Below are positions 1 through 64,000 of a DNA stretch of 64,000 bases, piece after piece. A program made the position numbers and the translations under genes. The notes under the pieces are model-generated. The model was not told where the DNA came from and ran no database searches. It worked only from the letters and a program-made list of their open reading frames with translations. Numbering within the stretch: the first letter of the stretch is position 1; each line of letters starts with the position of its first letter. The DNA comes from Squalus acanthias (taxonomy: Eukaryota), in the NCBI GenBank assembly GCA_030390025.1, contig CM059431.1, forward strand, positions 146,632,001 to 146,696,000, in the 5' to 3' direction.

Positions 1-258
1 CTTATGACATGTATTTCGTAATCTTGAACAACATGCAATAAAGATTTTCCATTTCGTACTATTCAACCGGGTCTACCTGAGTTTTCTCTGCATTATTGCT
101 CTCGCACCAAAGTCCAGTGTCAGAACCGTAAGGGCGAGTGGGTCGAACCACTCACAGGTGTCTAGTGTTACCAGGCTGGCTGGAGACCAGAACAGGCAAC
201 GAGGCCTAACACGGCACTAGCACCCAGGCTAAGCACAGAGCCACCCGAACCCCTTACA
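1..258 (+). repeat. 3' part of the 5' LTR
   Basis: Matches 11045-11302 with 8 mismatches by eye; ends in ...CTTACA; AATAAA at 37-42. Confidence 0.95.
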
Positions 259-262
259 GGAA

Positions 263-2086
263 ATGGCGACCACAAAGGGAAACTGGCAGCGAGAAAGTAA
301 TGTGTTAGACCCTGGTTTGAATGGGCGAAATGTTATGGAAGAGAGAATAGCCGATTATGTTTTTGGGAAAGTTAATTTGACTAAGAGATGGATAAGTGAC
401 CTGCTGGTGGATAAGCGTCCGCCAGACGCAGCCATCAGGTGGACAGGTAGCAAAGAACACAAAAAATCGGTGGAGAAAGCGGTTTGGCTGATGTGTTATA
501 AAAGGCAAGTCCAGATTTCGGACCAGGTCATCGTAGCACAGGCAGCTCAGATCAAGGGTTTGGAGGTGGAGATGGAAGAAAAGGTCGCGGGGGGGCAGCA
601 GCTCATCGCGTCCTTAAATGCGTTGCATCAGGAACGCCAGCTAGTCGCCAACCACCATGAGGCGAAAATAGATTACCTCGAGTGCCAGGTCACTGAGGCA
701 AAATTAAATGAGGGCAGAATCAGGGAACGATTTGCCCGCCTAGCTGCTCAAATAAAAGCCCAGGAAGAGAGCTTAAAGGGAGTTAGGGCGGCATATAAAA
801 TGGCCCTCGAAGATAAGCATGAGGGGGCCGACCACAGCGTCTGCCGGAGAGAGATAGGGAACCTTAAAGAGGCCCTGAAGAAAGCGCACGGCATGGTGTG
901 CCTTATCAGCCCATCAGCACACCAGCCGCCGGTGGGTGGGGAATTCCAAAAATCCCTACCAAACAGAGCAGAGGAGGTATTTGCCACTGTGCCCTCCGCG
1001 CCACCCAGCTATTCGGCAACCTGGGTAAGGGAGGAAGTGGTAGAAGTAGAGGAAGTGGTCCCTGAGGTAGTGCAGCCCCCTGAGGTAGTAGTGAAGCCGG
1101 GACCGTTGTGTCCGGTCACGGGCCACAAGAGAGGCCCGGACAGAGAAAATGGGGAAGCGGGGAATCTGCTCAACCAGCTTGTGTTGCCTCACAGCTCACA
1201 CCAGCTGAGGGCTATGATCAGTCACGTACGGAAGCTGTCCGAGTCAGACGACCCTTCCGTACATTTCAGGGAGGTAGAGCAGTCCGCAGCCATTAACGGC
1301 TGCGACGATGGGGAAAGGGCTAAAATGCTGCTGTTCTCCTTAGACAGCTCGATCCTCCAGTGTCTCTCACACGCGAGTAAAAGGGGTAATAGGACCTATG
1401 AGGAGTTAAGAGAGGATGTCCTGGAAGTGTCGGGGGCGGACGAAGAAGGTCCGTTTGTTAAATTGGGACAGACTATGCAGATGTAGGGAGAACCCCCGAA
1501 GGTTTTCGCCGACAGGCTGTGGCCGGTATATTGGTGTAGCTGCCCAGGCGCGCCAGCGCGTCACCGCATAGACGGTGTTGGTTTAGCCCACTGGCTCAGA
1601 TGCTTAGTAGCCAACAGCTTGCCAGCCGTCAGGGAGCAGGCCAAAGTGTGGTTTGACCCCACTAACCTCATCACAACTGAGGAGTCGGTCTTAAACCAAC
1701 TCACGGTAGGGTACCGTAATACTAGGAGTACGGGAGCGCGTCCCCTTAAGGGAAAGGTGCATGAGGCACGGCCCGCAGCCTCGGCTCAAAAGGAGTGACA
1801 TCAGGAAGGAAATCACGTCCCGCAAGCCAGTAACGCTTGTTTCATGTGCAGAAAGACAGGGCACTGGCGCAAGAACTGCAGGAACCCTTGGAAGGAGTCC
1901 AGGGATAAAAATCCCGCAGCCCGAGCCCAGGCGCCTGCCTCCGATAAGGGAGCTGGTGTGCATATCCATCCCGATGCGATAGAATCAATGCTGGGAGCCA
2001 TGCGGACCCTCATGATTTCGCAAGGGAGGGTGGCAGTTGCTACCAGCCCCGCAGATGCCGCAGCCCCATCCGCCGGAACCCAATGA
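263..2086 (+). pseudogene. gag: gag (~607 codons) with two in-frame stops (TAG 1484-1486, TGA 1796-1798)
   Basis: ORFs 263..1486 and 1844..2086 share a frame; N-terminal coiled coil, PSAPPSY, capsid-like helical region, CFMCRKTGHWRKNC (CX2CX4HX4C) knuckle; true start could be a downstream Met. Confidence 0.9.
264..281 (+). promoter_or_regulatory. Primer binding site, tRNA-Arg(TCG)-like
   Basis: TGGCGACCACAAAGGGAA, 5 nt after the LTR end; 16/18 match to the complement of the vertebrate tRNA-Arg(TCG) 3' end as recalled (TGGCGACCACGAAGGGAC). Confidence 0.8.
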
Positions 2087-5000
2087 CTAGAGCCCGCACA
2101 GCCCGTCTACCTGTGTCCGCTCAGCTATGATGCGTGGAAACGACTCCTGGTGGAGATGGAGGTAGAGAAGCAGAAGGGTAGTTATTTGTTGGACACGGGA
2201 GCTTCATGCACCGTGATTCATACGGATAGCCCCTTTGACTCACCACTGTCTACCAAGGTCCCATACACATTAGCGGGGTTCACGGGAAAAGAGCAGGCTG
2301 GCGCGTTCTCCATTCCGCCCTCCATTCATTTAGGAGCACTCCACACCACGTGGAAGTGCATACTGATGAAATGGCAAGAGGGAGGTGGGAGAGGCATCCT
2401 CGGATCAGATCTCCTATCGGAGCACGTGATCCTCGTGGACCTTAGGAATCACTGTCTCTGGGGAGCCAAGGGTGGAAAAGGCAAGGTAGTGGTAATTCCA
2501 GGGGAGGAAGGTAAAGGGGCCCTGTGTACCATGAAGCCATCCGGAGGCTACGACCTCGGGCTTATGGTCGCGGATGTCCCAACGGACATGCAGACGTACG
2601 TGTCAGATAATATGCACGCGTTTGCAACCCACAAGCACGATTGTGGGAGGTTTACCGGGTTTGAGGTCAGCGTAGACGGGGACCCCATGACCCGGCCCCA
2701 AAAGCAGTATAACTTCCCCAAAGAAGCAGAACCCGATATGGAGACAGCACTGTCCTCCTTGGTGCAGCAGGGCGTGTTGAGACCGATAGCCACACACGTG
2801 AACTCCCCATTATGGCCGGTGAGGAAGCCGGATAATTCGTGGAGGGCCACGGTGGACTACAGAGTCCTCAATAGTAACATTCCCGCCTGCGCGCCCACGG
2901 TAGCAGCAGTTGCTAACCTAATAGGGAGTATCCCAGCATCCGCGACCAGGTTCACGGTGCTGGATATCTCGAACGGTTTTTGGTCCATCCCGCTGCGGCG
3001 AGAGGACCAGTACAATTTGCCTTTACTTTCAAAGGACAACAGTACACGTGGAACTGTTTGCCACAGGGTTTCCACAACAGCCCCAGTATTTTCCACCAGT
3101 GTATGGCAGGAAGTACAAAGGAGTTTAGTCAGCCCAATCAGATAGTGCAGTACGTGGATGATTTGCTCCTATTTACGGACTCAAGGGAGGAGCATGGAAC
3201 ACTGCTGGCCGAGTTATTGGAGCTGCTAGCGAGAAAGGGTTTTAAAGTTAACCCTAAGAAAGCACGTAGCGGTCTGCAGGAAGTAAAATTCCTGGGGCTG
3301 ACCATTCGCGCTGGGGAAAGAGCCATAGATAAGGCTAGGAGGGAGTCGGTGCAAGAGTTACCGATTCCCAACACCATAAGGGGTGTGAGGTCCTTTTTGG
3401 GACTGACCGGTTACTGCAGAGACTTCATCGAAGACTATGCGGCCACAGCAGCGCCGCTGCTCCGACTCCTCCATAAGGGAGTGGAGTGGTCTTGGGACGA
3501 GGGCTGCCAGGCAGCCTTCGAGAAGTTAAAAAGGAATTTGTGGACCGCGCCAGCTTTAGGGGCATAGACAGGGGGAAGGAGTTTTTCCTGGAGTTAGCTG
3601 CCAGCGGAGACAGCTTGAGCGCTGTGCTGCTCCAAGAGCGTCACGGCAAGCTGAGGCCGGTTGTCTGTTCGTCCAGGGTGTTAACGGATGTGGAGAGGAG
3701 TTTCTCCAGTTGCGAAAGGTATCTTTTAGCCATGCATTGGGCTGACAAAAGATCAGCGATCTTCACAGGGCTCTCTCCCATCACTCTCCTCACCCATCAC
3801 TCACCGACTATGATGCTTCTCGATGGGAGGATCAAGGATGGGACCGTAAGCAGCGCTCGAATTGCACGCTGGACCCTTCTCCTCTCCCAGATGGATCTTA
3901 GAGTTAAAGGTCTTTGCGAGCCCAGGCTTGCGGCCAACTTGGTATACCCCAGTGCAGCCCACCAGTGTTCGGTGGAAGGGGTGTGGGAAGTCAACATAGG
4001 TTTGCGGGCCGGGATACATCCCACAGGGCGCGAAATTTATGTTGATGGGTCCAGCACAGTGTCCGCTGGCGAACGACTCACAGAGTGTGGAGTTTATGAC
4101 CCTGCGGCAAACCTTGCCCTGGCGATTAAGCTCCCCAGCACCATGAGCGCGCAGCAGGCTGAGTTGTCTGCGGTGGCGTATGTCATTACCCACCCAGAAA
4201 TTTTCCCAACCCCATACATGATTTGCTCGGACAGTATATTCACATGCAATTCGTGTACGGAATACCTGGCCATTTGGTCCCGTCGTGGATACACCTCCGC
4301 GGACGGGCGACCTTTAACGGTGAAGCCCTTGCTGGAAAAGATCCTAGAAGCAGTAGGGGAGGAAGGGGAGATTTTCATCCATAAGGTGAAGGCTCACTCC
4401 TCCACAGAGCCCCGTGGGGAGGGCAACCAGCAGGCGGATGCGCTAGCCAGGGAGGGTGCCCGTAATGGCATTTTCTGGGACCCCTATGGGCCCGGACCCA
4501 TGGCATCGATCCAAGGTAGGGACGGGAATCCCGGGAACACCAGGGTAGCATTGCACCTAGACCTTAAGACCGTCCAGAACCAGGATCCCGCCCTAAAAGC
4601 AGTTCGCAGAACCATTGCTGAGGGCAAGCAGGTAGAGGGTACGTACAGTACGGCAACCCTCTCCGTCAAAGAAGGCATGCTGTTCCGCGAGGAGAAGTGG
4701 GTTGTGCCGCATTAGCACAGGAGGGAATTCCTCCAGTTGGCTCATGAGGGGCCGGGGGCAGGGCACCCCGGGCCCGAGGTTACCTGGCAACGGGTAGAGC
4801 AGGCAGGATGGTGGCCGGGACTCAGGGAGCAGGTCCGCGAGTTCTTTGCAAGCTGTCTTGTGTGCGCTGCAAACAACCCAGACCCCCAGAAAAGGAAAGT
4901 GCCCATGGGGCACATCAGGAGGGTGGAGGGACCATGGCAGTCGATCCAGATCGACTATATAGGGCCCCTGCCCACCACCCAGGGAGGCTATAAATACTGC

Positions 5001-6581
5001 CTCGTCTTGGTGGACGTGTTTTCCAAATGGGTGGAAGCCTTCCCCTGTAGAACAGCTACGGCGCTGGGTATTGCAAAAATCTTGGTCCGGGAAGTGTTCT
5101 CGCGGTGGGGACTCCCCCGTTTCGTGGACTCAGACCAAGGGAGTCATTTCACCAGCCAGGTGATGCAGAACACCCTCATGCTTTTGGGCATTGAAGGGAA
5201 GTGGCACGTAGCGCACAATCCACAGTCATCCGGGATTGTTGAACGCATGAACCGGACCCTGAAGGAGAAATTGAGGAAAGAGACTATGAACTCGCCCCAA
5301 AAATGGGCGGAGGATCTGCCTCTAGTCCTCATGGGGATCCGGGCCAGTCAGTCGAAAAGTACGGGGTATTACCCGCACGAGGTGATGACTGGGAGGATCA
5401 TGCGAACCCCCACCCATGTGCTAGCGCCGGTGCTCACTGAGGGTCAGCTCCAAGAGGTAAGCAAGGACAAGTTCGTCCAGACCCACTTGGAGCGCCTGAA
5501 GCAGGGTTATGAGCAGGCGGCTGGGAACATGGGAAGGCAGCATCAGGGCAATCGCCTGTTGCTGGAACCCCGCAAGAAACAGGAGTGGGAAATAGGAGAC
5601 CAAGTCATGGTCAGAAACTATGCCAGAGTAGGGAGTCTGGAACCACTGTACATGGGACCCTACAGTATTGTAGATAAGGCGAGTCCCATGGTATACACCA
5701 TAAAGGTACCTCGGCGCACTAAGTGGTTCCACGTAAATCAGTGCAAACTGTATAAGCCGGGTGCACAAGGGCCAACCACAGGGGCCAAACCTGCGAGTGG
5801 GGACACGCAGCCCCGGGTAGGACCGCAGGGCACGCAGGCTGGCAAAGCAGCTTGCATCAGGGGAGAGGACATCCTAGCAAAATGTAGGATCCTTTATTGG
5901 GGTTGGGAGTCAGATGAGGAAGAGTTCGAAGAGGTCGACCAAGATAGTGACCCGAGCGAAGAGGAGCTGGGATCGGAGGACGAAAGGTTCGCCCGCGATT
6001 CAGGTAAAGGGAAGATAGGGACTGCGAGTGGAGGTCCACACAGGGTGGAAGCAGAAGCTGCAGGTCCCGAAATCAGGGGGGCGGAGCTAGGGGAGGCGGA
6101 GCCAGCGGCTGTGGTGGGACGACAGGACGTGGCGATGGAAGTCTCAGAGCCCAGCCCGTCCGCATTGGAAGTCTTGCCCTCAGGGGCGGTAGGGACTGCG
6201 AGTGAAGGGCCGCCTACTGGGCCAAGTAGGGCGGTGCCAGAGACTGCTGATCCCGAGTTCAGGGAGGCGGAGCCAGGGGAGGCGGAGCCAGCGGCTGTGG
6301 TGGGACCACAGGTCGCGACGGTGGAAGTCTCGAAACCCGGCCCATCGGTACTGGAGTTCTTGCCCCCGGTAGGCCCCCGTAGGTCAAGTCGGACACCCCA
6401 GCCCAGGAAGATATGGTCAAGTCCCCAGAGTGTCCTAAGGCGTAGGTTCAAGGCTAGGCAGCCCAGAGAGAGCCCAGTCACAGCCCAGCAGCAACAGGCT
6501 GCGGCAGATCAAAGGGGGGGGGGGGGGGTCAGCGCCCTCCCACCGTCGGGAAAAGCTTGTGGCCACCTTCACAGAATTTGA
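2087..6581 (+). pseudogene. pol: pol: protease, RT, degenerate RNase H (tether), RNase H, integrase with long C-terminal extension; frameshifts near 3014 and 3560, stop at 4713-4715
   Basis: LLDTGA and GILGSD (PR); NSPLWPV, LDISNGFWSI, LPQGF, YVDD at 3151 (RT); ELAASGDSLSAVLLQ (tether); YVDGS, SAQQAEL, SDS, KVKAH, GNQQADALA (RNase H); H-H-CLVC, QIDYIGP, DSDQG, GIVERMN, MGPY (IN). Confidence 0.95.
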
Positions 6582-6820
6582 ATAGGCCGCCCTGGGAACG
6601 GGCGGCGCTGTACAGTTTTATAAGATAAGTTAGAAGTTTTATAGTTTGTAATTCTTGTAAGTTTTATAGCTTCATTTTGATAAGTAAAAGATAAATGATG
6701 GGAGTTTAGATTAGGTTTAGTTAAAAGATCTATCCAGTGCACATGTCTTCTTACGTGAGGCGAGGTCAGGGGACCCGCTCACCCTTCACAAAAGCCAGAG
6801 ACTCTTGGGAGGCTGGCTAC

Positions 6821-6840
6821 ATCATTTTATCTGATCACAG
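6821..6840 (+). promoter_or_regulatory. Putative env splice acceptor
   Basis: atcattttatctgatcacAG ends 13 nt before the ATG at 6854 that opens a signal-peptide-like sequence. Confidence 0.5.
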
Positions 6841-6853
6841 GAATCAAGGAAGG

Positions 6854-9197
6854 ATGGAACGGATTCTGGTAGTGCTCGCGGCAAGCGGATGTGGACTGGC
6901 CTATCGAGGCCACACCAAGGATGTAGTGGTGTTTGGATGCTCCGGGGACACGGCCCCCATCACGGTGGATGGGACCGGGAGGCGAGAGGCTGAGGAGACC
7001 GCCACTTATTTCCACAAGGGAAGGTGGCCAGGATGGCTGGGAACGAATTCAACTGAATACTCCAGCACAACGGGTTTTGCCTACAAAGAGACTTCTTTGA
7101 TGTGCCCCAAAGTGAGGATCATCGCACCCAGAGTCAGCGTCACCGTCGGCAAACGGATTTGTTTAACTTGTAATGGGAATGTCCCATTGACCCGATGGTG
7201 GTGGCTACGAAAGCTGAGCAGAAATATGAGGAATTCTTCTGTCGAGTGGGAGCGACTGGGTAATAATACCCATCGGACAATTACGGGGACTAACAGGCAA
7301 TTGAAAGTCTGTTGGGACAAATGGTGGGAACCGGATGAGGGAATTTATGTGGGGGTCAAAGCACGTTTGCCCCAAAGGCATCTCCATATTTTTCGTGAAT
7401 CAGTGGCAGGATTATGGGAAAGGGATGAGGTGGGATGCTAGCAACAGGGGGTGCGGAGCCCCATACTCTCCGATCCCGGTAAACGCCACTGAACTCATTA
7501 CGCGCCCACGCAAGGCCCCGCCCACGATTCCGGTGGTTTTGGCTCAGGAAGAAGGGTGCCCTAAAACCAGTAAGGGACCCGGGAATGGTTTGGTACTGGT
7601 CCCTACAGACCAGATACTATTTCAGGGGGTACATTACGCAGTGGCCTCGGTGATTTTAAATCTCACCGAGGTGCGGTTGCCAGAGTGGTGCCCCAAAGAG
7701 ACGGAACAGTTGTACCAGGTCCTGTTGACCAATATGTTTAGACAATTTTATGAATTCGATTTTGCGGAGATTGATAAAACAAGTTTGTACACCACACCAC
7801 ATGAAGTTTTGGGCCAGGTGGGGAGACAAAGAAGGGGTGTTGTGAACGACATGTTCACTGCGTTCAATACAGGGACATCTGTGGTCAACACTCTAGATAA
7901 CGTGGAGGTGCAGACCCAGATTAATGGTTTAAAAACTCAATTAAAGAATATCCTTACAGACGAAAATAAGGTGGTAGGGTCTGGGTTACATGAAGACCAG
8001 GCCATGACGCTCCATTTAAAGGAAATTATAGCCGAACTGGAGAAACATGCGCGTACGGTAAATGCCCTGATCAGGGAAGATCGGAATGCATCCGATCAGG
8101 CTGCGCAGAACGAGGTGTGCATGCTCTACGGTGCGTGGTTATTGGGCGAGGGCCGCAGTAATTTGGAGGATTTAAAACAAGGTTTGGTCCGGTCCTGGAT
8201 AAGTAACAAACACCTGCAGGCGCTCCACCCTTTTCAGAACGCATTAAGCCCGTGCCAGCTCAGGCTAGCTTCAGAAGCATATCCAGTCCCCATGGGCTGC
8301 GGACGGTCAAACCATACCATTATGGGTATAGTGTTACGTATGCCGGTTTTGGGCGACACAGCAAAGCCCGCCCCGGTGTATCGGGTAGAGAACATTGGAG
8401 TCATTCAGGGGGGAGCCCACATTCGCTATGCAGCGGTCCCACCTTCCGTCATCCACTGGGAGCAAACGATGACAGGTACAGATCTCTCTGGTTGTCGTGG
8501 CAGGGGAGCACACATAATCCTGTGTCCCCAGCACTTGAATGCCTTTTTATCACCACAGTGCGGGTTCAGAACGGCTGGCGCCAAGCCCATGAATTGCACC
8601 ATGGAGGCAATGGCACAAGATCATGTGCCTCCGCAGGTGGCATACATAGGGGGTGGAACATATTGTGTTACCACTGCAGCGCAACACTACCAGCATGGAA
8701 ACCGTAACCGGTGTCCGGTGAGTGACAGCAGTTTCTGTTTTAAACCCAGGGCTGAAGTTCAAGTGGCACAGCAGCGAATTGTCCCGATCCCTGAACCATC
8801 CACTGTTCATCTAACAGTAAAAGAGAATTTTACCGACTTGCAGCGATTCGTCGCACATTTCGGATACATCATTCCCCCTCTCCCTGAGCACCTCACCAAA
8901 GTTTTGAAAGCCATTGCGGTTTCGCAGAAACATTTTTATACCCTTGAGCAAAAGACTGTCGAGATAGGGTCAGAGATCCTAGACATAGTAATCCCAACGT
9001 GGTGGGATCTGTTCACCAACATCGAAGTGCCTTCCTGGATTAGAATAGCCTCCCACATTTTAGTTGTATGCCAGGTCATAATTGTAGTATACCTGTTGGT
9101 AGTGCACTGTAAGAGAGGCAAGCGCCTCACAGAACAGGAAAACACAGGAGAGTGGCGAGAGCGTTACGTGCACGTGCATGGAGAAAGCGCCGCGTAA
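6854..9197 (+). pseudogene. env: env (~780 aa reconstructed; one frameshift at ~7346-7352): signal peptide, Ig-like domain, furin site, F-type fusion subunit, TM helix
   Basis: MERILVVLAASGCGLA; RQRR at 7824-7835 followed by GVVNDMFTAFNTGTSVV; heptad repeat; Cys-rich ectodomain; TM IASHILVVCQVIIVVYLLVV; several N-x-S/T sequons. Confidence 0.85.
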
Positions 9198-9638
9198 ACG
9201 GCCAGAGTGACGACACTCCAGTTTTTCCATGTTGTGTCTCGTAGTTGTTTATTGATTGTTATTTTTCTTAGAACATGTAGCTAAGTTTGGAATTCTGTTT
9301 TTTAAAAAGAGTTGTTCTTGGATTATTTTTAATTTTGTGTTGTTAAAATGGTTGTGTGATTGTTTTGTTTTTCTTTTCCTGAATAATAAAAAAAAAAAAA
9401 TGCACATACAGGTGGTGCAAGAGGCAGCGGCCTGTTACACCTGGAAGACATACACGCAATTTAAGTAAAAGGCAAATACTGCCAACGGTTTGATAAAATT
9501 TAATTTTTCCCTGGGAAATAAGGACGACACGGAGACCCTACATAGTTTTAAGTCAAGGGAATATTTGGATATGGAGAATCGAGATAATGTTGCTCACCAC
9601 CACTTTTAATTGATATGATAAGCGGAGTTATTCGCATC

Positions 9639-9650
9639 AACAGGAGGGAC
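9639..9650 (+). promoter_or_regulatory. Polypurine tract
   Basis: aacaggagggac immediately before TGTA at 9651. Confidence 0.7.
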
Positions 9651-10229
9651 TGTAGAATTCGCAAATTATCGCGATTTCGAAATAACGAGATAGAGACATA
9701 CAGTTTCGTATAAACAGCTTTATTTCAGCAAAATGCTGTCAGGTTTCAAAACGGACACAAGCAGCCTGTAAAATGGCCGCCTCGCCTCGTGGCAGAAGGT
9801 TCCAGACTTTCAGTAGGCAGACAAGATGGCGGTTCAATAAACATTTCAGCAAGATCGGACAGTACTCAGCATATTGATATAAGACAAGGCGCAATTTTTT
9901 TGCATTTTAACACCTAAGAAATATAAGTGCTGGAATCGGTTTTCCATGCACAAACGAGGGCTATTGTACTGGGCAATCAAGGGCCCATCCAAAGACATTG
10001 ATACGCAAAGTCCCCGTGGCTCTACGATGAGAGAGCCGTTCGCGGGTACTCACAGCAAGAATTTGGAGGCCCCAAAACCCCTCCAGGGAGACTCCTAGCC
10101 GGTTCCACAATGGAAGAAATATTAACGGGTACTTAGACAGTTACAAGTATCACCGAAACCCATTAACGACAAGAACCACCCCATACAAGCAGTTTGAGCG
10201 CCAAAACATGACAAAAGATGAACGTTAAG

Positions 10230-10263
10230 ATTGGGCGGGAGATAAGGAATTACAGTACTATAA
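10230..10263 (+). promoter_or_regulatory. Putative LTR promoter: ATTGG (CCAAT), GGGCGG (GC box), TATAA
   Basis: gATTGGGCGGga at ~10230, TATAA at 10259-10263, pyrimidine-rich initiator-like tract ~25 nt downstream. Confidence 0.55.
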
Positions 10264-11080
10264 CTGTAGTGTCCAAACGTCCATCTTCCTCTTATCCCGG
10301 CCGACTCTTGACTCTCTTATTCTCTGCCGACCACCGACTCGAGCTCTTGACTCTTATTCTCTGATCCGCTGATCCTTCTGGGGTCGACCTCGTGGCTTGC
10401 CACAAAGATCTGTGGAGAGCTGGTCTGCGAAGGCCTGTAAGCGGGCGCACCATCCCGAGAGGTCGGTAAACAGTGTTGGATCCGAAGGCCCGAGAGGAGA
10501 TGAGATGAGATGAGATGAGAAGAGAAGAAGAAGACTACACGTGGCGCTGCGGTCAGTAAGCCCCGACTGCGCCCGAAAATCGATTAATCACTTCTTTTGA
10601 ATTTTATCGGCTACTCCACAACTGGCACCAGAAGACTCTTCTTCGAGTTTTACCGAACGGGTGTCGGCACAGGAAGACTCTTCTTTGAATTTTATCAGGA
10701 ATCCGAGGTCAACACAGATCTTCATGGCAGCAGGCGGTCCAGCCTGCTAGCCGGAGCAGAGCGAGTAAACAAGTGGGGTACAGAGACCCCTGATCAAAAC
10801 GTGAATAGTCAGGTGTTGTGGCGAAAACATCCGAGCATCCTTTTAGAATTCTCTGAGTTATCACGAGTGGTGAGCATGATTATCGATCCTACAGATCTAG
10901 ATTAGGACAGGTATTAATAGGGGAGGGTTTTTGTTTTAAGGATAATTATAATGTGTGTCCCCTTTTACGATGTGTCGTGCGCTCCTCGTTTCCCTAAACC
11001 TAGTTTCATAAATGTATGTAAGCTTGTACTGTCATTAATCTGTGCTTTTGACATGTATTTCGTAATCTTGAACAACATGC

Positions 11081-11086
11081 AATAAA
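11081..11086 (+). terminator. LTR polyadenylation signal AATAAA
   Basis: Present at the same place in both LTRs. Confidence 0.65.
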
Positions 11087-11302
11087 GATTTTCCATTTCG
11101 TACTATTCAACCGGGTCTACCTGAGTTTTCTCTGCATTATTGCTCTCGCACCTAAGTCCAGTGTCAGAACCGTAAGGGCGAGTGGGTCGAACCACTGACA
11201 GTTGTCTAGTGTTACCAGGCTGACTGGAGACCAGAACAGGCAACGAGGCCTAACCCCGCACTAGCACCCAGGCTTAGCACAGAGCCACCCGAACCCCTTA
11301 CA

Positions 11303-11378
11303 AACTTTAACTCTGTTTCTCTCTCTACAGATGTTACTTGACCTGCTGAGTATTTCCTGAACTTTCTGTTTATATTTA
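11303..11378 (+). mobile_element. Penelope-like terminal fragment, interrupted by the provirus
   Basis: ttaactctgtttctctctctacagatg...gacctgctgagtatttcc matches the reverse complement of 37460-37530. Confidence 0.7.
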
Positions 11379-11384
11379 AGATTC

Positions 11385-12998
11385 AGAACTGATGAAGTAG
11401 CTCAACACACCCATGAGGCTCTGTGGACAAACAGCCACAGCAAAATTCTACTCCACAATAATCTGCAAACTTATGGCCCGCATGTCCCTTACTCTACCAT
11501 TAACATCAAACCAGAGGACCGAACGTGGTTCAGTGAGGACAGTAGAAGAGATTGCCAGGAGCAGCATCAGGCGCACCTAAAAATGAGGCGTCAACTGGTA
11601 AGGCTGCAAAATGCATGTTGAACTGCAGAAGCAGCATGCTATGGACAGAGCTAAGTGATTCCACAACCAGCGGATCAGGTCAAAGATTTGCAGTGCTGTC
11701 GCATCCAGTCGTGAATGTTGATGGGTTTACAACCGTCTTCAACCAGAAGTACCGAGAGTATGATCCATCTCGGCCTCCTCCTGAGGTCCCAAAACATCTT
11801 CAGTCAATTTGAACAAATCCACGTGGTATCAGGAAACGGCGGAGCGCACGAGATGCAGCAAAGGCTCTTAGCCCCCAGCAACATCCCGGCTGTAGTGCTG
11901 AAGAATTGCGCTCCAGAACTAGTCGTGACACCAACCTAACTATTGCAGTACAGCAACAACACTGGAGCTATCCGAAAAAGTGGAAAATTACCCAGGATTT
12001 TCTTGTTCAGACACAGGACAAATCCAATGCGGCTAATTACTGCCCCATCAGACTAATTTCAATCATCAGCAAAGTGATAGAAGAAGTTATGTGCTGTCAA
12101 CTCAGCTTGGGTTTCGCCAGGACTGCTCAGGTGCAGACCTCATTACAGCCTTGGTCCAACCATGGCAAAGGTCTGAATTCCAGGGGTGAGGTGGAAGTGA
12201 CTGCCCTTGACAGCAAGGAAGCATTCGACCGACTGTGACCCTAACTGTGCAAAAACTGAAGTCAATGGGAATCAGGCGCAATACTCTGCAGTCATACTTA
12301 GCACAAAGTGATTGTTGGGAGACCAATAACCTCCGCCCCAGCAGATCGCTACATTACTTCCTCAGGCCAGTGTCCTTTTCTGAACCAACTTCAGACGCTT
12401 TATCCATGACTTTCGCTCTGTCATATGGTCAGAATGGGCATGTTTTCGCTGATGTATTTCAGTGTTCCATTCGTGTGATGAAATATTCTTCACTTTCCTG
12501 GATGATTGCAGCTCAAGCCACACTCAGCAATCTCGAAACAACCGAACACAAACAGTCCGCTTGATCAGCATCCCATCCACCATCTTAAAAATTGACTCCC
12601 ACCACCACCGGCGCACCGTAGCTGCAGTGTGTACCATTTACAAAATGCACTACAGCAACTCGTCAAGACTTATTCTACAGCGTCTCACAAACTCGTGACT
12701 TCTTGCATCTAGAAGGACAAGGGCAGCAGGCGCAGGGGAGCACGATCATGTCCAAGTTCCAATGCAAGTCACACAACATTCCTGACTTGGAAATATATCG
12801 CCGTTTCGACATCGTCGCTGTTTCAAAATCCTGGAGCTCCCTGTCCAACTGTACTTTGGGAGTAACTTCACCACACGGACTACAGCGGTTCAAGAAGGCG
12901 ACTCACCACCACATACTCAAGGAAAACTAGGGATGGACAACAAAGGCTGTCCTTGCCAGCGCTGCCCTCATCCCGAGAATGCATAAATAAAATAAAAG
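11385..12998 (+). mobile_element. Decayed CR1/L2-group LINE fragment (RT remnants, 3' end, A-rich tail)
   Basis: DKSNAANYCPIRLISIISKVIE and ALDSKEAFDRL remnants; the 3' end is homologous to the reverse complement of 40608-41100. Confidence 0.85.
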
Positions 12999-13567
12999 AT
13001 AACTTTTTCATTGTCCCTTTGTGTTGCTGATCTCTAGTTAATGGATACTTTATTTTCTTGAATATCAGATGGCAACTGAGCTGGGAGACATCAGCAACTC
13101 CATTCACAGCGCAGCCTAGTACCCAGAACCTGTCACTACATCGTCGCTTTGGATAAAGTAAACTTGAATGCGATATCATAACATTTTAACCACCTCTATT
13201 AGATCAAAAAATAAATGTTAATATATATTGTTTTCTTTTAAAGCCGTCCCCATTGTTGTAACTTTCAGAGACTGTGGCTGTACCGTTCTTGCGTTGGAGA
13301 CGTTGCACATAGACCACCGGAGTTGAAAATGAAATGAGCAAATAATAGGATTTTTGCAGGAAACGCATATTTTCAGTTACCAGGAAATTTTTAATCTACG
13401 TATTGTGGAGCCCCGAAATCCAGCAGTTTTTCAAGTGGTGATAAGAATCCTATAGACCCGTAGAGCACTTCTGGGCCACGAGCCACACAATGCCTGACGT
13501 TCCAGGCAGCATCTGCATCAGCTCTTTGACAATAAGTTCTACTCTGAGATGGACACCACCATCGTGG

Positions 13568-14346
13568 CTCTCTCCTGTCTCTCTCTGTCTCTCTTTCTAT
13601 GTCCCTCTCTCCTTCTGTCGGTCTCTCGCACTCTCTGTCTGTCTGTCTCACTCCTGTCTACCTATAAATTTCACCCCTGTCAACTTCTGACTCTCTGTCG
13701 CTCTCTCTCTCTCTCTGACTCTCTCTGCCCCTCCCTCCTTCTGTCGGTCTTTCCCTCTCTCTGTCTTTCTCTGACTGTCTGTCTCTCTCTCTCTCTATCG
13801 CTAACTCTTCTCACGGTTTCCTTGTCCCTCAATCAGCACTTTTCATTTCTTCTCTTCATAGGCAGTCCCTCTGAACCGATTATTTATTACTTTTCATTTA
13901 GCTTTCCATTGTTGTCGCTTTTCTCCGTTTCCTGTTGTTTCTATCCTACTCACTTTCTGTAATTTTTCTATTCCAGTTCTTCCTCTGTTTCTGGGCTTCT
14001 GTCCCTTAACACCAAATCAGTTTTCGCACCTTCTGAATCTTACTCGTTTCAGCAGTAGTATCCTTCCCTCATTCCATTTCTCTATCCTTTCTATCCTTTT
14101 TTCAGTTCTCATTCTTTCTACCTTTCGCTCTGTTTGTGGTTCTCTCTTTCTCACTCGGTTTCTCTGTATCTTTCAGTCTCTCTCTCCTCTCTTTATCGCT
14201 CTGTCTTCGTCTATCTATGTGGCCTTCCCAGTCTAACTGCATCATTCTCTCTTTCCCTCATTCTCTTCCATATCTCCTTCTTAATCTCTATATGTGTGTC
14301 CCTCTGTCCGTGTCTGTCTATCTGTTTGTCTGTTTCTCTCTCTCTG
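13568..14346. repeat. Degenerate (CT)n/(CTGT)n low-complexity tract
   Basis: Directly visible pyrimidine-rich microsatellite. Confidence 0.9.
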
Positions 14347-14424
14347 TACAATATACACGAAAACAATATAATTAATACTGAAGAAAATACTCCTGTGGGT
14401 CCAGGCCCACAGCGTAATCTTCGC

Positions 14425-14503
14425 AATAGGGTAGCTGAATGTTTAAGACGTTAGACTGAAGACCCAATAAAGGTTTTCGTGAAATCGAACCCCACTCCAG
14501 ATA
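14425..14503 (+). pseudogene. tRNA-Leu(TAA)-derived pseudogene
   Basis: aatagggtagctgaatgtttaagacgttagactgaagacccaat...tcgaaccccactccagata is colinear with vertebrate tRNA-Leu(TAA), with many substitutions. Confidence 0.7.
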
Positions 14504-15334
14504 GTTCTGATCATCTATCAGTCTAATGTTTGAATGCGTCTTGAGTGTTTAACAAGTCCGCATTTAATTAGTCAGGTAATTTAAAACAAGTGAATCTTTC
14601 ATGCTTTTACCTGTCTGTGCGTTCAGATTCAATCCCATAGTTCATTATTTACATATATTGTTGATGACCAGAAGGCTTTCCCAGTAAATCAGCAAACCAA
14701 AAAAATGACTGAAACGGGACCCGAGTCATTTCGCGGCTGAATTTCCTGTGCAGATCGATGGAAAATCAGCCCGAGGCCGTCCCTGGGAATTGCGGTGGAA
14801 GATCCAAAAGCTCAGATAAAGAGGTTGTACTTAACTCAATGGACATGGAATCGAAATTTCTCACTTTTAATGGGAAGCGTACTGGATTGGGAAACATGAA
14901 CGAATTGGGAAACATTGATGAATCGGCTACAGCAAAAGAACTGAGGACCGTTTATAGATCGGCAAACAACAATCATTTAAAATCGTCAATGATTTGGTGG
15001 ATTATCAATAGATTGGAATCAATCGATGAATCACGCAATATCAATCATTTGGAAACTACGATTGAGGAAATGTTTGAGTAAATTAATTTATTTTCGTAAT
15101 TACTAACATCTGGAACACGTCTTCTCAATTTGTCTGTCTCCCTGCAATAGAAATGAGAACTTAAAGTGTAATTAATACTGATCGCTACTCTCGAGAAAAC
15201 GGTCCGGCAAATTGTTAAATGTTCAAAGTTTGCAAGGGCAGTTTGACATTCCAGCTGAGATGGCGCGGGACAAGGAGAGAGGAGTCTTAATAAGCCTGGC
15301 AATTTTTTTTTGAATAAGATGGAAATCTAAAACC

Positions 15335-15398
15335 TGGTACAGATAGTGATCGAACACAGGCTCCTGGATTCAGGGGACCGACGCCTTTCCACTTCGAC
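15335..15398 (-). pseudogene. Degenerate tRNA (Thr-like) abutting the satellite start
   Basis: Minus strand gtcgaagtggaaaggcgtcggtc...gttcgatc resembles tRNA-Thr(CGT) GGCCAAGTGGTAAGGCGTCGGTC plus a B-box. Confidence 0.5.
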
Positions 15399-18300
15399 TG
15401 GGAAAGTTAATGGACAGATACCATCAATGGATTGGGAAAGTGAGTGGAAAAATACCGTGAATGTATTGGGAAAGTGAATGGACAGATACCATCAATGGAT
15501 TGGGGAAATCAATGCACAGATAACATCACTGGTTTGGGAAAGTGAATGGAGAGATACGATCAATAGCTTGGGAAAGTGAATGGACAGATACCATCACTGG
15601 ATTGGGGAAATCGATGCACAGATACAATCAATGGATTGGGAAAGTGAATGGACACATTCCATCAATGGATTGGAAAAGTGAATGGACAGATACCATCAAT
15701 AGATTGGGAAAGTGAATTGACAGATACCATCAATGGATTGGGAAAGTGAATGGACAGCTACCATCAATGGACTGGGAAAGTGAATGGACAGATATCATCA
15801 ATGGATTGGGAAAGTGAATGGACAGATACCATCAATAGACTGGGAAAGTGAATGGACAGATACCATCAATGGATTGGGAAAGTGAATGGACAGTTACCAT
15901 CAATGGATTGGGAAAGTGAATGAACAGATACCATCAATAGATAGGGAAAGTGAATGGAGAGATACCATCATTGGATTGGGAAAGTGAATGGACGGATACC
16001 AACAATAGATCGGGAAAGTGAATGGACAGATACCATCAAAGGATTGGGAAAGTGAATGGACAGATACCATCAATGGATTGGGAAAGTGAATGGACGGATA
16101 CCTTCAATAGATTGGGAAAGTGAATGTACAGGTACCATCAATGGATTGGGAAAGTGAATGGACAGATACCATTATTGGATTGGGAAAGTGAGTGGACAGA
16201 TACCATCAGTAGATTGGGAAAGTGAATGGACAGCTACCATCAATGAACTGGGAAAGTGAATGGACAGATACCATCAATGGATTGGGAAAGTGAATGGACA
16301 GATACCATCAATAGACTGGGAAAGTGAATGGACAGCTACCATCAATGGACTGGGAAAGTGAATGGACAGATATCATCAATGGATTGGGAAAGTGAATGGA
16401 CAGATACCATCAATAGACTGGGAAAGTGAATGGACAGATACCATCAATGGATTGGGAAAGTGAATGGACAGTTACCATCAATGGATTGGGAAAGTGAATG
16501 AACAGATACCATCAATAGATAGGGAAAGTGAATGGAGAGATACCATCATTGGATTGGGAAAGTGAATGGACGGATACCAACAATAGATCGGGAAAGTGAA
16601 TGGACAGATACCATCAAAGGATTGGGAAAGTGAATGGACAGATACCATCAATGGATTAGGAAAGTGAATGGACGGATACCTTCAATAGATTGGGAAAGTG
16701 AATGTACAGGTACCATCAATGGATTGGGAAAGTGAATGGACAGATACCATTATTGGATTGGGAAAGTGAGTGGACAGATACCATCAGTAGATTGGGAAAG
16801 TGAATGGACAGCTACCATCAATGAACTGGGAAAGTGAATGGACAGATACCATCAATGGATTGGGAAAGTGAATGGACAGATACCATCAATAGACTGGGAA
16901 AGTGAATGGACAGATACCATCAATGGATTGGGAAAGTGAATGGACAGTTATAATCAATGGATTGGGAAAGTGAATGGACAGATATCATTAATGGATTAGG
17001 GAAATCAATGCACACATACCATCAATGGATTGGGAAAGTGAATGGACAGATACCATCAATGGATTGATAAAGTGAAAGGACAGATAACATCAATGGATTG
17101 GGAAAGTAAATGGACAGATAGCATCAATGGATTGATAAAGTGAATGGACAGATACCATCATTGGATTGGGAAAGTAAATGCACAAATACCATCAATGGAT
17201 TGATAAAGTGAATGGACAGATACCAACATTGGATTGGGAAAGTTAATGGACAGATACCATCAATGGATTGGGAAAGTTAATGGACACATACCATCAATGG
17301 ACTGGGAAAGTTAATCGACAGATACCATCAATGGATTGGGAAAGTGAATGTACAGATACCATGAATGGATTGGGAAAGTTAATCGACAGATACCATGAAT
17401 GGATTGGGAAAGTGAATGGACAGATACCATCAATGGATTGGGAAAGTTAATGGACACATACCATCAATGAACTGGGAAACTGAATGGACAGATTCCATCA
17501 ATGGATTGGGAAAGTGAACGGACAGATACCATCAATGGTTTGGGAAAGTGAATGGAGAGATACCATCAGTGGATTGGGAAAGTGAATGGACAGCTACCAT
17601 CAATGGACTGGGCAAGTGAATGGACAGATACCATCAATGGATTGATAAAGTGAATGGACAGATACCATCATTGGAATGGGAAAGTGAATGGACGAATACC
17701 ATCAATAGATTGGGAAAGTGAATGGACACATACCATCAATGGATTGGGAAAGTGAATGGACAGATACCATCAATGGATTGGGAAAGTGAATGGCCGGATA
17801 CAATCAATAGATTGGGAAAGTGAATGGACAGATACCATCAATGGATTGGGACAAGTGAATGGACAGATACCATCAATGGATTGGGAAAGTGAATGGACAG
17901 AAACCATCATTCGATGGGGAAAGTGAATGGACAGATACCATCAATGGATTGGGAAAGTGAATGGACGGATACCATCAATAGATTGAGAAAGTGAATGGAC
18001 AGATACCAACAATTGACTGAGAAATTGAATGGACAGATACCATCAATGGATTGGGAAAGTCAATGGACCGATACCATTAATGGATTGATAAAGTGAATGG
18101 ACAGAAACCATCATTGGATTGGGAAAGTGAATGGACGGATACCATCAATAGATTGGGAAAGTGAATGGACAGATACCATCAATGGATTGAGAAAGTGAAT
18201 GGACTTATACAATCAATGGATTGGGAAAGTGAACGGACAGATACCATCAATGGATTGGGAGAGTGAATGGACAGATACCATCAATGGACTGGGAAAGTGA

Positions 18301-21300
18301 ATGGACAGATAACATCAATGGATTGGGAAAGTGAATGGACAGATACCATCACTGGATTCGTAAAGTGAATGGACAGATAGCATCAATGGATTGGGAAAGT
18401 GAGTGGACAGATACCATCAATGGATTGGGAAAGTGAATAGACAGATACCATCAATAGACTGGGAAAGTGAATGGACAGATACCATCAATGAATTGGGAAA
18501 GTGAATGGACAGTTACATTCAATGGATTGGGAAAGTGACTGGACAGATACCATCAATGGATGGGAAAGTGAATGGACAGATACCATCAATGGATTGGGAA
18601 AGTGAATGGACAGATACCATCAATGGATGGGAAAGTGAATGGACAGATACCATCAATGGATTGGGAAAGTGACTGGACAGATACCATCAATGGATGGGAA
18701 AGTGAATGGACAGCTACCATCAATGAACTGGGAAAGCGAATGGACAAAGTCCATCAATGGATTGGGAAAGTGAATGGACAGTTACCATCAATGGATTGGG
18801 AAAGTGAATGGACAGATACCATCAATGGATTGGGAAAGTGAATGGACAGATAGCATCAATGGATTGGGAAAGTGAGTGGACAGATACCATCAATGGATTG
18901 GGAAAGTGAATAGACAGAAACCATCAATAGACTGGGAAAGTGAATGGACAGATACCATCAATGGATTGGGAAAGTGAATGGACAGTTACATTCAATGGAT
19001 TGGGAAAGTGAATGAACAGATACCATCAATGGATTCATAAAGTGAATGCATAGATACCATCAATAGATTGGGAAAGTGAATGGACAGATACCATCATTGG
19101 ACTGGGAAAGTGAATGGACGGATACCATCAATAGATTGGGAAAGTGAATGAACAGATACCATCAATGGATTGGGAAAGTGAATGGACAGATACCATCAAT
19201 GGATTGGGAAAGTGAATGGACGGACACCTTCAATAGATTGGGAAAGTGAATGTACAGGTAACATTAATGGATTGGGAAAGTGAATGGACAGATACCATCA
19301 TTGGATTGGGAAAGTGAGTGGACAGATAACATCAATAGATTGGGAAAGTGAATGGACAGCTACCAACAATGAAATGGGAAAGTGAATGGACAGATACCAT
19401 CAATATATTGGGAAAGTGAATGGACAGATACCATCAATAGACTGGGAAACTGAATGGACAGATACCATCAATGGATTGGGAAAGTGAATGGACATTTACC
19501 ATCAATGGATTGGGAAAGTGAATGGACAGATATCATTAATGGATTAGGGAAATCAATGCACACATACCATCAATGGATTGTGAAAGTGAATGGACAGATA
19601 CCATCAATGGATTGATAAAGTGAATGGACAGATACCATCAATGCATTGGAAAAGTGAATGGACAGATAGCATCAATGGATTGGGAAAGTGAGTGGACAGA
19701 TACCATCAACAGACTGGGTAAGTGAATGGACAGATACCATCAATGGATTGAGAAAGTGAATGGACAGTTACCATCAATGGATTGGGAAAGTGAATGGACA
19801 GATATGATTAATGGATTGGCGAAATCAATGCACAGACACTATTAGTGGATTGGGAAAGTGAATGGACAGATACCATCAATGGATTGGGAAAGGGAATGAA
19901 CAGATACCATCAATGGATTGATAAAGTGAATGGACAGATACCATCAATGGATTGGGAAAGTGAATGGACAGTTACCATCAATGGATTGGGAAAGTGAATG
20001 GACAGATATCATTAATGGATTAGGGAAATCAATGCACACATACCATCAATGGATTGGGAAAGTGAATGGACAGATACCATCAATGGATTGATAAAGTGAA
20101 TGGACAGATACCATCAATGGATTGGGAAAGTTAATGGACAGATAGCATCAATGAATTGAAAAAGTGAATGGACAGATACCATCATTGGATTGGGGAAGTT
20201 AATGGACAGATACCATCAATGGATTGAGAAAGTTAATGGACAGATACCATCAATGGTTTGGGAAAGTTAATCGACAGATACCATCAATGGATTGGAAAAG
20301 TGAATGGACAGATACCATCAATGGATTGGGAAAGTGAATGGACAGATACCATCAATGGATTGGGAAAGTTAATCGAGAGAAACCATCAATGGATTGGGAA
20401 AGTTAATGGACAGATACTATCAATGAACTGGGAAACTGAATGGACAGATTCCATCAATGGATTGGGAAAGTGAACGGACAGATACCATCAATGGATTGGG
20501 AAAGTGAATGGAGAGATACCATCAGTGGATTGGGAAAGTGAATGGACAGCTACCATCAATGGACTGGGCAAGTGAATGGACAGATACCATCAATGGATTG
20601 ATAAAGTGAATGGACAGATACCATCATTGGATTGGGAAAGTGAATGGACGGATACCATCAATAGATCGGGAAAGTGAATCGACAGCTACCATCAATGAAC
20701 TGGGAAAGTGAATGGACAAAGTCCATCAATGGATTGGGAAAGTGAATGGACAGTTACCATCAATGGATTGGGAAAGTGACTGGACATATACCATCAATGG
20801 ATTGGGAAAGTTAATCGAGAGAAACCATCAATGGATTGGGAAAGTTAATGGACAGATACTATCAATGAACTGGGAAACTGAATGGACAGATTCCATCAAT
20901 GGATTGGGAAAGTCAATGGACCGATACCATCAATGGATTGATAAAGTGAATGGACAGAAACCATCATTGGATTGGGAAAGTGAATGGACGGATACCATCA
21001 ATAGATTGGGAAAGTGAATGGACAGATACCATCAATGGATTGAGAAAGTGAATGGACTTATACAATCAATGGATTGGGAAAGTGAACGGACAGATACCAT
21101 CAATGGATTGGGAGAGTGAATGGACAGATACCATCAATGGACTGGGAAAGTGAATGGACAGATAACATCAATGGATTGGGAAAGTGAATGGACAGATACC
21201 ATCACTGGATTCGTAAAGTGAATGGACAGCTACCATCAATGAACTGGGAAAGTGAATGGACAGATACCATCAATGGATTGGGAAAGTGACTGGACAGAAA

Positions 21301-24300
21301 CCAGCAATGGATGGGAAAGTGAATGGACAGATACCATCAATGGATTGGGAAAGTGAATGGACAGATAGCATCAATGGATTGGGAAAGTGAGTGGACAGAT
21401 ACCATCAATGGATTGGGAAAGTGAATAGACAGATAACATCAATAGACTGGGAAAGTGAATGGACAGATACCATCAATGGATTGGGAAAGTGAATGGACAG
21501 TTACATTCAATGGATTGGGAAAGTGACTGGACAGATACCATCAATGGATGGGAAAGTGAATGGACAGATACCATCAATGGATTGGGAAAGTGAATGGACA
21601 GATACCATCAATGGATGGGAAAGTGAATGGACAGATACCATCAATGGATTGGGAAAGTGACTGGACAGATACCATCAATGGATGGGAAAGTGAATGGACA
21701 GCTACCATCAATGAACTGGGAAAGTGAATGGACAAAGTCCATCAATGGATTGGGAAAGTGAATGGACAGTTACCATCAATGGATTGGGAAAGTGAATGGA
21801 CAGATACCATCAATGGATTGGTAAAGTGAATTGACAGATACCATCAATGGATTGGGAAAGTGAATGGACAGATACCATCAATGGATGGGAAAGTGAATGG
21901 ACAGATACCATCAATGGATTGGGAAAGTGACTGGACCAGATACCATCAATGGATGGGAAAGTGAATGGACAGCTACCATCAATGAACTGGGAAAGTGAAT
22001 GGACAAAGTCCATCAATGGATTGGGAAAGTGAATGGACAGTTACCATCAATGGATTGGGAAAGTGAATGGACAGATACCATCAATGGATTGGGAAAGTGA
22101 ATGGACAGATAGCATCAATGGATTGGGGAAATCAATGCACAGACACTATTAATGGATGGGGAAAGTGAATGGACAGATACCATCAATGGATTGGGAAAGG
22201 GAATGAACAGATACCATCAATGGATTGATAAAGTGAATGGACAGATACCATCATTGGACTGGGAAAGTGAATGGACGGATACCATCAATAGGTTGGGAAA
22301 GTGAATGAACAGATACCATCAATGGATTGGGAAAGTGAATGGACAGATACCATCAATGGATTGGGAAAGTGAATGGACGGACACCTTCAATAGATTGGGA
22401 AAGTGAATGTACAGGTAACATCAATGGATTGGGAAAGTGAATGGACAGATACCATCATTGGATTGGGAAAGTGAGTGGACAGATACCATCAATAGATTGG
22501 GAAAGTGAATGGACAGCTACCAACAATGAAATGGGAAAGTGAATGGACAGATACCATCAATGGATTGGGAAAGTGAATGGACAGATACCATCAATAGACT
22601 GGGAAACTGAATGGACAGATACCATCAATGGATTGGGAAAGTGAATGGACATTTACCATCAATGGATTGGGAAAGTGAATGGACAGATATCATTAATTGA
22701 TTAGGGAAATCAATGCACACATACCATCAATGGATTGTGAAAGTGAATGGACAGATACCATCAATGGATTGATAAAGTGAATGGACAGATACCATCAATG
22801 GATTGGAAAAGTGAATGGACAGATAGCATCAATGGATTGGGAAAGTGAGTGGACAGATACCATCAACAGACTGGGAAAGTGAATGGAAAGATACCATCAA
22901 TGGATTGTGAAAGTGAATGATACAGTTACCATCAATGGATTGGGAAAGTGAATGGACAGATATGATTAATGGATTGGGGAAATCAATGCACAGACACTAT
23001 TAATGGATTGGGAAAGTGAATGGACAGATACCATCAATGGATTGGGAAAGGGAATGAACAGATACCATCAATGGATTGATAAAGTGAATGGACAGATACC
23101 ATCAATGGGTTGGGAAAGTGAATGGACAGTTACCATCAATGGATTGGGAAAGTGAATGGACAGATATCATTAATGGATTAGGGAAATCAATGCACACATA
23201 CCATTAATGGATTGGGAAAGTGATGGACAGATACCACCAATGATTGATAAGTGAATGGACAGATACCATCAATGGATTGGGAAAGTTAATGGACAGATAG
23301 CATCAATGAATTGAAAAAGTGAATGGACAGATACCATCATTGGATTGGGGAATTTAATGGACAGATACCATCAATGGATTGAGAAAGTTAATGAACAGAT
23401 ACCATCAATGGTTTGGGAAAGTTAATCGACAGATACCATTAATGGATTGGAAAAGTGAATGGACAGATACCATCAATGGATTGGGAAAGTGAATGGACAG
23501 ATACCATCAATGGATTGGGAAAGTTTATCGAGAGAAACCATCAATGGATTTGGAAAGTTAATGGACAGATACTATCAATGAACTGGGAAACTGAATGGAC
23601 AGATTCCATCAATGGATTGGGAAAGTGAACGGACAGATACCATCAATGGATTGGGAAAGTGAATGGAGAGATACCAAAAGTGGATTGGGAAAGTGAATGG
23701 ACAGCTACCATCAATGGACTGGGCAAAAAATGGACAGATACCATCAATGGATTGATAAAGTGAATGGACAGATACCATCATTGGATTGGGAAAGTGAATG
23801 GACGGATACCATCAATAGATCGGGAAAGTGAATCGACAGATACCATCAATGGATTGGGAAAGTGAATGGACAGATACCATCAATGGATTGGGAAAGTGAA
23901 TGGACGGATACCATCAATAGATTGGGAAAGTGAATGGACAGATACCATCAATGGATTGGGAAAGTGAATGGACAGATACGATCAATGGATTGGGAAAGTC
24001 AATGGACCGATACCGTCAATGGATTGGGAAAGTGAATGGACAGAAACCATCATTCGATGGGGAAAGTGAATGGACAGATACCATCAATGGATTGGAAAGT
24101 GAATGGACAGATACCATCAGTGGATTGGGAAAGTCAATGGACCGATACCATCAATGGATTGGGAAAGTTAATGGACAGAAACGATCATTCGATGGGGAAA
24201 GTGAATGGACAGATACCATCAATGCATTGGGAAAGTGAATGGACAGATACCATCAATAGATTGAGAAAGTGAATGGACAGATACCATGAATGGGTGGAGA

Positions 24301-27300
24301 AAGTGATTGGTAAGATACCATCAATGGATTGGGAAAGTCAATGGACCGATACCATCATTGGCATTGGGAAAGTGAGTGGACAGATACCATCAATAGATTG
24401 GGAAAGTGAATGGACAGCTACCAACAATGAAATGGGAAAGTGAATGGACAGATACCATCAATGGATTGGAAAGTGAATGGACAGATACCATCAATAGACT
24501 GGGAAACTGAATGGACAGATACCATCATGGATTGGGAAAGGTGATGGACAATTTTACCATCAATGGATGGGATAGTGAATGGACAGATATCATTAATTGA
24601 TTAGGGAAATCAATGCACACATTCCATCAATGGATTGTGAATGTGAATGGACAGATAAACATCAATGGATTGATAAAGTGAATGGACAAGATCCCATCAA
24701 TGGATTGAAAAGTGAATGGACAGATAGCATCAATGGATTGGGAAAGTGAGTGGACAGATACCATCACTGGACTGGGAAAGTGAATGGACAGATACTCAAT
24801 GGATTGTGAAAGTGAATGATACAGTTACCATCAATGGATTGGGAAAGTGAATGGACCGATATGATTAATGGATTGGGAAATTCAATGCACAGGACCTATT
24901 AATGGATTGAGAAGTGAATGGACAGATACCATCAATGGATTGGGAAGTGAATGGACAGTTACCATCAATGGATTGGGACAGTGAATGGACAGATATAATT
25001 AATGGATTAGGGGGATATCAATGGAACACATACCATTATGGATTGGGAAAGTGAATGGACAGATACCAATCAATGGATTGATAAAGTGAATGGACAGATA
25101 CCATCAATGGATTGGGAATGTTAATGGACAGATAGCATCAATGACTTGAAAAAGTGAAGGACAGATACCATCATGGTTGGGGAAAGTTAATCGGACAGAT
25201 ACCATTAATGGATTGAGAAAGATAATGACAGATACATCAATGGATTGGATAAAGTGAATGGACAGATACCATTAATGGATTGGAAAGTTAATGGACAGAT
25301 ACCATCAATGGATTGGGAAAGTGAATGGACAGATACATCAATGATTGGGAAGACTAATGGACAGATACCATCAATGGATTGGGAAAGTTAATGGACAGAA
25401 TACCATCAATGGATGGGAAAGTGAATGGAAGACTACCATAATGGATTGGGAAAGTGAAGGACAGCTACCATCAATGGATTGGGCAAGTGAATTGGACAGA
25501 TACCATAATGATTGGAAAGTGAATGGACGATACCATCAATGGATTGAGAAAGTGAATGGACAGATACATCAATGGATGGGAAAGTGAATGGACAGATACC
25601 ATCAACTGGACTGGGAAAAGTGAATGGACAGATACCATCAATGGATTGGGAAAGTGAATGGACAGATACCATCAATGGATTGGGAAAGTGAATGGACAGA
25701 TACCATCAATGGATTGGGAAAGTGAATGGACAGATACCATCAATGGATTGGGAAAGTGAATGGACAGATACCATCAATGGATTGGGAAAGTGAATGGACA
25801 GATACCATCAATGGATTGGGAAAGTGAATGGACAGATACCATCAATGGATTGGGAAAGTGAATGGACAGATACCATCAATGGATTGGGAAAGTGAATGGA
25901 CAGATACCATCAATGGATTGGGAAAGTGAATGGACAGATACCATCAATGGATTGGGAAAGTGAATGGACAGATACCATCAATGGATTGGGAAAGTGAATG
26001 GACAGATACCATCAATGGATTGGGAAAGTGAATGGACAGATACCATCAATGGATTGGGAAAGTGAATGGACAGATACCATCAATGGATTGGAAAGTGAAT
26101 GGACAGATACCATCAATGGATTGGGAAAGTGAATGGACAGATACCATCAATGGATTGGGAAAGTGAATGGACAGATACCATCAATGGATTGGGAAAGTGA
26201 ATGGACAGATACCATCAATGGATTGGGAAAGTGAATGGACAGATACCATCAATGGATTGGGAAAGTGAATGGACAGATACCATCAATGGATTGGGAAAGT
26301 GAATGGACAGATACCATCAATGGATTGGGAAAGTGAATGGACAGATACCATCAATGGATTGGGAAAGTGAATGGACAGATACCATCAATGGATTGGGAAA
26401 GTGAATGGACAGATACCATCAATGATTGGGAAAGTGAATGGACAGATACCATCAATGGATTGGGAAAGTGAATGGACAGATACCATCAATGGATTGGGAA
26501 AGTGAATGGACAGATACCATCAATGGATTGGGAAAGTGAATGGACAGATACCATCAATGGATTGGGAAAGTGAATGGACAGATACCATCAATGGATTGGG
26601 AAAGTGAATGGACAGATACCATCAATGGATTGGGAAAGTGAATGGACAGATACCATCAATGGATTGGGAAAGTGAATGGACAGATACCATCAATGGATTG
26701 GGAAAGTGAATGGACAGATACCATCAATGGATTGGGAAAGTGAATGGACAGATACCATCAATGGATTGGGAAAGTGAATGGACAGATACCATCAATGGAT
26801 TGGGAAAGTGAATGGACAGATACCATCAATGGATTGGGAAAGTGAATGGACAGATACCATCAATGGATTGGGAAAGTGAATGGACAGATACCATCAATGG
26901 ATTGGGAAAGTGAATGGACAGATACCATCAATGGATTGGGAAAGTGAATGGACAGATACCATCAATGGATTGGGAAAGTGAATGGACAGATACCATCAAT
27001 GGATTGGGAAAGTGAATGGACAGATACCATCAATGGATTGGGAAAGTGAATGGACAGATACCATCAATGGATTGGAAAGTGAATGGACAGATACCATCAA
27101 TGGATTGGATAAAGTGAATGGACAGATACCATCAATGGATTGGGAAAGTGAATGGACAGATACCATCAATGGATTGGAAAGTGAATGGACAGATACCATC
27201 AATGGATTGGGAAAGTGAATGGACAGATACCATCAATGGATTGGAAAAGTGAATGGACAGATACCATCAATGGATTGGGAAAGTGAATGGACAGATACCA

Positions 27301-30300
27301 TCAATGGATTGGGAAAGTGAATGGACAGATACCATCAATGGATTGGGAAAGTGAATGGACAGATACCATCAATGGATTGGGAAAGTGAATGGACAGATAC
27401 CATCAATGGATTGGGAAAGTGAATGGACAGATACCATCAATGGATTGGGAAAGTGAATGGACAGATACCATCAATGGATTGGGAAAGTGAATGGACAGAT
27501 ACCATCAATGGATTGGAAAGTGAATGGACAGATACCATCAATGGATTGGGAAAGTGAATGGACAGATACCATCAATGGATTGGGAAAGTGAATGGACAGA
27601 TACCATCAATGGATTGGGAAAGTGAATGGACAGATACCATCAATGGATTGGGAAAGTGAATGGACAGATACCATCAATGGATTGGGAAAGTGAATGGACA
27701 GATACCATCAATGGATTGGGAAAGTGAATGGACAGATACCATCAATGGATTGGGAAAGTGAATGGACAGATACCATCAATGGATTGGGAAAGTGAATGGA
27801 CAGATACCATCAATGGATTGGGAAAGTGAATGGACAGATACCATCAATGGATTGGGAAAGTGAATGGACAGATACCATCAATGGATTGGGAAGTGAATGG
27901 ACAGATACCATCAATGGATTGGGAAAGTGAATGGACAGATACCATCAATGGATTGGGAAAGTGAATGGACAGATACCATCAATGGATTGGGAAAGTGAAT
28001 GGACAGATACCATCAATGGATTGGGAAAGTGAATGGACAGATACCATCAATGGATTGGGAAAGTGAATGGACAGATACCATCAATGGATTGGGAAAGTGA
28101 ATGGACAGATACCATCAATGGATTGGGAAAGTGAATGGACAGATACCATCAATGGATTGGGAAAGTGAATGGACAGATACCATCAATGGATTGGGAAAGT
28201 GAATGGACAGATACCATCAATGGATTGGAAAGTGAATGGACAGATACCATCAATGGATTGGGAAAGTGAATGGACAGATACCATCAATGGATTGGGAAAG
28301 TGAATGGACAGATACCATCAATGGATTGGGAAAGTGAATGGACAGATACCATCAATGGATTGGGAAAGTGAATGGACAGATACCATCAATGGATTGGGAA
28401 AGTGAATGGACAGATACCATCAATGGATTGGGAAAGTGAATGGACAGATACCATCAATGGATTGGGAAAGTGAATGGACAGATACCATCAATGGATTGGA
28501 AAAGTGAATGGACAGATACCATTAATGGATTGGGAAAGTGAATGACAGATACCATCAATGGATTGGAAAAGTGAATGGACAGATACCATCAATGGATTGG
28601 GAAAGTGAATGGACAGATACCATCAATGGATTGGGAAAGTGAATGGACAGATACCATCAATAGATTGTAAAGTGAATGGACAGATACCATCAATGGATTG
28701 GGAAAGTGAATGGACAGATACCATCAATGGATTGGGAAAGTGAATGGACAGATACCATCAATGGATTGGGAAAGTGAATGGACAGATACCATCAATGGAT
28801 TGGGAAAGTGAATGGACAGATACCATCAATGGATTGGGAAAGTGAATGGACAGATACCATCAATGGATTGGAAAGTGAATGGACAGATACCATCAATGGA
28901 TTGGGAAAGTGAATGGACAGATACCATCAATGGATTGGGAAAGTGAATGGACAGATACCATCAATGGATTGGGAAAGTGAATGGACAGATACCATCAATG
29001 GATTGGGAAAGTGAATGGACAGATACCATCAATGGATTGGGAAAGTGAATGGACAGATACCATCAATGGATTGGGAAAGTGAATGGACAGATACCATCAA
29101 TGGATTGGGAAAGTGAATGGACAGATACCATCAATGGATTGGGAAAGTGAATGGACAGATACCATCAATGGATTGGGAAAGTGAATGGACAGATACCATC
29201 AATGGATTGGGAAAGTGAATGGACAGATACCATCAATGGATTGGGAAAGTGAATGGACAGATACCATCAATGGATTGGGAAAGTGAATGGACAGATACCA
29301 TCAATGGATTGGGAAGTGAATGGACAGATACCATCAATGGATTGGGAAAGTGAATGGACAGATACCATCAATGGATTGGGAAAGTGAATGGACAGATACC
29401 ATCAATGGATTGGGAAAGTGAATGGACAGATACCATCAATGGATGGGAAAGTGAATGGACAGATACCATCAATGGATTGGGAAAGTGAATGGACAGATAC
29501 CATCAATGGATTGGGAAAGTGAATGGACAGATACCATCAATGGATTGGGAAAGTGAATGGACAGATACCATCAATGGATTGGGAAAGTGAATGGACAGAT
29601 ACCATCAATGGATTGGGAAAGTGAATGGACAGATACCATCAATGGATTGGAAAGTGAATGGACAGATACCATCAATGGATTGGGAAAGTGAATGGACAGA
29701 TACCATCAATGGATTGGGAAAGTGAATGGACAGATACCATCAATGGATTGGGAAAGTGAATGGACAGATACCATCAATGGATTGGGAAAGTGAATGGACA
29801 GATACCATCAATGGATTGGGAAAGTGAATGGACAGATACCATCAATGGATTGGGAAAGTGAATGGACAGATACCATCAATGGATTGGGAAAGTGAATGGA
29901 CAGATACCATCAATGGATTGGGAAAGTGAATGGACAGATACCATCAATGGATTGGAAAGTGAATGGACAGATACCATCAATGGATTGGGAAAGTGAATGG
30001 ACAGATACCATCAATGGATTGAAAGTGAATGGACAGATACCATCAATGGATTGGGAAAGTGAATGGACAGATACCATCAATGGATTGGGAAAGTGAATGG
30101 ACAGATACCATCAATGGATTGGGAAAGTGAATGGACAGATACCATCAATGGATTGGGAAAGTGAATGGACAGATACCATCAATGGATTGGGAAAGTGAAT
30201 GGACAGATACCATCAATGGATTGGAAAGTGAATGGACAGATACCATCAATGGATTGGGAAAGTGAATGGACAGATACCATCAATGGATTGGGAAAGTGAA

Positions 30301-33300
30301 TGGACAGATACCATCAATGGATTGGGAAAGTGAATGGACAGATACCATCAATGGATTGGGAAAGTGAATGGACAGATACCATCAATGGATTGGGAAAGTG
30401 AATGGACAGATACCATCAATGGATTGGGAAGTGAATGGACAGATACCATCAATGGATTGGGAAAGTGAATGGACAGATACCATCAATGGATTGGGAAAGT
30501 GAATGGACAGATACCATCAATGGATTGGGAAAGTGAATGGACAGATACCATCAATGGATTGGGAAAGTGAATGGACAGATACCATCAATGGATTGGGAAA
30601 GTGAATGGACAGATACCATCAATGGATTGGGAAAGTGAATGGACAGATACCATCAATGGATTGGGAAAGTGAATGGACAGATACCATCAATGGATTGGAA
30701 AGTGAATGGACAGATACCATCAATGGATTGGGAAAGTGAATGGACAGATACCATCAATGGATTGGGAAAGTGAATGGACAGATACCATCAATGGATTGGG
30801 AAAGTGAATGGACAGATACCATCAATGGATTGGGAAAGTGAATGGACAGATACCATCAATGGATTGGGAAAGTGAATGGACAGATACCATCAATGGATTG
30901 GGAAAGTGAATGGACAGATACCATCAATGGATTGGGAAAGTGAATGGACAGATACCATCAATGGATTGGGAAAGTGAATGGACAGATACCATCAATGGAT
31001 TGGGAAAGTGAATGGACAGATACCATCAATGGATTGGGAAAGTGAATGGACAGATACCATCAATGGATTGGGAAAGTGAATGGACAGATACCATCAATGG
31101 ATTGGGAAAGTGAATGGACAGATACCATCAATGGATTGGGAAAGTGAATGGACAGATACCATCAATGGATTGGGAAAGTGAATGGACAGATACCATCAAT
31201 GGATTGGGAAAGTGAATGGACAGATACCATCAATGGATTGGGAAAGTGAATGGACAGATACCATCAATGGATTGGGAAGTGAATGGACAGATACCATCAA
31301 TGGATTGGGAAAGTGAATGGACAGATACCATCAATGGATTGGGAAAGTGAATGGACAGATACCATCAATGGATTGGGAAAGTGAATGGACAGATACCATC
31401 AATGGATTGGGAAAGTGAATGGACAGATACCATCAATGGATTGGGAAAGTGAATGGACAGATACCATCAATGGATTGGGAAAGTGAATGGACAGATACCA
31501 TCAATGGATTGGGAAAGTGAATGGACAGATACCATCAATGGATTGGGAAAGTGAATGGACAGATACCATCAATGGATTGGGAAAGTGAATGGACAGATAC
31601 CATCAATGGATTGGGAAAGTGAATGGACAGATACCATCAATGGATTGGGAAAGTGAATGGACAGATACCATCAATGGATTGGGAAAGTGAATGGACAGAT
31701 ACCATCAATGGATTGGAAAGTGAATGGACAGATACCATCAATGGATTGGGAAAGTGAATGGACAGATACCATCAATGGATTGGGAAAGTGAATGGACAGA
31801 TACCATCAATGGATTGGGAAAGTGAATGGACAGATACCATCAATGGATTGGGAAAGTGAATGGACAGATACCATCAATGGATTGGGAAAGTGAATGGACA
31901 GATACCATCAATGGATTGGGAAAGTGAATGGACAGATACCATCAATGGATTGGGAAAGTGAATGGACAGATACCATCAATGGATTGGGAAAGTGAATGGA
32001 CAGATACCATCAATGGATTGGGAAAGTGAATGGACAGATACCATCAATGGATTGGGAAAGTGAATGGACAGATACCATCAATGGATTGGGAAAGTGAATG
32101 GACAGATACCATCAATGGATGGGAAAGTGAATGGACAGATACCATCAATGGATTGGGAAAGTGAATGGACAGATACCATCAATGGATTGGGAAAGTGAAT
32201 GGACAGATACCATCAATGGATTGGGAAAGTGAATGGACAGATACCATCAATGGATTGGGAAAGTGAATGGACAGATACCATCAATGGATTGGGAAAGTGA
32301 ATGGACAGATACCATCAATGGATTGGGAAAGTGAATGGACAGATACCATCAATGGATTGGAAAGTGAATGGACAGATACCATCAATGGATTGGGAAAGTG
32401 AATGGACAGATACCATCAATGGATTGGGAAAGTGAATGGACAGATACCATCAATGGATTGGGAAAGTGAATGGACAGATACCATCAATGGATTGGGAAAG
32501 TGAATGGACAGATACCATCAATGGATTGAGAAAGTGAATGGACAGATACCATCAATGGATGGGAAAGTGAATGGACAGATACCATCAATGGATTGGGAAA
32601 GTGAATGGACAGATACCATCAATGGATTGAGAAAGTGAATGGACAGATACCATCAATGGATTGGGAAAGTGAATGGACAGATACCAGGATGGGAAAGTGA
32701 ATGGACAGATACCATCAATGGATTGGGAAAGTGAATGGACAGATACCATCAATGGATTGGGAAAGTGAATGGACAGATACCATCAAATGAATGGGAGACA
32801 TAAAGGGATTGGGGGAAAGTGAATGGACAGATACCATCAATGGATTGGGAAAGTGAATGGACAGATACCATCAATGGATTGGGAAAGTGAATGGACAGAT
32901 ACCATCAATGGATTGGGAAAGTGAATGGACAGATACCATCAATGGATTGGGAAAGTGAATGGACAGATACATCAATGGATGGAAAAGTGAATGGACAGAT
33001 ACCATCAATGGATTGGGAAAGTGAATGGACAGATACCATCAATGGATTGGGAAAGTGAATGGACAGATACCATCAATGGATTGGGAAAGTGAATGGACAG
33101 ATACCATCAATGGATTGGGAAAGTGAATGGACAGATACCATCAATGGATTGGGAAAGTGAATGGACAGATACCATCAATGGATTGGGAAAGTTAATGGAC
33201 AGATACCATCAATGGATTGAGAAAGTGAATGGACAGATACCATCAATGGATTGGAAAGTAATGGACAGATACCATCAATGGATTGGGAAAGTGAATGGAC

Positions 33301-36231
33301 AGATACCATCAATGGATTGGGAAAGTGAATGGACAGATACCATCAATGGATTGGGAAAGTGAATGGACAGATACCATCAATGGATGGGGAAAGTGAATGG
33401 ACAGATACCATCAATGGATTGGGAAAGTGAATGGACAGATACCATCAATGGATTGGGAAAGTGAATGGACAGATACCATCAATGGATTGGGAAGTGAATG
33501 GACAGATACCATCAATGGATTGGGAAAGTGAATGGACAGATACAATCAATGGATTGAGAAAGTGAATGGACAGATACCATCAATGGATGGGAAAGTGAAT
33601 GGAAGATACCATCAATGGATTGGGAAAGTGAATGGACAGATACCATCAATGGATTGGGAAAGTGAATGGACAGATACCATCAATGGATTGGGAAAGTGAA
33701 TGGACAGATACCATCATGGATTGGGAAAGTGAATGGACAGATACCATCAATGGATTGGGAAAGTGAATGGACAGATACCATCAATGGATTGGGAAAGTGA
33801 ATGGACAGATCCATCAATGGATTGGGAAAGTGAATGGACAGATACCATCAATGGATTGGGAAAGTGAATGACAGATACCATCAATGGATTGGAAAGTGAA
33901 TGCACACATACCATCAATGGATTGGAAAGTGAATGGACAGATACCATCAATGGATTGGGAAAGTGAATGGACAGATACCATCAATGGATTGGGAAAGTTA
34001 ATGGACAGATACCATCAATGGATTGGGAAAGTGAATGGACAGATACCATCAATGGATTGGGAAAGTGAATGGACAGATACCATCAATGGATTGGGAAAGT
34101 GAATGGACAGATACCATCATTGGATTGGGGAAGTGAATGGACAGATACCATCAATGGATTGAAAGTTAATGGACAGATACCATCAATGGATTGGGAAAGT
34201 GAATGGACAGATACCACGAATGGATTGAGAAAGTGAATGGACAGATACCATCAATGGATTGGAAAGTGAATGGACGATACCATCAATGGATTGGGAAAGT
34301 GAATGGACAGATAACATCAATGGATTGGGAAAGTGAATGGACAGATACCATCAATGGATTGGAAAGTGAATGGACAGATACCATCAATGGATTGGGAAAG
34401 TGAATGACAGATACCATCAATGATTGGAAAGTGAATGGACAGATACCATCAATGGATTGGGAAAGTGAATGGACAGATACCATCAATGGATTGGGAAAGT
34501 GAATGGACAGATACCATCAATGGATTGGGAAAGTGAATGGACAGATACCATCAATGGATTGGGAAAGTGAATGGACAGATACCATCAATGGATTGGAAAG
34601 TGAATGGACAGATACCATCAATGGATTGGGAAAGTGAATGGACGGATACCATCAATAGATTGGGAAAGTGAATGGACAGATACCATCAATGGATTGGGAA
34701 AGTGAATGGACAGATACCATCAATGGATTGGGAAAGTGAATGGACAGATACCATCAATGGATTGGGAAAGTGAATGACAGAAACCATCATTGGATTGGGA
34801 AAGTGAATGGACAGATACCATCAATGGATTGGGAAAGTGAATGGACAGATACCTCAATGGATTGGGAAAGTGAATGGACAGATACCATCAATCGATGGGA
34901 AAGTGAATGGACAGATACCATCAATGGATTGGGAAAGTGAATGGACAGATACCATCAATGGATTGGGAAAGTGAATGGACAGATACCATCAATGGATTGG
35001 AAAGTGAATGGACAGATACCATCAATGGATTGGGAAAGTGAATGGACGATACCATCAATGGATTGGAAAGTGAATGGACAGATACCATCAATGGATTGGG
35101 AAAGTGAATGGACAGATACCATCAATGGATTGGGAAAGTGAATGGACAGATACCATCAATGGATTGGGAAAGTGAATGGACAGATACCATCAATGGATTG
35201 GGAAAGTGAATGGACAGATACCATCAATGGATTGGGAAAGTGAATGGACAGATACCATCAATGGATTGGGAAAGTGAATGGACAGATACCATCAATGGAT
35301 TGGGAAAGTGAATGGACAGATACCATCAATAGATTGGGAAAGTGAATGGACAGATACCATCAATGGATTGGGAAAGTGAATGGACAGTTACCATCAATGG
35401 ATTGGGAAAGTGAATGGACAGATATCATTAATGGATTAGGGAAATCAATGCACACATACCATCAATGGATTGGGAAAGTGAATGGACAGATACCATCAAT
35501 GATTGGGAAAGTGAATGGACAGATACCATCAATGGATTGGGAAAGTTAATGAACAGATACCATCAATGGATTGGAAAAAGTGAATGGACAGATACCATCA
35601 ATGGATTGGGAAAGTGAATGGACAGATACCATCAATGGATTGGGAAAGTGAATGACAGATACCATCAATGGATTGGGAAAGTGAATGGACAGATACCATC
35701 AATGAACTGGGAAAGTGAATGGACAGATTCCATCAATGGATTGGGAAAGTGAATGGACAGAACCATCAATGGACTGGAAAGTGAATGGACAGATACCATC
35801 AATGGATTGGGAAAGTGAATGGACAGATACCATCAATGGATTGGGAAAGTGAATGACAGATACCATCAATGGATTAGGGAAATCAATGCACACATACCAT
35901 CAATGGATTGGGAAAGTGAATGGACAGATACCATCAATGGATTGGGAAAGTGAATGGACAGATACCATCAATGGATTGGGAAAGTGAATGGACAGATACC
36001 ATCAATGGATTGGGAAAGTGAATGGACAGATACCATCAATGGATTTGGAAAGTGAATGGACAGATACATCAATGGATTGGGAAAGTGAATGGACAGATAC
36101 CATCAATGGATTGGGATGTGAATGGACAGATACCATCAATGGATTGGGAAAGTGAATGGACAGATACCATCAATGGATTGGGAAAGTGAATGGACAGATA
36201 CCATCAATGGATTGGGAAAGTGAATGACAGA
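15396..36231 (+). repeat. 34-bp tandem satellite array (GGATTGGGAAAGTGAATGGACAGATACCATCAAT)n, ~610 monomers
   Basis: Directly visible; runs into the assembly gap. Confidence 0.99.
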
Positions 36232-36731
36232 NNNNNNNNNNNNNNNNNNNNNNNNNNNNNNNNNNNNNNNNNNNNNNNNNNNNNNNNNNNNNNNNNNNNN
36301 NNNNNNNNNNNNNNNNNNNNNNNNNNNNNNNNNNNNNNNNNNNNNNNNNNNNNNNNNNNNNNNNNNNNNNNNNNNNNNNNNNNNNNNNNNNNNNNNNNNN
36401 NNNNNNNNNNNNNNNNNNNNNNNNNNNNNNNNNNNNNNNNNNNNNNNNNNNNNNNNNNNNNNNNNNNNNNNNNNNNNNNNNNNNNNNNNNNNNNNNNNNN
36501 NNNNNNNNNNNNNNNNNNNNNNNNNNNNNNNNNNNNNNNNNNNNNNNNNNNNNNNNNNNNNNNNNNNNNNNNNNNNNNNNNNNNNNNNNNNNNNNNNNNN
36601 NNNNNNNNNNNNNNNNNNNNNNNNNNNNNNNNNNNNNNNNNNNNNNNNNNNNNNNNNNNNNNNNNNNNNNNNNNNNNNNNNNNNNNNNNNNNNNNNNNNN
36701 NNNNNNNNNNNNNNNNNNNNNNNNNNNNNNN
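36232..36731. other. Assembly gap (500 N)
   Basis: Run of N. Confidence 1.
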
Positions 36732-36924
36732 CGGTCTTGTTTGCAATTCTAACAAGTGTCTAATCGCCAAAAGTTTAATCGTTTTCGGCAGCTGCGCGAC
36801 CTGCTGTGTATTTTGAGCAGATTCCTGGTTTATTTTCCCGTGATGTGGTGATTCAGCGGGAGAATGAAAAGGTGTTTGAGAAACAATGATATATAGAAAG
36901 ATTCCCAACGTTTATCCTAATGGA

Positions 36925-36984
36925 AACCTCGTGGCGTAACGGAAGCGCGTCAGAAGGCTGCGTGTTCAAATCCCGTCAGGATCT
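36925..36984 (+). pseudogene. tRNA-Trp pseudogene lacking most of the anticodon arm
   Basis: acctcgtggcgtaacggaagcgcgtc|agaaggctgcgtgttcaaatcccgtc matches tRNA-Trp with ~12 nt deleted; TTTTT at 36992-36996. Confidence 0.8.
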
Positions 36985-37295
36985 GAGCTTCTTTTTAGCA
37001 TTGATTGGAGTCTGGATAATGTAACAAACAGACATAAACACACGTGTTCAGTAAAGTTTTCCGCACAGCTTCATAAACCCTGGCCACCTCCCCACTTCTC
37101 GGGGATCTCCGAATGCGCTTCATAGAGGTGTGATCAACAATATGGAAGCGAAATCCAAACTTTGGACCAAAAGTCTCCTCAAAGCTTACGGTTTTAAGAA
37201 GCGTCTTAAAGGAGGAGACGGAAGGGTTTGAGATGGAAATTCCAGGCAGTGAGGACAGGTTATGAAAGAATATTTGTAGTGTGAAGAGACCGGAG

Positions 37296-37455
37296 TCATA
37301 GAATCATGGAATCTCAGGATCATACAACCTGACTGCACAGAATGAGGCCATTCGGCTCGTCCTGCCTCTGCCGGCTCCTTGAAAGAACTGTTCAGATTAG
37401 TCCCAAACCCCAGATTTTTCCCCATAATCCTGCTAAGTAGTTCTCTTCAAATATA
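37296..37455 (-). mobile_element. Short CR1-type LINE/SINE 3'-end fragment
   Basis: tcatagaatcatggaatc tail repeats followed by gaggccattcggc, typical of a CR1 3' terminus read on the reverse strand. Confidence 0.6.
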
Positions 37456-37521
37456 TAAATAAAAACAGAAAATGCTGGAAATACTCAGCAGGGCAGGCAG
37501 CATCTCTGGAGAGAGAAACAG

Positions 37522-37558
37522 AGTTAACGTTTCAGGTCAATGACCATTCGTCAGAACT
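37522..37558 (-). ncRNA. Minimal type I hammerhead ribozyme motif in the Penelope terminus
   Basis: Minus strand agtt-CTGACGA-atggtcattgacct-GAAAC-GTT-aact: core boxes, stem II ggtc/gacc, stem I agtt/aact, palindromic AACGTT in place of stem III. Confidence 0.7.
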
Positions 37559-39675
37559 GGAAAAACGCTGGAGATCGAACAGTTTTTTTAATGAAGTGTG
37601 GGGGTAGGGAAAGGGGGGAGGGGAGGAAGGAACAAAAGGGATCGTCTGTGATAGGATGGAAGTCAGGAGAGAATAAGAGAGATTAAGAGAGATAAAGAGA
37701 TGATGAAAGCAAAAGGAGATGGTAATGGCAGAGGTTAAGAAACAAAAGATGGCTCTAGATGAAGTGTAAATGGCACTGGCAGAATGTAATACAGCTGACA
37801 TGTGGGAGAGAGAAAATTAAAAAAAAAATCAAATAAATGGAAAAAAAAAGAAAAGATAGGGGCAGAGGTTATGGTCTGAAATTGTTGAAATCTATGTTGA
37901 GTCCAGATGGCTGGAAAGTGCCTAATCGAAAGATGAGGTGCTGTTCCTCGAGCTCACGTTGAGCTTCATTGGAACAGTGTAAAAGGCCGAGGACGGTGAG
38001 GTCTGAGTGGGAGTGGGGAGGAGAATTAATGTGACAGGCGGCCGGAAGCTCGGGGTCCCCTTCTGGATCGAACGGAGGTGTTCCGCAAACCAGTCATCCA
38101 ATCTACGTTTGCTCTCCCCAATGTAGAGGAGACCATATTGCGAGCACCAAATACAGTATACTAAATTGCAAGAAGTACAAGTAAATTGCTGTTTCGCCTG
38201 GAAGGAGGATTTGGGGCCCTGGACAGTGGGAAGGGTGGAGGTAAAAGGGCATGTGTTGCATCTCCTGTGCTTGCACGGGAAGGTGCCGGGCAAAAGGTAA
38301 GGCGTGTTGGGGGTGATAGAGCAGTGGACCAGGGTGTCGCGGAGGGTGTGGTCCCTTCGGAACGCTGAAAGTGGAGGTGAGGGGTAGATGTGTTTGGTGG
38401 TGGGATCACGCTGGAGGTGGCGGAAATGGCGGAGGATGATCCGTTGAATGTGGAGGCTGGTGGGGTGAAAGATGAGGACAAGGGGAACCCTAGCGTGATT
38501 CTGGGAGGGAGGGGAAGGGGTGAGAGCAGAAGTACGAGAAATAGATCGGACATGGTCAAGGGCCATGTCAACCACAGTAGAGGGGAATCTTCGGTTTAGG
38601 ATAAATGAAGAAATGTCGGAAGCACTAGTATGTAAGGTGACATCGTCAGAGCAGATGCGGCGGAGATGGAGACACTGGGAGAATGGAATAGAGTCCTTCC
38701 AGGAAGCGGGGTGGGTGGAAGTGTAGTCGAGGTAGCTCTGGGAGTCAGTGGGCTTGTAGTGAATGTTTGTCAATAGCCTATCCCCAGAGATGGAGACAGA
38801 GAAGTCGAGGAATGGAAGGGAAGAGTCGAAGATTGACCATGTGAAGGGGTGGGAAGGGTGGAAATCGGAAGCAAAATGAATGAAATTTTCTAGTTCAGGG
38901 CGAGAGCAGGAAACAGCATCAATACAGTCAACAATCTATTGGAAAAAGAGGTGAGGGAGGGGACCCGAGTAGGACTGCAACAAAGAATGTTCCACATATC
39001 CCACGAAAAGGCAGGCATAGCTGGGACCCATGCGGGTTCCCGTAGCAACACCTTTAATTTCGAACAAGTGAGTGGAGTCAAAGTAGAAGATTTTCAATGT
39101 GAGAACAAGTTCAGCCAGGCGGAGGAGGGTGGTGCTGGATGGGGACTGGTTGGGCCTCTGTTCAAGGAAGAAGCGGAGCGCCCTCAGGCCGTCCTGGTGC
39201 GGGATGGAGGTGTAGAGGGATTGGACGTCCATTGTGAAAAGGAGACGTTTGGAGACAGGAAACTGGAAGCTGTTAAAGTGATGGAGGGCGTCGGAAGAGT
39301 CGTGGATGTAGGTGGGAAGAAACTGGACAAGGGGAGAACAAATAGAGTCGAGATAGGAAGAGAGAAGTTCGGTGGGGCAAGAACAGACTGAAACGATGGG
39401 TCTATCTGGGCAGTCCTGTTTGTGGAACTTGGGAAGGAGGTAGAAGCGGGCTGTGCGGGGTTGGGGAATTATGAGGTTGGCGGCAGTGGAGGGAAGATCT
39501 CCAGAGGAGATGAGTTCAATGACGGTCTTGGAAACGGTGGCTTGATGTTCGGTAGTGGGGTCATGGTCCAGGCGGAGGTAGGAGGAGGTGTCGGAGAGTT
39601 GGCGTTCAGCCTCCGCAAGGTAGAGGTCGGTTCGCCAAACAACAACAGCACCACCCTTGTCAGCAGGTTTAATGA

Positions 39676-39875
39676 GAAGTCGCACAACACCAGGTTATAG
39701 TCTAACAGATTTATTTAAAATTATAAGCTTTCGGAGCTGTCCTGCCCCTTCTTCAGGTATAGTTACACTGAGTGAATCTACAAAAGTTCATAGAATATAA
39801 ACACAGATACTACAGAGATACAATCTTTCCTTAATTCTCATTTTTGTCCACCCCAGTCCAATGCCGGCATCTCCG
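39676..39875. mobile_element. 200-bp insertion (terminus of another Penelope-type family) inside the Penelope RT, with a 15-bp TSD
   Basis: cagcaggtttaatga (39661-39675) and cagcaggtttattga (39876-39890) flank it; hammerhead-like CTGAAGA...GAAAGCTT on the minus strand at 39725-39757. Confidence 0.75.
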
Positions 39876-40416
39876 CAGCAGGTTTATTGACAAGGCTGTG
39901 GTTAGATCTGAGAGAATGGAGTGCTGCAAGTTCAGAGGGAAGGAGGTTGGAGTGAGTGAGGGGAGCAGAGAAATTGAGACGGCCGATGTCACGCCGGCAG
40001 TTTGCAATGAAAAGATCTAGATAGGTTCAGAGGCCAGAGGGAGGGCTCCAGGTAGAACTAGAATTCTAAAAACGGGAGAAAGCTTCAGCTGTGCGGGGGA
40101 AGACGCTTCAACAACTCTTTGACACCAACACCCATCCAGAACCTTCTTCCCCTTCACTTTCCTCTGACCCCAACCCTTCTTCCAATCTCACCCCCTGCCG
40201 TGTTTTCACTACCCGCTCTGACCTTCCCCTCTCTGACCCCAAAAGATCAGTCCTTACCAAAACCGTGAGCTTCATCCCCTTACGCCACCATCTCAATAAA
40301 TTTCGAGCTCAGCACGATGCTGAGCTCTTTTTCCGCCGCCTTCATCTCCCTGCACATTTATTTTGCCAGGAGTCTTCCCCAGAACAGCTGACACTTTCTC
40401 CCGTTTTCAAAATTCT

Positions 40417-40459
40417 CGTTAGATTCTCAGGGTCGTGGATTCCGGTCCCACGTTGTGTG
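40417..40459 (+). pseudogene. 3' half of a tRNA-Lys(CTT)-derived pseudogene
   Basis: tctcagggtcgtggattccggtcccacgttgtgtg vs tRNA-Lys TCTCAGGGTCGTGGGTTCGAGCCCCACGTTGGGCG. Confidence 0.7.
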
Positions 40460-40607
40460 AAGTTTTATTTTGTTTTCACGGCCGAACCCCAGCTCTGAAT
40501 TCCCGGGGCAGTGTCACCGGGTCTTTATCTGGCACCTTTTGCTTAATAATATAATTGCGGGTTTAAGATTGAAAATGGCCTCCGCTTCACTGTAAGTGCC
40601 AGAGACA

Positions 40608-41685
40608 ATTTTTTTTTAATTTGTTTATCTGGGCGTCGCTGGCAAGGCCAGCATTTATTGCCCATCCCTAGTTGCCCTTGAGAAGGTGGTGGTGAGGCAC
40701 CTTCTTGAACCACTGCAGTCCGTGTGGTCAAGATACTCCCACAGTGCAGTTAGGTAGGAATTTCATGAATTTTGACCCAGCGATGATGAAGGATCAGATA
40801 TATATTTCTAAGTTAGGATCGCGTGTGACTTGGAGGGGAACTTGGAGGTGATGGTGTCCCCATGCGCCTGCTGCCCTTGTCCTTCTAGGTGGAAGAGGTC
40901 GCGAGTTTGGGAGGTGCTTCCGAAGAAACATTGGCGAGTTGCTGCAGTGCATCTTGTAGATGGAGGGATTGAATTCTTAAAATGGTGGATGTGGTGCCAA
41001 TAAAGCGGGCTGCTTTGTCCTGGATGGTGTCGAGCTAATTGAGTGCTGTTGGAGCTGTACTCATCCAGGCAAGTGAAGAGTATTCCATCACATTCCTTAC
41101 TTCCGCCTTGCAGATGATTGATTTGGGGAGTCAGGAGGTGAGACACTCGCCGCAGAATACTTAGCCTCTGACCAGCTCTTGTTTCCGTAGTATTTATGTG
41201 GCTGGTCCAGTTAAGTTTCTGGTTAATGGTGACCCCCCAATGTTGATTGTTGGGGGATTGGCGATGGTAATACCGTTGAAATTCATGGGGCAGTTGTTAG
41301 ACTTTCGCTTGTTGGAGATAGTCATTTCCTGGCAATTCTGTGGCACGAATGTTACCTGCCACTTATCAGCCCAAGCAAGAACGCTGTCCAGGTCTTCTTG
41401 TATGCGGGCATGGACTGCTTCATTATCTGAGGAGTTGTGAATGGCACTGAACACTGTGCAATCATCAGGGAACATCCCCATTTCCGAGCTTATGTTGGAG
41501 GGAAGTTCATTGATGAAGCAGCTGAAGCTCATTGGGCCTAGGACACTGCCCTGAGGAACTCCTGCAGCGATGTCTTGGGCTGTGATGTTTGATCTTCAAA
41601 CACCACAACCATCTTCCTTTGTGCTAGGTATGACTCCAGCCCATGGAGACTTTCCACCCACCCCCACCCGATGCCCATTGAATTC
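40608..41685 (-). mobile_element. 5'-truncated decayed CR1/L2-group LINE
   Basis: FSCFINELP, MFPDDCT, WADKWQVTF RT remnants; poly-T at 40609-40617; same family as 11385-12998. Confidence 0.88.
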
Positions 41686-41689
41686 ATTT

Positions 41690-41727
41690 CTGAGAATCTA
41701 ACGCTCCACCGACTGAGCTGGCCGGGC
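41690..41727 (-). pseudogene. 5' half of a tRNA-Lys(CTT)-derived pseudogene
   Basis: Minus strand gcccggccagctcagtcggtggagcgttaga vs GCCCGGCTAGCTCAGTCGGTAGAGCATGAGA. Confidence 0.75.
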
Positions 41728-42010
41728 CTGATTCAACATTGTGGAATTGAGACTTATCGAAGAAAGGCGGCTGGTGGCCCAGCCCCGGCGCCGCACTCTC
41801 CGCCGCACTGTCGGTGGCGCTGTTTTTTCGAATGACGCGGTAAACCGAAGCCAATGTCAGGTCATCTGGATGTCGGAATGTCGGTCAGAACCCCGGCTCC
41901 AAGTAAAGGAATGTCAATTCCGAAATTAACTTTGAACAGTGTTTGAGATCTCGAGCGTGACAGCTGGAGTGTGACATTTGGAGTTTCATGTCCAGTGCAC
42001 TTACGGAGGT

Positions 42011-42083
42011 GGCGCGGTGGCCCAGCTTGAAGGCATCAGTTCTTGTAAACCAAAGATCGCGGTTTCGAACCCCGTCCGTGCCT
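42011..42083 (+). pseudogene. tRNA-Thr(CGT)-family pseudogene (anticodon now reads TGT)
   Basis: ggcgcggtggcccagcttgaaggcatcagttcttgtaaaccaaagatcgcggtttcgaaccccgtccgtgcct is colinear with tRNA-Thr(CGT); D-loop GG lost. Confidence 0.8.
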
Positions 42084-42716
42084 ATGATAGTTTTGAATTT
42101 CCAGGCGATGTTTTCCGAATGACTCGTGCTTTGCGCAGCTGCTATATTTCTCACTGTCATAGCTCCTGTGACAATGGCCCGAAAATTAGACCTAATACGC
42201 AAGAGTACGCACTGTGTACTCTCTCGTTTTAGGTCTCCAATTGCCGGTTTCCAGCATTCACTGTGCATGCGCAGGAAACCGGCACTTTGTGAATTCAAAA
42301 GGGGCGGTTCCGAGGTGAACCGCGTGCGCGCTACAGGCTGCGCGCACGCAGTGCACTGAGTGCTTTGAACGCACAGGTAAGCATGGAAGATTTTACACAT
42401 AAAGAAAGGAGGCGTAAGACCCTCTTTTAACAAGGTAAGTAGTTAATTAAGTATTATTTTAAATTTTTTTCAACAGGTTTATCTTTTTTAGAGACTTTAA
42501 AGAAAGGTAAGTTTATTTTTATAAATTTTAAAAAGATTTTAAATTTTTTCAAAAATTTAATTTTTTGTTTAAAGTGTTATTTATTTAACTATACTTATTT
42601 TATTAATGTGATGGCTTTTTTAAAATTTAATTGAGGTTTAGCTGTTCTTTTGGGGGGATATATTATTCATAGCTTTGACCGATCTTCTGTCAAAACTATG
42701 AATGAAAGATACGATA

Positions 42717-42919
42717 GCAAAATACTGCGGATGCTGGAAATCCGAAATAACAACAGAAAACGCTGGAAAAACTCAGCAGGCCAGTTAACATCCGTGGAGA
42801 GAGAAAGAGAGTTAACGTTTCAGGCCGACGAAGGGTTTCGACCTGAAACGTCAACTCTCTTTCTCTCTCCACGGATGCTGCCTGGCCTGCTGAGTTTTTC
42901 CAGCGTTTTCTGTTGTTAT
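42717..42919. mobile_element. Palindromic non-autonomous element made of two inverted Penelope termini
   Basis: 42747-42825 is the near-perfect reverse complement of 42842-42919; the arms are homologous to 37460-37540. Confidence 0.8.
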
Positions 42920-43364
42920 CTCGCACGAACTAACTCCGTCTCTGGGTCACGCAAGCACTGCACAGCTGCAGCCTTGAAACTAAAGTTCGTGTGGCCCCGG
43001 AGGAAAAAGGAAGGCGCGGAGTGAGATATCACGGGGAAGCCTTACCCCACGTCAACACTCAGTCTTTAATTTCTGGGCCATTAAGGACAAATAAACTTAC
43101 AATTTGCAGCACAGCTACTTCCACATTCATGGACATATCCTGGAGAGTGAAACAGAAGCCATCAGCACGGTTGGTGATCAGGGGGTAAGTCGTCAAACTG
43201 CTAAATCAAAGTGTGCCACCCCCGGTACAATCACAGTTTGTGACTTAACTCTTTTCAAGTCCTTAACGGCTGTTTTACGGACAGTGTGGACTGACCCTGT
43301 CTATCGGAATCTCGAAATTTCTGCTAGTCTGGGAATGACATTCATCAGATGTACCCCAATACAC

Positions 43365-46300
43365 TGATGTTGGCAATCCGTTCATCCGCCCAATCCATTC
43401 CCATTCCCTAATTCACTGATGATTCCGTCCATTCACTTCAGCAATCCATTGATGGTATCTGTCCATTCATTTTCGCAATCCATTGATGGTATCTGTCCAT
43501 TCAATTTCCCAATCCATTGATGATATCTGTTCATTCACTTTCACAATCCATTGATGGTATCTGTCCATTCAATTTCCCAATCCATTGATGGTATCCGTCC
43601 ATTCACTTCCCCAATCCAATGATGATATCTGTCCATTCACTTTCCCAATCCATTGATGGTATCTGTCCATTCACTTTCCCAATCCACTGATAGCATCTGT
43701 CCATTCACTTTCCCAATCCATTGATGGTATCTGTCCATTCACTTTCCCAGTCCATTGATGGTATCTGTCCATTCACTTTCCCAATCCATTGATGGGATCT
43801 GTCCATTCACTTTTCCACTCCAATGATGGTATCTGTCCATTCACTTTACCCATCCAATGATGGTATCTGTCCATTCACTTTCCCAATCCATTGAAGGTAT
43901 CTGTACATTCACTTTCCCAATCTATTGATGGTATCTGTCCATTCAATTTCCCAATCTATTGATGGTATCCGTCCATTCACTTTCCCAATCCATTGATGGT
44001 ATGTGTCCATTCACTTTCCCAATCCATTGATGGTATCGGTCCATTGACTTTCCAAAATCCATTGATGGTATCTGTCCATTCACTTTCCCAATACAATGAT
44101 GGTATCTGTCAATTCACTTTCCCAATCCATTGATGGTATCTGTCCATTCACTTTCCCAATCCATTGAAGGTATCTGTCCATTCACTTTCCCAATCCATTG
44201 ATGGTATCGGTCCATTGACTTTCCAAAATCCATTGATGGTAGCTGTCCATTCACTTTCCCAATCCAATGATGGTATCTGTCCATTCACTTTCCCATCCAA
44301 TGATGGCATCTGTCCATTCACTTTCCCAATCCATTGATGGTATCTGTCCATTCACTTTCCCAATCCAATTATGGTATCTGTCCATTCATTTTCCCAATCC
44401 ATTGATGGTATCTGTACATTCACTTTCCCATTATATTGATGGTATCCGTCCATTCACTTTCCCAATCCATTGATGGTATCTGTCCATTCACTTTCCCAAT
44501 CCATTGATGGTTTCTGTCCATTCACTTTCCCAATCTATTGATGGTATCCGTCCATTCACTTTCCCAATCCAATGATGGTATCTGTCCATTCACTTTCCCA
44601 ATCTATTATTGGTATCTGTCCATTCTCTTTATCAATCCATTGATGGTATCCGTCCATTCACTTTCCCAATCCATTGATGGTAACTGTCCATTCACTTTTC
44701 CAATCCATTGATGGTATCTCTCCATTCACATTCCCAATCCATTGATGGTATCTGTCCATTCACTTTCCCAGTCCATTGATGTTAGCTGTCCATTCTCTTC
44801 CCAATCCATTGATGGTATCTCGCCATTCTCCTTCCCAATCCATTGATGGTATCTGTCCGTTCACTTTCCCAATCCATTGACGGAATCTGTCCATTCAGTT
44901 TCCCAGTTCATTGATGGAATCTGTCCATTAACTTTCCCAATCCATTGATGGTATCTGTCCATTCACTTTCCCAATCCATTGATGGTATCTGTCGATTAAC
45001 TTTCCCAATCCATTGATGTTATCTGTCCATTCACTTTCCCAATCCTTTGATGGTATCTGTCCATTCACTTTATCAATCCATTGATGGTATCTGTTCTTTA
45101 ACTTTCCCAATCCAATAATGGTACCTGTCCATTCACTTTATCAATCCATTGATGCCATCTGTCCATTAACTTTCCCAATCCATTGATGGTATCTGTCCAT
45201 TCACTTTATCAATCCATTGATGGTATCTGTCCATTCACTTTCCCAATCCATTGATGGTATGTGTGCATTGATTTCCCTAATCCATTAATGATATCTGTCC
45301 ATTCACTTTCCCAATCCATTGATGGTAACTGTCCATTCACTTTCCCAATCCATTGATGGTATCTGTCCATTCACTTTATCAATCCATTGATGGTATCTGT
45401 TCATTCCCTTTCCCAATCCATTGATGGTATCTGTCCATTCACTATCCCAGTCTATTGATGGTATCTGTGCAGTGATTTCCCCAATCCATTAATGATATCT
45501 GTCCATTCACTTTCCCAATCCATTGATGGTAACTGTCCGTTCACTTTCCCAATCCATTGATGGTATCTGTCCATTCACTTTCCCAGTCTATTGATGGTAT
45601 CTGTCCATTAACTTTCCCAATCTATTGATGGTATCTGTCCATTCAATTTCCCAATCTATTGATGGTATCCGTCCATTCACTTTCCCAATCCATTGATGGT
45701 ATGTGTCCATTCACTTTCCCAATCCATTGATGGTATCGGTCCATTGACTTTCCAAAATCCATTGATGGTATCTGTCCATTCACTTTCCCAATACAATGAT
45801 GGTATCTGTCAATTCACTTTCCCAATCCATTGATGGTATCTGTCCATTCACTTTCCCAATCCATTGAAGGTATCTGTCCATTCACTTTCCCAATCCATTG
45901 ATGGTATCGGTCCATTGCCTTTCCAAAATCCATTGATGGTAGCTGTCCATTCACTTTCCCAATCCAATGATGGTATCTGTCCATTCACTTTCCCATCCAA
46001 TGATGGCATCTGTCCATTCACTTTCCCAATCCATTGATGGTATCTGTCCATTCACTTTCCCAATCCAATTATGGTATCTGTCCATTCATTTTCCCAATCC
46101 ATTGATGGTATCTGTACATTCACTTTCCCATTATATTGATGGTATCCGTCCATTCACTTTCCCAATCCATTGATGGTATCTGTCCATTCACTTTCCCAAT
46201 CCATTGATGGTTTCTGTCCATTCACTTTCCCAATCTATTGATGGTATCCGTCCATTCACTTTCCCAATCCAATGATGGTATCTGTCCATTCACTTTCCCA

Positions 46301-49142
46301 ATCTATTATTGGTATCTGTCCAGTCTCTTTATCAATCCATTGATGGTATCCGTCCATTCACTTTCCCAATCCATTGATGGTAACTGTCCATTCACTTTTC
46401 CAATCCATTGATGGTATCTCTCCATTCACATTCCCAATCCATTGATGGTATCTGTCCATTCACTTTCCCAGTCCATTGATGTTAGCTGTCCATTCTCTTC
46501 CCAATCCATTGATGGTATCTCGCCATTCTCCTTCCCAATCCATTGATGGTATCTGTCCGTTCACTTTCCCAATCCATTGATGGAATCTGTCCATTCAGTT
46601 TCCCAGTTCATTGATGGTATCTGTCCATTAACTTTCCCAATCCATTGATGGTATCTGTCCATTCACTTTCCCAATCCATTGATGGTATCTGTCGATTAAC
46701 TTTCCCAATCCATTGATGTTATCTGTCCATTCACTTTCCCAATCCTTTGATGGTATCTGTCCATTCACTTTATCAATCCATTGATGGTATCTGTTCTTTA
46801 ACTTTCCCAATCCAATAATGGTACCTGTCCATTCACTTTATCAATCCATTGATGCTATCTGTCCATTAACTTTCCCAATCCATTGATGGTATCTGTCCAT
46901 TCACTTTATCAATCCATTGATGGTATCTGTCCATTCACTTTCCCAATCCATTGATGGTATGTGTGCATTGATTTCCCTAATCCATTAATGATATCTGTCC
47001 ATTCACTTTCCCAATCCATTGATGGTAACTGTCCATTCACTTTCCCAATCCATTGATGGTATCTGTCCATTCACTTTATCAATCCATTGATGGTATCTGT
47101 TCATTCCCTTTCCCAATCCATTGATGGTATCTGTCCATTCACTATCCCAGTCTATTGATGGTATCTGTGCAGTGATTTCCGCAATCCATTAATGATATCT
47201 GTCCATTCACTTTCCCAATCCATTGATGGTAACTGTCCGTTCACTTTCCCAATCCATTGATGGTATCTGTCCATTCACTTTCCCAGTCTATTGATGGTAT
47301 CTGTCCATTAACTTTCCCAATCCATTGATGTTATCTGTCCATTCACTTTCCCAGTCCATTGATCGTATCTGACCATTCACTTTCCCAATCCATTGATGGT
47401 ATCTGTCCATTCACTTTCCCAATCCATTGATTGTATCAGTCCATTCACTTTCTCAATCCATTGATGGTATCTGTCCATTCACTTTCCCAATCTATTGATG
47501 GTATCCGTCCATTCACTTTCCCAATCCAATGATGGTATCTGTCCATTCACTTTATCAATCCATTGATGGTATCGGTCCATTGATTTTCTCAATCCATTGA
47601 TGGTATCTGTCCATTCACTTTCTCAATCCATTGATGGTATCTGTCCATTCACTTTCTCAATCTATTGTTGGTATCCGTCCATTCACTTTCCCAGTCCATT
47701 GATGGTATCTGTCCATTCACTTTCCCCATCGAATGATGGTTTCTGTCCATTCACTTTCCCAATCCATTGATGGTATCGGTCCATTGACTTTCTCAATCCA
47801 TTGATGGTATCTGTCCATTCACTTTCCCAATCCATTCATGGTATCTGTCCATTCACTTTCCCAATCCATTGATGGTATCTGTTCATTCACTTTCCCAATC
47901 CATTGATGGTATCTGTCCATTCAATTTCCCAATCCATTGATGGTATCCGTCCATTCACTTCCCCAATCCAATGATGATATCTGTCCATTCACTTTCCCAA
48001 TCCACTGATAGCATCTGTCCATTCACTTTCCCAATCCATTGATGGTATCTGTCCATTCACTTTCCAAGTCCATTGATGGTATCTGTCCATTCACTTTCCC
48101 AATCCATTGATGGGATCTGTCCATTCACTTTTCCACTCCAATGATGGTATCTGTCCATTCACTTTCCACACCGAATGATGGTATCTGTCCTTTCACTTTC
48201 CCAATCCACTGATGGTATCTGTCAATTCACTTTCCCCATAGAATGAAGTTATCTGTCCATTCACTTTCACAATATATTGATGGAATCGGTCCATTCACTT
48301 TCCCAATCCATTGATGGTATCTGTCCATTCACTTTCCCAATCCATTGAAGGTATCTGTACATTCACTTTACCCATCCAATGATGGTATCTGTCCATTCAC
48401 TTTCCCAATCCATTGAAGGTATCTGTACATTCACTTTCCCAATCTATTGATGGTATCTGTCCATTCAATTTCCCAATCTATTGATGGTATCCGTCCATTC
48501 ACTTTCCCAATCCAATGATGGTATCTGTCCATTAACTTTCCCTATCCAATGATGGTAGCTGTCCATTCACTTTATCCATCCATTGATGGTATCTGTCCAT
48601 TAACTTTCCCAATCCAATGATGATATCTGTCCATTCACTTTCCCAATCCATTGATGGTAAGTGTCCATTCACTTTCCCAATCCATTGATGGTATCTGTCC
48701 AGTCACTTTCCCAGTCTAGTGATGGTATCTTCCATTCACTTTCCCAAGCCATTGATGGTATCTGTGCATCGATTTCCCCAATCCATTGACGGTATCTGTC
48801 CATTCACTTTCCCAATCCATTGATGGTATCTGTCCATTCACTTTCCCAGTTCATTGATGGTAGCTGTCCACTCACTTTCCCAATCCATTGATGGTATCGG
48901 TCCATTGACTTTCCCAATCCATTGATGGTATCTGTCCATTCACTTTCCCAATCCAATGATGGTATCTGTCCATTCACTTTCCCAATCCATGGATGGTATC
49001 TGTCCATTCACTTTCCCAATCCATTGATGGTATGTGTCCATTCACTTTCCCAATCCATTGATGGTATCGGTCCATTGACTTTCCAAAATCCATTGATGGT
49101 ATCTGTCCATTCACTTTCCCAATCCAATGATGGTATCTGTCA
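43365..49142 (-). repeat. 34-bp satellite array, reverse orientation, with a degenerate left edge
   Basis: (CCATTCACTTTCCCAATCCATTGATGGTATCTGT)n. Confidence 0.98.
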
Positions 49143-49379
49143 TAAGAACATAAGAACATAAGAAATAGGAGCAGGAGTAGGCCAATCGGCCCATCGAGCC
49201 TGCTCCGCCATTCAATAAGATCATGGCTGATCTGATCCTAACCGCCAATCTACTATCTATCACAGAAACATCTCCTGCATCTAACAGAATTGCACACACG
49301 AAATAGGAGCAGAATCAGGCTACACAGTCCCTGGGCCCGCTCCACTACCCACAGGGCCATGACCGATCCGAACCTAGAC

Positions 49380-52331
49380 TCATGTCCAAATTCCTGCCCG
49401 CTCCCCGTAACCCTTAATGCCCTTTACTTCTAGGAAACTGTCTATTTCTGTTTTAAATTTAATTAATGTTGTAGCTTCTACAGCTTTTTGTGGCAGCATA
49501 TTCCATGGACCTACCACCCTCTGAGTGAAGTAGTTCCTCCTCATCTCAGTTTTGAAAGAGCAGCCCCTTATTCTAAGACTATGTCCCCTAGTTCTCGTCT
49601 CACCCGTCATCGGGAACATCCTCCCCGCATCCACCCGATCCAACCCCTTCACAATCTTATATGTTTCAATAAGATCGCCTCTCATTCTTCTGAACTCCAA
49701 TGAGTAGAGTCCCAATCTACCCAACCTCTCCTCATATGACCACCCCCTCATCTCCGGGATTAACCGAGTGAACCTTTTTTGCACTGCCTCGAGAGCAAGG
49801 ATGTCTTTCCTTAAGTAAGGACACCAAAACTGTATGCAGTATTCCAGGTGCGGTCTCACCAATACCTTGTACAACTGAAGCAATACCTCCCTATTTTTAT
49901 ATTCTATCCCCCTAGCAATGAAAGCCAACATTCCATTTGCCTTCTTAATCACTTGCTGCACCTGCATACTAACCTTTTGAGTTTCGTGCACCAGGACCCC
50001 CAGATCCCTTTGCACTTCAGTACTCTCCAGTTTCTTGCCATTAAGATAATAAATTGCTCTAGGATTTTTCCTGCCAAAGTGCATCACCTCACACTTTCCA
50101 GTGCTGTATTCCATCTGCCAAATCTCTGCCCACTTACTTAGCCTGTCTATGTCCCCTTGCAGGTTTTTTATGTCCTCCTCACTCACTACTTTCCCTCCCA
50201 TCTTTGTATCATCTGCAAATTTTGATATGTTACACTTGGTCCCTTCCTCCAAATCGTTAATATAGATTGTGAAGAGTTGGGGACCCAGCACTGACCCCTG
50301 TGGAACACCACTAGTTACTGATTGCCAGTCTGAGAATGAACCATTTATCCCAACTCTTTGCTTTCTGTTAGATAGCCAATCCTCTATCCATGCCAGAATA
50401 TTACCCCCAATCCCGTGATTTTTTACCTTAAGCAATAATCTTTTGTGTGGCACCTTGTCAAATGCCTTTTGGAAGTCTAAATACACTACGTCCACTGGTT
50501 CCCCTTTATCCACTCTATATGTTACTTCCTCAAAGAACTCCAGCAAATTTGTCAAACATGACTTCCCCTTCGTAAAACCATGCTGACTTTGTCCTATTAA
50601 ATTATGATTATCCAAATGTCTTGTTACTGTTTCCTTAATAATGGACTCCAAAATTTTACCTACCACAGATGTTAGGCTAACCGGTCTATAGTTACCAGCC
50701 TTCTGTCTACTGCCCTTTTTAAATAAGGGTGTTACATTAGCAGTTTTCCAGTCTGCCGGGACCTTAGCGGAATCCAGGGAGTTTTGAAAAATTATTACCA
50801 ATGCATCTACAATCCCTACCGCCACTTCCTTCAAGACTCTAGGATGTAAGCCATCAGGTCCAGGTGATTTATCCGCCTTGAGTCCCATTATTTTACCGAG
50901 TACCACTTCCTTAGTGATTTTGATCGTGTTTAGCTCCTCTCCCCCTATAGCCCCCTGTTTGTCCAGTGTTGGGATATTCTTAGTGTCCTCTACTGTAAAG
51001 ACTGATACAAAATATTCATTCAGTGTTTTTGCCATCTCCATATTTCCCACCATTAATTTCCCGGTCTCATCCTCTAAGGGACCAACATTTACTTTAGCCA
51101 CCCTTTTTCTTTTTATATAACTATAAAAACTCTTACTATCTGTTTTTATATTTTTTGCTAATTTACTTTCATAATCTATCTTCCCTTTCTTAATCAATCT
51201 TTTTGTTATTTTTTGCTGCCTTTTAAAGTTTTCCCAATCCTCTGTCCTCCCACTAGATTTCGCTACCTTATATGCCCTTGTTTTTAGTCGAATACTATCC
51301 TTAATTTCTTTACTTAGCCACGGATGACTGTCCTTTCTTTTACACCCTTTTCTTTTCAGTGGAATATATTTTTTTTGGAAGTTGTAAAATAACTCCTTGA
51401 ATGTACACCACTGATCATGTGTCGTCTTACCCTTTAATCTATTTTCCCAATCCACTCTACTCAATTCCGCTCGCATACCTTCATAGTCTCCTTTATTCAA
51501 GCTTAGCACGCTTGTTTGAGATCCAACCTTCTCACCCTCTAATTGAATATGGAATTCAACCATGTTATGGTCACTCATTCCAAGGGGATCCTTTACTAGG
51601 ACATTTTTAATTAATCCTGTCTCGTTACACAGGACCAGATCTAAGGTTGCTTGCCCCCTGGTCGGTTCAGTTACATACTGCTCAAGAAACCCATCCCTAA
51701 TACACTCAATGAACTCATCCTCAAGGCAGCCCTGCCCCATTTGATTTGTCCAATTAATATGATAGTTAAAATCCCCCATAATTATAGATGTTCCCTTATT
51801 ACATGCCTCAACTATTTCCTGATTGATACTCCGTCCAATAGAGTTGCAACTGTTCGGAGGCCTATAGACTACGCCCACTAATGTTTTTTTCCCCTTATTA
51901 TTCCTTATCTCCACCCAAACTGTTTCATTATCATGATTTTTTGACCCAATATCATTACTCTGTATTACAGTGATTCCTTCCTTTATTAACATAGCCACCC
52001 CACCTCCCCTTCCTTCCTGCCTGTCCTTCCTGATCGTTAAATAACCTGGTATGTTTAATTCCCAGGCATTGTCACCCTGCAGCCATGTTTCTGTAATGGC
52101 CACAATATCATAACCATATGTAGTTATTTGTGCCATTAACTCGTCTATTTTGTTACGAATGCTACGTGCATTCAGATAGAGAACTTTCAAATATGCTTTG
52201 TGGCACTTAGTTCCTGCTTTTTCACTTTTTACCAGTTTACCTTTTACTCCACACACTCTGTCCCTTCCTGCCACGCTCTGATTTGTGATTCCCCTACTGC
52301 TACCTATGTCTATGACCCTCTCTGTTGTCAT
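49380..52331 (-). CDS. CR1 ORF2p: APE endonuclease + reverse transcriptase (983 aa)
   Basis: YLNARS, ITETW, VYRPP, MGDFN, SDH (APE); NYRPVSLTS, YLDFQKAFD, GVPQGSVLGP, FADD (RT). Confidence 0.97.
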   Translation of the reverse strand: MTTERVIDIGSSRGITNQSVAGRDRVCGVKGKLVKSEKAGTKCHKAYLKVLYLNARSIRNKIDELMAQITTYGYDIVAITETWLQGDNAWELNIPGYLTIRKDRQEGRGGGVAMLIKEGITVIQSNDIGSKNHDNETVWVEIRNNKGKKTLVGVVYRPPNSCNSIGRSINQEIVEACNKGTSIIMGDFNYHINWTNQMGQGCLEDEFIECIRDGFLEQYVTEPTRGQATLDLVLCNETGLIKNVLVKDPLGMSDHNMVEFHIQLEGEKVGSQTSVLSLNKGDYEGMRAELSRVDWENRLKGKTTHDQWCTFKELFYNFQKKYIPLKRKGCKRKDSHPWLSKEIKDSIRLKTRAYKVAKSSGRTEDWENFKRQQKITKRLIKKGKIDYESKLAKNIKTDSKSFYSYIKRKRVAKVNVGPLEDETGKLMVGNMEMAKTLNEYFVSVFTVEDTKNIPTLDKQGAIGGEELNTIKITKEVVLGKIMGLKADKSPGPDGLHPRVLKEVAVGIVDALVIIFQNSLDSAKVPADWKTANVTPLFKKGSRQKAGNYRPVSLTSVVGKILESIIKETVTRHLDNHNLIGQSQHGFTKGKSCLTNLLEFFEEVTYRVDKGEPVDVVYLDFQKAFDKVPHKRLLLKVKNHGIGGNILAWIEDWLSNRKQRVGINGSFSDWQSVTSGVPQGSVLGPQLFTIYINDLEEGTKCNISKFADDTKMGGKVVSEEDIKNLQGDIDRLSKWAEIWQMEYSTGKCEVMHFGRKNPRAIYYLNGKKLESTEVQRDLGVLVHETQKVSMQVQQVIKKANGMLAFIARGIEYKNREVLLQLYKVLVRPHLEYCIQFWCPYLRKDILALEAVQKRFTRLIPEMRGWSYEERLGRLGLYSLEFRRMRGDLIETYKIVKGLDRVDAGRMFPMTGETRTRGHSLRIRGCSFKTEMRRNYFTQRVVGPWNMLPQKAVEATTLIKFKTEIDSFLEVKGIKGYGERAGIWT

Positions 52332-52368
52332 TTTATTTTTTGCTCTCTTGAAACCTCCCCCCCACTAA

Positions 52369-53325
52369 TTAGTTTAAAGCCCTCTCCACAGCCCTAGTTA
52401 TTCGATTCGCCAGGACACTAGTCCCAGCACTGTCCAAGTGAAGTCCGTCCCAACGGAACAGCTCTCTCCTGCCCCAGTACTGGTGCCAGTGTCCCAAGAA
52501 GCAAAACCCATTTTTCCCACACCAGTCTTTGAGCCACGCATTCAACTCCCTGATTTTATTTACCCTAGCCAAATTTGCTCGTGGCTCAGGTAGTAATCCA
52601 GAGATTATTACCCTCGAGGTTCTGCTTTTTAATTTGGCCCCTAGCTGCTCAAACTCCCTCAGCAGAACCTCTTTCCTTGTCCTATCTATGTCATTGGTAC
52701 CAACATGGACCACTACAACTGGATCCTCCCCCTCCCACTCCAAGTTTCTCTCCAGCCCAGAGGAGATGTCCTTAACCCTGGCACCGGGCAGGCAACACAG
52801 CCTTCGGGACTCTCGCTCTTGGCTGCAAAGAACCCTATCTATCCCCCTAATGATACTATCCCCTACCACTACAACATTTCTTTTTACTCCCCCCACTTGA
52901 ATGGCCCCCCTTACCACGGTGCTGTGGCCAGGTTGCTCATCCTCCCTGCAGTCCCCGCTCCTATCCACACAGGGAGTAAGAGCCTCGAACCTGTTGGACA
53001 AGAGCAAGGGCTGCGGCTCCTCCAACACTACCTCCTGGATCCCTGTACCTGCCTCACTCGTAGTCACACCTTCCTGTCCCTGACCACGGGCTACTTCTGA
53101 ATTAGTTACTCTAATTGGTGTGACTACCTCCTGAAACACGGAGTCCAGGTAACTCTCCCCTTCCCTGATGTGTCGCAGTGTTTGAAGCTCGGACTCCAGC
53201 TCATCAACACGGAGCCGGAGTTCCTCGAGCAGCCAACACTTACTGCAAATGTGTTCACCGTGAACATCAATGGTGTCCACCAGCTCCCACATATTGCAGC
53301 AGTAACACATCACCTGCTCTCCCAT
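52369..53325 (-). CDS. CR1 ORF1p: zinc finger/leucine zipper + SGNH esterase (318 aa)
   Basis: CxxC...CxxC followed by a heptad repeat; VVGDS, HVGTND and DGLH esterase motifs. Confidence 0.93.
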   Translation of the reverse strand: MGEQVMCYCCNMWELVDTIDVHGEHICSKCWLLEELRLRVDELESELQTLRHIREGESYLDSVFQEVVTPIRVTNSEVARGQGQEGVTTSEAGTGIQEVVLEEPQPLLLSNRFEALTPCVDRSGDCREDEQPGHSTVVRGAIQVGGVKRNVVVVGDSIIRGIDRVLCSQERESRRLCCLPGARVKDISSGLERNLEWEGEDPVVVVHVGTNDIDRTRKEVLLREFEQLGAKLKSRTSRVIISGLLPEPRANLARVNKIRELNAWLKDWCGKNGFCFLGHWHQYWGRRELFRWDGLHLDSAGTSVLANRITRAVERALN

Positions 53326-53600
53326 TCTATGTAATTAATTAAAAATGTATTATTTACTGTTCAGTTAATTTATGCCAGCAGTCTCTGCTACACCACAGAT
53401 ACCCGAGAAACAATAAAATTGAAGTTTTGTATAAAAAAAAAAGAGAAATACTCACCAACCAATCACTTACCTGCTTTCTGGTGATGTCACACTTCGATTA
53501 TTTTTTACCTCTCTCCTGCTCTCGGCTTGGTGAAAGCCTACCTGGTCGCTGCCGCCTTTTACCGCCGCCGCCTCGCCGCTGTTGCTCCACCCAGGTCCGC

Positions 53601-54169
53601 CTCACTCTCTGTCCTGTGGCAGTTTGTTCTGAGTCTCCTCACTCTGTCCTGTGACAGTTTGTTCTGAGTCTCCTCACTCTCTGTCCTGTGGCAGTTTGTT
53701 CTGAGTCTCCTCACTCTGTCCTGTGACAGTTTGTAATGATTCTCCTCACCCTGTCCTGTGGCAGTTTGTTCTGAGTCTCCTCACTCTCTGTCCTGTGGCA
53801 GTTTGTTCTGAGTCTCCTCACTCTGTCCTGTGACAGTTTGTTCTGAGTCTCCTCACTCTCTGTCCTGTGACAGTTTGTTCTGAGTCTCCTCACTCTCTGT
53901 CCTGTGACAGTTTGTTCTGAGTCTCCTCACTCTCTGTCCTGTGGCAGTTTGTTCTGAGTCTCCTCACTCTCTGTCCTGTGACAGTTTGTTCTGAGTCTCC
54001 TCACTCTCTGTCCTGTGGCAGTTTGTTCTGAGTCTCCTCACTCTCTGTCCTGTGGCAGTTTGTTCTGAGTCTCTTCACTCTGTCCTGTGACAGTTTGTTC
54101 TGAGTCTCCTCACTCTCTGTCCTGTGACAGTTTGTTCTGAGTCTCTTCACTCTGTCCTGTGACAGTTTG
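53601..54169 (-). repeat. 35/37-bp tandem array (~16 units) at the LINE 5' end
   Basis: (ctcactct[ct]gtcctgtgRcagtttgttctgagtctc)n, lying inside the TSD boundaries. Confidence 0.92.
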
Positions 54170-57100
54170 TCTGTCAATTCACTTTCCCAATCCATTGATG
54201 GTATCTGTCCATTCACTTTCCCAATCCATTGATGGTATCTGTCCATTCACTTTCCCAATCCATTGATGGTATCGGTCCATTGACTTTCCAAAATCCATTG
54301 ATGGTAGCTGTCCATTCACTTTCTCAATCCAATGATGGTATCTGTCCATTCACTTTCCCAATCCAATGATGGCATCTGTCCATTCACTTTCCCAATCCAT
54401 TGATGGTATCTGTCCATTCACTTTCCCAATCCAATTATGGTATCTGTCCATTCATTTTCTCAATCTATTGATGGTATCTGTACATTCACTTTCCCATTAT
54501 ATTGATGGTATCCGTCCATTCACTTTCCCAATCCATTGATGGTATCTGTCCATTCACTTTCCCAATCCATTGATGGTATCTGTCCATTCACTTTCCCAAT
54601 CTATTGATGGTATCCGTCCATTCACTTTCCCAATCCATTGATGGTATCTGTCCATTCACTTTCCCAATCTATTGATGGTATCTGTCCATTCTCTTTATCA
54701 ATCCATTGATGGTATCCTTCCATTCACTTTCCCAATCCATTGATGGTAACTGTCCATTCACTTTTCCAATCCATTGATGGTATCTCTCCATTCACATTCC
54801 CAATCCATTGATGGTATCTGTCCATTCACTTTCCCAGTCCATTGATGTTAGCTGTCCATTCACTTCCCAATCCATTGATGGTAACTCACCATTCTCCTTC
54901 CCAATCCATTGATGGTATCTGTCCGTTCACTTTCCCAATCCATTGATGGAATCTGTCCATTCAGTTTCCCAGTTCATTGATGGTATCTGTCCATTAACTT
55001 TCCCAATCCATTGATGGTATCTGTCCATTCAATTTCCCAATCCATTGATGGTATCTGTCGATTAACTTTCCCAATCCATTGATGGTATCTGTCCATTCAC
55101 TTTATCAATCCATTGATGGTATCTGTCCATTCACTTTCCCAATCCATTGATGGTATGTGTGCATTGATTTCCCTAATCCATTAATGATATCTGTCCATTC
55201 ACTTTCCCAATCCATTGATGGTAACTGTCCATTCACTTTCCCACTCCATTGATGGTATCTGTCCATTCACTTTCCCAGTCTATTGATGGTATCTGTCCAT
55301 TCACTTTCCCAATCCATTGATGATATCTGTCCATTCACTTTCCCAATCCATTGATGGTAACTGTCCATTCACTTTCCCAATCCATTGATGGTATCTGTCC
55401 ATTCACTTTCCCAATCCATTGATGGTATCTGTCCATTCACTTTCCAATCCATTGATGGTATCTGTCCATTCACTTTCCCAATCCATTGATGGTATCTGTC
55501 CATTCACTTTCCCAATCCATTGATGGTATCTGTCATTCACTTTCCCAATCCATTGATGGTATCTGTCCATTCACTTTCCCAATCCATTGATGGTATCTGT
55601 CCATTCACTTTCCCAATCCATTGATGGTATCTGTCCATTCACTTTCCCAATCCATTGATGGTATCTGTCCATTCACTTTCCCAATCCATTGATGGTATCT
55701 GTCCATTCACTTTCCCAATCCATTGATGGTATCTGTCCATTCACTTTCCCAATCCATTGATGGTATCTGTCCATTCACTTTCCCAATCCATTGATGGTAT
55801 CTGTCCATTCACTTTCCAATCCATTGATGGTATCTGTCCATTCACTTTCCCAATCCATTGATGGTATCTGTCCATTCACTTTCCCAATCCAATGATGGTA
55901 TCTGTCCATTCACTTTCCCAATCCATTGATGGTATCTGTCCATTCACTTTCCCAATCCATTGATGGTATCTGTCCATTCACTTTCCCATCGATTGATGGT
56001 ATCTGTCCATTCACTTTCCCAATCCATTGATGGTATCTGTCCATTCACTTTCCCAATCCATTGATGGTATCTGTCCATTCACTTTCCCAATCCATTGAAG
56101 GTATCTGTACATTCACTTTACCCATCCAATGATGGTATCTGTCCATTCACTTTCCCAATCCATTGAAGGTATCTGTACATTCACTTTCCCAATCTATTGA
56201 TGGTATCTGTCCATTCAATTTCCCAATCTATTGATGGTATCCGTCCATTCACTTTCCCAATCCAATGATGGTATCTGTCCATTAACTTTCCCAATCCATT
56301 GATGGTATCTGTCCATTCACTTTCCCAATCCATTGATGGTATCTGTCCATTAACTTTCCCAATCCATTGATGGTATCTGTCCATTCACTTTCCCAATCCA
56401 TTGATGGTATCTGTCCATTCACTTTCCCAATCCATTGATGGTATCTGTCCATTCACTTTCCCAATCCATTGATGGTATCTGTCCATTCACTTTCCCAATC
56501 CATTGATGGTATCTGTCCATTCACTTTCCCCAATCCATTGATGGTATCTGTCCATTCACTTTCCCAATCCATTGATGGTATCTGTCCATTCACTTTCCCA
56601 TTCTATTGATGGTATCTGTCCATTCACTTTCCCAATCCATTGATGGTATCGGTCCATTGACTTTCCCAATCCATTGATGGTATCTGTCCATTCACTTTCC
56701 CAATCCAATGATGGTATCTGTCCATTCACTTTCCCAATCCATTGATGGTATCTGTCCATTCACTTTCCCAATCCATTGATGGTATGTGTCCATTCACTTT
56801 CCCAATCCATTGATGGTATCGGTCCATTGACTTTCCAAAATCCATTGATGGTATCTGTCCATTCACTTTCCCAATCCAATGATGGTATCTGTCAATTCAC
56901 TTTCCCAATCCATTGATGGTATCTGTCCATTCACTTTCCCAATCCATTGATGGTATCTGTCCATTCACTTTCCCAATCCATTGATGGTATCGGTCCATTG
57001 ACTTTCCAAAATCCATTGATGGTAGCTGTCCATTCACTTTCCCAATCCAATGATGGTATCTGTCCATTCACTTTCCCAATCCAATGATGGCATCTGTCCA

Positions 57101-60100
57101 TTCAATTTCCCAATCCATTGATGGTATCTGTCCATTCACTTTCCCAATCCAATTATGGTATCTGTCCATTCATTTTCCCAATCCATTGATGGTATCTGTA
57201 CATTCACTTTCCCATTATATTGATGGTATCCGTCCATTCACTTTCCCAATCCATTGATGGTATCTGTCCATTCACTTTCCCAATCCATTGATGGTATCTG
57301 TCCATTCACTTTCCCAATCTATTGATGTTATCCGTCCATTCACTTTCCCAATCCATTGATGGTATCTGTCCATTCACTTTCCCAATCTATTGATGGTATC
57401 TGTCCATTCTCTTTATCAATCCATTGATGGTATCCGTCCATTCACTTTCCCAATCCATTGATGGTAACTGTCCATTCACTTTTCCAATCCATTGATGGTA
57501 TCTCTCCATTCACATTCCCAATCCATTGATGGTATCTGTCCATTCACTTTCCCAGTCCATTGATGTTAGCTGTCCATTCACTTCCCAATCCATTGATGGT
57601 ATCTCGCCATTCTCCTTCCCAATCCATTGATGGTATCTGTCCGTTCACTTTCCCAATCCATTGATGGAATCTGTCCAGTCAGTTTCCCAGTTCATTGATG
57701 GTATCTGTCCATTAACTTTCCCAATCCATTGATGGTATCTGTCCATTCACTTTCCCAATCCATTGATGGTATCTGTCGATTAACTTTCCCAATCCATTGA
57801 TGGTATCTGTCCATTCACTTTCCAATCCATTGATGGTATCTGTCCATTCACTTTCCCAATCCATTGATGGTATCTGTCCATTCACTTTCCCAATCCATTG
57901 ATGGTATCTGTCCATTCACTTTCCCAATCCATTGATGGTATCTGTCCATTCACTTTCCCAATCCATTGATGGTATCTGTCCATTCACTTTCCCAATCCAT
58001 TGATGGTATCTGTCCATTCACTTTCCCAATCCATTGATGGTATCTGTCCATTCACTTTCCCAATCCATTGATGGTATCTGTCCATTCACTTTCCCAATCC
58101 ATTGATGGTATCTGTCCATTCACTTTCCCAATCCATTGATGGTATCTGTCCATTCACTTTCCCAATCCATTGATGGTATCTGTCCATTCACTTTCCCAAT
58201 CCATTGATGGTATCTGTCCATTCACTTTCCCAATCATTGATGGTATCTGTCCATTCACTTTCCCAATCCATTGATGGTATCTGTCCATTCACTTTCCCAA
58301 TCCATTGATGGTATCTGTCCATTCACTTTCCCAATCCATTGATGGTATCTGTCCATTCACTTTCCCAATCCATTGATGGTATCTGTCCATTCACTTTCCC
58401 AATCCAATGATGGTATCTGTCCATTCACTTTCCCAATCCATTGATGGTATCGGTCCATTGACTTTCCCAATCCATTGATGGTATCTGTCCATTCACTTTC
58501 CCAATCCATTGATGGTATCTGTCCATTCACTTTCCCAATCTATTGATGGTATCCGTCCATTCACTTTCCCAATCCAATGATGGTATCTGTCCATTCACTT
58601 TATCAATCCATTGATGGTATCTGTCCATTCACTTTCCCAATCCATTGATGGAATCTGTCCATTCAGTTTCCCAGTTCATTGATGGTATCTGTCCATTAAC
58701 TTTCCCAGTGCATTGATGGTATCTGTCCATTCACTTTCCCAATCCATTGATGGTATCTGTCGATTAACTTTCCCAATCCATTGATGGTATCTGTCCATTC
58801 ACTTTCCCAATCCATTGATGGTATCTGTCCATTCACTTTCCCAATCCATTGATGGTATCTGTCCATTCACTTTCCCAATCCATTGATGGTATCTGTCCAT
58901 TCACTTTCCAATCCATTGATGGTATCTGTCCATTCACTTTCCCAATCCATTGATGGTATCTGTCCATTCACTTTATCAATCCATTGATGGTATCTGTACA
59001 TTAACTTTCCCAATCCAATGATGGTATCTGTCCATTCACTTTATCAATCCATTGATGCTATCTGTCCATTAACTTTCCCAATCCATTGATGGTATCTGTC
59101 CATTCACTTTGTCAATCCATTGATGGTATCTGTCCATTCACTTTCCCAATCCATTGATGGTATGTGTGCATTGATTTCCCTAATCCATTAATGATATCTG
59201 TCCATTCACTTTCCCAATCCATTGATGGTAACTGTCCATTCACTTTCCCAATCCATTGATGGTATCTGTCCATTCACTTTCCCAATCCATTGATGGTATC
59301 TGTCCATTCACTTTCCCAATCCATTGATGGTATCTGTCCATTCACTTTCCCAATCCATTGATGGTATCTGTCCATTCACTTTCCCAATCCATTGATGGTA
59401 TCTGTCCATTCACTTTCCCAATCCATTGATGGTATCTGTCCATTCACTTTCCCAATCATTGATGGTATCTGTCCATTCACTTTCCCAATCCATTGATGGT
59501 ATCTGTCCATTCACTTTCCCAATCCATTGATGGTATCTGTCCATTCACTTTCCCAATCCATTGATGGTATCTGTCCATTCACTTTCCCAATCCATTGATG
59601 GTATCTGTCCATTCACTTTCCCAATCTATTGATGGTATCTGTCCATTCACTTTCCCAATCATTGATGGTATCTGTCCATTCACTTTCCCAATCCAATGAT
59701 GGTATCTGTCCATTCACTTTCCCAATCCATTGATGGTATCTGTCCATTCACTTTCCCAATCCATTGATGGTATCTGTCCATTCACTTTCCCAATCCATTG
59801 ATGGTATCTGTCCATTCACTTTCCCAATCGAATGATGGTATCTGTCCATTCACTTTCCCAATCCATTGATGGTATCGGTCCATTGACTTTCCCAATCCAT
59901 TGATGGTATCTGTCCATTCACTTTCCCAATCCATTGATGGTATCTGTCCATTCACTTTCCCAATCTATTGATGGTATCCGTCCATTCACTTTCCCAATCC
60001 AATGATGGTATCTGTCCATTCACTTTCCAATCCATTGATGGTATCTGTCCGTTCACTTTCCCAATCCATTGATGGAATCTGTCCATTCAGTTTCCCAGTT

Positions 60101-63100
60101 CATTGATAGTATCTGTCCATTAACTTTCCCAATCCATTGATGGTATCTGTCCATTCACTTTCCCAATCCATTGATGGTTTCTGTCGATTAACTTTCCCAA
60201 TCCATTGATGGTATCTGTCCATTCACTTTCCCAATCCATTGATGGTATCTGTCCATTCACTTTCCCAATCCATTGATGGTATCTGTCGATTAACTTTCCC
60301 AATCCATTGATGGTATCTGTCCATTCACTTTCTCAATCCATTGATGGTATCTGTCCATTAACTTTCCCAATCCAATGATGGTATCTGTCCATTCACTTTA
60401 TCAATCCATTGATGGTATCTGTTCATTAACTTTCCCAATCCAATGATGGTATCTGTCCATTCACTTTATCAATCCATTGATGCTATCTGTCCATTAACTT
60501 TCCCAATCCATTGATGGTATCTGTCCATTCACTTTCCCAATCTATTGATGGTATCTGTCCACTCACATTCCCAATCCATTGATGGTATCTGTCCATTCAC
60601 TTTCCCAATCCATTGATGGTATCTGTCCATTCACTTTCCCAATCCATTGATGGTATCTGTCCATTCACTTTCCCAATCCATTGATGGTATCTGTCCATTC
60701 ACTTTCCCAATCCATTGATGGTATCTGTCCATTCACTTTCCAATCCATTGATGGTATCTGTCCATTCACTTTCCCAATCCATTGATGGTATCTGTCATTG
60801 ACTTTCCCAATCCATTGATGGTATCTGTCCATTCACTTTCCCAATCCATTGATGGTATCTGTCCATTCACTTTCCCAATCCATTGATGGTATCTGTCCAT
60901 TCACTTTCCCAATCCATTGATGGTATCTGTCCATTCACTTTCCCAATCCATTGATGGTATCTGTCCATTCACTTTCCCAATCCATTGATGGTATCTGTCC
61001 ATTCACTTTCCCAATCCATTGATGGTATCTGTCCATTCACTTTCCCAATCCATTGATGGTATCTGTCCATTCACTTTCCCAATCCATTGATGGTATCTGT
61101 CCATTCACTTTCCCAATCCATTGATGGTATCTGTCCATTCACTTTCCCAATCCATTGATGGTATCTGTCCATTCACTTTCCCAATCCATTGATGGTATCT
61201 GTCCATTCACTTTCCCAATCCAATGATGGTATCTGTCCATTCACTTTCCCAATCCATTGATGGTATCTGTCCATTCACTTTCCCAATCCAATGATGGTAT
61301 CTGTCCATTCACTTTCCCAATCCATTGATGGTATCTGTCCATTCACTTTCCCAATCCATTGATGGTATCCGTCCATTCACTTTCCCAATCCATTGATGGT
61401 ATCTGTCCATTCACTTTCCCAATCCATTGATGGTATCTGTCCATTCACTTTCCCAATCCATTGATGGTATCCTGTCCATTCACTTTCCCAATCCATTGAT
61501 GGTATCTGTCCATTCACTTTCCCAATCTATTGATGGTATCTGTCCATTCACTTTCCAATCCATTGATGGTATCTGTCCATTCACTTTCCCAATCCATTGA
61601 TGGTATCTGTCCATTCACTTTCCCAATCCATTGATGGTATCTGTCCATTCACTTTCCCAATCCATTGATGGTATCTGTCCATTCACTTTCCCAATCCATT
61701 GATGGTATCTGTCCATTCACTTTCCCAATCCATTGATGGTATCTGTCCATTCACTTTCCCAATCCATTGATGGTATCTGTCCATTCACTTTCCCAATCCA
61801 TTGATGGTATCTGTCCATTCACTTTCCCAATCCATTGATGGTATCTGTCCATTCACTTTCCCAATCCATTGATGGTATCTGTCCATTCACTTTCCCAATC
61901 CATTGATGGTATCTGTCCATTCACTTTCCCAGTCCATTGATGGTATCTGTCCATTCACTTTCCCAATCCATTGATGGTATCTGTCCATTCACTTTCCCAA
62001 TCCATTGATGGTATCTGTCCATTCACTTTCCCAATCATTGATGGTATCTGTCCATTCACTTTCCAATCCATTGATGGTATCTGTCCATTCACTTTCCCAA
62101 TCCATTGATGGTATCTGTCCATTCACTTTCCCAATCCATTGATGGTATCTGTCCATTCACTTTCCCAATCCATTGATGGTATCTGTCCATTCACTTTCCC
62201 AATCCATTGATGGTATCTGTCCATTCACTTTCCCAATCCATTGATGGTATCTGTCCATTCACTTTCCCAATCCATTGATGGTATCTGTCCATTCACTTTC
62301 CCAATCCATTGATGGTATCTGTCCATTCACTTTCCCAATCCATTGATGGTATCTGTCCATTCACTTTCCCAATCCATTGATGGTATCTGTCCATTCACTT
62401 TCCCAATCCATTGATGGTATCTGTCCATTCACTTTCCCAATCCATTGATGGTATCTGTCCATTCACTTTCCCAATCCATTGATGGTATCTGTCCATTCAC
62501 TTTCCCAATCCATTGATGGTATCTGTCCATTCACTTTCCCAATCCATTGATGGTATCTGTCCATTCACTTTCCCAATCCATTGATGGTATCTGTCCATTC
62601 ACTTTCCCAATCCATTGATGGTATCTGTCCATTCACTTTCCCAATCCATTGATGGTATCTGTCCATTCACTTTCCCAATCCATTGATGGTATCTGTCCAT
62701 TCACTTTCCCAATCCATTGATGGTATCTGTCCATTCACTTTCCCAATCCATTGATGGTATCTGTCCATTCACTTTCCAATCCATTGATGGTATCTGTCCA
62801 TTCACTTTCCCAATCCATTGATGGTATCTGTCCATTCACTTTCCCAATCCAATGATGGTATCTGTCCATTCACTTTCCCAATCCATTGATGGTATCTGTC
62901 CATTCACTTTCCCAATCCATTGATGGTATCTGTCCATTCACTTTCCCAATCCATTGATGGTATCTGTCCATTCACTTTCCCAATCATTGATGGTATCTGT
63001 CCATTCACTTTCCCAATCCATTGATGGTATCGGTCCATTGACTTTCCCAATCCATTGATGGTATCTGTCCATTCACTTTCCCAATCCATTGATGGTATCT

Positions 63101-64000
63101 GTCCATTCACTTTCCCAATCTATTGATGGTATCCGTCCATTCTCTTTCCCAATCCAATGATGGTATCTGTCCATTCAGTTTCCCAGTTCATTGATGGTAT
63201 CTGTCGATTAACTTTCCCAATCCATTGATGGAATCTGTCCATTCAGTTTCCCAGTTCATTGATGGTATCTGTCCATTAACTTTCCCAATCCATTGATGGT
63301 ATCTGTCCATTCACTTTCCCAATCCATTGATGGTTTCTGTCGATTAACTTTCCCAATCCATTGATGGTATCTGTCCATTCACTTTCCCAATCCATTGATG
63401 GTATATGTCCCTTCACTTTCCCAATCCATTGATGGTATCTGTCGATTAACTTTCCCAATCCATTGATGGTATCTGTCCATTAACTTTCTCAATCCATTGA
63501 TGGTATCTGTACATTAACTTTCCCAATCCAATGATGGTATCTGTCCATTCACTTTATCAATCCATTGATGGTATCTGTTCATTAACTTTCCCAATCCAAT
63601 GATGGTATCTGTCCATTCACTTTATCAATTCATTGATGCTATCTGTCCATTAACTTTCCCAATCCATTGATGGTATCTGTCCATTCACTTTAGCAATCCA
63701 TTGATGGTATCTGTTCATTCCCTTTCCCAATCCATTGATGGTATCTGTCCATTCACTTTCCCAATCCATTAATAGTATCTGTGCATTCACTTTCCCAATC
63801 CATTGATGGTATCTGTCCATTCACTTTCCCAATCCATTGATGGTATCTGTCCATTCACTTTCCCAATCCATTGATGCTATCTGTCCATTCACTTTCCAAT
63901 CCATTGATGGTATCTGTCCATTCACTTTCCCAATCCATTGATGGTATCTGTCCATTGACTTTCCCAATCCATTGATGGTATCTGTCCATTCACTTTCCCA
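54170..64000 (-). repeat. 34-bp satellite array, reverse orientation, continuing to the window end
   Basis: Directly visible. Confidence 0.99.

Follow-up and report, generated by a model that had tools for sequence, protein, structure and literature searches.

The first 11,302 nucleotides of the window, by which we mean the whole 64,000-nucleotide stretch of DNA under analysis, are occupied by a provirus which is a broken, dead copy of an abundant, multi-copy endogenous retrovirus (ERV) family. Within Retroviridae, this family is likely an undescribed elasmobranch member of the SnRV-like grade (class III, non-foamy, 'clade Huo'). The assignment follows from the placement of the reverse transcriptase (RT), the Gag and gag/pol junction traits shared with SnRV, the profile and predicted fold of Env, and published elephant-shark ERVs which cluster with SnRV. 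It is held back by a weak sister node, an AU test which tolerates a grouping with foamy viruses, the RNase H and integrase (IN) trees, a non-significant Gag comparison and a negative reciprocal Env search. A preliminary description had proposed a possibly undescribed lokiretrovirus-like family in a shark- or ray-like host. The chondrichthyan host is supported and very probably correct, and no name for the family was found in the literature consulted.

All features lie on the + strand. The order LTR-PBS-gag-PR-RT-tether-RNaseH-IN-env-PPT-LTR given in that description is confirmed by repeat comparison and Pfam domains. Positions 1-258 repeat 11045-11302 (97% alike) and form the 3′ part of a 5′ LTR which is cut by the window edge and starts 1,394 nt upstream in the genome; with these genomic flanks included, the provirus measures 12,696 nt. 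Both LTRs are 1,652 nt long, have TG...CA ends and are 97% alike (K2P 0.028). The 3′ LTR (9651..11302), with a TATA-like element at 10947 and AATAAA at 11081, is directly preceded by a polypurine tract read from the sequence (9641..9650) and followed by the 4-bp target-site duplication AACT (11303..11306), which lies within an older host repeat. A set of 20 LTR loci includes 15 solo LTRs, of which 13 have exact 4-bp duplications; 4-bp duplications are what the integrase makes. The primer binding site (PBS; 264..281) begins 5 nt past the LTR end and matches a tRNA-Arg(TCG) gene from the same genome at 16 of 18 positions; the match is 18/18 in 10 of the 17 other copies which cover the PBS (20 were fetched, and 3 of these 5′-end loci gave no match). 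In an intact member the LTR would drive the transcript and tRNA-Arg(TCG) would prime reverse transcription. The primer of SnRV is likewise an arginine tRNA, but the PBS sequence differs from SnRV's own.

The count of about six disabling lesions also stands, with three stops (1484 and 1796 in gag, 4713 at the IN start) and three frameshifts (near 3015, 3560 and 7350), all probably gained after insertion. From the LTR distance of 0.028 and two rates taken from the available parts of PMC7947760 and PMC4422223, insertion is dated to about 6-63 million years ago. Many relatives of the provirus are present across the genome. Related contigs also turn up, over all 30 bins, in one DNA run and in three which are presumably RNA; this distribution is evidence neither that the locus is transcribed nor for any gene ranking. 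Viral contigs searched directly with the window RT gave no match.

The gag gene (263..2086) has its first ATG at 263, overlapping the PBS, and its second at 335. An N-terminal coiled coil is plausible: besides the sequence, a crude heptad scan speaks for it, with windows that begin at residues 128-138 and 190-200; the same scan also flags a Val/Glu-rich stretch at 244-254, plus 279-280 and 357. A putative capsid region follows, for which a PDB sequence search returned zinc-knuckle matches only (above E 0.2) and recognised no capsid. A single CCHC zinc knuckle lies at ~1835-1882 (Pfam E 5e-4). Outside this knuckle Gag has no significant similarity to SnRV Gag, and the search against Loki (lokiretrovirus) Gag was not significant either. 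Gag and pol share one reading frame with a conserved stop between them. The motif here, UGA-CUAG (2084..2090), is found as TGACTAG in 28 of 30 loci and retains TGA in 29 of 30; because it is so widely shared, the TGA at 2084 is not counted as a lesion, of which it would be the seventh stop. UGA-CUAG belongs to the type II readthrough class according to the available text of PMC13517186, and is absent from the retroviral readthrough contexts listed in the accessible part of one review. It is probably a readthrough signal, through which ribosomes would produce Gag-Pol, and it would then add a readthrough class for retroviruses. Downstream of the gag stop, no stable RNA hairpin was found in the window copy (z -0.09).

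The pol region is well delineated by Pfam. An aspartic protease with DTG (2135..2419; gag-asp_proteas E 5e-4, RVP E 4e-3) precedes the RT (2700..3560; LPQGF, YVDD; E 2e-23), which is interrupted by the frameshift near 3015. The frameshift near 3560 lies just upstream of the tether, a degenerate RNase H (3567..3890; RT_RNaseH E 2e-16) alignable to the gammaretroviral connection domain. A second, catalytic-type RNase H (4032..4460; RNase_H E 4e-19) carries YVDGS, QQAELS, CSDS and GNQQAD. The dual RNase H reported earlier is thus borne out, and both domains would be part of a working Pol. To our knowledge the tether is common to all retroviruses. The integrase (4716..6581), with the stop at 4713 just upstream, contains HHCC, DDE and GPY/SH3 elements up to ~5755 (H2C2 E 9e-15, rve E 5e-16, plus SH3/GPY), followed by a long, acidic, low-complexity tail with a 147-nt direct repeat.

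Env (6854..9197) comprises a signal-like N-terminus, an N-terminal extension, and F2-like and F1-like regions, with the frameshift near 7350. The extension may include an Ig-like domain (~7100-7400) and is probably receptor-binding. Cleavage at a furin-type RQRR site (7824-7835) would yield F2/F1-like subunits, and a transmembrane segment lies near 9050-9110. A pyrimidine-rich AG at 6839-6840, just ahead of the ATG, suggests that Env is probably translated from a spliced RNA. As had been noted, orthoretroviral TM motifs are missing: CX6CC, CXXC and an ISD-like stretch were all not found in the Env sequence. The claimed similarity to Mononegavirales F proteins finds support in the predicted fold and in language-model features; Pfam Fusion_gly matched neither this Env nor the 32 alignment members. 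The structure model (pLDDT 73) has hPIV3 F as a match (E 4e-12) and aligns with NDV F (Z 12.1, rmsd 18.2, 367 aligned), hMPV F (Z 9.2, rmsd 5.8, 283 aligned) and foamy Env (Z 8.3, rmsd 5.8, 275 aligned). The predicted fold is that of a class I fusogen of the paramyxovirus-F/foamy type.

At the profile level, the family Env aligns with SnRV Env across 263 columns (84% probability, E 7e-6) and matches SnRV, walleye dermal sarcoma virus (WDSV), as well as 16 of the 17 foamy Envs, but none of 19 gamma/delta Envs. Its best matches in a PDB sequence search are foamy Env, at E 2e-4. The reciprocal search with a foamy Env profile found none of the window, SnRV and WDSV Envs, its best real target scoring E 0.36 and a reversed control 0.028. 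For SnRV Env, the fold assignment draws on profile and language-model evidence, with a low recognition value (1324). Skate and sawshark proteins come closest to this Env, at 59-77%.

The 91, 82 and 44 rows of the RT trees are a selection out of 157 proteins, the window pieces and 44 reference loci, 9 of 166 RT proteins having been dropped as too short. The trees are without identifiable ERV-L or fish foamy-like references and without the CmiERV lineage I. For Loki they use database proteins, given that label on the strength of their motif and of the match of P0113 to the lamprey row in the available part of PMC7947760. In the 44-row tree the window RT is inside Retroviridae (100/99) and Loki forms a separate clade (100/99). 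The window RT groups at 98/90 with X. tropicalis, Latimeria, frog and further elements, and SnRV is the sister of this clade with weak support (80/79), a node left unresolved in the mixture-model tree, which is a quick form. Two larger quick trees likewise place the window inside Retroviridae and outside Loki. The AU test rejects window plus Loki (p=0.003), but neither window plus foamy (p=0.14) nor a direct window plus SnRV pairing (p=0.087). In quick trees whose deep nodes are poorly resolved, integrase and RNase H also fall outside the Loki clades (100 and 97), and neither tree joins the window to SnRV; a usable RNase H is missing from 11 of 54 rows, an integrase from 3 of 54. PFG(Y/L) occurs in all 24 Loki rows of PMC7947760, a mark which is our reading of that alignment and not a criterion stated in the available text, whereas the window has LPQGF. 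Lamprey Loki RT reaches at most 42% identity among 150 scored genome matches, the best 12 of which all read PQGF, and Loki RTs are 61-70% identical to one another. The C-terminal piece of the window RT is only 42% identical to SnRV. Integrase scores are 198-212 bits against Loki, 124 against SnRV and 101-123 against foamy viruses.

The lokiretrovirus membership advanced in the preliminary description therefore fails on RT position, AU test and motif, and the three trees it had proposed as a check (RT, RNase H, IN) each leave the window outside the Loki clade. That reading was misled because dual RNase H and an F-like Env are not diagnostic: no retrovirus is known to lack the tether, and SnRV, WDSV and foamy viruses have Envs which the profile matches too. 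The combination is no identifier of a lokiretrovirus. A true lokiretrovirus, or a sister of Loki, in a cartilaginous fish is accordingly very improbable, even though the integrase scores favour it, as does an RNase H which a weakly supported split (80) leaves with Loki and foamy viruses. It would mean a new host, as Loki is reported in 0 of 6 chondrichthyan genomes in the available part of PMC7947760, and the window PBS string was not found in the part of the Loki supplement searched, a weak argument. Lokiretroviruses as described in the accessible portions of PMC7947760 and PMC9040795 share with the window dual RNase H, high integrase similarity and an F-like Env with an RXKR-type site, but differ in RT clade, PFG motif and PBS. 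In the Loki proteins retrieved, Gag continues into Pol with no intervening stop and no zinc knuckle is listed, and the window provirus has no counterpart of their smc gene.

A foamy-like ERV is unlikely, though less so. Env speaks for it through the PDB and profile matches, as do the 4-bp duplication, the long LTR and the AU result; the window nevertheless lies outside the foamy clade, itself supported at 100/100. Spumaviruses express Pol separately from Gag, unlike the in-frame gag-stop-pol arrangement of the window. They are also without a Gag zinc finger (PMC2717909, available in part), and the window has a zinc knuckle. Foamy Env (PMC11468914, in its available text; PDB 8RM0, 8RM1, 8OZH) has in common with the window the class Ib fusion core of paramyxo- and pneumovirus F, but its extra domain is inserted between the subunits, whereas that of the window is N-terminal and its Env core of ~570 aa has no foamy-type receptor-binding insert. 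An env-bearing Ty3/Gypsy element or an epsilon-like (class I) ERV has hardly any chance of being correct: F-like Envs are common in Gypsy elements according to the available part of 10.1101/2023.10.26.564294 and WDSV Env matches the profile, but the RT tree refutes both identities (Gypsy apart at 100/100, the class I clade excluding the window at 100/99) and a second RNase H is missing in 10 of 10 Gypsy controls. A more serious competitor, still distinctly less probable than the SnRV-like filing, is a separate deep Retroviridae lineage of elasmobranch, coelacanth, amphibian and eel Env relatives, not nearest kin of SnRV, with an older Loki-like integrase and deserving its own name. The 98/90 clade without SnRV (86 in the mixture-model tree), a long branch (~1.1 changes per site) separating it from the closest RT outside the family, the near-basal separation from SnRV in the IN and RNase H trees and the differing gag stop context favour it. 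SnRV is still the sister in the 44-row tree, and the clade of SnRV-like elements was described with fish, coelacanth and amphibian ERVs (PMC4977317, available in part), the same membership as the window clade. The choice is largely a matter of rank.

The SnRV-like filing gains from direct comparison. The Gag of SnRV has one zinc finger and, at its N-terminus, a coiled coil, and the SnRV gag and pol share a frame interrupted by a stop (PMC2717909). These Gag features recur in the SnRV-like clade (PMC4977317, PMC12193657 and PMC2717909, in their available parts) and in the window, where the coiled coil comes from the crude scan. SnRV also shares the tether and RNase H, the RT motifs, and an Env without CX6CC or ISD whose F-like core is alignable. 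It differs in its gag/pol stop (UAG-GGC, against UGA-CUAG), its leader (~235 nt, against a PBS which abuts the gag frame) and its Env frame (1,134 codons, against ~780); the 1.65 kb LTR further sets the window apart, and between RNase H and IN it has no insert of the SnRV type. No SnRV-type accessory ORF was recognised in the window copy, and no + strand ORF exceeds 105 codons after env. The published elephant-shark ERVs which cluster with SnRV (CmiERV lineage I; PMC4422223, available in part) are, by description, chondrichthyan ERVs of similar LTR divergence (0.033), but from a holocephalan host and with a 9.6-kb element.

Taken alone, the locus is a single dead copy of a multi-copy family whose clade was already known from a chimaera, coelacanth and amphibians, and its value is comparative. 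The Env profile bridges SnRV, WDSV and foamy Envs and so bears on a single versus repeated origin of retroviral Env, for which the available text of PMC7947760 leaves four scenarios open, while that of PMC9040795 favours independent gains because canonical Envs seemed unrelated. Our literature search found no prior claim of an F-like Env for SnRV or WDSV, though Viro3D, the Hoetzel 2021 preprint, Wang et al. 2023 (reportedly on cartilaginous-fish foamy viruses) and a 2024 Cell paper (said to concern foamy-virus cryo-EM) may cover part of it. An F-like Env may be ancestral in retroviruses. The fuller proposal is a nearly balanced call, leaning slightly against: that an F-like (class Ib) fusogen was the ancestral retroviral Env, kept in Loki, foamy viruses, the elasmobranch-amphibian-coelacanth clade, SnRV and walleye epsilonretroviruses, and that in most orthoretroviruses a gamma/beta-type Env later took its place. 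If true, it would reverse the preference for independent gains in Loki and canonical retroviruses (PMC9040795). The family would then be the largest young record of the ancestral F-like Env in sharks and rays and, if its junction functions as proposed, the first retrovirus with alphavirus-type UGA-CUAG readthrough.

The provirus at window positions 1..11302, whose 5′ LTR begins 1,394 nt before the window, is 12,696 nt long in total. A 258-nt terminal repeat (1-258, again at 11045-11302) is seen in the window; once the upstream genome stretch is added, the LTRs measure 1,652 nt each, carry TG...CA ends and differ by a K2P distance of 0.028. A 4-bp duplication lies on both sides of the provirus, within an older repeat, and exact 4-bp duplications occur at 13 of 15 solo LTRs (20 LTR loci fetched). 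Pfam domains follow in the order zinc knuckle, protease, RT, tether, RNase H and integrase. The LTR repeat, the target duplication and the ordered domains confirm the proviral structure which the preliminary description had proposed from sequence, and its ‘about six disabling lesions’ agrees with the six counted, namely three stops (two in gag, one at the integrase start) and three frameshifts (near 3015, 3560 and 7350). The two gag stops are present in 2 of 30 loci and are therefore private.

The primer binding site matches a tRNA-Arg(TCG) gene of the same genome at 16 of 18 bases in the window copy; of 17 other copies, 10 match at all 18. Five bases (259-263) separate it from the LTR end, as in 16 of 17 copies; the usual retroviral spacing is two bases, fewer than here. 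The first gag-frame ATG overlaps this site in all 17 copies, and in 14 of them no stop interrupts the frame before the next ATG. Furthermore, gag and pol share one frame. In 28 of 30 loci the stop between them has the sequence TGACTAG, and 29 have the TGA. According to the available part of one study, UGACUA is the alphavirus type II readthrough context, UGACUAG promotes readthrough in human genes, and the retroviral contexts comprise UAGGGA, UAGGAU, UAGGGC, UGAAGA, UGACGA and UGAAGU (PMC13517186). Because the copies compared are only 3-7% diverged, the conserved TGA indicates the original stop and is not proof of readthrough. By analogy with the gag-stop-pol layout of snakehead retrovirus (SnRV), gamma- and epsilonretroviruses (PMC2717909), ribosomes probably read through it.

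In the careful RT tree (44 rows, LG+G4; window represented by its unbroken C-terminal RT piece), lokiretroviruses form one clade (100/99) and Retroviridae another (100/99), and the window RT lies in Retroviridae. There it groups at 98/90 with elements of X. tropicalis and Latimeria, with frog elements and with unnamed ones; SnRV is the sister of this clade (80/79). The AU test rejects a grouping with lokiretroviruses (p=0.003) and rejects neither a grouping with foamy viruses (p=0.14) nor one with SnRV alone (p=0.087). Two quick RT trees (91 and 82 rows) also leave the window RT outside the lokiretroviruses and do not resolve the position of SnRV. The RNase H and integrase trees, whose deep nodes are weak, likewise keep the element outside the lokiretroviral clades. 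The integrase score is higher for lokiretroviruses (198-212) than for SnRV (124). All 24 lokiretroviral RT rows in the alignment of PMC7947760 carry PFG(Y/L); the window reads LPQGF...QYVDD, as does the SnRV row. Of 14,470 candidates that a lamprey lokiretroviral RT gave in the genome, 150 were scored and none exceeded 42% identity, compared with 61-70% among lokiretroviral RTs themselves; the top 12 matches were all PQGF. The missing PFG, the three sets of trees, the AU test and the low genome identity make the lokiretroviral membership proposed in the preliminary description very unlikely. The available part of PMC7947760 lists none of six screened chondrichthyan genomes as positive. A second PQGF-type ERV family (L121-L132) is present in this genome, with ~70% DNA identity to the window RT over short stretches.

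Reference labels were assigned as follows. The protein P0102 and the locus L035 are SnRV by match to the SnRV row of PMC7947760 and to the published 10,688-nt length and UAG-GGC junction (PMC12193657, PMC13517186, as far as available). [quoted passage not shown] SnRV-like ERVs are a recognised clade in fish, coelacanth, amphibians, reptiles and birds (PMC4977317, PMC12193657, PMC6001957), and one such lineage is published from elephant shark (PMC4422223), in the parts of these papers available. We would classify the element as a new family within this grade, possibly one meriting a rank of its own.

The Env model, a 568-residue unbroken core (pLDDT 73), matches the F proteins of hPIV3 (E 4e-12), NDV (Z 12.1, rmsd 18.2, 367 aligned) and hMPV (Z 9.2, rmsd 5.8, 283 aligned) as well as foamy Env (Z 8.3, rmsd 5.8, 275 aligned); unrelated coiled coils score below these F and foamy Env matches (Z <=6). 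These predicted-fold matches to paramyxo- and pneumovirus F bear out the Mononegavirales F-like Env first suspected. The family Env profile retrieves foamy Env from the PDB (E 2e-4) and, among 40 reference Env frames, matches 16 of 17 foamy viruses, WDSV and SnRV at domain E <0.01; in the same set it matches 0/12 gamma- and 0/7 deltaretroviruses, and neither SSSV nor locus L055. SnRV Env aligns to this profile across 263 columns (probability 84%) and falls by language-model features into the Baculo_F and Fusion_gly clusters at 0.94, a weak test on the tool's own scale. The reciprocal foamy Env profile finds none of the window, SnRV and WDSV Envs. In addition, WDSV Env matches the F-like profile (E 1e-7) and walleye WEHV-1 Env (BFVD Q9WHI8) the window model (E 2e-9). 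Unlike these walleye epsilonretroviruses, the SSSV-like locus L045 has a gamma-type Env. The Ig-like signals in the N-terminal extension of the window Env are weak (Pfam Ig_3, E 0.09; a shark homologue is named ‘Ig-like domain-containing’).

The nearest Env proteins come from skate and sawshark (59-77% identity), and remoter relatives from five other sharks, two frogs, coelacanth and eel (20 of 42 matches looked up). Two FBXO15 exons found in the genome share 90% (87 aa) and 80% (41 aa) identity with their horn shark counterpart, a comparison made without rate control. Together with the skate and sawshark relatives, this identity makes a cartilaginous-fish host very likely. Of the preliminary description, host and Env class stand and the lineage does not. 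In several shark gene models (P0003, P0005, P0077, P0078), Env-family pieces are fused to host genes, namely Niban, a cadherin, FBXO15 and a zinc-finger protein; these are probably annotation chimeras and possibly exonisation. The best 40 scored genome matches are 94-98% identical for the LTR, gag/pol junction and env queries alike (of 3,561, 1,560 and 2,553 first-look candidates, which are not copy numbers), and 29 further loci show 93-97% identity when a longer stretch is aligned. Literature rates of 2.2e-9 and 2.2e-10 per site per year place the insertion at about 6 or about 63 million years, respectively.

The same insertion recurs inverted ~70 kb downstream (L002/L003, G000:C7, ~146.713-146.726 Mb, minus strand), with the same flanks and target duplication and 97-98% identity in element and flanks. 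LTR K2P between the two copies (0.022-0.023) is smaller than inside each (0.028-0.032). The downstream copy fits the count of loci with the two gag stops (2 of 30) and differs in its pol and env lesions. A segmental inverted duplication that followed the insertion would explain it, as would a haplotype retained across the assembly gap.

Elsewhere, a 34-bp satellite occupies 15399-36231 and 43394-64000, with ~615 plus-strand copies and >450 further copies in the opposite orientation; the blocks flank a 500-N assembly gap (36232-36731). A 37-bp array lies at 53600-54170. By eye, broken frames at 37922-40498 (minus strand) resemble a Penelope-type RT/GIY-YIG element, and those at 11361-12238 and 40808-41595 resemble LINE RT fragments. 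An 86-nt inverted repeat with a 9-nt spacer (42743-42923, 93% complementary) is possibly a small DNA transposon.

The apparent F-like character of SnRV-grade and walleye epsilonretroviral Envs was not found in the literature searched; Viro3D and foamy-virus structure work may cover part of it. Foamy Env has been linked to F (PMC11468914, available part). Independent Env gains were preferred for lokiretroviruses and canonical retroviruses, whose Envs seemed unrelated (PMC9040795, available part), a case which the present profile and model matches weaken. Since F-like genes are widespread in Gypsy elements (10.1101/2023.10.26.564294, available part), repeated capture of an F-like Env remains compatible with these matches. 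Tentatively, and with slightly less than even confidence, the element may help to show that an F-like Env is ancestral to retroviruses.

Follow-up and report, generated by a model that had tools for sequence, protein, structure and literature searches.

A frameshifted env gene of a probable snakehead-retrovirus-like endogenous retrovirus in Squalus acanthias with a predicted class Ib, paramyxovirus F-like fusogen and a likely N-terminal Ig-like module

In this study, a stretch of 64,000 bp of the Squalus acanthias genome (assembly GCA_030390025.1, contig CM059431.1, positions 146,632,001 to 146,696,000), hereafter called the window, was analyzed. It contains a reverse-transcribing, LTR-bounded endogenous retrovirus (ERV), whose LTRs begin with TG, end with CA, share 97.2% identity (K2P 0.028) and are accompanied by a 4-bp target duplication. 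The following features were assigned:

1–258, + strand: 3′ end of the 5′ LTR (the full LTR has 1,652 bp, of which about 1.4 kb precede the window)
263–2086, + strand: gag with one CCHC knuckle, start codon not fixed (zf-CCHC, E 0.0005–0.002)
264–281, + strand: primer-binding site for tRNA-Arg (identical at 16 of 18 bases to the 3′ end of a host tRNA-Arg(TCG) gene plus CCA)
2087–6581, + strand: pro-pol with protease, reverse transcriptase (RT), tether, RNase H, integrase and a long acidic tail (Pfam)
6816–6840, + strand: likely env splice acceptor with pyrimidine run and CAG (read from the sequence, 13 bases 5′ of the ATG)
6854–6904, + strand: env start and likely signal peptide (hydrophobic residues 4–14; Met position kept in copies)
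7106–7357, + strand: likely Ig-like domain within the N-terminal module of env, in the upstream frame (Ig signals below the cut-off, low-confidence model)
7305–7441, + strand: overlap of the two env frames (frameshift near 7340–7350)
7557–7823, + strand: F2-like section of the fusogen core, with one helix, two long strands and two conserved Cys
7824–7835, + strand: furin-type cleavage site RQRR (motif)
7836–8177, + strand: putative fusion peptide and heptad repeat A (model helices 180–222 and 230–291)
8274–8780, + strand: Cys-rich beta domains resembling F domains I/II (pLDDT 81–96 in most blocks; align to F and foamy Env)
8886–8984, + strand: heptad repeat B (model helix 528–560)
9045–9113, + strand: transmembrane (TM) helix (KD19 2.6)
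9114–9197, + strand: short cytoplasmic tail with YVHV at 9165–9176 (sequence)
9639–9650, + strand: polypurine tract (sequence)
9651–11302, + strand: 3′ LTR (LTR comparison)

The copy in the window is dead, with gag, pol and env all broken. Gag has premature stops at 1484–1486 and 1796–1798 and ends with TGA-CTA in frame with pro-pol, which is disrupted by two frameshifts and one stop and gave Pfam matches to RVT_1 (2e-23), RT_RNaseH (1.5e-16), RNase_H (3.5e-19) and rve (5e-16). Pol runs on for about 270 codons beyond the integrase (5760–6581); this part is acidic, rich in Pro/Ala and contains an internal repeat, and the length of the family's frames, about 1,495 codons, suggests that it belongs to the protein. 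The LTR (9651–11302) is long (1.65 kb), has internal repeats and includes a 105-codon stop-to-stop frame at 10588–10905 with no meaningful Pfam match. Broken frames 3′ of the LTR, at 11800–12930, resemble by eye a remnant of a non-LTR retroelement.

In a preliminary description made from the window alone, env had been placed from 7335 onwards. This start is wrong, as the ATG lies at 6854 in the other frame, 13 bases after a splice-acceptor-like site (6839–6840), and an N-terminal module of about 240 aa had been overlooked. Env of the window copy is spread across two frames (6725–7441 and 7305–9197), and the frameshift maps near 7340–7350. In 15 of 20 genomic copies a motif of the upstream part and the furin site are found in a single frame, and one further copy is full-frame with a variant motif, giving 16/20. 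Six of the 20 copies have an env frame of 826 codons from stop to stop, equivalent to 783 aa from the Met, which is kept at the same position in the env copies. Both env parts are also joined in skate homologs.

The description of the part downstream of 7335 fared better. The furin site RQRR is read at 7824–7835, and cleavage would release a subunit of 453 aa, as described, with the first residues GVVNDMFTAFNTGTSVV and with 12 Cys; the Cys-rich region noted before is present. The TM helix was recovered as a hydrophobicity peak (KD19 2.6) at post-cleavage residues 404–422, and the tail motif YVHV at 9165–9176 fits Yxx-phi as a four-letter match; a motif like it occurs also in the skate homolog P0004. 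The heptad repeat and the second helix correspond to long helices predicted by AlphaFold2 at 180–291 and 528–560. The putative fusion peptide has only weak hydrophobicity (KD19 0.4–0.6). Neither CX6CC nor an immunosuppressive domain was detected in the env frame by motif scan, as previously stated; CXXC was likewise absent from the env frame of the window copy, which hence has none of these three hallmarks of gamma-type Env, and CX6CC was absent in 11 of 11 Env proteins scanned. Of the 16 Cys in the env frame, ten are conserved in 82% or more of those distant homologs that cover the position in question, and RxK/RR is found at the equivalent position in shark and frog homologs. The strict RxK/RR site is absent in P0070, P0053, P0055 and P0067.

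For the analysis of the fold, relatives of Env were searched in 1.84 billion proteins, and 42 were found. The 19 that were looked up (17–32% identity) come from sharks (13), frogs (2), an eel, a coelacanth and two unnamed sources; the five closest Env proteins belong to sawshark or skate and are 59–77% identical. A profile of 31 sequences was built from 29 relatives, the query and P0003, with 13 chimeric, short or weak rows excluded. While Env as a single sequence gave nothing significant in Pfam or in the PDB sequence search, and none of the 31 homologs matched a fusogen Pfam family, the best PDB sequence match of the 31-homolog profile was foamy Env gp130 (E 0.0055). A profile search with another alignment (A2) was uninformative because it was dominated by zinc fingers that came from a fused model of a host gene.

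The structure was modelled as an AlphaFold2 monomer (mean pLDDT 67.9, pTM 0.50), in which the two long helices enclose a beta-rich region. Because of the conserved Cys and these modelled helices flanking the beta-rich region, the features of Env go beyond what is expected by chance. The structural comparison proposed in the preliminary description was run on the monomer model, using VIA-align against 48,161 PDB chains, and its best match was an F protein rather than a retroviral TM or a non-fusogen. The top 16 matches were 14 paramyxo/pneumovirus F proteins and two foamy Env (Z 6.2–12.2, 127–344 residues aligned, rmsd 4.4–37.9), among them post-fusion NDV F (Z 12.2, 344 aligned, rmsd 18.2), hMPV F (Z 10.5, 280 aligned, rmsd 6.0) and foamy Env (Z 8.5 with 285 aligned and rmsd 6.9, and Z 8.3); Z values of 8–12 are little above the chance level that helical models can reach, and the rmsd values are large. 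The next match was an unrelated helix (Z 5.2), and no orthoretroviral TM was among the 50 best matches listed. Residues 92–499 align to F and foamy Env with Z 8.3–12.2, which in the monomer model predicts a nested DI-DII-DIII core, and the class Ib order of basic cleavage site, weakly hydrophobic fusion peptide, HRA, HRB and TM is present. In the ESM Atlas, Gypsy env, Baculo_F and Fusion_gly clusters were retrieved at 0.93–0.94 with 202–215 shared features. The detail that can be read from the structure match is restricted by the monomer state and the large rmsd values; with structure match, profile search and ESM Atlas in agreement, the predicted fold of Env is almost certainly F-like. The model thereby supports the proposal of an F-type class I fusogen carried by a reverse-transcribing element, all top 16 structural matches being F or foamy Env. 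Like the F proteins of NDV, PIV5, hMPV and RSV, Env has an F1-sized C-terminal subunit and a small F2-like part; it differs from them by an identity of 7–14%, by the weakly hydrophobic fusion peptide and by having its own N-terminal module, where these viruses use a separate attachment protein.

The Pol region was used to place the element among retroviruses (statements on published work here and below refer to the accessible parts of the sources cited). The RT motif is LPQG, as in published rows of SnRV, foamy and gamma viruses, whereas 24 of 24 lokiretrovirus (Loki) rows have PFG. By hand count over about 133 columns in three rows, RT identity was 52% to SnRV, 38% to Loki-Lca and 37% to SFV. 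The RNase H motifs are of the SnRV/epsilon type and unlike Loki; among the published rows, RT and RNase H are thus nearest to SnRV. The integrase resembles gypsy/Loki as much as any row shown, an SnRV row not being among them. In an RT tree with 21 database rows, the element falls with retrovirus-like rows and apart from four gypsy-like rows (100/100), and also apart from a 12-row group read as gamma/epsilon-like (98/97); since SnRV, foamy viruses and Loki are not represented by labelled rows in this tree, the SnRV-like placement rests on the motifs and the hand count. The dual RNase H of pol (PF17917, the tether, and PF00075) is common to all retroviruses. One CCHC knuckle and an in-frame gag-pol with a readthrough-type junction are shared with SnRV, for which one zinc finger (PMC2717909) and readthrough of UAG (PMC13517186) are described, and also with gamma/epsilon viruses; the codon here is UGA (UGA-CUA), in contrast to the UAG of SnRV. 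SnRV-like ERVs are known from the elephant shark as CmiERV lineage I (PMC4422223). An IMG/VR scan with a Pol relative gave no locus, and a 9-residue motif of the Xenopus Pol match P0011 does not occur in the examined portion of the Loki supplement. Judged from these sequences, pol probably belongs to the snakehead-retrovirus-like (class III) group.

The top ESM Atlas clusters, Gypsy env and Baculo_F, point to baculovirus F and to the F-type Env of errantiviruses, which are Metaviridae of invertebrates (bioRxiv 2023.10.26.564294). Errantiviruses have a gypsy-type RT and a single RNase H, whereas a second RNase H and an RT separate from the gypsy-like rows were found here.

Several other explanations were weighed. 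The F match might be an artefact of the long helices in a protein that is actually a divergent orthoretroviral Env or a non-fusogen, to which the missing significant Pfam or single-sequence match and the moderate model quality could be attributed. Given that the alignments cover 280–340 residues including the beta domains, that only F-type proteins scored above Z 5.2 and that two other methods concur, this explanation is already largely refuted and scarcely credible. Assignment to the lokiretroviruses, which would widen that group to cartilaginous fish, was our first idea and was dropped on the published RT rows (PFG versus LPQG). Lokiretroviruses are described in PMC7947760 as LTR elements with dual RNase H, a gypsy-like integrase and an F-like Env comprising signal peptide, basic cleavage site of the RXKR type, coiled coil and TM; these hallmarks recur in our element, and the Env of Loki-Xtr appears homologous by eye. 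Since 0 of 6 chondrichthyan genomes were positive in the Loki screen of that study, the assignment would also extend the known range. Yet the RT is without the Loki PFG and nearer to SnRV by hand count, the RNase H motifs are not of the Loki type, and Loki-Xtr Env has no counterpart of the module of about 240 aa before the core, which together make a lokiretrovirus improbable.

An endogenous foamy-like (spuma) virus of cartilaginous fish is another candidate, as the best profile match and two structural matches were foamy Env, the best PDB integrase matches of the relative P0008 were PFV integrase, and a foamy ERV of cartilaginous fish has been published (cited in PMC11468914). With foamy Env of class Ib (PMC11468914; PDB 8rm0, 8rm1), our Env shares the predicted DI-DII-DIII core, furin cleavage and location on a retroviral element. 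Foamy Env, however, carries its receptor-binding domain (RBD) as an insertion ahead of the furin site (PMC11468914), while here the core is uninterrupted, its start and the cleavage site being about 90 aa apart, and the module is N-terminal to it. A short signal peptide replaces the N-terminal TM leader of foamy viruses, Gag has a CCHC knuckle, which foamy Gag lacks according to PMC2717909, gag and pol are in frame, and RT identity to SFV was 37% by hand count; moreover, the PDB contains no SnRV-like protein that could have competed with the foamy matches. We regard a foamy-like virus as very improbable. More weight is due to a combination of an SnRV-like pol with an env that a late recombination event brought in from a lokiretrovirus or a negative-strand RNA virus. 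Swapping of env is frequent in anamniote ERVs (bioRxiv 2021.11.23.469661), and gamma-type Env occurs in some SnRV-related ERVs (bioRxiv 2021.11.23.469661; PMC8278194). The Env family is, on the other hand, deep and broad: its members from sharks, frogs, an eel and a coelacanth show 17–32% identity, and the 19 Env relatives looked up include neither a named Loki nor a named mononegavirus F. Late capture, which would be compatible with the fusion mechanism proposed below, is possible though rather unlikely. The explanation we consider probable is that of a frameshifted env of an SnRV-like (class III) ERV, with a predicted class Ib F-like fusogen and a likely N-terminal Ig-like receptor module.

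For the approximately 240 aa preceding the F core, Env residues 85–170 matched Pfam Ig_3 with E 0.047, and the homolog P0068 did so with E 0.0027, both under the cut-off. Ig clusters of the ESM Atlas were found at 0.90–0.91 with fewer than 170 shared features, the top match being unnamed, and 22 of 23 sub-threshold PDB matches belong to the Ig superfamily. The model of the module has seven strands (mean pLDDT 40, about 55 in strands). Taken as sequence and model evidence, these signals favour the presence of an Ig-like domain. From its position, the module would bind the receptor. The type of module varies among related Envs and is Ig-like, different or missing: an Ig-like module is seen in P0033, P0037 and P0055 (bamboo shark, frog and one unnamed), another Cys-rich N-terminal domain in P0032 and P0041 (two sharks), and no module in P0070 and P0053 (eel and one unnamed). 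Three sawshark gene models (P0005, P0007, P0051) join env pieces to host genes (Niban, cadherin, zinc finger) and are probably annotation artefacts.

For an intact copy, the following mechanism can be proposed. A spliced mRNA would be translated into a type I membrane protein of 783 aa with a signal peptide, which would trimerise and then be cut at RQRR by furin, by analogy with class Ib fusogens (PMC11468914). The F2-like piece would remain intertwined with the 453-aa F1-like subunit. After attachment to the cell via the N-terminal module, heptad repeat A would extend, insert the fusion peptide and then zip with heptad repeat B into a six-helix bundle. YVHV may aid trafficking.

The preliminary description had contrasted the F-like architecture with a retroviral one. 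The F-like part stands, but the contrast is not new: foamy viruses (PMC11468914) and lokiretroviruses (PMC7947760) have an F-like Env as well, and earlier publications on F-like Envs of reverse-transcribing elements cover these two groups and the errantiviruses (bioRxiv 2023.10.26.564294; PMC12583693). A description of an F-like Env on an SnRV-like ERV was not found in the literature covered, outside of which lie most subscription papers and bioRxiv supplements; a passage on paramyxoviruses in one retrieved paper deals with a tunicate. What sets this element apart is the pairing of an F-like Env with probably SnRV-like RT/RNase H and the position of a putative receptor module N-terminal to an uninterrupted F core. 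Tentatively, a class Ib Env may be native to the SnRV-like retroviruses in sharks, frogs, eel and coelacanth; taken together with foamy viruses and lokiretroviruses, this would make the F-like fold ancestral for retroviral Env, with a later replacement in most orthoretroviruses, and the lineage would swap N-terminal modules (Ig-like and possibly host-captured, other Cys-rich, or none) on a fixed F core. Independent gains of Env in lokiretroviruses and canonical retroviruses were favoured in PMC9040795, partly since the Envs seemed unrelated. Foamy Env has since been found to be F-like; if SnRV-like viruses prove to be a third lineage sharing this fold, one ancestral F-type Env would be favoured, a single ancestry that could be tested by paired RT and Env trees. 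Screens with gamma/beta TM baits would overlook these Envs, an abundant family in sharks that is annotated merely as 'uncharacterized protein'.

Copies of env were also compared within the genome. All 40 scored env matches, from 4,550 candidates, were 94–100% identical. Sequence comparison indicates a large, young, multi-copy family with a recent big expansion. Open frames of 1,400 codons or more contain at least 49, by hand tally, of the best 150 RT matches listed, and many matches score identically. For six full-frame copies out of 20 (94–98% identical; pairs not independent), pN/pS was 0.12 over env, and in the same copies 0.16 for the N-terminal module, 0.08 for F2 and 0.12 for F1. Variable env columns are distributed over the codon positions as 55/28/169, and as 36/17/118 without CpG sites. 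These values indicate purifying selection on env, including the N-terminal module, during the spread of the family. With env under such constraint, spread of the family by infection is likely; reading it as reinfection draws on general knowledge of ERVs (PMC10435555). Related sequence was seen in three presumed-RNA runs of two studies, which is no evidence of expression.

Another copy is located on the opposite strand at about 146,708,000–146,721,500, which is 12–25 kb beyond the end of the window. This copy and the window copy (window positions 6700–16000) share their 3′ flank at 97–99%, by which the opposite-strand copy is recognized as an inverted segmental duplication and not a separate insertion. 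From position 15263 on, the window contains a very long array of a 34-bp unit, which, as suggested by composition, occupies most of the remaining window. The GC skew of the satellite between the two copies flips near 40–43 kb of the window.
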